Below, one piece after another: positions 1 through 41,084 of a stretch of 41,084 nucleotides of DNA. The notes under the pieces are model-generated. The model made no database searches, was not told the origin of the DNA, and saw nothing but the letters and a program-made list of their open reading frames with translations. The stretch's first letter is position 1. Each line of letters starts with the position of its first letter. The stretch is from the NCBI GenBank assembly GCA_036382455.1, contig DASVHT010000287.1, forward strand, positions 1 through 41,084, in the 5' to 3' direction. The translations under genes were made by a program, and so were the position numbers. The stretch is from Dermatophilaceae bacterium (GTDB lineage Bacteria; Actinomycetota; Actinomycetes; Actinomycetales; Dermatophilaceae).

Positions 1-1773
1 CGATGACCGCGCGCCGTCGCCCAGGATGCTGGCTGCTCCGTCGAGGAAGCGCGAGGGTCGCCGACCGGCCCGACCTCCTGGGTTGCGGGCCCCTGACCAC
101 GACAGCCGCAGCTCGCGCCTGGCGCGCGTCAGCCCGACATAAAGCAGCCTGCGTTCCTCCTCGATGGCCTCCGGACCCTCAGCCATGCTGATAGGGATCA
201 GGCCGTCGCTGCAGCCGACGACGAAGACGGCGTCCCACTCCAGGCCCTTGGCTGCGTGCAGCGAGGCCAGGGTCACCCCCTCGACAGTCGGGGCATGCTG
301 GGCTGCCATGCGCTCATCGAGCTCTCGCACCAGGTCGGTCATCCGCAAAGCGGGGCTCACGGACACGAAGTCGTCGGCGAGCCCGACCAGCGCCTGCAGG
401 GACTCCCAGCGCTCGCGGGTCGCCCCGCCGGCGCTGGGCGCTCGCTCGGTCCATCCGGCCCCGGCGATGACATCGCGGACGAGCTCGCCGAGCGGCTTGG
501 CCCCGTCATCGGCTCTGGCCGCGCCGCGCATCAACAAGATGGCTCCGCGCACCTCCTTGCGGGCGAAGAACCGCTCGCCACCGCGCACGAGGAAGGCGAC
601 GTCGGCACCCGCGAGCGCAGCCTCGAAGGCCTCGGACTGGGCGTTGGTGCGAAAGAGAACGGCGATCTGGCTTGCCGGGGTGCCTCGCGTGACCAGGTCC
701 TTGATCGCCGTGGCCACTCCGCTTGCCTCGGAGGAGTCATCGCTGTATGCCGTCAGGCTCGGCGCGGGCCCGTCCTGCCCCTGCGAGCGGAGCTGAAGCA
801 GGTCGGCTCTGGGAGCGCCACGTTGCACCCCGCCGGCACGCGCCATGAGGTTGGCCAGGGCGACGATCTGGGGGGTCGACCGATAGTTGCGCACCAGCTG
901 AACGACCTGCGACTGGGGGTAGCGCCGCGGGAAGTCCAACAGGTGTCTGGGCGTCGCGCCGGTAAAGGAGTAGATCGTCTGGGCCGCGTCGCCGACCACG
1001 CAGATGTCGTCGCGCTCACCCACCCACAGGTCGAGCAACCGTTGCTGGAGCGCGTTGACATCCTGGTACTCATCAACCACGAAGTGGCGGTACTGCGAGC
1101 GCACGACCCGGGCGATATCGTCCCGCTCCGCGAGGATGCCGACCGTCAGCAGCAGCACGTCCTCGAAGTCGATCACCCCTCGCTCGGTCTTGACCTCCTC
1201 GTAGGTCTGGAGCAGGCGAGCCATCGCGGTGGCGTCAAGATCGGCCGGGGCTCGACCTGCGCGAGCCGCGGCGACGGCATACGTCTCGGGCGTGAGCATG
1301 CTCACCTTGGCCCACTCGACCTCGGCCGCAATGTCGCGCACGGCCACGCGGTCCAGCTGCAGGCGCAGCCGTGAGCCCGCCTCGGCGACCACAGACGCCT
1401 TGTGTGGCAACACTTCCGGGGACGCACCACCGATCGCCTGCGGCCAGAAGTAGTGAAGCTGACGCAGCGCCGCCGCATGGAACGTCCGGGCCTGAACGCC
1501 CGGGACCCCCAGCTCGCGCAGCCGGGTGCGCATCTCGCCAGCCGCTCTCGCCGTGAAGGTGACAGCCAGCACCCGCTGTGGCTGGTAGGCACCGCTGTGC
1601 ACGCCGTAGGCAATCCGGTGGGTGATGGCCCTCGTCTTGCCGGTGCCGGCGCCGGCAAGGACGCACATGGGCCCGCTCGGCGAGGCAGCCACCTGGCGCT
1701 GCTCAGGGTCAAGGGCGTCGAGGATGTCGTCGGCAGTCGGTGTGCCGCTCGGCTCGCTGGGTGGGGAGGACAT
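1..1773 (-). CDS. uvrD2: UvrD/PcrA-family ATP-dependent DNA helicase (UvrD2-like); the C-terminal part runs off the left edge
   Basis: Absent from the ORF track because no stop codon lies in the window. Manual reverse translation from ATG 1773-1771 gives MSSPPSEPSGTPTADDILDALDPEQRQVAASPSGPMCVLAGAGTGKTRAITHRIAY (Walker A, checked at 1680-1621) and VVDEYQDVNALQQRLLDLW (DExx box, checked at 1080-1021). The frame stays open to base 3. Synteny with mycoredoxin, nudC and adnAB matches Rv3198c. Confidence 0.85.
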   Translation of the reverse strand, partial: MSSPPSEPSGTPTADDILDALDPEQRQVAASPSGPMCVLAGAGTGKTRAITHRIAYGVHSGAYQPQRVLAVTFTARAAGEMRTRLRELGVPGVQARTFHAAALRQLHYFWPQAIGGASPEVLPHKASVVAEAGSRLRLQLDRVAVRDIAAEVEWAKVSMLTPETYAVAAARAGRAPADLDATAMARLLQTYEEVKTERGVIDFEDVLLLTVGILAERDDIARVVRSQYRHFVVDEYQDVNALQQRLLDLWVGERDDICVVGDAAQTIYSFTGATPRHLLDFPRRYPQSQVVQLVRNYRSTPQIVALANLMARAGGVQRGAPRADLLQLRSQGQDGPAPSLTAYSDDSSEASGVATAIKDLVTRGTPASQIAVLFRTNAQSEAFEAALAGADVAFLVRGGERFFARKEVRGAILLMRGAARADDGAKPLGELVRDVIAGAGWTERAPSAGGATRERWESLQALVGLADDFVSVSPALRMTDLVRELDERMAAQHAPTVEGVTLASLHAAKGLEWDAVFVVGCSDGLIPISMAEGPEAIEEERRLLYVGLTRARRELRLSWSGARNPGGRAGRRPSRFLDGAASILGDGARSS

Positions 1774-1902
1774 CGCATCCGATCCTCTCAGACCCGGATG
1801 ACAGGTGCGTGCCGGGACGGGGTTCGGTGCCTCCGGGAAGGAATGGAGGCCAGACGCCGTTGACGAGGTCGCCCAATGACCGAACCTCAAGGAGAATCTC
1901 GC

Positions 1903-2166
1903 ATGTCCGCGGCCCCCGCACTCCCCTCTGCCGGCAACGTCACGATGTTCACAACGCCGTGGTGCGGCTACTGCCGAGTGCTCAAGACCGGGCTGGACCT
2001 CGAGGGGATCGGCTATACCGAGGTCAACATCGAGGCGCATCCGTCCAGCGCCGACTACGTCATGAGCATCAACGGTGGCAACCAGACCGTGCCCACCGTG
2101 GTGTTTCCCGACGGTTCCGCCGCCACCAACCCGTCAGTGGCGCAGGTTCGACTGCGCCTGGCCTAA
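1903..2166 (+). CDS. Mycoredoxin / glutaredoxin-like protein (CGYC active site)
   Basis: The ORF 1876..2166 contains TMFTTPWCGYCRVLK. The preferred start is ATG 1903, preceded by AAGGAGA at 1889-1895. Its small size (87 aa) and position next to uvrD2 match mycobacterial mycoredoxin-1. Confidence 0.8.
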   Translation: MSAAPALPSAGNVTMFTTPWCGYCRVLKTGLDLEGIGYTEVNIEAHPSSADYVMSINGGNQTVPTVVFPDGSAATNPSVAQVRLRLA

Positions 2167-2260
2167 GGGTTCCGATACCCGCGGCGTCCCTTTTCGCGCT
2201 GGTGAGGCACATGGCGCGTGGTCGGGGTCGCGGTTCAATGTCATTGCAGGCTCCGTTCTG

Positions 2261-3229
2261 CTAATGGCGCGCTGGCGTCACCCACTCGACCTGTTGGTCG
2301 ATCGGACCGCCGTACCAGCGCTCGATGATGCGGCGAGAGATCGACACGGTGGGCGAGATGCCGAAACGGCCGGCCACCACCATGTCGCGCAGCTCGGCAC
2401 GACCGACCCACACGGCCTCGACGATCTCCTCCATGTCCAGGTGCAGCGTCGGGTCCACCGCGCGCGAGGTGAACCCCACCATCAACGAGGACGGGAACGG
2501 CCACGGTTGGCTGCCCAGATAGCGAACGTCGTCGACGACGACACCGACCTCCTCGAGCACCTCCCGAGCCACCGCGGACTCGAGGGACTCGCCCGGTTCG
2601 ACGAAGCCGGCCAGCACCGAGAGACGTCCCTCCGGCCAGTGCGGGCTTCGGGCCAGCAGGAGCCGGTCCTCCGCGTCGGTCACCGCCATGATCACCGCCG
2701 GGTCGGTGCGTGGGAAGTGCGCGCTGCCGTCCTGGGTGCAACGCCGCAGCCAGCCGGACTCGTCGGGCAGGGTTGGCGCACCACATCGAGGGCAGTGGGT
2801 GTGCGCTTCATGCCAGTTGACCAGACCCAGCATCGTGGCGAACAGGCCCGCGTCCCGATCCGAGAGCACTGCGCCCGCCTCGCGCAAGGTCCGCCACTTG
2901 TCGGTCGCAGCCTCATCGGGACCTCCAACGACCCCCACGTATGCCGTCCCCTCACCATCCTGGCCGAGGAAGATGCTCAGCTGGTCGAGATCCGTTCCGC
3001 GAGGCGGACGCAGGACCAGGCTGACGTCTCGATCGACCTCCGTCACCTCTGCGCGACCCTCAACCAGCTCCACGACCCGGGTCAACGGGTCCTTCAGCAG
3101 CGCAGGGAGCAGATCAGGGTCCTGGCGACGCAGACCGGCACGGCCCACTGTGCCGTGCGCGAAGGATAAATCGCGCAAAGATCTCGAAGACCCGCTCACG
3201 CCTTCCAGCCTAGGGGGCGCACTCGTCAT
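2261..3229 (-). CDS. nudC: NADH pyrophosphatase, Nudix family (NudC-like)
   Basis: It has a zinc-ribbon CPRCGAPT...C and a Nudix box GFVEPGESLESAVAREVLEEVGV. An alternative GTG start at 3199 is possible. Confidence 0.85.
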   Translation of the reverse strand: MTSAPPRLEGVSGSSRSLRDLSFAHGTVGRAGLRRQDPDLLPALLKDPLTRVVELVEGRAEVTEVDRDVSLVLRPPRGTDLDQLSIFLGQDGEGTAYVGVVGGPDEAATDKWRTLREAGAVLSDRDAGLFATMLGLVNWHEAHTHCPRCGAPTLPDESGWLRRCTQDGSAHFPRTDPAVIMAVTDAEDRLLLARSPHWPEGRLSVLAGFVEPGESLESAVAREVLEEVGVVVDDVRYLGSQPWPFPSSLMVGFTSRAVDPTLHLDMEEIVEAVWVGRAELRDMVVAGRFGISPTVSISRRIIERWYGGPIDQQVEWVTPARH

Positions 3230-3240
3230 ACGGTGTCGTT

Positions 3241-4419
3241 GTGACCCGCACTCCCCTCGCCCTTGCCGCCCTTGCCAGCGCCGCTGTGCCCGGGCTGGAC
3301 CCCGCAGAAGTCGAGGGTGTCGTGCAGCTGCCCGGGCATCAGTTCGAGGTGGCCTTCATCGAGGACACCCAGCATCGACGTTGGGTCGTGCGAGTACCGA
3401 TGACTGCGGCCGCCGGCGCACGCATGGACGTCACTGTCTCCCTGCTCGGGCTGTTGGCTCGTCGACTGCCCTTCTCGGTCCCGTCGCCGAAGGGTTTCGT
3501 GGCTCTCAAGGAGGGTGGCCGGGCGGCGGTCTACTCCTACCTGGTGGGGCGCCCGCTCGACTTCGCACACCTGCCGGCCGGACCAGGGATCGCGGCCGAG
3601 CTGGGCCGGGCCCTTGCTGCACTGCACAACGTCGACCGTGCGCTGTTCGACGAGGCTGGTCTCCCGTCCTATGACGCCGATACCTATCGCGCCCGGCGAC
3701 TGTCGGACCTCGACCGAGCCGCGGCGACGGGACACGTCCCCACCGGGTTGCTGGCCCGCTGGGAACGATCCCTCGAGGACGTGTCGCTCTGGCGGTTCGC
3801 GCCGACCCCCACCCACGGCGACCTGAGCGGCGCCAACGTTCTCGCCGTCTTCGACGATGAGAGCGATGCCGCAACGGGTCGTGTACGCGGGGTCACCGGC
3901 TGGGAGGACGCCAAGGTCGCCGACCCCGCCGACGACTTCGCGGCGCTGGTCACCACCGCATCCCCCGCGGCCTTTGACTCGGTGCTCGAGGCCTATGCGC
4001 ATGCACGGGTCGACCGACCGGACAAGAACCTCGAGCGACGGGCCCGCCTCGCTGGTGAGCTCAAGCTGGTATCCGAGCTCCTGACCGCGGTCGGTTTCGC
4101 GGACCCGGGTGCAGTCGAAGCGTGCGCGGCGAAGCTCCGCACGCTGGACGCCGACATCTCCGATGACGACCGCGACGATGTGCCCGTAGTTCCCACAGCG
4201 CCGATCCCGCACAGCATTCCTACCGTGCCGGTGGCCGCTGTTGGCCCGGTTCAGCTTGGGGTGCCCTCTGAGCTCCCTGACGCGACTGAGGGCTCCTGGA
4301 CCGCAGAGCACTCCGAAACGAAAGAGCCGTCTGGCACGACGGAGAACCACGAACCGGCAGATGCGGGCGATGACGAACCCACCGCGGCGAAGGGTCCACA
4401 AGAGCCGCCGAGCCGCTAG
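3241..4419 (+). CDS. Aminoglycoside/choline-kinase-like phosphotransferase family protein with a disordered acidic/Pro-rich C-terminal tail
   Basis: It has an APH-type catalytic loop THGDLSGANVL and WEDAKVADPADDF. It uses a GTG start. Its last codons and TAG stop lie in repeat unit 1 of the adnB 3' duplication. Confidence 0.7.
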   Translation: MTRTPLALAALASAAVPGLDPAEVEGVVQLPGHQFEVAFIEDTQHRRWVVRVPMTAAAGARMDVTVSLLGLLARRLPFSVPSPKGFVALKEGGRAAVYSYLVGRPLDFAHLPAGPGIAAELGRALAALHNVDRALFDEAGLPSYDADTYRARRLSDLDRAAATGHVPTGLLARWERSLEDVSLWRFAPTPTHGDLSGANVLAVFDDESDAATGRVRGVTGWEDAKVADPADDFAALVTTASPAAFDSVLEAYAHARVDRPDKNLERRARLAGELKLVSELLTAVGFADPGAVEACAAKLRTLDADISDDDRDDVPVVPTAPIPHSIPTVPVAAVGPVQLGVPSELPDATEGSWTAEHSETKEPSGTTENHEPADAGDDEPTAAKGPQEPPSR

Positions 4420-4543
4420 GCAGGATAGATCCCTTGAACGCCTCCAGCTGCTCCTCGTCGGGCAGTACCGGGAACAGCCGCTAGGCCGGGATAGATCCCA
4501 TCAACGCCTCCAGCTGCTCTTCGTCGGGCAGCCCCGGGAACAC
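4413..4543. repeat. Tandem ~65-bp direct duplication (2 units, about 88% identical) of the adnB 3' terminus
   Basis: Unit 1 spans 4413-4477 (ccgctaggcaggatagatcccttgaacgcctccagctgctcctcgtcgggcagtaccgggaacag). Unit 2 spans 4478-4543 (ccgctaggccgggatagatcccatcaacgcctccagctgctcttcgtcgggcagccccgggaacac). Unit 2 encodes the real AdnB C-terminus on the minus strand. Unit 1 encodes a relic ..LFPVLPDEEQLEAFKGSILP. Confidence 0.85.
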
Positions 4544-7500
4544 CGTCTCGCCCGTCTCGGCGTAGTAGAACGCCGCATCGACCTGGTCCAGTGAGACCCT
4601 CCGGAGCCGGGCGAAGGCCAGGCGGTAAGCCCCCAGCTGCACGGCACGAACCGCGGCCTTGTCACCTGACGGCTTGGCGCCCGTCTTCCAGTCCACCACG
4701 GTGAACCCGCCACCTGCACGTGGGAAGACCGCGTCGATACGACCCCGTATCGCCATGTCCGCGACAGTGGTCTCGATAGCGGTCTCGATGGCTATCGGAG
4801 TGCGGCGGGCCCATTCGCTGGCAAGGAACCGCTCCTTCATCAGTGGCAGCTCCTCATCGTCTGCCGGGTGGTCGTCGGCGCTGCCTGGCAGGTCGAGCGG
4901 GTCGACGAATGCGGCGCGCGCGAAGTGCTCCTCGACCCAGGCATGAAAGGCCGTGCCCCGACGGGCCGCCAGTGCTGGCGGTGAGGGCATCGGCCGACGA
5001 AGGTCACGAGCGAACCCTTGAGGATCTTCGGCGAACGAGACCACCCCAGATGCGGACAGGTGTCGTGGGACCTTGACCTCGACGTCACCAGTGCGGGTTG
5101 CGGAGTCGCGTTCGGCCAGCAGGATGGCGATGTCGCGTTCGCGACCGACCACCGTTGGCCCGTCACCTCCCCCCCGGCCGGACACCTGGCCGACGTGGTC
5201 ACCGTCGATCGGGGGGGCATGCACGTCGTCACGGTCGAGGTCCGCCATCGCGTCGAGCACCACCTGCACAGCGTCAGTGAGCTGTGCGCGCCTCGCGGCC
5301 ATCGGATCCGCTGGCCAGATCGCGCTGACGGGCTCGCTCTGGCGTGGGTTGGCGGACTTGGTATCGCCGTCCGGCTCGGGCAGCGGCTCCCAGATGTGGG
5401 GACGCAGACCAAGGTCGGCGTGATCGACCAGCTCGGTGAGAAACCGTGAGGTGATCCGAGGCGTCGTGGGTTCGGCCCACACCGGCGCACTCAGCAACAG
5501 CTGGCTGCGAGCACGGGTGAACGCCACGTAGGCGAGCCGGCGCTCTTCGTCGATGCCGTGCTCGCCGCCAGCCTCGATGAAGTCAATGACCTCGCCCTCG
5601 AGCGCCGACAGGTCTGGGGCCGACTTCCACTGCAGGACCGGCAGCCCGTCACGATCCCCACGCAGGTCGTAAGGGACGCCGGACAGACCCCCGACCCAGC
5701 CCTTGTCGCGAGGCGGGCTCATCCGCCACGCGCCGCCCTTGAACGACGTGGTCGAGCTCGAACGTGCGGGGAACGTGCCCTCGACCAGCCCGGGGACTGC
5801 CACGACATCCCATTCCAGCCCCTTGGCTGCGTGCACGGTGAGCACCTGAACAGCGTCGGTGGACACCTCGATATACCCCTTGTCCAGTCCGCGCTCCTCG
5901 GCCTGCGCGGCATCCAGCCAGGACAGGAAGCCAGCCAACGTGGGCCGATCGGCTGAGCTCGAGAAGCTGGCCGCGACATCGGCGAACGCGTCCAGATGGG
6001 CACGTGCCGTCGTCGGCGTGTGCTCGGGGCGGGACAGTACCTCGATGTCCAGTCCAAGAGCGCGCTCGGCTTCGCCGGCCAGGTCAGCCAGGGGCATGCC
6101 CGTCAGCGAGCGCAGCCTCCTGATCGCCTCGCGCAGTCCGTGCAGGCGTTGCAGGGCCACCCCCGAGATCCGGGAGCCGTCAGGACCGGTCCAGTCCTGT
6201 GACGGCAGGTCGTCGAGGGCCTCAACGATGCTCAGCCGGTCGGCGCTGTCGAGAGACTGGTCCTTGGCCTGCGGCCGATCCGGGGCCAGGGATCGAGCCG
6301 CGTGCCGGTGCACGAGGATGCGGGACCAGACCGCGAGCCCGTCGAGGTCCGCCGCGCCCAGCCGGCACAACGGCCCGGTCAGCAGTCGCATCAGCTGGTC
6401 GCCACGAGTGGGGTCCTGAACCACCCAGAGCAGAGCCACGATGTCGGAGACCTCAGGTGTGTGGAGCAGCCCACCAAGCCCAACCACCTCGACAGGCAGA
6501 CCGGCCTGCTCCAGGGCATCGATCACGGCGCCGAACTGGGAACGTTTGCGGCACAGCACGGCCGCCGATACCCCTGTGGGACGGCCGCGCGCATCCAGCC
6601 AGCGATGGGCGACCCAGCCGGCCACGTGCGCTGCCTCGGCCTCGGATGTCAGCAGCCGGGCCGCGAACAGCTGCCCAGTGCCAGCGTCCGCTCGGGCTCT
6701 GAGCACCTGGACATCGACGGTCGACTTGTGGCGCAGGGGGGCCGAGGTGATGTTGGCCGCCGACAGGATGGCTCGCTCATTGCGCCAGCTCGTCGAGAGC
6801 GGCAGGACAGTGGCATCGCCCGCGGCATCGGCGAACTCCCGTGGAAAGCGGGTCAAGGTCGTCGCACTCGCCCCTCGCCAGCCGTAGATCGACTGGTTGG
6901 GATCGCCGACCGCGGTGACCGGCACGGACTCGCCGACAGAGACGAACAGGTGGCGCAACAAGACCAGCTGTGCCTCGCTGGTGTCCTGGAACTCATCGAG
7001 CAGAACGGCCCGAAACCGTTGGCGCTCCATCGAACCGATGTCCGGGAACCCCTGCGACAACCTCGCCGCAAGGGCCATCTGGTCCGCGAAGTCGAGCGCA
7101 TCGCGGCTGCGCTTGAGCTGGATGTAGTCATCGACCAGCGGTAGCACCTGACGGCGGGCCTTCAGCGCGGTCATCGCATCGGCCACCGCTTTGGGTAGAT
7201 CTCTGGCCCGACTGGCGCCCTTGGGCAGGCTGGTGACCAGGGCCTCGAACCGGTCAATCAACAGCGCCAGATCTGCTGGTTCAAGCAGGTGCTCGGCCAT
7301 CTCGCCAGCAAGGTCGACGACGGCGTTGATGACCGTCGAGGCAGCGAAGGGAACCTCGTCCATCGGCCCGTCATGGCGCTCGACCACCTCGGCTGCGAAC
7401 TGCCAGGCTGCAGCCTCTGAGAGCAGCCTCGACTCGGGCTCCACCCCCAGCCGCAGGCCGTGCTCGCGAACGAGGCGGCCGGCATACGAGTGGTAGGTCG

Positions 7501-7837
7501 AGACCGTGGGCGTCCCCCCAAGTACCTCGGCGCCGTCCTGCTCCTCTGCAGGTGCCCACATTCCGACGTGACGCAGCCGGCGCAGGCGCCTCGCGATGCG
7601 CTCGGCGAGCTCGGTGGCGGCCTTGCGGGTGAAGGTCAGACCCAGGACCTGGTCAGGCTCGACATCACCGTTGGCGACCAGCCAGACGACCCGTGAAGCC
7701 ATCGTCTCGGTCTTGCCGGAGCCGGCACCGGCCACCACCAGCAGTGGACGCATGGGCGCCTCGATGACGGCGACCTGCTCCGCGGTCGGCGCCGGGTTGC
7801 CCAGGGCGTCCGCGATCGAGCGCGCAGAGTGCCGCAT
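4481..7837 (-). CDS. adnB: Helicase-nuclease AdnB (UvrD-like motor plus C-terminal RecB-type nuclease)
   Basis: It has Walker A VVAGAGSGKTETM and UvrD-like motifs. The C-terminal PD-(D/E)XK motifs are GRIDAV...VVDWKTG...QLGAYRL. The start is placed at ATG 7837, which forms an ATGA overlap with the adnA stop. The track ORF extends to 7972 but would overlap adnA by 135 nt. Confidence 0.85.
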   Translation of the reverse strand: MRHSARSIADALGNPAPTAEQVAVIEAPMRPLLVVAGAGSGKTETMASRVVWLVANGDVEPDQVLGLTFTRKAATELAERIARRLRRLRHVGMWAPAEEQDGAEVLGGTPTVSTYHSYAGRLVREHGLRLGVEPESRLLSEAAAWQFAAEVVERHDGPMDEVPFAASTVINAVVDLAGEMAEHLLEPADLALLIDRFEALVTSLPKGASRARDLPKAVADAMTALKARRQVLPLVDDYIQLKRSRDALDFADQMALAARLSQGFPDIGSMERQRFRAVLLDEFQDTSEAQLVLLRHLFVSVGESVPVTAVGDPNQSIYGWRGASATTLTRFPREFADAAGDATVLPLSTSWRNERAILSAANITSAPLRHKSTVDVQVLRARADAGTGQLFAARLLTSEAEAAHVAGWVAHRWLDARGRPTGVSAAVLCRKRSQFGAVIDALEQAGLPVEVVGLGGLLHTPEVSDIVALLWVVQDPTRGDQLMRLLTGPLCRLGAADLDGLAVWSRILVHRHAARSLAPDRPQAKDQSLDSADRLSIVEALDDLPSQDWTGPDGSRISGVALQRLHGLREAIRRLRSLTGMPLADLAGEAERALGLDIEVLSRPEHTPTTARAHLDAFADVAASFSSSADRPTLAGFLSWLDAAQAEERGLDKGYIEVSTDAVQVLTVHAAKGLEWDVVAVPGLVEGTFPARSSSTTSFKGGAWRMSPPRDKGWVGGLSGVPYDLRGDRDGLPVLQWKSAPDLSALEGEVIDFIEAGGEHGIDEERRLAYVAFTRARSQLLLSAPVWAEPTTPRITSRFLTELVDHADLGLRPHIWEPLPEPDGDTKSANPRQSEPVSAIWPADPMAARRAQLTDAVQVVLDAMADLDRDDVHAPPIDGDHVGQVSGRGGGDGPTVVGRERDIAILLAERDSATRTGDVEVKVPRHLSASGVVSFAEDPQGFARDLRRPMPSPPALAARRGTAFHAWVEEHFARAAFVDPLDLPGSADDHPADDEELPLMKERFLASEWARRTPIAIETAIETTVADMAIRGRIDAVFPRAGGGFTVVDWKTGAKPSGDKAAVRAVQLGAYRLAFARLRRVSLDQVDAAFYYAETGETVFPGLPDEEQLEALMGSIPA

Positions 7838-10800
7838 CAGATCACCTTGCCCTCGGGCTGGACGGGACAGCTGGACCTGACTGAGCAAGAGGTGCACGAG
7901 GGGCCGACCGTGGCCACGAACTCGCTGCCGGCCATGCCTTCGGCAGTGTCCCTCACCAGGGCTTCCGCCCACCCCGGATCGTCGTCCGCCGACAACGGCC
8001 TCTGCTCCTGGACCGTGGTCCTGACCCCGGCGGCCTTGCCGAGCTGCAGCAGGGCCGCCCCGGCTGAGGCGATGCCGTGCTCGGCGAAGGCCCCTTTCTC
8101 GACAGCGACCTGATAGCCCCCGAGCTGGGCGTTGCGTAACAGGTCAGCCCGGGCAGGTTTGCTGGAGCCGGTCTTCAGGTCGACGACCCTCAGACAACCG
8201 CTGCCATCGCGCTCAAGGCGGTCCACACGACCGCGCAACGTTGCGCGACCGAGCTGGACCTGTAGGTCGAGCTCGACACCGACGCGTTCCCAGCCACGTG
8301 TTGCGGACTCCTCGAAGTAACGGGCCAGCCGGGAGACCATCGTCTTGGCCTCGGAGAGCTGTCGGCGCGACAACCAGCCCTGGGGCAGCCCCAACCGGGC
8401 CCAACGCACCTCGACCTCTTCTCGCATGCTTGCCTCGTCGACGTCACCGAGGTCGGCGGCGATGTCGTGGACCAGGGTGCCGATGTTGGCAGCGCCGAGG
8501 CCTGGACCGTCGCCGCCGCAGGCTGACAACAACCAACGAAGGTTGCAGTCGCTGAAGCTCTCGATGCGCGAAGGCGAGACCGCGACGCTCGAGCCCTCGG
8601 CGCGCAACGGTCGGTCGTCGCTCAACGCCGTCAGCGCCCACCACGAGGACGGGTCGGCCCCCACGACCCGCGCGGCCGCGAGACGTGCCAGCTGCCTGGC
8701 GGCGGTATGACGGTCTCTCACCGTGGCACCGATGACCACCTCGCGTCGGAGCTCGGCGACCAGCCCCGCCAGGGTCATCGGGCGCGGCACCTCGCTGAAG
8801 GACCTCAGCTCGTCCCCTCCATCGGACTCCGTCTGCGGGTCGACGATGTCGAGGTAGACCGATGGCTGTTCGTCGTCACTGCGCACGGCGGTGACCAGGA
8901 GCCGCTCGGAGGCACGGCTGACTGCGACCAGGAAGAGCCGTGTCTCGTCGTAGCGGACTGCCGCCTGGGCGGCGCGCAAGGACTGTCCCCGGTCGCTGAT
9001 GACGTCGACCAGTCGCTCTGAGCCCAAAAGGGATCCACGCAGACGCAGGTCCGGCCACACGCCTTCCTGGACACCGGCGACCACGACGAACCGCCACTGA
9101 CGGCCTGCCGCGCCTGCGGGCGTGAGCAGTGAGACGGTGTCATCACTGGGGGCACGGGCCACGAGGGTGTCGCCCGCGACGTCCTGCCCACGGATGTGCT
9201 CGAGGAACCCGCGCGGGCCCATCTGGGGCAACCGGTCGACATACCTTGCTGCGGCGTCGAACAGGGCGAGGACAGCATCGAGATGCCGGTCGGCCCGAGC
9301 ACCGGGGAGGCCGCCGCCGAGGGCCACCCGGCGCCAGCTCTCACCGAGCCCGGTGGCGTCCCACATGGCCCACAGCACGCTCTCGGCGGTGACCCCGGGC
9401 GCCCAGCGCCGGCCGTCCCCGTCATCAACCATGCGGGCAGCGCTCACCCCCGCAGCGATCGCCTTGGCGACCCGACGAGCCGAAGCGCCCTCAGGACCCA
9501 GCACCCCCAATGCAGTTGGCACGACGAGGCTTTGGGCTAGCAGCTCGTCGCTGGTGCGTCCACCCCCGCTGTCCAGCTCGTCCCGCCGCAGCGCCCTCCG
9601 TAGCCGCCGCAGACCGACGGCATCGGCTCCACCGATCGGGGACAGCACGACATCGACCGCGGTCCCGGTGTCGATCGGGTCCGGCGCCCCGGCCGCCAGG
9701 TTGAGAGCCACCTCAAGGAGCGCGAGCAGAGGACGAACCGCCATCTCGTCCCGGACCGCGACCTCCGTGGCAGGCACCGCCACCGGGACCCCGGCGGCCA
9801 CGAGAACCCGGCGCAGGGTGCTGGTGCGTCCCTGCCCCCGGACGATCACGGCCATGTCGGACCACGGCATACGGTCCAGCAGGTGTGCCTGTCGCAGCTC
9901 CGCGGCGATCAAGGCGGCCTCCTGTGAGGTGGCACGCAGGAGACTCACATCCACGCGTCCACCCTCGGGGACGTGCTCGAGCTCGCGTTGGATCCCACCG
10001 CCCACCGCGCCGATACGCCGGGTCACGCGGTGGGTCACCTCACGCAACGCTGCTGGCTGCCGGTATGACGTCGCGAGCGTGATCGTGGGACCGTGACCAA
10101 ATCGGGAGTGGTCCGCACCCAGGATGCGAGGGTCAGCTCCCCGGAAGGTCTGGACCGCGGCGTCAGGGTCACCGATCAGCACGAGGTCGATGTGCGGAGC
10201 GCGGACCACCTCCAGGAGCCGGGCCGCAGACGGGGTGAGCTCCTGAGCGTCGTCGACCACGATCAGGCTCAGTGAGGACGCGAGACGCTCACGTGCCTGG
10301 GGATCCTCCTCGATCAGGTCGGCGGCTGCACCCAGGATCCACGCTGGGTCATAGGAACCCGGACGCGAGAACGCTGTCACCTCGTCGTACTCAGCCAGAA
10401 TCTGTGCAGCCGCAACCCATTCGGGCCGCTCATGGGCGATGCCCAGCGCCGCGAGATCGGCGGCTTCGAGGCCTCGCTCCACAGCTCGCATGAGCAGATC
10501 CCGCAGCTCGGCGCGGAAGCCCCTGGTGGCCAGTGCGGCCTGCACGTGCGAAGGCCAGTCCGGGGCCTTGCCCTCCCCCGAGACGTGACCTGCGAGAAGC
10601 TCGCGCAGGATGACGTCCTGCTCCGGCCCGCTGAGCAGCCGCGGGCTGGGGTCCCCGCGGAGCGCAGCCGCCTGCCGAAGGATGCCGAAACCCAAGGCCT
10701 GGTGGGTGCGAGCCAGGGGTTCGGTCGTGGTGCCACCGATCCGGCCGGTGATGCGTTCGCGCAGCTCGGCGGCGGCAGTCCGCGAAGCCGTCAGGACCAG

Positions 10801-11037
10801 ACACCGATCAGGCGCGACCCCGTCGCTACGGACCCGGTCGACCACGATCTCGATGGCGGTGGTGGTCTTGCCCGTTCCTGGGGCGCCGAGGACACGAAGC
10901 ACCCCTGCGGCGTGACGCTGAGCGGCCGCAGCGTCATGACTCCAGGGCATGGTGCGGTGGGCGACCGCAGCAGCCTGCGCCTCGTCCAGGCTCAGGGCCC
11001 CGTTGACCGGGCCGGGAGCCCGTCGCAATGTCAGCAC
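7837..11037 (-). CDS. adnA: Helicase-nuclease AdnA (UvrD-like plus C-terminal RecB-type nuclease with Cys cluster)
   Basis: It has Walker A GAPGTGKTTTA and the nuclease motif GRVDRL...VVDLKTG...QLGGYQV. A 4-Cys pattern (FSDC...CTSCSVRSSC) is typical of Fe-S nuclease domains. It uses a GTG start at 11037 and is translationally coupled to adnB. Confidence 0.85.
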   Translation of the reverse strand: MLTLRRAPGPVNGALSLDEAQAAAVAHRTMPWSHDAAAAQRHAAGVLRVLGAPGTGKTTTAIEIVVDRVRSDGVAPDRCLVLTASRTAAAELRERITGRIGGTTTEPLARTHQALGFGILRQAAALRGDPSPRLLSGPEQDVILRELLAGHVSGEGKAPDWPSHVQAALATRGFRAELRDLLMRAVERGLEAADLAALGIAHERPEWVAAAQILAEYDEVTAFSRPGSYDPAWILGAAADLIEEDPQARERLASSLSLIVVDDAQELTPSAARLLEVVRAPHIDLVLIGDPDAAVQTFRGADPRILGADHSRFGHGPTITLATSYRQPAALREVTHRVTRRIGAVGGGIQRELEHVPEGGRVDVSLLRATSQEAALIAAELRQAHLLDRMPWSDMAVIVRGQGRTSTLRRVLVAAGVPVAVPATEVAVRDEMAVRPLLALLEVALNLAAGAPDPIDTGTAVDVVLSPIGGADAVGLRRLRRALRRDELDSGGGRTSDELLAQSLVVPTALGVLGPEGASARRVAKAIAAGVSAARMVDDGDGRRWAPGVTAESVLWAMWDATGLGESWRRVALGGGLPGARADRHLDAVLALFDAAARYVDRLPQMGPRGFLEHIRGQDVAGDTLVARAPSDDTVSLLTPAGAAGRQWRFVVVAGVQEGVWPDLRLRGSLLGSERLVDVISDRGQSLRAAQAAVRYDETRLFLVAVSRASERLLVTAVRSDDEQPSVYLDIVDPQTESDGGDELRSFSEVPRPMTLAGLVAELRREVVIGATVRDRHTAARQLARLAAARVVGADPSSWWALTALSDDRPLRAEGSSVAVSPSRIESFSDCNLRWLLSACGGDGPGLGAANIGTLVHDIAADLGDVDEASMREEVEVRWARLGLPQGWLSRRQLSEAKTMVSRLARYFEESATRGWERVGVELDLQVQLGRATLRGRVDRLERDGSGCLRVVDLKTGSSKPARADLLRNAQLGGYQVAVEKGAFAEHGIASAGAALLQLGKAAGVRTTVQEQRPLSADDDPGWAEALVRDTAEGMAGSEFVATVGPSCTSCSVRSSCPVQPEGKVI

Positions 11038-11106
11038 GCGCAGATTCCATCACCGCCCACCGACGGAGGTCGCGAGATCTGGCTGCACCAACGCCCTGAG
11101 ACGCAC

Positions 11107-11159
11107 GAATGCCCCGGCCGTAGGGCCAGGGCATTCAATGTTGCAGAAAAGGTTCTGCA
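11107..11159 (-). terminator. Two stem-loops immediately downstream of cspA (candidate intrinsic terminator)
   Basis: The first is tgcagaa-aagg-ttctgca (11142-11159, 7-bp stem). The second is gaatgccc..ggcc gtag ggcc..gggcattc (11107-11136). Both lie directly after the cspA stop at 11168. Confidence 0.5.
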
Positions 11160-11167
11160 GGCTGAGA

Positions 11168-11371
11168 TCAGAGCGGGCGGATGTTCTCCGCCTGCGGGCC
11201 CTTCGGACCCTGGGTGATGTCGAACTCAACCTTCTGGTTCTCATCGAGCGAGCGGTATCCGCTGCTGGCGATGGCCGAGTAGTGCGCGAACACGTCGGCG
11301 CTGCCGTCCTCGGGAGCAATGAAGCCGAAGCCCTTTTCAGCGTTGAACCACTTCACGGTGCCTGTTGCCAT
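11168..11371 (-). CDS. cspA: Cold-shock protein (CSD, 67 aa)
   Basis: The product reads [34 protein letters not shown], containing the RNP1 and RNP2 motifs. ATG 11371 is preceded by GGAGGA (complement of 11381-11386). A leader of roughly 200 nt may lie upstream, because the next gene ends at 11606. Confidence 0.95.
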
Positions 11372-11605
11372 AACTGTTTTTCCTCCAAGAGCGCTCTGTC
11401 GATCCCGAAAGCCGGGTCCGATCGTCGCGGTGTTCGTCGTCCGCTCCAGATCAGGAACAAAGCGCACCCCCGGCACGAGGCCGCAAGCGTTCAAGACGTG
11501 CGATGCACAGCAACTACGGGTGCGACCCTACCCCAGGAGGGGTCAATATGTGGTGTTCTCCAGTCCTGCAGCAGGCAAAGGATTCACCACCACCCCGCGG
11601 ACACC

Positions 11606-11983
11606 TCATTCGGGTCTGTCGACATCCAGCTCATGGCCGTCCCATCGGGCCAGCCCCATGTCCACCCGTCGTCCGGCGAGGGCACCTCTAACCAGGGCCG
11701 TCCCCTCCTCACACCAGTGCGCCAGCGCTTCGTCCTGCAGACCCTCGGGGGCCTCGCCGCTCGCGCGGATCACGCGCCACCAGGTCACAGACGAGCCGTA
11801 ACGGGACATCACCGCCCCAACCTGCCGAGGGCCGCCCTGCCCGAGCATCTCGGCGATGTCTCCGTAGGCAAGAACCATGCCCTCCGGGATCTGGTCGACG
11901 ACGCAGAGCACGGCCTCCACGAACGCGGGCAGCTCAGACGAACCCGGCTTGTATTCCGGCTCGTCACCGTGGGTTGCAGCCAT
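11606..11983 (-). CDS. Alkyltransferase-like (ATL) protein: MGMT DNA-binding domain without the catalytic Cys
   Basis: It has the MGMT-type segment IPEGMVLAYGDIAEMLG...PRQVGAVM. TWWRV stands in place of the PCHRV active site. Its position matches Rv3204 synteny. Confidence 0.75.
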   Translation of the reverse strand: MAATHGDEPEYKPGSSELPAFVEAVLCVVDQIPEGMVLAYGDIAEMLGQGGPRQVGAVMSRYGSSVTWWRVIRASGEAPEGLQDEALAHWCEEGTALVRGALAGRRVDMGLARWDGHELDVDRPE

Positions 11984-12000
11984 GGGCTGATGGGTGCGGC

Positions 12001-13191
12001 TCAGTACGTCGGCTGGGAGGGGTCGACGTCGCGCACCCAGGCGAGCACTCCGCCCTCCAGGTTGCGAACGTCCGGATGACCTGCCTCGATCAGGATCCGC
12101 GAGGCCTCCTCCGACCGACTGCCCGACCTGCAGTGGATGACGACCGTCTGGTCAAAAGGGATCTCCAACAGCGCTGCCCCAGAACGAAATTCGTCAAGAT
12201 GGATGGCCCGCGCCCCCGGGATGTTGGCGATCGCCCGCTCCTCGCTACCACGCACATCGACCAGCAGGACGGACGGCGACCCGCTGCCGGGGAACAGACC
12301 AGCCAGCTCCCGCGCCGAGATGACGGGCACCGCGGCGCCCGCGGCTGCTGGGACCGAGCCACCCGGCATACCGCAAAAGCCCTGGTAGTCCACCAGCTCG
12401 GTGACCGATGGCGACTCGCCGCACACGGCGCAGTCAGGGTCCTTGCGCACTGCAAGCGCGTCCCAGCTCTGGCGCAGGGCGTCGTGCACCATCAACCGGC
12501 CGATCAGCGGATCTCCAATGCCAACAATGAGTTTGACGGCTTCGGCCGCCTGGATAGACCCGACGGCCGCACAAAGGACCCCGAGCACTCCCCCCTCGGC
12601 GCAGGACGGCACGAGACCCGGTGGAGGCGGCTCGGGGAACACGCAGCGGTAGCAGGGGCCGTGCTGCGCCCACCAGATGCTGATCTGACCGTCGAAGCGA
12701 TAGATCGAACCCCAGACGTCCGGCTTGCCCAACAGAACACACGCGTCATTGAGCAGGTATCGGGTCGGGAAGTTGTCGGTCCCGTCGAGGACGAGGTCGT
12801 AGGCACCAATGATCTCGAGGGCGTTGGTCGAGTCGATCCGGACGTCGTGCCTGACGACCCGCACCAGTGGGTTGATGGACGCCAGTGTCTCCGCGGCCGA
12901 CTCGGACTTGGGCCGGCCGACGTCCGCCACCCCGTGAACAACCTGCCGCTGCAGGTTAGACGTCTCCACGACATCGGCGTCGACCACCCCGATGGTCCCG
13001 ACGCCGGCGGCCGCGAGGTACATCAACGCGGGCGACCCCAGCCCACCCGCTCCGACGACCAGCACCCGTGCGTTCTTGAGGCGGCGCTGACCCTCCATGC
13101 CCACCTGCGGGATAAGGACGTGCCGGGCGTACCGGCCGACCTCCTCGGTGGACAACGGCGCGGATGGCTCGACGAGGGGCGGAAGTGCCAT
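12001..13191 (-). CDS. moeZ: Adenylyltransferase/sulfurtransferase MoeZ (ThiF/MoeB domain plus C-terminal rhodanese)
   Basis: It has GAGGLGSP (nucleotide loop), CYRC and CAVC zinc motifs, and the rhodanese loop HCRSGSRS. The preferred start is ATG 13191 (MALPPLVEP). The track ORF starts at 13227. Confidence 0.9.
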   Translation of the reverse strand: MALPPLVEPSAPLSTEEVGRYARHVLIPQVGMEGQRRLKNARVLVVGAGGLGSPALMYLAAAGVGTIGVVDADVVETSNLQRQVVHGVADVGRPKSESAAETLASINPLVRVVRHDVRIDSTNALEIIGAYDLVLDGTDNFPTRYLLNDACVLLGKPDVWGSIYRFDGQISIWWAQHGPCYRCVFPEPPPPGLVPSCAEGGVLGVLCAAVGSIQAAEAVKLIVGIGDPLIGRLMVHDALRQSWDALAVRKDPDCAVCGESPSVTELVDYQGFCGMPGGSVPAAAGAAVPVISARELAGLFPGSGSPSVLLVDVRGSEERAIANIPGARAIHLDEFRSGAALLEIPFDQTVVIHCRSGSRSEEASRILIEAGHPDVRNLEGGVLAWVRDVDPSQPTY

Positions 13192-13311
13192 GCTGATGAG
13201 GTTACCCGCGCGTAGGATGCGTTTCACCTTGCCGCATCACTGCCGCGCATCCCCTGATCGGGGCACACGACATCGGCCACGTGATCCGACCGAACGAAGG
13301 GAACGCCACCA

Positions 13312-13959
13312 GTGCCGATGCGCTCCGACATCCAAGGCCGCGGAGTGCGGCTGCCTCGCTCTGCGCGGCGGGTGCAGCTGCTTCTGGCCGCGCAGGAGGT
13401 GTTCGTCGAGTCCGGCTTCCACGCGGCCGGCATGGATGAGATCGCCGACCGTGCCGGCGTCTCCAAGCCCGTTCTGTACCAACATTTCCCCGGCAAGCTC
13501 GACCTGTATCTGGCGTTGCTCGACCACCATTCCGGTGAGCTCCTGGATCTCATTCGGGGAGCCCTGGCATCCACCACGGACAACAAGGCGCGCGTCGCCG
13601 CCACCATCGCCGCCTATTTCGAGTTCGTGGACCGTGACGGCGCCCCGTTCCGTCTGGTGTTCGAATCCGACCTGATCAATGAGGTTGCCGTTCGCGAGCG
13701 CGTCGACAAGGTCTCCCAGGACTCCGCAGAAGCCATCGCCGAGGTCATCAAGGAGGACACCGACCTGCCTGACGCGGAGGCGTATCTCCTGGGCATGGCG
13801 CTGTCAGGTATGGCCCAGACCTGCGCACGCTTCTGGCTGTCCCAGGGCTCGTCGATCCCCCGAAGCGAGGCGGCCCGACTGGTGGGCACGCTTTCCTGGC
13901 GTGGCCTTGGCGGCTTCCCCAAGATCGAGCGGGAAGGATCTGGCGCCGACGCGGGTTAG
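13312..13959 (+). CDS. TetR-family transcriptional regulator
   Basis: The N-terminal HTH reads LLAAQEVFVESGFHAAGMDEIADRAGVSKPVLYQHFPGKLDLY. It is divergent from moeZ, as for Rv3208. Confidence 0.85.
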   Translation: MPMRSDIQGRGVRLPRSARRVQLLLAAQEVFVESGFHAAGMDEIADRAGVSKPVLYQHFPGKLDLYLALLDHHSGELLDLIRGALASTTDNKARVAATIAAYFEFVDRDGAPFRLVFESDLINEVAVRERVDKVSQDSAEAIAEVIKEDTDLPDAEAYLLGMALSGMAQTCARFWLSQGSSIPRSEAARLVGTLSWRGLGGFPKIEREGSGADAG

Positions 13960-14031
13960 CCTGCAAAGAAGGACGACGATCGGGGCATAATGCCGGGGTC
14001 GCTGACGAACACCCTGACGAAAGGCTTTCCC

Positions 14032-14256
14032 GTGGAGGTCAAGATCGGCGTGCAGAACGTGGCGCGCGAGATCGTGCTTGAGTCCGAGCAGTCGCCGGAG
14101 GAGGTCGAGGCCCTGGTGACCAAGGCCCTGACCGACGGCGGCCTGCTCAACCTGGTCGACGGCTCGGGCCGGCGCGTCATCGTCCCGGTGGCCACCATCG
14201 GCTACGTCGACCTCGGTGCGCCCAAGAAGGGGGCCGTGGGGTTCGGCACGCTCTGA
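14032..14256 (+). CDS. DUF3107-family small protein (TB9.4-like)
   Basis: The product reads VEVKIGVQNVAREIVLESEQSPEEVEALV...IGYVDLG. The ORF is open from 13990, but family members usually start at (M)EVKIG, so GTG 14032 is preferred. Confidence 0.7.
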   Translation: MEVKIGVQNVAREIVLESEQSPEEVEALVTKALTDGGLLNLVDGSGRRVIVPVATIGYVDLGAPKKGAVGFGTL

Positions 14257-14352
14257 ACGGCGTTGCTCACGTCAGGCCGGTTTGCTCACTTCAGGCCGGT
14301 CTCGAGCCGCAGAACCGGGGCGAGAAGCGGTTTGAGATGAGCAAAGGCGAAG

Positions 14353-15114
14353 TCAGGCGTTCAGGCCCAGCTGCCTCATCCGCCGGGTGTGCTCGTCGGT
14401 GAGGCGGACGAACATGCGGCCCAGCTCGGCGAGGTCGGCACCGGGGCGGTTGTGTCCGCCCACGAGCAGGCTGGCCAGGGCATCGCGTTCTACTGCCACG
14501 CGCTGCGACTGGGACAGCGCCTCACCGACCAGACGACGGCCCCACAGAGCAAGACGTCCGCCCACCGTCGGATCGGCCTCGATGGCCTCCCGGACGGTCT
14601 TGACAGCGAACTCGGCCTGGCCCACGTCCTGCAGCACCGAGCGGACCAGCGTCTGGGTCGACGTATCCACGTAGGCCGAGATCTCGCGATAGAAGTCCGT
14701 CGCGATGCCGTCGCCCACGTAGGCCTTGACCAAGCCCTCGAGCCAGCCACTGGGTCTGGTGCGGTCGTGGAACTGGTCGATCGGCGCGATGAAGGGCTCC
14801 ATGGCGGCGTCGGGGTCCACACCCATCTCTTTGAGCCGCAGCGTCAAGACGTCGTAGTGATGAAACTCGGCCACGGCAACTCGGGCCAGTGCGGCCTTCG
14901 CGGGTTGGTTGGGAGCCATGTCGGCATCGGCAGCCAGCCGCGAGAACGCCGTCAGCTCGCCATAGGCAAGGGCTCCGAGAAGGTCGACAACCGCGGCGCG
15001 GTAGCCGGGATCGGCGAACAACGGATCGCCGTCGGGGCCACCAGCGTTCTCAACCCCACCAGCCTCGCCCTCGGGACCATCTGCGAAACTCGCCGGCTGC
15101 TCAACGTCGTCCAT
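14353..15114 (-). CDS. Ferritin-like fold protein (conserved actinobacterial; function unknown)
   Basis: This is a 253-aa ORF with helical-bundle-like segments (LGALAYGELTAFSRLA..., VAEFHHYDVL, LQDVGQAEFAV). Its position between DUF3107 and the DEAD-box helicase is conserved. The family assignment was made by eye only. Confidence 0.55.
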   Translation of the reverse strand: MDDVEQPASFADGPEGEAGGVENAGGPDGDPLFADPGYRAAVVDLLGALAYGELTAFSRLAADADMAPNQPAKAALARVAVAEFHHYDVLTLRLKEMGVDPDAAMEPFIAPIDQFHDRTRPSGWLEGLVKAYVGDGIATDFYREISAYVDTSTQTLVRSVLQDVGQAEFAVKTVREAIEADPTVGGRLALWGRRLVGEALSQSQRVAVERDALASLLVGGHNRPGADLAELGRMFVRLTDEHTRRMRQLGLNA

Positions 15115-15297
15115 GAACGCAAACAGTAATGCTCACCGGTAGACTCGGTCCTGACATCGGTGCCCGGTCGGCACGAATCAGCAGCCAGACGGACTTGGCT
15201 GCACCCAGAAGAACTCCGATCGGCCCGCTTTGCATCGCGGCCGTATCCTCCGAAACCTTCGGACACGCATGTGGCCCGCGCCGATCGAGAGAACTTC

Positions 15298-16944
15298 ATG
15301 AAAACCGAAGAGAACACAACAGCGCCTGACCCGGCCGAGACGGCTGCCGCGCGCGCGAAGGCCGAACCGCTGCTTGCAGAGCCAACATTCGCCGACTTCG
15401 ACGTCCACCCCGACATCGTGGCCTCGCTGGCAGCCGAAGGCATCATCAACCCCTTCCCCATCCAGTCGATGACGCTGGCCGTTGCCCTTGCCGGCCACGA
15501 CATCATCGGCCAGGCAAAGACCGGCACCGGCAAGACCCTGGGGTTCGGCATACCCATGATCCAGCGGGTGATCAGCCCGAAGGACGAGGCGTTTGCCACC
15601 CTGAAGACCGCCGGCAAGCCGCAGGCCCTTGCGGTCGCACCCACCCGAGAGCTCGCCGTTCAGGTCTCTACCGACCTGCAGCGCACCGGCAAAGGCCGTG
15701 GCGTCCGTGTCCTGACGATCTACGGAGGGCGGGCCTTCGAGCCGCAGATCGCGGCGCTCCAGCGCGGCGTCGAGATCGTCGTCGGCACGCCGGGCAGGCT
15801 CATCGACCTCGCCAAGCAGGGCCACCTCGACCTCTCCTACGTCAAGAGCGTCGTGCTCGACGAGGCTGACGAGATGCTCGACCTCGGCTTCCTTCCCGAT
15901 ATCGAGAAGCTGCTCGCGATGACCCCGGCCAGCCGCCAGACCATGCTCTTCTCGGCGACGATGCCGGGCGCCATCGTCGCGCTGGCCCGTCGATACATGA
16001 CCCAGCCCACCCACATCCGGGCCATGGGCGAGGAGCAGGACGGCCATACCGTGAAGGCGGTCGAGCAGTTCGTCTACCGCGCGCACGCGATGGACAAGGT
16101 CGAGATGCTGGCCCGCATGCTCCAGGCCACGGACCGCGGACTGACCCTCATCTTCAGCCGGACCAAGCGCACGGCCGCCAAGGTCGCTGACGACCTCGCC
16201 GAGCGAGGGTTCGCCGCGGCAGCAATTCACGGTGACCTCGGCCAGGGCGCTCGTGAGCAGGCTCTGCGCGCCTTCCGCAACGGCAAGATCGACGTGCTGG
16301 TGGCCACCGACGTGGCGGCCCGGGGTATCGACGTCGACAATGTGACGCACGTCATCAACTACCAGTGCCCCGAGGACGACAAGACCTATCTGCACCGCAT
16401 CGGGAGAACGGCCCGTGCAGGCAACACCGGTGTTGCCGTCACGTTCGTCGACTGGGACGACCTGCACCGCTGGAGCATGATCAACAAGGCCCTCGACCTC
16501 GGCATCCCCAAGGCGCAGGAAACCTACTCATCCTCCGAGCACTTCTTCACCCAGATGAACATCCCCCTGAACGCGACCGGCCGGTTGCCCAAGTCCAGTC
16601 GCACCCGCGAGGGCCTTGCTGCCGAGAAGGTCGAGGACCTCGGCGAAACGGGCAAGAACTCGAGGGGTGGGTCTCCAGAGCGTGGCCGTTCCTCGGCCGG
16701 TCGAAGCGGCGGCGGTCGCTCAGGCGGATCTTCTGCTCGAGGCGGGCGCTCATCCGATGGTCGCGAACGGTCGGTCGCCGATCGACCGAAGAACGCCGAT
16801 CACCCCAAGGGCACCGATGATGCCAAGCCGCGCAGAAACCGTACGCGTCGTCGCACACGTGGTGGACAGAGCGACTCCGCCACCGCGAGCACGACGACCG
16901 GGCAGGGCAACGAGACGGCTCCGGCCGCACCCTCGCAGGCCTAA
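15298..16944 (+). CDS. DEAD-box ATP-dependent RNA helicase with an Arg/Gly/Ser-rich basic C-terminal tail
   Basis: It has a Q-motif region, AKTGTGKT (motif I), PTRELA, DEAD (VLDEADEML), SAT, and HRIGRTARAG (motif VI). The preferred start is ATG 15298 (MKTEENT). The track ORF starts at 15160. Confidence 0.9.
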   Translation: MKTEENTTAPDPAETAAARAKAEPLLAEPTFADFDVHPDIVASLAAEGIINPFPIQSMTLAVALAGHDIIGQAKTGTGKTLGFGIPMIQRVISPKDEAFATLKTAGKPQALAVAPTRELAVQVSTDLQRTGKGRGVRVLTIYGGRAFEPQIAALQRGVEIVVGTPGRLIDLAKQGHLDLSYVKSVVLDEADEMLDLGFLPDIEKLLAMTPASRQTMLFSATMPGAIVALARRYMTQPTHIRAMGEEQDGHTVKAVEQFVYRAHAMDKVEMLARMLQATDRGLTLIFSRTKRTAAKVADDLAERGFAAAAIHGDLGQGAREQALRAFRNGKIDVLVATDVAARGIDVDNVTHVINYQCPEDDKTYLHRIGRTARAGNTGVAVTFVDWDDLHRWSMINKALDLGIPKAQETYSSSEHFFTQMNIPLNATGRLPKSSRTREGLAAEKVEDLGETGKNSRGGSPERGRSSAGRSGGGRSGGSSARGGRSSDGRERSVADRPKNADHPKGTDDAKPRRNRTRRRTRGGQSDSATASTTTGQGNETAPAAPSQA

Positions 16945-16966
16945 GGCCTCACTCAGGTCCAACAGA

Positions 16967-16999
16967 CAGCCCCGCCACCCCATGGGGGTGGCGGGGCTG
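16967..16999. terminator. Perfect 15-bp GC-rich hairpin between convergent genes (bidirectional terminator candidate)
   Basis: The arms cagccccgccacccc (16967-16981) and ggggtggcggggctg (16985-16999) flank a 3-nt loop and are followed by TTTCGTG. It lies 23 nt after the helicase stop and 15 nt before the ParA stop. Confidence 0.7.
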
Positions 17000-17013
17000 T
17001 TTCGTGCAAGCGG

Positions 17014-17844
17014 TCAGAATCGCGGCAACAGGCTCGTGGCGACGTCTCGGTAGGCCTGAGCACCCTTGGACCTTCGTGACGTCGTGAGGATGGAACGACC
17101 CACCGCCGGCGCTTCGGCGAAACGCACGGTCTTGGGGATCGGCGGGCTGAGCACCGGCAGGCCGTAACGCTCACCCACATCGGCCAGCACGGCCCGTGCG
17201 TGGTTGCTGCGGCCGTCGAACATCGTGGGCAGGATCCCGAAGACCTCGAGCCCGGGATTGAGGATCGCCTTCACGTCGGTGACCGTGTCGAGCAGCTGCC
17301 CGACGCCGCGGTGGCTGAGCATCTCGCACGGCATCGGGATGATGAGACCCTGCGAGGCCGTCAGTGCATTGAGCGTCAGCACGCCCAGAGAAGGCGCGCA
17401 GTCCAGCAGGACGACGTCGTAGTCGGCCCGCAGCGGCTCCAGCACCGAACGAAGCACGTACTCGCGGCCCGGCCGCGGCAGCAGCTGGGCCTCCACTCCT
17501 GCCAGCTCGATAACGCTCGGGATCAGGTCGACGCCATCAGCACAGGTCATGATCGCGTCCCGGGCCTTGACACCACGCCCGACCAGCACCTCGTTGATGC
17601 TCATCTCGACCTCGTCCGGGTCAACGCCGAGGCTGAACGTCAGGCAGGCCTGCGCATCGAGGTCGACGAGCAGGACACGCTTGTCGAGCTCGGCGAACGC
17701 GGCACCCAGCGAGGCAACCGACGTGGTCTTGGCCACCCCGCCCTTCTGGTTGGCCACTGCCACGATCGTGCCCAACCGCGTCACAGGCGGCCCGTCCGGC
17801 TCGCGCTTTTCGTCCTGTTTGCGGTTTCGCGTTGTCGCGGTCAC
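17014..17844 (-). CDS. Orphan ParA/Soj-family ATPase (no ParB partner in the window)
   Basis: It has the deviant Walker A VANQKGGVAKTTS. It uses a GTG start with a GGAGG RBS (complement of 17853-17857). It is Rv3213c-like by position. Confidence 0.85.
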   Translation of the reverse strand: MTATTRNRKQDEKREPDGPPVTRLGTIVAVANQKGGVAKTTSVASLGAAFAELDKRVLLVDLDAQACLTFSLGVDPDEVEMSINEVLVGRGVKARDAIMTCADGVDLIPSVIELAGVEAQLLPRPGREYVLRSVLEPLRADYDVVLLDCAPSLGVLTLNALTASQGLIIPMPCEMLSHRGVGQLLDTVTDVKAILNPGLEVFGILPTMFDGRSNHARAVLADVGERYGLPVLSPPIPKTVRFAEAPAVGRSILTTSRRSKGAQAYRDVATSLLPRF

Positions 17845-17940
17845 TGGTGGTGCCTCCGAGGGCCTTGGGGTCGGGCACAGTCTGTCAGCGTGGGATGCAC
17901 CCAGGACAACAGCCCTTGTTCGCCCCGGAAGTGCGATGAC

Positions 17941-18798
17941 TCACACGTGCGGGGAGTCGGGCTCGAGCCCTGCCCAGTCGGACTTCTCCGGCCCCATCCG
18001 CTGGCCCTCGGGGCAGTACGCCCGGAAGTCACACCAAGCGCAGATCGGAGACACCCGCGGCTCGAACGACGGCGAAACGACCCCCAGCTCGGCGTAGCCC
18101 GCATCAGCCCTGCGCAGATCGGAGGCGATCGACTCCGCCTCAGCGATCTTGCGCGCCAACGTCTCGGGCGTGTGCTGGTGCGCGAGGACCTCGCCCGTCG
18201 GCACATGGTGCAGCTCGACCCGTTCACAGGGGCGACGGAACATGCGAGCCACGGCGACGGCATACAGGGCCATCGGCAGTGAGGTGCGTGCGTCGTCGTC
18301 GGTGAGCCGCGCCCGCCCGGTCTTGTAGTCGACCACCACCAGCTCACCGTCGCGGTCGTCGAGCCGGTCCAGGCGACCGGTGACGGCGACTGTCTCGGTG
18401 CGCAAAGAGACGGTGCGCTCGACGCCCAGCGGTTGGCGGTCGCGGTCGATACCACGCAGGTATTCCGTCACTCGCCGTGTCGTGCGATCCCGCCAGCGCG
18501 CGGACTGGTCAGGATCGCGGAAGCCCACGTCGATCCAGGACTGCCGCACCAACCGCTCCACGGCACCCGGTGTGCGCTCGGCCGGGGCGAGGTCCCAGAA
18601 GTCGCGCAGGACGTTGTGTGTCGCCACCCCAACCGAGGTGTGTGCCCGCCGTGGTCGCGCTGAAGGCCTGGGGTGGTCGAGGTACTGCATGCGATAGCGC
18701 CGAGGGCAGTCGAGCCAGGCCAACAGCTTGCTCGGGCTCGCACGGTAGAGGCGTTGCGGCATCCCGCTGAACGTCTCTTCCACCGGCACGTCAGTCAC
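17941..18798 (-). CDS. PD-(D/E)XK (RecB/Cas4-like) nuclease with a 4-Cys cluster
   Basis: It has GRLDRL...VVVDYKTG...ALYAVAV, plus LDCPRRY near the N-terminus and CAWCDFRAYC at the C-terminus (C...CxxCx5C). The start is uncertain: GTG 18798 or ATG 18762. The track ORF runs to 18945 but would overlap MarC. Confidence 0.75.
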   Translation of the reverse strand: MTDVPVEETFSGMPQRLYRASPSKLLAWLDCPRRYRMQYLDHPRPSARPRRAHTSVGVATHNVLRDFWDLAPAERTPGAVERLVRQSWIDVGFRDPDQSARWRDRTTRRVTEYLRGIDRDRQPLGVERTVSLRTETVAVTGRLDRLDDRDGELVVVDYKTGRARLTDDDARTSLPMALYAVAVARMFRRPCERVELHHVPTGEVLAHQHTPETLARKIAEAESIASDLRRADAGYAELGVVSPSFEPRVSPICAWCDFRAYCPEGQRMGPEKSDWAGLEPDSPHV

Positions 18799-18808
18799 GG
18801 CGCCGAGG

Positions 18809-19425
18809 CTAGCTGCCAGCGCTGACAAAGGCTCGGACGCTGTCGGCGACCATCTGCACGGCGATGGCCGACAGCAGCAGGCCGGCGATCCGGGTAACCA
18901 GCATCGTCCCGCTGTCGCGCAGGAGCCGATGGACGTTTCCGGCAAACCTCAGCGACAGCCACACGACGGCCAGTGTGGCGACAAGGCCTGCAGCCACAGC
19001 AAGGAAACCCCCGGGCCCATCCGCCCGCCGAACGGCCAGCATCGTCGCCACGATCGCGCCGGGCCCCGCGAGCAGCGGCGTGCCCAGCGGACCAGAGCCA
19101 CGTTGACTCCGGCATCGGCACCCACACCCGAGTCCTGGCCCGTGAGCAGCTGCAGCGCCACGAGGAGGAGCAGCAGGCCGCCAGCACCCTGCAACGCCGC
19201 AAGGCTGATGTGCAGGTAGCTCAGAATCTGCTGACCAAACACGGCGAACGCCGCGATCACCCCGAGCGCTACGAGCGAGGCACGCCGGGCCGAGACCACC
19301 CGCTGCCTGGACGTGAGTGACCTCGTCAACGCCAGGAAGATCGGGACGGCTCCGATCGGGTTCATGATCACCAGCAGCGTCACGATGACCGAGCCGAAGA
19401 GCCGTAGGTCGAAGACGGAGCTCAC
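18809..19425 (-). pseudogene. MarC-family integral membrane protein interrupted by a 1-nt frameshift
   Basis: ORF 18949..19425 reads ...GADAGVNVALV and then nonsense. ORF 18809..19051 carries the rest (ATMLAVRRADGPGGFLAV...). Adding one base near 19089-19091 (GG to GGG on the + strand) restores NVALVPLGTPLLAGPGAIVATMLAV, the conserved MarC motif. Confidence 0.75.
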
Positions 19426-20273
19426 GTCCGCAGCACCCCTACGCCTCTCGCTAGCTCTTCGATCCGTTGCAGGACAGAGGGATCGGTCGTGTTCTCGCCG
19501 AGGCGATTCACCTTGCCGGCGCCGTGGTAGTCGGAGGAACCCGTGACCATCAGGTCCAAAGATGCGGCCAGGTCGAGTCCGTGACGCACCCCTGCCGGGT
19601 CATGGTCCCGGTGGTGCACCTCCAGTCCGGCCATCCCCGCCTCTGCCATCGCCTCGATGACGGTGTCGGCCACGACGCGGCCGCGAATGCCCGCGAACGG
19701 GTGCGCCATGACCGCGACCCCGCCTGCCGCCACCACGAGACGCACCGCGCTCACCGGATCGGGCGCGTAGTGGGAGACGTAGTAGCGGGACCCGTCATAC
19801 AGATAGTCCTGGAAGGCCATCCCCCGAGAGGTCACGATCGCCTTCGCCACCATCGCATCTGCGATGTGCGGGCGACCGATCGTCGCTCCTGGTTCGACCT
19901 GCTTGAGGACGTCGTCCCAGGTCAGGGGCAGGTCCCGCGACAACAGCTCGACGATGCGCTGCGCCCGGCTCACGCGACTCTCCCGTGAGCGCTCCAGCTC
20001 CTCGAGCAGACCCGGCGCATCCGGATCGAGGAGATAGCCGAGCAGGTGGACGCTGACTCCCTGGTGTTGACACGAGATCTCGATCCCGCGGACGAGGGCG
20101 ATCCTGTGATGGCGGGCGGCCGCGGCAGCCTCGTCCCAACCAGCCGTGGTGTCGTGGTCGGTCAGCGCAACGACGTCCAGCCCAGTGCCAGAGGCGGAGT
20201 CGATGACCTCGGCCGGTGACTGCGTGCCGTCACTGACGTTGGAGTGGGTATGGAGATCGATGCGCATCGACAA
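19422..20273 (-). CDS. PHP-domain metal-dependent phosphoesterase (TrpH/YciV-like)
   Basis: The N-terminus IDLHTHSNVSDGT, ALTDHDT and later His motifs are present. Its stop overlaps the MarC GTG start (GTGA at 19422-19425). Confidence 0.85.
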   Translation of the reverse strand: MSMRIDLHTHSNVSDGTQSPAEVIDSASGTGLDVVALTDHDTTAGWDEAAAAARHHRIALVRGIEISCQHQGVSVHLLGYLLDPDAPGLLEELERSRESRVSRAQRIVELLSRDLPLTWDDVLKQVEPGATIGRPHIADAMVAKAIVTSRGMAFQDYLYDGSRYYVSHYAPDPVSAVRLVVAAGGVAVMAHPFAGIRGRVVADTVIEAMAEAGMAGLEVHHRDHDPAGVRHGLDLAASLDLMVTGSSDYHGAGKVNRLGENTTDPSVLQRIEELARGVGVLRT

Positions 20274-20296
20274 AGGTTAGGGCAGTCGGGCCGGGC

Positions 20297-20821
20297 TCAG
20301 CTCTTGGCGGGAGGCTCCACCAAGGTGGGACGGCCGGGCTGCTCCCCGCCCCGAGCCTCGAGGTAGCTGTTCTTCGGCACCATGACCTTGCGCTTGAAGA
20401 TGCAGACCAACGTGCCGTCCTGCTTGTATCCCCTGGTCTCCACATGGACAACGCCCCGGTCGTCCTTTGACGTGGACTCCCACTTGTCCAGAACGGTGGT
20501 CTCGCCATAGATCGTGTCCCCGTGGAAGGTCGGCGCCACGTGACGCAGCGACTCGATCTCAAGATTGGCGATGGCCTTGCCCGACACGTCCGGGACGCTC
20601 ATGCCCAGCAGCAGGGAGTAGATGTAGTTGCCGACCACGACGTTCTGCCCGAACTGCGTCGTCCCGGCATAGTTCGCGTCCAGGTGCAGGGGGTGGTGGT
20701 TCATCGTCAGCAGGCAGAACAGGTGGTCGTCGTACTCGGTGACCGTCTTGCCCGGCCAATGCTTGTAGACAACGCCGACCTCGAACTCTTCGTAACTGCG
20801 ACCAAATTGCATGAACGCCAT
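20297..20821 (-). CDS. MaoC-like (R)-specific enoyl-CoA hydratase/dehydratase
   Basis: The hot-dog fold sequence is FGRSYEEFEVGVVYKHWPGKTVTEYDDHLFCLLTMNHHPLHLD. The preferred start is ATG 20821 (or 20812). The track ORF extends to 20875, into the 56-bp repeat. Confidence 0.8.
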   Translation of the reverse strand: MAFMQFGRSYEEFEVGVVYKHWPGKTVTEYDDHLFCLLTMNHHPLHLDANYAGTTQFGQNVVVGNYIYSLLLGMSVPDVSGKAIANLEIESLRHVAPTFHGDTIYGETTVLDKWESTSKDDRGVVHVETRGYKQDGTLVCIFKRKVMVPKNSYLEARGGEQPGRPTLVEPPAKS

Positions 20822-20852
20822 GGTGCCACGTCCCGCGAGCGCCACCATCCGC

Positions 20853-20908
20853 GCCACATGGCGCAGGTCCGTCATTGATCGAGCACGCGCGCCGGTGCGC
20901 CATCAATG
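20853..20908. repeat. Left copy of a 56-bp direct repeat with an internal hairpin
   Basis: The sequence is gccacatggcgcaggtcCgtcattgatcgagcacgcgcgCCggtgcgccatcaatga. It differs at 3 of 56 positions from the copy at 21934-21989. The internal inverted repeat is gtcattgat/atcaatgac (20871-20910), with an inner gcac/gtgc pair. Confidence 0.9.
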
Positions 20909-20982
20909 ACGCGCTTGCTCCATGTGACTTATCCACAAGGCTTCGACGCGACCGGGCCCAGTCGGGCCATGCTGTCCCCACC

Positions 20983-21921
20983 ATGAACGACCTTCTCGCG
21001 GCACTCACCGCAGCGCACTTCGGTGCCTTCACCTCGCGGGACGCCTACGCCTGCGGGTACCACGGGCAGTCTCTGAGCCAGCTCGTGCGTCGCGGCCGGG
21101 TGCTGCGGGTGGGACCCGGTGCGTATGTCGATCGGGACCGTTACGAGGCCGCCTCGCCGCAGCGACGGCACGAGATGGCGGCCCGAGCCGTGGTGCGCAC
21201 CTTCGACGGCAGGGTCTGCGCCAGCCACTACTCGGCGCTCACGCTGATGTCGTTGCCGGTCTTCGGAGCGCCGCTGGACCACATCCACGTGGCACGAACC
21301 GTCGACTCGCTGAGTCGGCGTCGTCCGGGGCTCTCGATCCACACGGCATACGCCCCTGGCTCCGGATGCGTCGTTGGCGGGACCCTCAGTGTCACCCCGG
21401 CCCTGGCCATCCTCGGCGCTGCGATGGCTTGCGGCATCGAGACAGGGGTCGTGGCCGCTGATGCCGCATTGGCCTCCGGGCGGACGACGGTGGATGACCT
21501 CCAGACCTGGCTCGGCAGACTCTCGAGGCATCGTGATGTGACCCGCGCGCGCCAAGTCGTGCGGTTGGCAGATGCGCGATCAGAGTCAGTCGGCGAGTCA
21601 CGAGCTCGCTTGCTGCTCAATGCCCTTGGCTACCGCCCGATCCCCCAGGTCGAGATTCGTGACCCCCAGGGACGGCTGGCGGGGCGCGTCGACTTCCTTC
21701 TGGAGGGGGAGCGGATCATCGTCGAGTTCGATGGGCTCATGAAGTACGCCGATGCCCACGGGCGCGATGCGTTGGCTGCCGAGAAGTCGCGTGAGGACCG
21801 GCTGCGCGCGCTCGGCTACGAGTTCGTCCGGCTGACGTGGGCCGATCTGACGCGACCGTCGACGGTCGAACGCATGCTGCGCATGGCCGTTGCGAGGGCC
21901 TCGGCCCGGCGCGCCAGCTGA
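20983..21921 (+). CDS. DUF559 (Vsr/restriction-endonuclease-like fold) protein with an AbiEi-type N-terminal wHTH
   Basis: The N-terminus reads FGAFTSRDAYACGYHGQSLSQLVRRGRVLRVGPGAYV. The C-terminus reads GRVDFLLEGERIIVEFDGLMKYA...REDRLRALGYEFVRLTWADL, a DUF559-like core. The preferred start is ATG 20983. Confidence 0.75.
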   Translation: MNDLLAALTAAHFGAFTSRDAYACGYHGQSLSQLVRRGRVLRVGPGAYVDRDRYEAASPQRRHEMAARAVVRTFDGRVCASHYSALTLMSLPVFGAPLDHIHVARTVDSLSRRRPGLSIHTAYAPGSGCVVGGTLSVTPALAILGAAMACGIETGVVAADAALASGRTTVDDLQTWLGRLSRHRDVTRARQVVRLADARSESVGESRARLLLNALGYRPIPQVEIRDPQGRLAGRVDFLLEGERIIVEFDGLMKYADAHGRDALAAEKSREDRLRALGYEFVRLTWADLTRPSTVERMLRMAVARASARRAS

Positions 21922-21933
21922 CGACGGATCCTG

Positions 21934-21989
21934 GCCACATGGCGCAGGTCTGTCATTGATCGAGCACGCGCGAAGGTGCGCCATCAATG
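21934..21989. repeat. Right copy of the 56-bp direct repeat with an internal hairpin
   Basis: The sequence is gccacatggcgcaggtcTgtcattgatcgagcacgcgcgAAggtgcgccatcaatga. It starts 13 nt after the DUF559 stop and lies 1081 bp from the left copy. Confidence 0.9.
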
Positions 21990-22050
21990 AAATACCTGCG
22001 CCATCTCGCGAAACCACCGGCCAGAGTCCTCACCAAGAGAAGGCCCGACC

Positions 22051-23595
22051 GTGACTCGGTGCCGGGACACTCCGTGGCACGATGTGAGAGTGAGCGAAGA
22101 ACAACACAAGTCAGAGAACCGTGGCCGCCCGATCACCGACGAGTTTCGTGCCTTCGTGGCCGCCGACTGGGCTCCCCGATCCACCGCCAAGCCCTTCCAG
22201 GCAGAGGCCGCGCCGTATGCCGCACAGCGCCGTTTCGCGGTCTCGGCCGCGTTCCCGGGCGAGCGGCTCGTCATACCAGCTGGTGGGCTGAAGGTTCGCA
22301 GCAACGACTGCGACTACACCTTTCGCCCCCACAGTGCCTTTGCCCACCTGACCGGCCTGGGCGGCGATCGTGAGCCCGACGCAGTCCTGGTGCTCGAGCC
22401 GCTGCCGGACGGCTCGCACGAGTCGATCCTGTACTTCCGACCATTGAGTGGTCGCGACGACGATGAGTTCTTCGGAGACTCCCGCTATGGCGAGTTCTGG
22501 GTCGGTGCCCGCCCCGGCCTGGCCGACATCGAGGCCGAGCTCGCGTTGCGGGCGCACCACATCGACGAGTTCACCGAGGCGGTGGGCAAGGACGTCGGCG
22601 CAACCGGGATACGGATCGTGCGCGACGCGGACCGCGACCTGACCGCGGCCCTTGACGCCATCCGCGAAGGGGCTGCTGGGACCGACCAGCTCAGCTCGTC
22701 GCAGACCCTGCGCGAGGCCGATGACGAGCTCGCCCACTTCCTTTCCACGATGCGACTTGTCAAGGACGAGTGGGAGATTCGGCAGATGCGCGAGGCGATC
22801 ACGGCGACGGCCAACGGCTTCGACGCCATCATCGCCGGTCTGCCCGAGGCGCTCGAACGCGGTCGCGGTGAGCGATGGGTCGAGGGGCTCTTCGGTCTCC
22901 ACGCCCGCCACCAGGGCAACGGTGTCGGGTATGACTCGATCTGCGCCGCCGGTGACCACGCCACTACCCTCCACTGGATCAAGAACACGGGCGACATCAC
23001 GGACGGCGACCTGGTGCTGGTCGACGCGGGCGTCGAGGTCGACTCACTCTTCACCGCCGACATCACGCGCACGCTTCCGGTCAACGGTCGCTTCAGTGAC
23101 GCACAGCGCAAGGTGTACGACGCCGTTTTCGCCGCGCAGGAGGCCGGGATCGCAGCGGTCAAGCCAGGTGCAAGGTTCTCGGACGTCCATGACGCCGCGA
23201 TCCGCGTCATCGCCGAGCATCTGTACGCCTGGGGTCTGCTGCCCGAGGGCGTCGACGTCGACGCCACCCTGGACAAGGAGCATGGGCAGTACCACCGACG
23301 ATGGATGGTCCACGGCACCAGCCATCACCTGGGCCTGGATGTTCATGACTGCGCCCGGGCCCGTCGCGAGGAGTACATGGACAGCGAGCTGGCCCCCGGG
23401 ATGATCCTCACCGTCGAGCCCGGTCTCTACTTCAAGGCCGACGACCTCCTGGTGCCCGCGGAGCTGCGTGGCATCGGGGTGCGCATCGAGGACGACATCC
23501 TGGTCACGCCAGGCGGCTGCGAGAACCTCTCGGCAGCCATGCCCCGCACGTCAACAGGGGTCGAGATCTGGATCGCCCGCATCCACAAGGACTGA
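22051..23595 (+). CDS. Xaa-Pro aminopeptidase (M24B, aminopeptidase P family)
   Basis: It has an N-terminal creatinase/AMP_N-like region. The pita-bread metal ligands are in DLVLVDAGVEVDSLFTADITRT, HGTSHHLGLDVHD, LTVEPGLY and GVRIEDDI. An alternative GTG start at 22090 is possible. Confidence 0.85.
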   Translation: MTRCRDTPWHDVRVSEEQHKSENRGRPITDEFRAFVAADWAPRSTAKPFQAEAAPYAAQRRFAVSAAFPGERLVIPAGGLKVRSNDCDYTFRPHSAFAHLTGLGGDREPDAVLVLEPLPDGSHESILYFRPLSGRDDDEFFGDSRYGEFWVGARPGLADIEAELALRAHHIDEFTEAVGKDVGATGIRIVRDADRDLTAALDAIREGAAGTDQLSSSQTLREADDELAHFLSTMRLVKDEWEIRQMREAITATANGFDAIIAGLPEALERGRGERWVEGLFGLHARHQGNGVGYDSICAAGDHATTLHWIKNTGDITDGDLVLVDAGVEVDSLFTADITRTLPVNGRFSDAQRKVYDAVFAAQEAGIAAVKPGARFSDVHDAAIRVIAEHLYAWGLLPEGVDVDATLDKEHGQYHRRWMVHGTSHHLGLDVHDCARARREEYMDSELAPGMILTVEPGLYFKADDLLVPAELRGIGVRIEDDILVTPGGCENLSAAMPRTSTGVEIWIARIHKD

Positions 23596-23602
23596 CGCAA
23601 GC

Positions 23603-23705
23603 TTGAGGGTGGCTCGCCGCCCAATCAAGCGAAGTCGAGGGTTGAGGGTGGCTCGCTGCCCCATCAAGGGAGCCCGCGAGCAGGGGCAAGAGCCATCCTC
23701 AACCC
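23603..23705. repeat. Intergenic direct repeat (2 x ~28 bp, 39-bp period) plus a long imperfect hairpin between convergent genes
   Basis: The direct copies are ttgagggtggctcgccgcccaatcaagc (23603-23630) and ttgagggtggctcgctgccccatcaagg (23642-23669). The segment gggttgagggtggctc (23639-23654) pairs with gagccatcctcaaccc (23690-23705), matching 15 of 16 positions. Confidence 0.7.
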
Positions 23706-23742
23706 GAGGCAACAGGCGCGATGGTGCTCGAAGGTAGCGCTA

Positions 23743-24255
23743 TCAGCCCGTGAAGGGTTGACCGGGCAGGTTCGCCAGCAGCGTTCGAGCCTGCTCGGCA
23801 AACTTGTGCTCCACGAGCACCTCATAGCGTGTTGCCACCACCTGGCTCACCGACGTGAAGTCCCGCTGACCCTTGGTCGCGGCATACCCGAGCAGAGCCC
23901 ACACCAGACCGAACACTGCACCGAAGGCCACGGTCGACATGACCGCCAACGTGGTGCTGTTCTGGTCGAACAGCGCGAAGATGAGCCCGACGAACAGCCC
24001 CATCCACATCCCCGACAACGCGCCGGCCCCGACGACCCGACCACGCGTCAGCCGCCCGGTCACCCGCTCGACCTGCTTGAGGTCGGTTCCAACGATCATG
24101 CAGTTCTGGACGGGGAAATCGTGGTCGGACAGGTAGTCGACAGCCTTCTGTGCCGCCTGGTAGTTGTCATAGGTCCCGAGCGACATCGGATACTCAAGGA
24201 TGAGGCCACCGATCGGGATCCGGCCGCGCCCTGACATGGGTGACTGAGTACTCAT
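23743..24255 (-). CDS. General-stress-protein-17M/YflT-like domain membrane protein (two Gly-rich TM helices)
   Basis: The soluble N-domain reads LGTYDNYQAAQKAVDYLSDHDFPVQNCMIVGTDL. It is followed by GAGALSGMWMGLFVGLIFALF and VAFGAVFGLVWALLGY. The start is ATG 24255 or GTG 24273, directly after the acyl-CoA dehydrogenase stop. Confidence 0.5.
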   Translation of the reverse strand: MSTQSPMSGRGRIPIGGLILEYPMSLGTYDNYQAAQKAVDYLSDHDFPVQNCMIVGTDLKQVERVTGRLTRGRVVGAGALSGMWMGLFVGLIFALFDQNSTTLAVMSTVAFGAVFGLVWALLGYAATKGQRDFTSVSQVVATRYEVLVEHKFAEQARTLLANLPGQPFTG

Positions 24256-24273
24256 GAGGCCATTCTGGCCCAC

Positions 24274-25469
24274 TCAGCGCAACTTGTAGTCCTCGAGCAG
24301 CCGGCGACCGATGATCATCCGCTGGATGTCGGCGGTGCCCTCACCGATGAGCAGCATGGGCGCCTCGCGGTAGAGCCGCTCGATCTCGTACTCCTTGGAG
24401 TAGCCGTAGCCCCCATGGATGCGGAACGAGTCAGAGACCACCTCGGCGCAGTACTCCGAAGCCAGGTACTGCGCCATGCCGGCTTCGAGTCGTTGCGCTC
24501 GCCCGAGTCCTTGCGACGCGCCGCCCGCACCATCATCTGGTGCCCGGCCTCGATCTTGGTCGCCATCTCGGCCAGACGGAACATGACCGCCTGATGCTCC
24601 GCAATCTTCTTTCCGAAGGTCTCACGCTGCTGGGCGTAGGCGATCGCGAGCTCGAACGCCCGCAGGGCAACACCGCAGGCGCGGGCGGCGACGTTGACGC
24701 GGCCCACCTCGACGCCGTCCATCATCTGGTAGAAGCCCTTGCCCGGCTCGCCGCCGAGAATCTGGTCGGTCGTCGTGCGGTAGCCGTCAAGGATGAGCTC
24801 GGTGGTGTCGACACCCTTGTAGCCCATCTTCTCGATCTTGCCGGGGATGGTCAGGCCCGGCGCGGTCTCACCGAAGCCGGGCTCCTTGTCGACCAGGAAG
24901 GTCGTCATGTTCTTGTACACCGAGTCGGCGCCGGTATCCGTCTTCACAAGCACCGCAACGAGATTGGATGTTCCGCCGTTGGTCAGCCACATCTTCTGGC
25001 CGTTGATCGTCCACTCGCCATCACCGCCCAACACGGCCTTGGACTTGATCGCCGCGACGTCGGAACCGCAGCCCGGCTCGGACATCGAGAACGCGCCGCG
25101 GACCTCACCGGTCGCCATCCGGGGCAGGTACCTCTGCTTCTGTTCCTCCGTGCCGTGCTGGAGCAGCATGTAGGCGACGATGAAGTGCGTGTTGATGATG
25201 CCGCTCACACTCATCCAGCCGCGAGCGATCTCCTCGACACACAGGGCATAGGTCAGCAGCGACTCGCCCAGCCCGCCGTACTCCTCGGGGATCATCAGGC
25301 CGAAGATCCCCATCTCCTTCATGCCCTCCACGATCTGCGTCGGGTCCTCGTCCTTGCGCTCGAGATCCATGGCAACGGGAATGATCTGCTCGTCGACGAA
25401 CGTCCGCACCAGCTTGACGAGCTCGGTCTGGTCTTCGGTAAGGCCCTCGGTCTGCTGCAGTCGTGCCAT
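24274..25469 (-). pseudogene. Acyl-CoA dehydrogenase (FadE19-like) interrupted by a 1-nt frameshift near the C-terminus
   Basis: ORF 24315..25583 carries typical ACAD sequence (FSMSEPGCGSDVAAIKS, WLTNGG, ...RKDSGERND) and then goes out of frame. ORF 24274..24477 (MAQYLASEYCAEVVSDSFRIHGGYGYSKEYEIERLYREAPMLLIGEGT) is the missing C-terminus. One extra base near 24489-24490 would give ...ERNDxEAGMAQYLASE. The start is ATG 25469 or 25490. Confidence 0.8.
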
Positions 25470-25707
25470 CGCCGTATGCCGCCCTTGCATGTGGGTTCCA
25501 GAAACTACCTGCGAGTATGCCGGAGCCGCCACCTCCGTGGGACACCCAGCAGCCGTCCGGGCCCAAGACGGAACGCAACGCACGCGGGCCGCAGCGCACA
25601 GAAAACCGGTTGCATCGGGACCCGCGAGGCGAGAACCTGAACGAAAGCGCGCCGCGAGTGTGCGCCCATTTCCGAGGAGGGCCGTGAGATGTCAACGACT
25701 GTGCTGA

Positions 25708-26673
25708 GTGCTGCTTGCGCTCACTCCCTCCCCCTTCTTGGAGATTTCCTTGTCACACAACACTTCTGGGTCACACAAGAGTCGCAAAGATCCATCGACT
25801 CCTCTGCCGCGCAACGAGCCCACCGCTCTCACGGCTGAGCTTCGGGTCGGCACGTTTGCCGTCGACACTGCCCCCGACGGCCCACCCGAAGGCCATAGCT
25901 GGTCCAGCTGGGATGGCGCGCAACATGGCCCCGAGCCGCGCCCGCCCTGGGTGATCACCGATCTCGGCGCGGTGGACGAGGATCTGGGCGTCCTCAAGAG
26001 CGGAAAGGAAGCGGACGTCCATGTCGTTCGGCGATGGGTTCCACACGATGACTCGCACGACACCGACGACGACGCCGTGTACATGGTTGCAAAGCGATTC
26101 CGCGACTCCGACCACCGCATGTTCCACCGGGATGCGGGCTATCTCGAGGGCCGTCGTGTCCGGCGCAGCCGCGAGACGCGCGCGATGGCACGGCGAACCG
26201 ACTTCGGGCGGGCGCTGATCTCCGCTCAGTGGGCCCAGGCCGAGTTCAACGCCCTCGGCGCGCTGTGGGGTGCTGGCCTGCCCGTCCCCTACCCTGTGCA
26301 GATCACCGGCACGGAGGTGCTCATGGAGCTCATCGGGGACGGGCTCCGGCCCGCACCGCGGCTGGCACAGACACGCCCCGAGCCCTCACTCCTGGCCGAC
26401 CTCTTCGAGCAGCTCCGGGACACCATGTCCGAGCTGGCCCGCAGCGGTTGGGCCCACGGTGACCTGTCGCCATACAACGTCCTGCTGCATGAGGATCGCA
26501 TCGTGCTGATCGACTGGCCGCAGATCGTTGACATCATTGGCAACCCGCAAGGACCCGAGTTCCTGGCGCGCGACGCTCACAACATGTGTGCCTGGTTCTC
26601 GGCCCGCGGTCTGGTCGTCGACGAGCAGGAGGTCTTCGCAGACCTCATGGCGGCGGCCACGTCGCGATGGTGA
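25708..26673 (+). CDS. RIO-type atypical serine protein kinase (bacterial RioB-like)
   Basis: It has LKSGKEADVHVV (RIO nucleotide loop), the catalytic loop HGDLSPYNVLL and the metal loop LIDWPQ. The start is uncertain: GTG 25708, or TTG 25750 preceded by GGAG. Confidence 0.75.
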   Translation: MLLALTPSPFLEISLSHNTSGSHKSRKDPSTPLPRNEPTALTAELRVGTFAVDTAPDGPPEGHSWSSWDGAQHGPEPRPPWVITDLGAVDEDLGVLKSGKEADVHVVRRWVPHDDSHDTDDDAVYMVAKRFRDSDHRMFHRDAGYLEGRRVRRSRETRAMARRTDFGRALISAQWAQAEFNALGALWGAGLPVPYPVQITGTEVLMELIGDGLRPAPRLAQTRPEPSLLADLFEQLRDTMSELARSGWAHGDLSPYNVLLHEDRIVLIDWPQIVDIIGNPQGPEFLARDAHNMCAWFSARGLVVDEQEVFADLMAAATSRW

Positions 26674-27488
26674 GCTCCCCAGGGTGCCCCGGCACGGGCA
26701 CTGGCCTCACCCGGCGGGGGCTTCTGGCCGGAGCCCTGGGACTGCCGTGGCTGGTCGCCTGCAGCCAGCGCGAGGACACGTCCGCGGCGCTCGACCTGGA
26801 GGACGGCACCTTCTCCTCAAGGTTCTGGCCCGGCCAGGAGGTGCGCTGGCGTCTGGCCCGGCCGACCCAGCGAGGCGTAGGGACGGCGCCCCACCCGCTC
26901 GTGGTCGCCCTGCACGGCCATGGGGGTGACGCGGACTGGCCCTTCAACAGCGTCCACATCGAGCGTCATGTCGTGCGGACGGGGCTGGCCGTGGCGACCG
27001 TCGACGGTGGCGACTTCTACTGGCACGCAAGAAGATCCGGTATCGACACCGGCCGCATGGTGATGGAGGAGCTTCTTCCGCTGATGGGCCGCAAAGGGCT
27101 CGCGGCCGATCGCGTCGGCCTGATCGGGTGGTCGATGGGCGGATATGGCGCACTCCTGATGGCCACCAGACTCGGGCCGAAGCGGGTCGCCGGTGTGGTC
27201 GCGACCAGCGCGGCTCTGTGGCAGTCGCCGGGCGACACCGCGACCGGCGCCTTCGACGGCCGCGCCGACTTCGTGCGCAACGACGTGTTCGCAGCGCGAG
27301 GCAAGCTGCGCGGCATACCGGTGCGTCTGGACTGCGGACGTGACGACCCGTTCATCGTCGCCAATCGGGCGTTCGCGCGCGAACTGCCTGGTGCCGCAGT
27401 CACATTCGATGCCGGCGCCCACACTGAAGACTATTGGACGGCTCACGCCGGAGCCCAGATGAGCTGGCTCCGCGAGCACTTTGCGTGA
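26667..27488 (+). CDS. Secreted alpha/beta-hydrolase esterase (esterase D / antigen-85-type fold), Tat signal plus lipobox
   Basis: It has the twin-arginine motif TRRGLLAGALGLPWLVAC (lipobox LVAC) and the nucleophile elbow GWSMGGYGAL. ATG 26667 overlaps the RIO kinase stop (26671-26673) by 7 nt. Confidence 0.75.
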   Translation: MVSSPGCPGTGTGLTRRGLLAGALGLPWLVACSQREDTSAALDLEDGTFSSRFWPGQEVRWRLARPTQRGVGTAPHPLVVALHGHGGDADWPFNSVHIERHVVRTGLAVATVDGGDFYWHARRSGIDTGRMVMEELLPLMGRKGLAADRVGLIGWSMGGYGALLMATRLGPKRVAGVVATSAALWQSPGDTATGAFDGRADFVRNDVFAARGKLRGIPVRLDCGRDDPFIVANRAFARELPGAAVTFDAGAHTEDYWTAHAGAQMSWLREHFA

Positions 27489-27580
27489 AACACGTGTCCA
27501 TGTAGCCGTGAGACCACCGAATCAGCACCCCGAACCGCTCGAGCGCCGATTCGCAGCAACAAGACCCCGTGCAAGGCCAG

Positions 27581-28561
27581 TCAGGGCTGGGGGCTCTCCC
27601 ACCTCTGTTGACGGGTCATCGCAGCGGCGCGGCCCTTGGCCGAGATCACCAGGGCCATCTTGCGGGAGGCCTCGTCGATCATCTCGTCGCCGAGCATGAC
27701 CGCCCCCAGCTTGCCGCCAGCCTCCGAGGTGAAGTAGTCGTAGGCGTCCAGGATGTTCTCGGCGTGGTCGTAGTCGCCCTGGCGCGGGCTGTAGACCTCG
27801 TTGGCCGGGCCGAGCTGACCGGGGTGCAGGACCCACTTGCCGTCGAAACCAAGGGCTGCGGATCGCCCTGCCACCCTGCGGAACCCCTCGATGTCCTTGA
27901 TCTGCAGGTACGGTCCGTCGATCGCCTGCTTGTCGTAGGCGCGTGCCGCCATGAGGATCGACATGAGGATGTAGTGGTACGCATCGCCCACGTCGTAGCC
28001 CTGCGGCTGCTCACCGACCACCAGGCTCTTCATGTTGATGGATGCCATGAAGTCGGCCGGCCCGAAGATGATCGTCTCGACCCGCTGGCTCGCGGCCGCG
28101 ATGGCGTTGACATTCGTGAGGCCCAGGGCGTTCTCGATCTGCGCCTCGATGCCGATCCTGCCGACCTCCAGCCCGGTGGACTTCTCGATCTGCGTCAGCA
28201 GGAGATCGAGCGCAACGACCTGTTCGGGTGTCTGGACCTTGGGCAGCATGATGGCGTCCAGGTTGGCGCCAGCGCCCTCGACCACCTCGACCACATCGGC
28301 ATACGTCCACTGCGTCGTCCAGTCGTTGACCCGGACAGAGCGGATCGTGCTGCCCCAGCCGCCCTCGTTGAGACCCGCGACGATGTTCTTGCGCGCATCC
28401 GGCTTGGCCAGAGGCGCCACAGCGTCTTCGATGTCGAGGAAGACCTGGTCGGCGCCAAGGCCCCTGGCCTTGTCGATCATCTTGGTGCTGGAGCCGGGCA
28501 CCGCGAGGTTGGAACGTCGGGAGCGCAGTGGGCGGGCGGGCATCGATGGCACGGAAGTCAT
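27581..28561 (-). CDS. citE: CitE-like HpcH/HpaI-family beta-hydroxyacyl-CoA (citramalyl/malyl/HMG-CoA type) lyase
   Basis: The product reads RSNLAVPGSSTKMIDKARGLGADQVFLDIEDAV...IMLPKV...IEAQIENALG, which carries the citrate lyase beta-subunit family signatures. Confidence 0.8.
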   Translation of the reverse strand: MTSVPSMPARPLRSRRSNLAVPGSSTKMIDKARGLGADQVFLDIEDAVAPLAKPDARKNIVAGLNEGGWGSTIRSVRVNDWTTQWTYADVVEVVEGAGANLDAIMLPKVQTPEQVVALDLLLTQIEKSTGLEVGRIGIEAQIENALGLTNVNAIAAASQRVETIIFGPADFMASINMKSLVVGEQPQGYDVGDAYHYILMSILMAARAYDKQAIDGPYLQIKDIEGFRRVAGRSAALGFDGKWVLHPGQLGPANEVYSPRQGDYDHAENILDAYDYFTSEAGGKLGAVMLGDEMIDEASRKMALVISAKGRAAAMTRQQRWESPQP

Positions 28562-28592
28562 GATGGGAGGCTACCCAGCGGTATGCCGGGTC

Positions 28593-28611
28593 GTCACCCC
28601 GCAGGGGTGAC
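28593..28611. promoter_or_regulatory. Perfect 8-3-8 palindrome in a divergent promoter region
   Basis: The sequence gtcacccc-gca-ggggtgac lies between the citE-like start (28561) and the hypothetical gene start (28651). Confidence 0.3.
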
Positions 28612-28650
28612 CTTCCCGACGCGAACCGACGGCGGGCTAGGCTTCGCAGC

Positions 28651-29157
28651 GTGACCGACCTGAGCAGCCTCCTCTCCGCAGTAGGCAAGAAGACCGGACT
28701 GCTGTGGATCGACATCCCCGGCGACCGGGCCTGGCCCGCTTGGCATGCGTGGCTCGAGGACACGGCATACGTCGTCACCGGCCCCGGCGAGCAGAGCCTG
28801 CCCGTGCTTCCCGCAGAGGTCGCGATGACATTCCGCAGCAAGGACACCGGAGGACTGCTGGTCAAGGTGCCCGCCCACGCGACCGTCATCACCCCCGAGG
28901 ACCAGCGCTGGGAGGACGCCACCACGGCACTGAAGACGTCCCGCCTCAACGCCCCGGCCGGTGACATCGTCGCGCGGTGGGCCGCCGAGGCCACGATCTA
29001 CGCACTGACTCCCCACGGCGACGCCATCGAGGGTCCGGGCAGCTATTCGCAGGAGTCCGGTGTGGCACAGCCGGCCTCGACACCAGCCACCACTCTCACC
29101 TGGCGCCCTTGGCATCTCAAGGGTCGACCGAAGTGGCGTCGCGGCACACGCCACTGA
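28651..29157 (+). CDS. Hypothetical protein (168 aa), no recognisable motif
   Basis: It is the only long ORF with coding-like composition in this interval. It uses a GTG start, ends in a basic C-terminus (KGRPKWRRGTRH), and lies 18 nt upstream of the MgtE-N/CBS gene. Confidence 0.5.
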   Translation: MTDLSSLLSAVGKKTGLLWIDIPGDRAWPAWHAWLEDTAYVVTGPGEQSLPVLPAEVAMTFRSKDTGGLLVKVPAHATVITPEDQRWEDATTALKTSRLNAPAGDIVARWAAEATIYALTPHGDAIEGPGSYSQESGVAQPASTPATTLTWRPWHLKGRPKWRRGTRH

Positions 29158-29175
29158 TCCGGATAGCCTTGCGGC

Positions 29176-30480
29176 GTGAGCCCCATGACGCGCGTCTTCG
29201 TGGCACGCCTGGCCGGACTGAGGGTGTTCGACCCACTCGGTGACCCGGTTGGCAGAGTCTCGGACGTCGTCGTGCACTTCAGCCCTCGACGGAGGGCGCC
29301 CCGCGTGATCGGCCTCGTGGTCGAGGTGGCTGGAAGACGCCGGGTCTTCGTCCCCATGACGCGTGTCACCAGCGTCGATGCCGGGCAGGTCATCACCACA
29401 GGCCTGGTCAACATGCGCCGGTTCGAGCAGCGGACCAGCGAGACGTTGGTGATCGCCGAGCTGTTCGAGCGCAACATCGTCGTCCAGACACCGGAAGAGA
29501 CGTTCGACGCGGCGGTCGAGGATCTGGCCATCGAGCAGGAGCGCAACCGGGACTGGTTCATCGTCAAGGTCTTCGCCCGCAAGGGATCCGGCGGCACGCG
29601 CAGCATCTCCCGTCTCGGACGTCGGCGCGGCGAGACAGTCCTGGTGGACATCGACCAGGTAACCGGGCTGCAGCTCGAGGCAGAGGGCCAGAGCGCCACC
29701 AAGCTGCTCGAGAGCTACGAGGGCCTCAAGCCCGCCGACCTCGCCGAGGTCATCCACGATCTCAGCCCCAAGCGCCGGGCCGAGGTCGCCGCTGAGCTCG
29801 ACGACGAGAGGCTCGCAGACGTTCTCGAGGAGCTGCCCGAGGACGACCAGGTCGAGATCCTGCGAGGGCTGGGCGGCGAGCGCGCGGCCGACGTCCTGGA
29901 GACCATGCAGCCTGACGACGCCGCCGACCTGCTGTCCGAGCTCTCACCGGAGAACGCCGAGGAGCTGCTGCTCCTGATGGAGCCCGACGAGGCCGCCGAC
30001 CTGCGTAGGTTGCTCACCTACGACGAGGACACCGCAGGTGGTCTGATGACGACCGAGCCGGTCATCCTCGGTCCCGAGGCCACGATCGCCGAGGCGCTCG
30101 CGGTGGTGCGGCGGGTCGAGCTCTCGCCCGCACTTGCCGCCACCGTCTATGTATGCCGTTCGCCCCTGGAGACGCCGACCGGCAAGTTCCTGGGGGTGGT
30201 CCACATCCAGCGCCTCCTGCGTGAGCCTCCGCACGCGTCCATCGGCAGCATCCTCGACACAGACCTGGAGCCGTTGTCCCCCGACGCTCCGCTCGGCCGG
30301 GTCACGCGAATGCTCGCGACCTACAACCTCGTCGGCGTCCCGGTTGTCGACGAGGACGGCCGGCTCGTGGGGGCTGTGACCGTCGATGACGTGCTGGACC
30401 ACATCCTTCCCGAGGACTGGCGCGAGGAGCGGCACGGCGAACCGCACGAGGAACAGCTCGAGGTGACGCATGGCGAATGA
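29176..30480 (+). CDS. Soluble MgtE-like sensor protein: PRC-barrel, MgtE N-domain and CBS pair, with no transmembrane domain
   Basis: The MgtE_N repeats read DLAEVIHDLSP..LADVLEELPEDDQVEIL..AADLLSEL..EELLLLMEPDEAADL. The CBS pair begins at TAGGLMTTEPV. The protein ends right after the second CBS domain. It is Rv1232c-like. Confidence 0.8.
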   Translation: MSPMTRVFVARLAGLRVFDPLGDPVGRVSDVVVHFSPRRRAPRVIGLVVEVAGRRRVFVPMTRVTSVDAGQVITTGLVNMRRFEQRTSETLVIAELFERNIVVQTPEETFDAAVEDLAIEQERNRDWFIVKVFARKGSGGTRSISRLGRRRGETVLVDIDQVTGLQLEAEGQSATKLLESYEGLKPADLAEVIHDLSPKRRAEVAAELDDERLADVLEELPEDDQVEILRGLGGERAADVLETMQPDDAADLLSELSPENAEELLLLMEPDEAADLRRLLTYDEDTAGGLMTTEPVILGPEATIAEALAVVRRVELSPALAATVYVCRSPLETPTGKFLGVVHIQRLLREPPHASIGSILDTDLEPLSPDAPLGRVTRMLATYNLVGVPVVDEDGRLVGAVTVDDVLDHILPEDWREERHGEPHEEQLEVTHGE

Positions 30481-31048
30481 GAGGGCCGACCGGGCCGACC
30501 GGGCCGCCCGGTTGGATCAGCCGCGAGAGGCGAGGCGCGGTCTGTTCACCAGGCCACAGGTCGACCCCGACACGTTCGGACGCTTCGCCGAGAAGTTCGC
30601 GCGCTACATGGGGACGGCCAAGTTCCTCGTCTACATGACCGTCTTCGTGATGGTCTGGGTCACGGCCAACGTCATCGGGATCCACCACTACAAGTGGGAC
30701 ATCTACCCGTTCATCTTCCTCACGCTCCTGCTCAGCCTGCAGGCGTCGTATGCCGCGCCGCTCATCCTGTTGGCCCAGAACCGTCAGACGGACCGGGACC
30801 GGGTCGCTCTCGAGCAGGACCGGGCCAGCAACGATCGCAACCTGGCCGACACCGAGTTCCTCACGCGCGAAGTGGCCTCCCTGCGAATTGCGTTGCGGGA
30901 CATGGCGACCCGCGACTTTCTCCGCTCTGAGCTGCGGTCGCTGCTGGACGAGATGCAGGAACGCGGCATCCAGCGACCGGCCGAAGGCCGGCCCTTCCTG
31001 TCCGGTGATACGCCTCCCACGGCGTTCGAGGGTCCGCGGCTGACCTAG
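30470..31048 (+). CDS. DUF1003-family membrane protein
   Basis: It has two TM helices (FLVYMTVFVMVWVTANVI, YPFIFLTLLLSLQASYAAPLILL) and the motif AQNRQTDRDR. It overlaps the upstream gene by 11 nt. Confidence 0.8.
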   Translation: MANERADRADRAARLDQPREARRGLFTRPQVDPDTFGRFAEKFARYMGTAKFLVYMTVFVMVWVTANVIGIHHYKWDIYPFIFLTLLLSLQASYAAPLILLAQNRQTDRDRVALEQDRASNDRNLADTEFLTREVASLRIALRDMATRDFLRSELRSLLDEMQERGIQRPAEGRPFLSGDTPPTAFEGPRLT

Positions 31049-31057
31049 CATTGAGCC

Positions 31058-32191
31058 ATGCCAGCTCCGTCGCAGGACGCCCTCTTAGCCGCCCTCTCCA
31101 AGGTCATCGACCCCGAGATCCGCAAGCCGATCACCGAGCTCGGCATGGTCGAGTCGGTCGGCGTCGACGAGTCCGGGCGAGCCGCCGTCACCATCCTGCT
31201 GACGATCTCTGGCTGCCCCCTCAAGGAAACCCTGACCCGCGACACCACGGCTGCGCTTCTGGCCGTCGAAGGCGTCACGAGCGTCGGCGTGACTCTGGGG
31301 GTCATGAGCGACGAGCAGCGCACCGAGCTGCGAACCACCCTGCGTGGCGGCAACACCGAGCGTGAGATCCCCTTCGCCCAGCCCAACAGCCTGACCCGGG
31401 TCTACTGCGTGGCTTCGGGCAAGGGCGGCGTGGGTAAGTCGTCGGTGACGGTCAACCTCGCTGCCGCCATGGCGCAGGATGGCCTGCGGGTCGGCGTGGT
31501 GGACGCGGACGTCTACGGCTTCTCGGTGCCGCGCATGCTCGGCGTCGAACGGCACCCCACCCAGGTCGATGACATGATCCTGCCGCCGCTGGCCCACGAC
31601 GTGAAGGTCATCTCGATCGGCATGTTCGTCCCGGGCAACCAGCCCGTCGTCTGGCGCGGGCCCATGCTGCATCGGGCGCTGCAGCAGTTCCTGGGTGACG
31701 TGTTCTGGGGTGACCTGGATGTGTTGCTGCTCGACCTGCCGCCGGGAACCGGCGACATCGCGATCTCGGTGGCACAGCTCATTCCGAACGCTGAGATCCT
31801 GGTTGTGACCACGCCGCAAAAAGCTGCCTCCGAGGTTGCCGAACGCGCCGGTTCCATTGCGCTGCAGACACATCAGCAGATCGCCGGGGTCATCGAGAAC
31901 ATGTCGTGGCTCGAGCTCCCGGACGGCACCCGCCACGAGATCTTCGGTGCCGGTGGAGGCCAGGTCGTCGCCGACTCGTTGACACGCTCGATCGGCGCGC
32001 CGGTTCCGTTGCTGGGCCAGATCCCCATGGACACCCGACTGCGCGAAGGCGCCGACTCCGGGATGCCGGTCGTTCTGGGCGAGCCCGACAGCCCCTCGGC
32101 GGTTGTCCTGCGCGAGATCGCCCGCGGCCTCTCGACCCGTGCTCGTGGGCTCGCAGGTCGCTCGCTCGGGCTGACTCCCGCCGGTAGATAA
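31058..32191 (+). CDS. mrp: Mrp/ApbC/NBP35-family Fe-S cluster carrier ATPase with an N-terminal DUF59-like domain
   Basis: It has VIDPEIRKPITELGMV (DUF59/FeS-assembly SUF-type), the deviant Walker A SGKGGVGKSS, and GVIENMS. Confidence 0.9.
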   Translation: MPAPSQDALLAALSKVIDPEIRKPITELGMVESVGVDESGRAAVTILLTISGCPLKETLTRDTTAALLAVEGVTSVGVTLGVMSDEQRTELRTTLRGGNTEREIPFAQPNSLTRVYCVASGKGGVGKSSVTVNLAAAMAQDGLRVGVVDADVYGFSVPRMLGVERHPTQVDDMILPPLAHDVKVISIGMFVPGNQPVVWRGPMLHRALQQFLGDVFWGDLDVLLLDLPPGTGDIAISVAQLIPNAEILVVTTPQKAASEVAERAGSIALQTHQQIAGVIENMSWLELPDGTRHEIFGAGGGQVVADSLTRSIGAPVPLLGQIPMDTRLREGADSGMPVVLGEPDSPSAVVLREIARGLSTRARGLAGRSLGLTPAGR

Positions 32192-32192
32192 G

Positions 32193-32282
32193 CCCGGCGC
32201 AGACACCGAAAACCCGCCGCAGACACGAAAGCCCGCCGCAGAGACGTAGTCACGCTGCAGGCACGTAACCCGGCGCAGACGA
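32193..32282 (+). repeat. Five head-to-tail degenerate ~19-bp repeats (consensus CCCG[G/C]CGCAGACAC)
   Basis: Copies start at 32193, 32213, 32232, 32251 (degenerate, cacgctgcaggcac) and 32269. The array begins 2 nt after the mrp stop and lies upstream of the ArsR-regulated operon. Confidence 0.7.
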
Positions 32283-32324
32283 CCCAGCCGCCCGCGACAA
32301 CGACCATCTCCGCATGCCTTCGGC

Positions 32325-32356
32325 TCAACACTGATGACTATCTGATAGTTTCATCA
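32325..32356 (+). promoter_or_regulatory. AT-rich imperfect palindrome (candidate ArsR-family operator) overlapping a candidate promoter
   Basis: TGATGACTATC-T-GATAGTTTCATCA spans 32332-32356, with inner arms ctatc/gatag and outer arms tgatga/tcatca. A possible -35 tcaaca (32325-32330) and -10 tagttt (32347-32352) are spaced 16 nt apart. The site is 32 nt upstream of the ArsR ATG and is the most AT-rich spot in the window. Confidence 0.45.
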
Positions 32357-32387
32357 TGTGCGTATTTGAGTGAAGGAGCATCAATCG

Positions 32388-32741
32388 ATGTCAGATCCGA
32401 TCTACACGTTGAAAGCTGAGTTCTTCAAGACCCTTGGGCACCCTGCACGGATCCGGATTCTGGAGCTTCTCGCCGAAGGCGAGCACTCGGTGACCGAGCT
32501 CATGCCGAAGCTCGGGCTCGAGTCCTCCCACCTTTCACAGCAGCTCGCGGTACTGCGCAGGGCCGGGATGGTGACGGCCCGCAAGCAGGGAAACAACGTG
32601 ATCTACTCGATGAGCTCGACGGATATGGCCGAGCTGCTCATGGTCGCCCGGAAGGTGCTGACCGGACTGCTCACCGACCAGGTGGGCCTGCTGAAGGACC
32701 TGCAAGCCAGCAGCAGGGCCACCGAACGAGCCAGCCGCTGA
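32388..32741 (+). CDS. ArsR/SmtB-family transcriptional regulator lacking Cys metal ligands (Rv0081-like)
   Basis: The wHTH reads LGHPARIRILELLAEGEHSVTELMPKLGLESSHLSQQLAVLRRAGMV. The protein has no cysteine, so there is no ELCVCD-type site. ATG 32388 is preceded by GAAGGAG. Confidence 0.85.
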   Translation: MSDPIYTLKAEFFKTLGHPARIRILELLAEGEHSVTELMPKLGLESSHLSQQLAVLRRAGMVTARKQGNNVIYSMSSTDMAELLMVARKVLTGLLTDQVGLLKDLQASSRATERASR

Positions 32742-32778
32742 TGAGTCCCGCCAAAACCTCGCAGCAGGAGAAGCACCG

Positions 32779-33258
32779 ATGAGCTGGCTCGCGAAGATCC
32801 GCCGGGTCGGGCGCATGGTGGAGCCGGCGGGTGAGGCCCCTGAGGTGACCGTCGCCCCTCCCACGGGTGTCACCGGCTCCCTTCAGCTCCGGCACGTGGA
32901 CTCAGGTTCCTGCAACGGCTGTGAGCTCGAGATCGCCGGCGCCTTCTCCCCCGTGTATGACGCGGAGCGGTTCGGAGCGCGCCTGGTCGCCTCACCCCGC
33001 CACGCCGACGCAGTGCTCGCGACGGGCGTGGTCACCCACAACATGCGCCAACCGCTGCTCAACACCTTGAACGCGGTTCCGGAGCCCCGCCTCGTGATCG
33101 CCGTTGGCGACTGCGCCTGCAATGGCGGTGTGTTCACCAAGGGTTACGGCGTGGTCGGTCCGGTCGGCGACGTCATACCAGTGGATGTGCACGTGCCCGG
33201 CTGTCCGCCCACCCCCCCGCAGATCATCGCGGCCCTGCGAACGGTGACCGGTCGGTGA
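32779..33258 (+). CDS. NuoB / group-4 hydrogenase small-subunit-like protein (single [4Fe-4S] motif set retained)
   Basis: It has GSCNGCELE, GDCACNGGVF and PGCPPTP, the four Cys of the proximal/N2-type cluster. At 159 aa it matches Rv0082. An AGGAGA RBS is present. Confidence 0.85.
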   Translation: MSWLAKIRRVGRMVEPAGEAPEVTVAPPTGVTGSLQLRHVDSGSCNGCELEIAGAFSPVYDAERFGARLVASPRHADAVLATGVVTHNMRQPLLNTLNAVPEPRLVIAVGDCACNGGVFTKGYGVVGPVGDVIPVDVHVPGCPPTPPQIIAALRTVTGR

Positions 33259-35261
33259 GCACCGCGGTTCACAGCCCCCCCATGCTGCCGGCGCCGGTGG
33301 GTGGCCCCGTGCCCGAGCGCCACGTCGGTGCTGAGGCAGCGTTGTCCGGAGGTCTCACCTCCCTCCTGGGAGCGGCCGGGCTGGCTCTGGGCCTGAGCGT
33401 GATCTTCGGCGACCCCCGGCATCTGCGGATCGGCTGGCTGCTGCCCCTGGTCGGCGTCAGCTTCGATCTCGATCCCCTTGGCGGGGTGTTCGTAGCGGCG
33501 ACAGGCGCGGTCTCGGTCGCGGTCGGGGTCTACTCCGTCGGGTACGCCAAACGGGGACGCTGGGCTCGTCTTCCGATGGTCACACTGCCACTGTTCGTGG
33601 CCGGCTTGCTCCTCGTTCCGGCGGCGGGATCGGTGACAACGTTTCTGCTGTCCTGGGAGCTGATGGCCGCGACGTCGCTTGTCCTCGTGCTTTCCGAGCA
33701 CCGACGTGATGCCGTGAGGTCCGCCGGGGCGTTCTACGCGGTCATGACCCAGCTGGGTTTCGTGGCGATCCTGCTCGCCCTGGTGATTCTGGCCGCCGCC
33801 GGCGGCGGAGACACCTTCGCGACCATCGCCGCGCACGCACCCGGGCTCACGTCCGGCACCCGAACAACGGTGTTTCTGCTGACGCTCGTGGGATTCGGGT
33901 CGAAGGCTGGTCTGCTGCCACTGCATGCATGGCTGCCGAAGGCGCACCCTGAAGCACCCAGCCCGGTCTCGGCCTTGATGAGCGCGGCGATGGTCAACAT
34001 GGGCATCTATGGCATCATCCGGATCGACCTCCAGCTGCTCGGCCCGGGCCCCCACTGGTGGGGACTGACGCTCATGATCTTCGGGGCGCTCTCAGCAGTC
34101 TTCGGGGTGCTGCAGGCCTCCGTGGCGACCGACCTGAAGCAGCTGTTGGCCTACTCAACCACCGAGAACATGGGACTGGTCACCCTGGCTCTGGGTGCCG
34201 CCGCCCTTCTTAGCTCCTCCGGCGCCCCGGCAGTGGCCGCGATCGCGATGACGGCCGCACTCCTGCACCTCCTGAGCCATGCTGCCTTCAAGTCCCTCGG
34301 TTTCCTGGCCGCTGGATCCGTGCTGTCCGCGACCGGCCTGCGCGACCTGGACAAGCTCGGGGGGCTGGCCCGCCGTATGCCCGCCACGACCGTTCTGTTC
34401 GGCATTGCCGCGCTCGGCGCGTCAGGGCTTCCGCTGGGTGCAGGCTTCGCCAGCGAGTGGCTCCTGTTCCAAAGCCTCATCCACTCCCCCCACGACTCCA
34501 ACACGGTGCTCGCACTTGCGATGCCATTGTCGGTGGGCGCTGTCGCACTCACGACCGGGCTCGGGATCGCAGCCATGGTCAAGGCGTTCGGGGTCGGGTT
34601 CCTGGCCAGGCCACGTACGGCGGCCGCTGGGGCCGCCCGCGAAGCACCGGCCAGCATGCTTGCCGGCATGTCTCTGGCCGCCGCGGCCTGCACCGTGTTC
34701 GCGGTCGCACCGGTCCTGCTCGGCCCGACCCTCCGGCATGTGCTGGGCGAGCTGCCCACACTCGGTGGCAGCGCCGAGGGTCCGGCGCTCGGCACGATCC
34801 TGCGCCTGCCGGGTGTGGCCGGCTCGATCTCCCCGGGACTGCTCGCAGCTGCCCTCGTCATCGCCATCCTGCTCGCCGCCGGTATCGCCCGCTGGAGCAC
34901 GCGACACCGCCCTCCGGCGACGGAGACAGCGCTCTGGGCATGTGGCGCCGACGCACTCGGCCCAAGGATGCAGTACACCGCCACGTCCTTCGCGGAACCC
35001 CTGCAGCGCGTCTTCGACGACATCCTGCGGCCCGACACCGACGTGGAGATCACCCACTTCGCGGAGTCGCAGTACCTCGTCGAGAAGGTCACCTACCGAA
35101 CCCGGCTGGACGACCCGGTGGAGCAACGCTTCTACACCCCGGTGGTCCGTGCCGTGAGGATGTGGGCCCAGCTGGTACGACGCGCTCACAACGGCAGCAT
35201 CCACCTCTACCTGACGTACGGCGCCCTGTGGATGCTGATCGTGCTCCTGGTCGCAAAATGA
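33255..35261 (+). CDS. NuoL/HyfB-like antiporter-type membrane subunit
   Basis: It is 668 aa and polytopic, with Mrp/NuoL signatures (LPLHAWLPKAHPEAPSPVSALMSAAMVNMGIYGIIR, LAYSTTENMG). It has a GTGA overlap with the upstream gene. Confidence 0.85.
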   Translation: MSTAVHSPPMLPAPVGGPVPERHVGAEAALSGGLTSLLGAAGLALGLSVIFGDPRHLRIGWLLPLVGVSFDLDPLGGVFVAATGAVSVAVGVYSVGYAKRGRWARLPMVTLPLFVAGLLLVPAAGSVTTFLLSWELMAATSLVLVLSEHRRDAVRSAGAFYAVMTQLGFVAILLALVILAAAGGGDTFATIAAHAPGLTSGTRTTVFLLTLVGFGSKAGLLPLHAWLPKAHPEAPSPVSALMSAAMVNMGIYGIIRIDLQLLGPGPHWWGLTLMIFGALSAVFGVLQASVATDLKQLLAYSTTENMGLVTLALGAAALLSSSGAPAVAAIAMTAALLHLLSHAAFKSLGFLAAGSVLSATGLRDLDKLGGLARRMPATTVLFGIAALGASGLPLGAGFASEWLLFQSLIHSPHDSNTVLALAMPLSVGAVALTTGLGIAAMVKAFGVGFLARPRTAAAGAAREAPASMLAGMSLAAAACTVFAVAPVLLGPTLRHVLGELPTLGGSAEGPALGTILRLPGVAGSISPGLLAAALVIAILLAAGIARWSTRHRPPATETALWACGADALGPRMQYTATSFAEPLQRVFDDILRPDTDVEITHFAESQYLVEKVTYRTRLDDPVEQRFYTPVVRAVRMWAQLVRRAHNGSIHLYLTYGALWMLIVLLVAK

Positions 35262-36217
35262 GCGCCCTGGGAGGCGCGGCAGCCGCACTGCAGGTGGTGG
35301 GTGTCCTGGCCGGAGCACCCTTGGTCGTGGGCGGGATGCGCCAGGTGCGCGCCCGGCTGGAGGGTCGTACCGGGGGCGGCATCGCTCAGCCCTGGCGGGA
35401 CCTTCGCAAACAGCTTCGCAAGCAGCAGATCACCCCCAGGGGAACCACCGTGGTGTTCGCCCTGGCCCCGGCGGTCGTGGCCGGTAGCACGCTGCTGATT
35501 GCCGCGATCGTGCCGATGATCGCCCTGGGGTCTCCGTTGGACTCGGCCGCCGACCTCTTCGGCGTCGTTGGCCTGCTGTTCCTCGGAACGGTCGCCCTGA
35601 CCCTGGCCGGTCTGGACACCGGCACCGCGTTCGGCGGCATGGGGTCCAGCCGCGAGATCACCATCGCAGCCCTTGTCGAGCCCACCATCCTGCTGGCTGT
35701 CTTCGCCCTGTCCGTCCCCGGACACTCAGCCAACCTGGCTGCCATCGTCACCGGGACCACTCACAACCCCGGGCAGGTACTCACGCCTGGAAGCCTCTTG
35801 GCCTTCGTCGCGCTGATCATCGTGATCATCGCCGAGACCGGACGGCTGCCGGTGGACAACCCCACAACCCACCTCGAGCTGACGATGATTCATGAGGCGA
35901 TGGTCCTGGAGTATGCCGGCCCCAAGCTGGCACTGGTCGAGTGGGCGAGCGCCATGCGCCTCACGGTCCTGCTCGCACTCGTTGCGAACCTGTTCCTGCC
36001 CTGGGGCATTGCCGGAGCTGACCCGTCCCTGCTGACCATCGTTCTTGGTGTGGCGGCGATCACCATCAAGGTCGTTGTGCTCGCCAGCCTGCTCGCGGCC
36101 GGCGAGGTGTTCATCGCCAAGCTCCGGTTGTTCCGGGTGCCCGAGCTGCTGGCCGGCTCGTTCCTGCTCGCCCTGCTGGCGGTCACCGCGTCATACGTCC
36201 TCGCTGCGTCCAACTGA
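35258..36217 (+). CDS. NuoH/HycD/HyfC-like membrane subunit
   Basis: It has RLPVDNPTTHLELTMIHEAMVLEYAGPKLAL, a NuoH-family conserved loop. It has an ATGA overlap with the upstream stop (35258-35261). The track merges it with an out-of-gene upstream extension (34457..). Confidence 0.85.
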   Translation: MSALGGAAAALQVVGVLAGAPLVVGGMRQVRARLEGRTGGGIAQPWRDLRKQLRKQQITPRGTTVVFALAPAVVAGSTLLIAAIVPMIALGSPLDSAADLFGVVGLLFLGTVALTLAGLDTGTAFGGMGSSREITIAALVEPTILLAVFALSVPGHSANLAAIVTGTTHNPGQVLTPGSLLAFVALIIVIIAETGRLPVDNPTTHLELTMIHEAMVLEYAGPKLALVEWASAMRLTVLLALVANLFLPWGIAGADPSLLTIVLGVAAITIKVVVLASLLAAGEVFIAKLRLFRVPELLAGSFLLALLAVTASYVLAASN

Positions 36218-36273
36218 CCGCAAACCGATCAACGCCATGAACCAACGCCCTGACACGAGCAGATAGAGAGCAG

Positions 36274-36936
36274 ATGACCCAGACCACCTACACCGGCGCG
36301 CTCGATCTGGCTGCGGGAGCGTTTCTGCTGGCCGCTGTCCTGATCGTGTGGCGCCGTGAGCTCCGCGCCATCGTCCGGCTGCTCGCGTGGCAAGGCACAG
36401 CCCTGGCTGCGATCCCTCTCATCGAAGGCGTCCAACAGCGTGATGCGGCCCTCATCACGGTCGGGGTCATCGTGCTCCTCCTGAAGGCGCTCGCGCTTCC
36501 GGTCCTGCTCGGACGGGTCGTCGGGACCGAGGTTGGAGAACGCCGTGAGAGCACACCACTGGTCAACACCACCGCTTCTCTGCTGATCACCGCAGGTCTG
36601 ACGGTTCTGGCCTACGCGGTAACCCGGCCGATCATCGCCCTGGATCCCACGGCGGCAACCCGTGCGGTGCCGGCCTCGTTCGCCGTGATTCTTATTGCCA
36701 TCTTCGTCATGGTCAGCCGGCGCCGTGCCTTGTCCCAGGCCGTTGGTTTCCTGATGCTGGACAACGGGATCGCGGCCACCGCCTTCCTGATCACCGCCGG
36801 TGTCCCCCTCATCGTCGAGCTCGGCGCCTCGCTCGACGCGCTGTTCGCCGTCCTGGTCCTGGGTGTGCTCACCGGGCGCATGCGCCGCGCCTTCGGGGAC
36901 ACCGACCTCGATCAGCTACGGGAGCTGCGCGACTGA
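36274..36936 (+). CDS. HyfE/HycP-like small membrane subunit (NuoK-related)
   Basis: It is 220 aa with about 7 hydrophobic helices. Its size and position are identical to HyfE and Rv0085. Confidence 0.7.
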
Positions 36937-38405
36937 TGAACATCCTGCTCCTGGCACCGATCCTCGCTCCGCTCACCGCGGCTGTGCTTGCAGCCCTGAT
37001 GGGTTGGCGGCGGCTGAGCGCCTCCGTGACCGTCCTCGCCGCACTTTCCGTGTTGATCAGTGGCGCCGCCATCGGACTCCGTGTTGGGGATGGCGCTCAG
37101 TTCGGTGTTGGGCGTCTGCTGCGCGCCGACGCGCTCAGCGTCACGATGCTCGTCGTCATCGGAACGGTGGGCACCCTGGCCACCTGGGCCAGCGTCGGCT
37201 ACATCAACGCCGAGCTCGCCCACGGGCACACCGACCGCAAAGGCGCGAACCTCTACGGCATGCTGGTGCCGGTCTTCCTGGCCGCCATGGCGCTCGCGGT
37301 CCTGGCCAACAACATCGGCGTGATGTGGGTTGCCATCGAAGCAACGACGGTGGCGACCGCGTTTCTCGTCGGGCACCGCCGGACCCGCGCCTCCCTGGAA
37401 GCCACCTGGAAGTACGTCGTCATCTGCTCCGTCGGCATCGCTCTGGCGTTCCTGGGCACGGTTCTGCTCTACTTCGCCAGCCTGCACGCCGGCGCCTCGA
37501 GCAGCAACGCCCTGGACTTCGACGTTCTCCTCACCCATGCCGCACAGCTCGACCCCGCCGTGACCCGCCTGGCCGCCGGACTGTTGCTGCTGGGCTACGG
37601 AGCCAAGGCCGGACTCGTCCCGTTCCACACCTGGCTGGCTGACGCACACAGCCAGTCCCCCGCACCGGTGTCGGCGCTGATGAGCGGGGTCCTGCTGTCG
37701 GTGGCATTCTCTGCACTTCTTCGCGTCAAGGCGGTCGTCGACCTGGCGCTCGGCACCGGGTTCCTGCGCATCGGCCTGCTCATCGTCGGGCTCCTCACCA
37801 TGCTTGTTGCCGCCTCGCTACTCGTGGTCCAGACGGATTTCAAACGGATGCTGGCCTACTCCTCGATGGAGAACATGGGCCTGGTCGCGGTCGCGGCGGC
37901 CGCAGGAACCAAGCTCGCCATTGCCGCGCTGCTGCTTCACGTGCTGGCCCACGGGATCGGAAAGGCCCTGGTGTTCCTCGCTGCGGGGCAGCTGCAGGCC
38001 GCGCACGACTCCACCGCGATCGATGACGTCACCGCGCTGCTGGCCCGATCTCGCCTGGTCGGCACGGCGTTCGCCGTGGGTCTCGTGGTCCTGCTGGGCC
38101 TGCCGCCGTTCGCCATGTTCGCCAGCGAGCTGTCCATCTCCCGCGCTCTCGCAGGCGCCCACCTCGAGTGGGCGCTCGCCGTCGCGCTCCTGCTCATGGT
38201 CATCGCCTTCGCCGCCCTCGTCCTCAACGGGGCCAGGATGCTGCTTGGCCCCCCGGACGAGAGCTCGCCGCCAATCGTGGTTCCCCGCTCCGTCGCCGGT
38301 GCGCTCATCACAGGCGTCATCCTGAGCGTGGTTCTGGGCCTGACTGCCGGCCCGTTGACGCACCTCTTCCACACCGCCGCCACTCTGCTCGGAGCCGCCG
38401 AATGA
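36936..38405 (+). CDS. NuoN/NuoM/HyfF-like antiporter-type membrane subunit
   Basis: It has GAKAGLVPFHTWLADAHSQSPAPVSALMSGVLL and LAYSSMENMG. It has a TGATG overlap with the upstream gene. Confidence 0.85.
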   Translation: MNILLLAPILAPLTAAVLAALMGWRRLSASVTVLAALSVLISGAAIGLRVGDGAQFGVGRLLRADALSVTMLVVIGTVGTLATWASVGYINAELAHGHTDRKGANLYGMLVPVFLAAMALAVLANNIGVMWVAIEATTVATAFLVGHRRTRASLEATWKYVVICSVGIALAFLGTVLLYFASLHAGASSSNALDFDVLLTHAAQLDPAVTRLAAGLLLLGYGAKAGLVPFHTWLADAHSQSPAPVSALMSGVLLSVAFSALLRVKAVVDLALGTGFLRIGLLIVGLLTMLVAASLLVVQTDFKRMLAYSSMENMGLVAVAAAAGTKLAIAALLLHVLAHGIGKALVFLAAGQLQAAHDSTAIDDVTALLARSRLVGTAFAVGLVVLLGLPPFAMFASELSISRALAGAHLEWALAVALLLMVIAFAALVLNGARMLLGPPDESSPPIVVPRSVAGALITGVILSVVLGLTAGPLTHLFHTAATLLGAAE

Positions 38406-39931
38406 CCCTCGAACCTCACATGAGCGGCGTCCCGGCCGGTGTTCACCGCACGACCCGTAACCTCGGAGCGGCCGAGCTCGCCGACGCTGCCGCGGCACTG
38501 TTTGCTGCGGGCTTCCGTCTCGGCCTGGTCGCAGCGCACGACGACGGCGCCACCCTGCGAGTGGTGTACCTCTTTCTCGCCGGCGCGCCCGACCGGCGCG
38601 TCGAGCTCCAGGTCACGCTCCCGGCGGACGACCCGCGACTACCCACGCTGGCCTCGTTGTCCTTCCCCGCCTCACGCTTCGAGCGCGAGATGCACGACCT
38701 CTTCGGGATCGTGCCCGTCAACCACCCACAGCCCCGCCGACTGGTTCGACACGCGCACTGGCCCGCAGGCTGGTACCCGATGCGCCACAACGCCGGACCC
38801 CCGCCACCCTTCACCGAGACCGAGCCCTACCCCTTCGTCGAGGTGCAGGGGGACGGTGTCTATGAGATCCCGGTGGGACCCGTCCATGCCGGCATCATCG
38901 AACCTGGACACTTCCGCCTCTCCGTCGTCGGAGAAAGCATCCTCAAGCTCAAGGCCCGGCTCTGGTTCACCCACCGTGGCGTCGAGAAGCTCTTCGAGGG
39001 CCTTGACGCCACACGCGCCATCCACCTGGCCGAACGCATCAGTGGTGACACCTCGGCCGGGCACGCTCTGGCCCACAGCCTGGCCGTCGAAGACGCACTC
39101 GGCATCACCATGCCCGAACCAGCCCAACGGCTGCGCGCCCTGGTCCTCGAGCTCGAACGCCTCTACAACCACGCCGCAGACCTCGGCTCGCTGGCCAACG
39201 ACACCGGCTTCGCGCTCGCCAACGCCCATGCGCAACGGATCCGCGAGCAGCTGCTGCGGATCAACAGCACCACCACAGGTCATCGACTGCTCCGGGGCGC
39301 CATCAGCCCCGGCTTTGTGGGGCTCCTGGCCCTGCCTGATCCGGCCCAGCTGGCACTGATCGCAGAAGACCTCGCAGAAGTCGCGGCGCTGATCCTGGCC
39401 AACACCGTTGTCCGCGACCGGTTCACCGGCACCGCCGTCCTCACCCCCGACCAGGCACAGGACCTCGGCTGCCTCGGCTATGTCGCCCGCGCCAGCGGCC
39501 TGGCGACCGACGCACGCATCGACCACCCAAGCGCCGAGCTTCTCATTACGCCTGTCACCCGGACCACTGGAGACGTCCTGGCCCGCTTCACCATCCGCGT
39601 GGAAGAGTTCGCGGCCGCAACCCAGCTCGCAGCTGACCTGATCAGTAAGGCCGACCTCCTGACCTTCCGGGATGCACGAGTGGAGCCGGCCATCGACGGG
39701 CACGGCTCCGGCGGGGCACGAAGCGGGGTCGGCATCGTCGAAGGATGGCGCGGAACCATCGTCCATCGCGTCGAGGTGGACGGTGACGGACGCCTGACCC
39801 GGGCAAAGATCGTGGACCCGTCCTGGTTCAACTGGCCAGCGCTGCCGGTCGCTCTTGCCGGCACGATCGTGCCCGACTTTCCCCTGACCAACAAGAGCTT
39901 CAACCTCTCCTATGCAGGGAACGACCTCTGA
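38402..39931 (+). CDS. NuoC-NuoD / HycE-like fused 'large subunit' lacking all [NiFe]-ligand cysteines
   Basis: The NuoC-like N-terminus reads FPASRFEREMHDLFGI. The NuoD/HycE-like core reads GPVHAGIIEPGHFRLSV...WFTHRGVEKL. At the L1 motif position it has ERISGDTSAGH instead of RxCGxCxxxH. The C-terminus is KSFNLSYAGNDL instead of DPCxxCxxR/H. There is one Cys in 509 aa. It has an ATGA overlap with the upstream gene. Confidence 0.85.
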   Translation: MTLEPHMSGVPAGVHRTTRNLGAAELADAAAALFAAGFRLGLVAAHDDGATLRVVYLFLAGAPDRRVELQVTLPADDPRLPTLASLSFPASRFEREMHDLFGIVPVNHPQPRRLVRHAHWPAGWYPMRHNAGPPPPFTETEPYPFVEVQGDGVYEIPVGPVHAGIIEPGHFRLSVVGESILKLKARLWFTHRGVEKLFEGLDATRAIHLAERISGDTSAGHALAHSLAVEDALGITMPEPAQRLRALVLELERLYNHAADLGSLANDTGFALANAHAQRIREQLLRINSTTTGHRLLRGAISPGFVGLLALPDPAQLALIAEDLAEVAALILANTVVRDRFTGTAVLTPDQAQDLGCLGYVARASGLATDARIDHPSAELLITPVTRTTGDVLARFTIRVEEFAAATQLAADLISKADLLTFRDARVEPAIDGHGSGGARSGVGIVEGWRGTIVHRVEVDGDGRLTRAKIVDPSWFNWPALPVALAGTIVPDFPLTNKSFNLSYAGNDL

Positions 39932-39939
39932 CCCTCGAC

Positions 39940-40395
39940 TCAGACGGTTGGCCCCGCACCCTCAACCGGCGTGAGGAGGAAGACCGGTATCTCCCGATCC
40001 GTCTTGACCTGATAGTCCGCATAGTCGGGGAAGGCAGCCACGCACCGCCTCCACCAGATCGCCTTCTCCTCTCCCGCGAGCTCACGGGCTGTCATGGCGC
40101 GGACGAGCGTGCCGTCCCGCACCTCCACGTGCGGATCGGCCACAAGGTTGGAGTACCAGCGGGGATTTGCGGGAGCGCCACCCTGGGAGGCCACCGCGGC
40201 ATACTCCCCGTTGTGCTCGACCCGCATCAGAGGCACCTTGCGCACCTTGCCCGACCTCACGCCGCGCGTGGTCACGATGATCACCGGCATCCCGCGCATC
40301 GTCGTGCCGGACGTGCCTCCGGATCCTTCGTAGAGCTCGACCTGGTCGCGGACCCAGCGTGCGGGGCTGGGGGCATACTCACCGTTGCTGGACAT
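39940..40395 (-). CDS. Deazaflavin (F420H2)-dependent nitroreductase/quinone reductase family protein (Ddn-like, DUF385)
   Basis: The product reads [56 protein letters not shown], the typical Ddn/PF04075 split-barrel signature. Confidence 0.8.
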
Positions 40396-40418
40396 GGGAC
40401 CAATTCAACACCAGGTGC

Positions 40419-41084
40419 TCAGCTGGTGACGTCCTTGGTGGAGAAGCGCGCCCAGGCAGCAAGCCAGAACACCAGCGCGTATCCGGCGGCCGTCAGCAGG
40501 CCCCGGGTCATGTCACCCCAGGCGATGGGATCGCGGAGAACATCCCCGAACGACATCCACCAATGGGTGGGCAACCACTCATGCAGCCAGGACAGCTGGG
40601 GTATCGAGTCGAGGATGAAGCTCATGACATTGAGGATGACCACCGAGATGGTGGCACCGATCGGTTGCTCGGTCAGGGTCGAGATGAACAGGCCGATCGC
40701 GCCAAGTGAGGCGAAGCACAGCGCTAGGTACAGCGTGGCCATCAGGACCCGGAGAGTGGCCTGCCCCATACCGATCTGGCTGCCCGAGAGCAACGTCATC
40801 TCGCCCCCGCCGAAGAGCGCCAACCCCGCCGCCGCGCCGACGAGCGACACCCACAAAGTGGCGACGATCGAGAAGATGACGATGGCGGCAAACTTCACCG
40901 CCAGCAGCCTCGTGCGATGCACCGGGACCGTCAGCAGATAGCGAAGCGTTCCGATGTTCGCCTCGCCGGCAACGGAGTCCCCGGCGATCGTTCCCACGGC
41001 GAGCGGCAGGAACAGCGCCATCTCGAGGGTGAGTGCGGCCAGCGCCACGAAGAGCCCGTTGGACGTGATCGAGGCGAAGAAGTC
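40419..41084 (-). CDS. ABC-2-type transporter permease; the N-terminal part runs off the right edge
   Basis: It is polytopic and hydrophobic (LFISTLTEQPIGATISVVILNVMSFILD, WLHEWLPTHWW). The frame stays open upstream of the first Met (..DFFASITSNGLFVALAALTLEM), so the gene continues beyond 41084. Confidence 0.7.
   Translation of the reverse strand, partial: DFFASITSNGLFVALAALTLEMALFLPLAVGTIAGDSVAGEANIGTLRYLLTVPVHRTRLLAVKFAAIVIFSIVATLWVSLVGAAAGLALFGGGEMTLLSGSQIGMGQATLRVLMATLYLALCFASLGAIGLFISTLTEQPIGATISVVILNVMSFILDSIPQLSWLHEWLPTHWWMSFGDVLRDPIAWGDMTRGLLTAAGYALVFWLAAWARFSTKDVTS

Follow-up and report, generated by a model that had tools for sequence, protein, structure and literature searches.

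Gene content and regulation of the locus

The stretch of DNA analysed here (the window) covers 41,084 nt of a contig from a Dermatophilaceae bacterium, of which positions 32779-39931 harbour six intact ORFs on the plus strand with no internal stops (Table 1). Pfam, NCBIfam and solved-structure matches agree on the families originally assigned to the six products; the names EhrB and EhrD are given by analogy. The layout of the original prediction, with four overlapping junctions and one gap, proved exact in its coordinates. The NuoB-like and NuoL-like genes are joined by a GTGA overlap at 33255, the NuoL-like and NuoH-like genes by ATGA at 35258, the HyfE-like and NuoN-like genes by TGATG at 36934-36938 (ATG at 36936) and the NuoN-like and large-subunit genes by ATGA at 38402; the 56-nt gap (36218-36273) precedes the HyfE-like gene. 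The start of EhrB is an ATG within a longer ORF.

Table 1. Genes of the Ehr locus and the candidate operator.
Feature	Description	Coordinates	Strand	Size	Matches or basis
Candidate operator	AT-rich imperfect palindrome TGATGA-CTATC-T-GATAG-tt-TCATCA	32332..32356	.		read off the sequence
ArsR regulator	ArsR/SmtB-family HTH regulator, Rv0081-like	32370..32741	+		PF01022 1.1e-12, NF033788 2.6e-25
EhrS	NuoB/HycG-like small subunit, one [4Fe-4S] site	32779..33258	+	159 aa	PF01058 1.2e-29
EhrA	HyfB/HycC/NuoL-like antiporter-type subunit	33255..35261	+	668 aa	PF00361 6e-52
EhrB	HycD/NuoH-like, connects peripheral and membrane parts	35258..36217	+	319 aa	PF00146 2.5e-39, HycD 3.3e-36
EhrC	HyfE-like small membrane subunit	36274..36936	+	220 aa	NF008556 4.4e-23, under its cut-off
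EhrD	HyfF/NuoN/M-like antiporter-type subunit	36936..38405	+	489 aa	PF00361 2.2e-47
EhrL	Fused NuoC + NuoD/HycE-like large subunit	38402..39931	+	509 aa	PF00329, PF00346, PF00374

The probable true start of the ArsR-family regulator is the ATG at 32388, which yields the 117-aa form also used by gene callers; the protein contains no cysteine. The S-S-x-x-S-Q spacing of its recognition helix (ESSHLSQ) matches Ser48/Ser49/Ser52/Gln53 of Rv0081, a repressor reported to autoregulate through an inverted repeat (bioRxiv 10.1101/465575), and about 17 related loci have an ArsR gene immediately upstream of the Ehr genes. The palindrome, overlooked by the repeat tool because of a 2-nt offset, may be the operator to which this Rv0081-type repressor would bind. 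Its core, CTATCTGATA(A)GTT, was found again 5' of the ArsR gene in two related loci (L008, L009), and five others (L007, L022, L023, L025, L028) carry different AT-rich palindromes. The operon comprises an Rv0081-type ArsR repressor and six structural genes, and is probably autoregulated.

The large subunit and the identity of the complex

The best solved relative of EhrL is E. coli HycE (7z0s_E, 7.8e-59). In the HMMER alignment of the two proteins, RVCGICGFAH of HycE corresponds to RISGDTSAGH and DPCYS[C] to NLSYA[G], with S214, T217, S503 and G506 of EhrL occupying the positions of the four Ni-Fe cysteines. The proposal that EhrL, which contains a single Cys (C357), lacks all four ligands was thus borne out in the correct frame. 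Likewise, the RLDY-type Tyr of NuoD is absent, as had been claimed: RMDY of T. thermophilus Nqo4 is aligned with RISG, and the quinone Tyr of complex I is Gly (G215) in EhrL. The protein stops at the L2 position, without a maturation-type C-terminal extension. Its predicted fold is intact. The AlphaFold2 model (pLDDT 88.6, pTM 0.91) is of low confidence solely in the beta1-beta2 loop (residues 163-166), and the Foldseek search with it returned 7z0s_E at the top (TM 0.89), followed by E. coli NuoCD (~0.8).

In the remainder of the window, Pfam annotation revealed no hyp, hycI, fdhF, hycB, hycF or nuoI genes; a CxxCxxCxxxC motif is absent from all frames of the 41 kb, and the window contains no ferredoxin gene. 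This is in agreement with the earlier statement that HycF/NuoI, HycB, formate dehydrogenase, hyp and endopeptidase genes are missing from it.

Many automatic annotations would make the complex a genuine group 4 [NiFe] hydrogenase or formate hydrogenlyase, relatives being publicly named, e.g., "Ni,Fe-hydrogenase III large subunit", and the closeness of EhrL to HycE points the same way. However, the four ligand cysteines are absent on six independent contigs, the window is devoid of HycB/F, FdhF, Hyp and HycI genes, and every NCBIfam hydrogenase-4 model scores under its curated cut-off. Such an identity is refuted at the sequence level and can virtually be dismissed.

Since the four cysteines are replaced, the C-terminal extension is lacking, the partner genes are absent from the window and EhrL belongs to a Cys-less clan, the locus is best regarded as an Ehr (energy-converting-hydrogenase-related) complex, the actinobacterial counterpart of M. 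tuberculosis Rv0081-Rv0087. The original prediction of an Ehr-type complex, probably not a hydrogenase and wrongly annotated as formate hydrogenlyase, is supported by the same evidence. The name reportedly dates from 2005 and a survey from 2013. The interpretation itself is no discovery: the large Cys-less clan is called Ehr in the literature (PMC6728331, PMC10284858, PMC6349859), which sees in it a coupling module whose partner is unknown (PMC6349859, PMC10284858), and a 2019 publication already presented the M. tuberculosis counterpart as an EHR complex and "not a functional hydrogenase" (PMC6728331).

The window operon is an ordinary member of this widespread family. Its relatives span at least 594 species, and 78 of the 82 large subunits examined are Cys-less with a common, strongly conserved replacement signature (E-R-x-S-G-D-S/T...H; K-S-F-N-L-S-Y-x-G-x-D-L). 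In 48 Cys-less sequences (33-61% identity), S503, Y504, G506, D508, H162 and G164 never vary, and at least 90% of the sequences keep G215, D216 and E167, a pattern indicative of purifying selection at the replacement site. Because the proteins are, in addition, 100% identical on six independent contigs, the complex appears to be functional rather than decaying. The gene order, ArsR gene included, is identical in Mycobacterium sp., Streptosporangium, Nonomuraea and others (53-83% identity; 68-76% for the Mycobacterium sp. locus L009).

The original statement that these complexes are without demonstrated activity, however, went too far. Hyq of Azorhizobium caulinodans, a six-subunit Cys-less complex of the same family, has genetic evidence for H2 turnover, as deletion of hyq alters both H2 uptake and H2 evolution in vivo (PMC2650096, PMC3357923). 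P0213-type sequences of the family, which are 504 aa long and contain the Cys-491 and Cys-497 described for HyqG, are 37% identical to EhrL and carry SGDT and SYSG motifs. A non-canonical, Cys-independent hydrogenase of the Hyq "endo-hydrogenase" type (H2:quinone oxidoreductase) is nonetheless very unlikely here. All known H2-activating sites need Cys-bound metals, EhrL does not retain even the HyqG-specific cysteines (T496 and L502 instead), and the window contains no hyp genes. The support for Hyq is purely physiological, its catalytic site was never identified and was called "uncertain, if not unlikely" by its authors, and Ehr proteins were judged by others to be unable to interact with H2 (PMC7304191, PMC6728331).

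The small subunit and the membrane arm

EhrS is similar to HycG (5.4e-36) and MbhJ (2.3e-34). As originally noted, it retains the four Cys of the proximal [4Fe-4S] cluster: the cluster ligands of HycG, MbhJ and NuoB are matched in the alignment by C45, C48, C112 and C142, which are kept in 72-76 of 77 homologues (C114 is a fifth Cys). The first two form CxxC as in hydrogenases, whereas complex I has CC. A ferredoxin domain is absent from EhrS of the window; five Cys-less relatives (L050, L062, L076, L081, L082) have two ferredoxin-type Cys motifs at the N-terminus of EhrS, and Pfam detects a 2x[4Fe-4S] dicluster domain in all three of these scanned (L050, L062, L076). The conserved cluster cysteines together with such fusions suggest that the Ehr family is built for electron passage through the EhrS cluster.

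Among the membrane subunits, EhrA matches NF005086 (hydrogenase 4 subunit B; 1.2e-169) and EhrD matches NF005044 (hydrogenase 4 subunit F; 9.5e-102), both under the respective cut-offs; EhrA is also similar to HycC (2.3e-56), and the best solved relative of EhrD is the MBS subunit 6u8y_H (1.7e-27). Both antiporter-like subunits possess a near-invariant Glu in TM5, Lys in TM7 and TM11 and Glu in TM12 (E135, K217, K346 and E401 in EhrA; E135, K224, K343 and E398 in EhrD). TM8 of EhrA, however, carries Asn248 in the window, and Asn likewise in its actinobacterial clade; most relatives have Lys. Some 15 charged residues of EhrB are conserved at ≥90% among 68 homologues (D120, R132, E141, E193, R196, D200, H205, E207, H212, E213, E218, K271, E283, K288, R290). 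EhrC has no match in Pfam or, by sequence, in the PDB; its C-terminal half is weakly MrpC/NuoK-like, its family profile weakly resembles MbhG/MbsG ("antiporter subunit C"; E = 0.03, across the (E/D)NGI motif), and P76, R149 and N164 are invariant.

The conserved antiporter residues could also be accommodated by a redox-gated ion transporter without net catalysis, essentially an Mrp-type cation/proton antiporter, in which the EhrS/EhrL head would sense the cytoplasmic redox state via its single [4Fe-4S] cluster and toggle ion flux. The presence of one cluster without an input module or recognisable substrate site, the lack of a conserved redox partner in 80 loci, the stress-type repressor and the occurrence of the family in quinone-less fermenters and CPR (PMC7304191) are consistent with it. 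It seems doubtful, however, because conservation is very strong in the old active-site pocket and at the Glu of the hydrogenase-type proton path, the 2x[4Fe-4S] fusions look more like a wire for electron throughput than like a sensor, and the MrpE/F/G-type subunits required by known Mrp antiporters are absent.

Possible function of the complex

For MBS, a sulfane-sulfur reductase related to membrane-bound hydrogenase, reduction at or beside the proximal [4Fe-4S] cluster was proposed. A comparable reductase of a soluble or non-quinone substrate, coupled to ion pumping, would fit the similarity of EhrD to MBS, the conserved polar Ser/Asp/Thr/Ser pocket beside the cluster and the presence of the family in quinone-less organisms. 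It is unlikely, as no substrate suggests itself, the neighbourhoods (80 loci) show no conserved genes of sulfur metabolism or another pathway, the locus is devoid of a ferredoxin input, and MBS comprises 13 subunits of another set.

We favour, at roughly even odds (about 0.5), a ferredoxin-fed, ion-translocating oxidoreductase with menaquinone as the most plausible acceptor in this host. The EhrS cysteines, the dicluster fusions of Cys-less relatives and the conserved TM5/TM7/TM11/TM12 and NuoH-type residues argue for it. On the other hand, the window lacks a NuoI/HycF-type entry module and a ferredoxin gene, the 80 loci revealed no conserved partner gene, TM8 of EhrA has Asn instead of Lys in this clade, and Gly takes the place of the quinone Tyr. 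Moreover, Cys-less relatives are present in Saganbacteria, CPR and Acetobacterium, lineages reported or known to be without quinones (PMC6349859, PMC7304191), so a quinone cannot be the universal acceptor.

As for donor, acceptor, direction and pumping, we infer that a soluble low-potential carrier, most plausibly ferredoxin, would dock on EhrS at the place taken by NuoI/HycF in complex I and formate hydrogenlyase and reduce its single cluster. The electron would exit to an acceptor in a remodelled pocket where EhrL, EhrS and the NuoH-like subunit meet and which would be lined by conserved residues (Ser214-Gly215-Asp216-Thr217, Ser503-Tyr504-x-Gly506, Glu167 and His); the acceptor would most plausibly be menaquinone, the host being a menaquinone-containing actinobacterium. 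The resulting change in charge and protonation might be relayed by the flexible beta1-beta2 loop, the NuoH-like acidic residues and the HyfE-like subunit, and would drive the two antiporter-like subunits to translocate H+ (or Na+). Like Rv0081-87, the complex would probably be expressed in response to stress or to a redox change of the hypoxia type.

Composition of the operon and loss of the Ni-Fe site

The window locus is read here as encoding an energy-converting hydrogenase-related (Ehr) complex, as opposed to a [NiFe] hydrogenase, with a probability of about 0.95. This reading, already put forward in the original prediction, is supported by the loss of the ligand cysteines, by the absence of partner genes from the window and by the grouping of the large subunit with sequences that likewise have no Ni-Fe-ligand cysteines (Cys-less sequences). 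The six products are designated EhrS, EhrA, EhrB, EhrC, EhrD and EhrL in gene order, the names EhrB and EhrD being given by analogy. The NuoH-like and Mrp/NuoL-M-N-like membrane subunits are encoded in one cluster with EhrS and EhrL, with overlapping start and stop codons. An ORF check returned exactly the positions and lengths predicted for the six ORFs, and a scripted check reproduced the four overlapping junctions (GTGA at 33255, ATGA at 35258, TGATG at 36934-36938 and ATGA at 38402), the 56-nt gap (36218-36273) before the HyfE-like gene and the absence of internal stops from all six ORFs. For the operon products, every NCBIfam hydrogenase-3/4 or Nuo equivalog model remained below its curated cut-off (hydrogenase 3/4 subunit scores of 565.9 vs 667, 341.5 vs 610 and 82.3 vs 136).

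Location of the Ehr operon, of other window features and of selected genes in related loci (L + 3 digits)
Feature	Location	Strand	Remarks
AdnAB-like UvrD-helicase/PD-(D/E)XK nuclease pair	4481-11037	-	
AbiEi-type antitoxin-like regulator	20875-21921	+	amid housekeeping genes
Mrp/ApbC (NUBPL-family) Fe-S carrier	31058-32191	+	directly 5' of the Ehr operon
19-bp tandem repeat	32190-32280		consensus AAGCCCGCCGCAGACACGA; 4.8 copies, 75% matches
AT-rich imperfect palindrome	32332-32356		TGATGACTATC-T-GATAGttTCATCA; read by eye
ArsR/SmtB regulator	32370-32741		GTG at 32370, probable ATG start 32388; 37 nt 5' of EhrS gene
EhrS, NuoB-like	32779-33258	+	159 aa; PF01058 1.2e-29
EhrA, antiporter-like 1	33255-35261	+	668 aa; PF00361 6e-52; closest NCBIfam model hydrogenase-4 subunit B
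EhrB, NuoH-like	35258-36217	+	319 aa; PF00146 2.5e-39
EhrC, HyfE-like	36274-36936	+	220 aa; NF008556 4.4e-23
EhrD, antiporter-like 2	36936-38405	+	489 aa; PF00361 2e-47; closest NCBIfam model hydrogenase-4 subunit F
EhrL, large subunit	38402-39931	+	509 aa; NuoC + NuoD + NiFe-hydrogenase N-terminal segment (PF00329, PF00346, PF00374)
Ddn-like F420H2-dependent quinone reductase	39940-40395	-	PF04075 4.4e-46
IS110-family transposase	L003 4091-5176		PF01548/PF02371
Ferredoxin-fused EhrS	L050 10789-12039		
Ferredoxin-fused EhrS	L062 11516-12391		
Ferredoxin-fused EhrS	L076 11431-12237		
Ferredoxin-fused EhrS	L081 11438-12241		
Ferredoxin-fused EhrS	L082 1983-2855		

The closest solved relative of EhrL is HycE of E. 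coli (7z0s_E, 7.8e-59), MbhL being matched at 1.3e-27. In the HycE alignment, R-V-C-G-I-C-G-F-A-H is paired with R-I-S-G-D-T-S-A-G-H of EhrL and D-P-C-Y-S-(C) with N-L-S-Y-A-(G); the residues at the four Ni-Fe ligand positions are therefore S214, T217, S503 and G506. Both Ni-Fe-binding CxxC motifs (L1 and L2) are gone, as had been claimed, and the single cysteine of the whole protein is C357. Since the chain stops three residues past the last ligand position, EhrL has no maturation peptide. The RxDY-type Tyr, which had also been described as missing, is indeed not there: R-M-D-Y of Thermus Nqo4 aligns with R-I-S-G, which places Gly215 at the position of the quinone-binding Tyr.

An AlphaFold2 model of EhrL, built with an alignment of 48 family members, was confident (pLDDT 88.6, pTM 0.91), low certainty being confined to the beta1-beta2 loop (163-166), residues 430-436 and the N-terminus. 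The nearest solved fold found by Foldseek was again HycE (7z0s_E), with a TM of 0.89 and an rmsd of 2.9 Å; E. coli NuoCD came next (TM about 0.8). Among the 48 Cys-less sequences aligned to assess conservation, which are 33-61% identical to the query, V158, G159, P160, H162, A163, G164, I166, G169, S503, Y504, G506 and D508 are invariant, and E167, G215 and D216 reach a conservation of 90% or more. The near-invariant polar residues that replace the Ni-Fe ligands next to the [4Fe-4S] cluster (Ser-Gly-Asp-Ser/Thr, Ser-Tyr-x-Gly, the retained Glu167 and His residues) might, though we regard this as unlikely, form a catalytic, cofactor- or ion-binding site new to the complex I superfamily, the alternative being a degenerate pocket. 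If true, this would imply chemistry not yet described, e.g. cluster-side reduction of some substrate or the cysteine-independent H2 turnover claimed for the Hyq complex.

The small subunit EhrS keeps the four cluster cysteines ascribed to it: C45, C48, C112 and C142 align with the [4Fe-4S] ligands of HycG (5.4e-36), MbhJ (2.3e-34) and NuoB, and are conserved in 72-76 of 77 homologues. A hydrogenase-type CxxC (C-N-G-C) is found where complex I NuoB has a tandem CC. The N-terminus of the window EhrS comprises just 44 residues and is Cys-free. In five Cys-less loci, from Vicinamibacteria, Acetobacterium, Desulfitobacteriia and Solibacteraceae, EhrS bears an N-terminal fusion with two ferredoxin-type Cys motifs, and a 2x[4Fe-4S] dicluster domain was confirmed by Pfam in three of these (L050, L062, L076); a 150-aa Cys-rich extension is also present in acidobacterial and verrucomicrobial loci (L036, L037, L042 and others). 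No description of an EhrS-ferredoxin fusion was found in the literature searched. The fused domain gives these relatives a built-in electron entry.

Among the membrane subunits, EhrA is matched by HycC (2.3e-56), EhrB by HycD (3.3e-36) and EhrD by the MBS subunit 6u8y_H (1.7e-27). EhrC has no match in Pfam and no sequence match in the PDB; its family profile gave a weak PDB match to MbhG/MbsG (MrpC/NuoK-like, E = 0.03) over an (E/D)-N-G-I membrane motif. In practically every relative, both antiporter-like subunits have kept the TM5 Glu, TM7 Lys, TM11 Lys and TM12 Glu. Lys occupies the TM8 position of the NuoL-like subunit in 50 of 64 Cys-less relatives and in 4/4 true hydrogenases, and the corresponding residue is N248 in the window EhrA, Asn in the actinobacterial clade and Thr in L007 and L008; such a replacement of Lys by Asn may alter ion specificity or stoichiometry. 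In a rival explanation, the complex would be a redox-gated Mrp-like antiporter without net catalysis. In the NuoH-like EhrB, ~15 charged residues are conserved among the relatives. As judged from the conservation of these charges, of the replacement pocket and of the EhrS cluster cysteines, the Ehr complex is under selection.

Distribution of the family and comparison with related complexes

Six contigs of different sample origin, MAG GCA_036803665.1 among them, encode an identical EhrL. A word-indexed search with EhrL yielded at least 7987 matches; the nearest named relatives among the matches listed are Actinomycetota/Dermatophilaceae MAGs, and the nearest matches listed carry the names "Ni,Fe-hydrogenase III large subunit" or "NADH-quinone oxidoreductase subunit C". 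Public names of the nearest protein relatives (P0304-P0308 and nearest matches) are inconsistent, and also include 'Ni,Fe-hydrogenase III component G', 'hydrogenase large subunit' and 'hydrogenase expression protein HypE'; the window locus confirms that automatic names for Ehr relatives mislead. When 1.84 billion cluster representatives were searched exhaustively, 6434 matched at E<=1e-3, 890 of them at E<=1e-30. Among the 102 full-length top representatives, about 80 are without the cysteines and show a conserved replacement signature (E-R-[IV]-S-G-D-[STNE]-x-x-x-H and K-S-F-N-L-S-Y-[AS]-G-x-D-L), and 16, at ~40% identity to the query, have all four. In a scan of one genome per species, a relative was found in at least 594 species. 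Cys-less proteins account for 78 of the 82 large subunits among the 80 best loci, and for all of the nearest 50%-identity representatives and of the actinobacterial clade.

Two gene orders prevail, written here with B, L, H, E, N and CD for the NuoB-, NuoL-, NuoH-, HyfE-, NuoN- and NuoCD-like genes. The order (ArsR)-B-L-H-E-N-CD, which is that of the window, is found in Actinomycetota, Chloroflexota, Rokubacteria/Methylomirabilota and some CPR, and L-H-E-N-CD-B in Nitrospirota, Acidobacteriota, Proteobacteria, Omnitrophota, Verrucomicrobiota, Firmicutes and others. Double Ehr clusters occur in L067 (2-11996), L070 (2-11997) and L052. Those of Nitrospirota stand in tandem as E-N-CD-B followed by L-H-E-N-CD-B, their large subunits being distinguished by SGTS vs SGDT at the replaced site; two sets are also present in a Fibrobacteria locus. 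A neighbour-joining tree of 97 large subunits, computed with the motif columns masked, was crude and so poorly resolved that neither monophyly of the Cys-less proteins nor a single loss of the cysteines is claimed.

The locus Rv0081-Rv0087 of Mycobacterium tuberculosis, known as 'hyc' or as a predicted formate hydrogenlyase locus, is regulated by DosR, MprA and Rv0081. It has in common with the window an ArsR repressor and six genes in the same order. The degree of likeness was measured on a Mycobacterium sp. locus (L009), which encodes all seven window proteins in the same order with 68-76% identity. The flanks are unlike those of Rv0081-Rv0087, the window having mrp/DUF1003/mgtE upstream and a Ddn-like gene downstream, and the host differs as well, the closest named relatives of this uncultured actinobacterium being Dermatophilaceae MAGs. 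In agreement with the present reading, PMC6728331 assigns the M. tuberculosis locus to the EHR complexes rather than to the hydrogenases.

The name Ehr and its definition (group-4-like complexes without the Ni-Fe ligands) are established (Coppi 2005 and Marreiros et al. 2013, cited in PMC6349859 and PMC4758237). The Ehr complex of Geobacter sulfurreducens (GSU0739-0745), which is more abundant on formate, has subunits of matching kinds, namely EhrS, EhrL, a NuoL-like, a NuoH-like, a HyfE-like and a further antiporter-like subunit, and its large subunit is likewise devoid of both CxxC motifs (PMC7894505). The Ehr of comammox Nitrospira is close to group 4f hydrogenases and of unknown function (PMC10284858), and the CPR Ehr proteins "likely cannot interact with H2" (PMC7304191). 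Compared with Ehr at large, the window operon has its small subunit gene first, in contrast to the L-H-E-N-CD-B order of most non-actinobacterial loci, is headed by an Rv0081-type ArsR gene and belongs to the clade with Asn for the TM8 Lys of the NuoL-like subunit.

A Hyq-type non-canonical hydrogenase is a further rival explanation. The original prediction had stated that no substrate, electron donor/acceptor or ion-pumping activity was shown for Ehr complexes. It did not take into account the Hyq "endo-hydrogenase" found in Azorhizobium caulinodans (hyqRBCEFGI), where removal of the operon affects how H2 is recycled and evolved in vivo (PMC2650096, PMC3357923). Hyq has, like the window complex, a six-subunit core and a fused NuoC-D large subunit without both CxxC motifs, and its small subunit holds an N2-type cluster (PMC2650096, PMC3357923). 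The SGD(S/T) and SYxG replacement signature is common to both. Since 504-aa alphaproteobacterial representatives (P0213-type) with Cys-491 and Cys-497 bear SGDT and SYSG and lie within the Cys-less alignment, Hyq belongs to the same family. However, the small subunit comes last in the Hyq order (B-C-E-F-G-I in hyq letters) and first in the window, T496 and L502 of EhrL occupy the positions of HyqG Cys-491 and Cys-497, and C357 is the only Cys of EhrL, HyqG having Cys-258 as well. The genetic evidence of H2 turnover pertains to Hyq.

E. coli Hyc/Hyf (7z0s) provides the best solved relatives of four window subunits (HycE, HycG, HycC and HycD matches), and the hydrogenase-type beta1-beta2 loop (EPGHFR) and the small-subunit CxxC ligands are in common. 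The window complex nevertheless lacks the Ni-Fe cysteines, the C-terminal maturation peptide and HycB/HycF, and FdhF, hyp and hycI are absent from the window. With complex I it has in common the modular architecture, the fold, the antiporter Lys/Glu and the acidic residues of NuoH, but there is no NuoEFG, NuoI or separate NuoA/J gene, Gly replaces the Tyr and CxxC the tandem CC. The MBS/Mbx (6u8y) and MBH (6cfw) of Pyrococcus furiosus are, like the window complex, respiratory complexes derived from group 4 hydrogenases. MBS no longer has the Ni-Fe site and reduces a different acceptor; in a third rival explanation, the window complex would act in the manner of MBS and reduce a soluble substrate at the cluster. 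The archaeal complexes, however, consist of 13-14 subunits, among them a ferredoxin subunit of the NuoI type and additional Mrp subunits, and are far more distant in sequence. Searches of PDB sequences and folds returned no solved Ehr structure, and no biochemical study of any Ehr complex was found in the literature searched.

Regulatory region and genomic neighbourhood

The ArsR protein encoded upstream of EhrS contains no cysteine, and its recognition helix (E-S-S-H-L-S-Q) has the Ser-Ser-x-x-Ser-Gln pattern of Rv0081. In the Rv0081 structure these residues contact DNA, and the protein, which is without Cys or metal ligands, autoregulates via an inverted repeat (bioRxiv 10.1101/465575). The two regulators are thus alike in being free of Cys and of a metal site, in the recognition helix and in an upstream inverted repeat. 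The palindrome of the window lies 13 nt 5' of the GTG and 31 nt 5' of the ATG in a region that otherwise has 67% G+C; two relatives, one of them a Mycobacterium sp., have its core in front of their ArsR gene, and other AT-rich palindromes stand at the corresponding position in further loci. It is likely to be the operator of the ArsR regulator. Automatic scans for inverted repeats, promoters and terminators gave no hit in the upstream region. Immediately 5' of the palindrome, the tandem repeat spans the mrp/apbC-ArsR intergenic region and could represent regulator-binding sites or a repeat remnant.

The absence of partner genes from the window was borne out by a Pfam scan of the remaining ORFs, which encode housekeeping proteins: UvrD and AdnAB-like helicase-nucleases, NudC, a MoeB-like protein, TetR, DUF3107, a MiaE-like protein, a DEAD helicase, a ParA-like protein, MarC, PHP, MaoC, AbiEi, M24 peptidase, YflT, acyl-CoA dehydrogenase, RIO kinase, HpcH-type lyase, MgtE, DUF1003 and Mrp/ApbC. 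The Pfam scans of the 41-kb window gave no hyp, HycI-type endopeptidase or FdhF. No operon product has a Fer4 domain, as a HycF/HyfH- or HycB-type subunit would, no CxxCxxCxxxC ferredoxin motif occurs in any frame of the 41-kb window, and the NuoE/F/G input module and NuoI are absent from both operon and window. The AbiEi and AdnAB-like genes are ordinary actinobacterial context with no bearing on Ehr.

NUBPL/Ind1 is a eukaryotic Fe-S assembly factor for complex I, and the Ddn-like gene is convergent on the EhrL gene, with 8 nt between the stop codons. Both Mrp/ApbC and the Ddn-like reductase were considered as functional partners and rejected: they stand beside the cluster in 0 of 80 related loci and only on same-species contigs, and the adjacency of the Ddn-like gene is therefore probably coincidental. 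On an otherwise identical metagenomic contig (L003), an IS110-family transposase gene takes the place of the Ddn-like gene 3' of EhrL, a strain-level rearrangement at the 3' end of the operon. Clustering of 504 flanking ORFs from related loci gave as recurrent genes only those for ArsR, sensor kinases, ABC-F ATPases, SulP/STAS (4 loci) and a GGDEF protein (4 loci), and no conserved electron-input or maturation partner (Fdh, NuoEF or Hyp). The SulP permease with a STAS domain is encoded immediately 5' and on the same strand in three proteobacterial loci and one of Terriglobia/Acidobacteriota (L043, L057, L065, L083). A link to CO2/bicarbonate, prompted by these neighbours, was dropped because such loci are too few.

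Possible function of the complex

We know of no donor, acceptor or pumping activity for Ehr complexes. Redox-coupled ion translocation seems a reasonable expectation for the window complex, and we lean towards it; the specific pairing of a ferredoxin-type donor with menaquinone as acceptor is offered tentatively and is rather doubtful. In the proposed mechanism, a ferredoxin-type donor would reduce the single EhrS cluster, the acceptor would be reduced in the remodelled pocket between EhrL, EhrS and the NuoH-like subunit, and ions would be translocated via the two antiporter-like subunits by conformational and electrostatic coupling. The acceptor would most plausibly be menaquinone, the host being a menaquinone-containing actinobacterium, and expression would respond to stress or hypoxia under the Rv0081-type repressor. 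Against a quinone acceptor, however, speak the missing Tyr ligand and the occurrence of Cys-less relatives in lineages reported or known to be quinone-less, namely Saganbacteria, CPR and Acetobacterium (PMC6349859, PMC7304191).

As regards the wider meaning, the window locus is one more intact example of Ehr, which opens no question not already open and offers no better test case for Ehr function than the mycobacterial, Geobacter and Azorhizobium loci. Ehr complexes occupy an evolutionary position between membrane-bound hydrogenases and complex I, and M. tuberculosis has one within its hypoxia-response (DosR) regulon. The interest of the locus arises mainly because the function of this very widespread family (at least 594 species in one scan, thousands of protein clusters) has been a long-standing blank, for which the replacement signature, the two operon architectures, the ferredoxin-fused small subunits of some lineages and the recurrent Rv0081-type regulator provide experimental handles.
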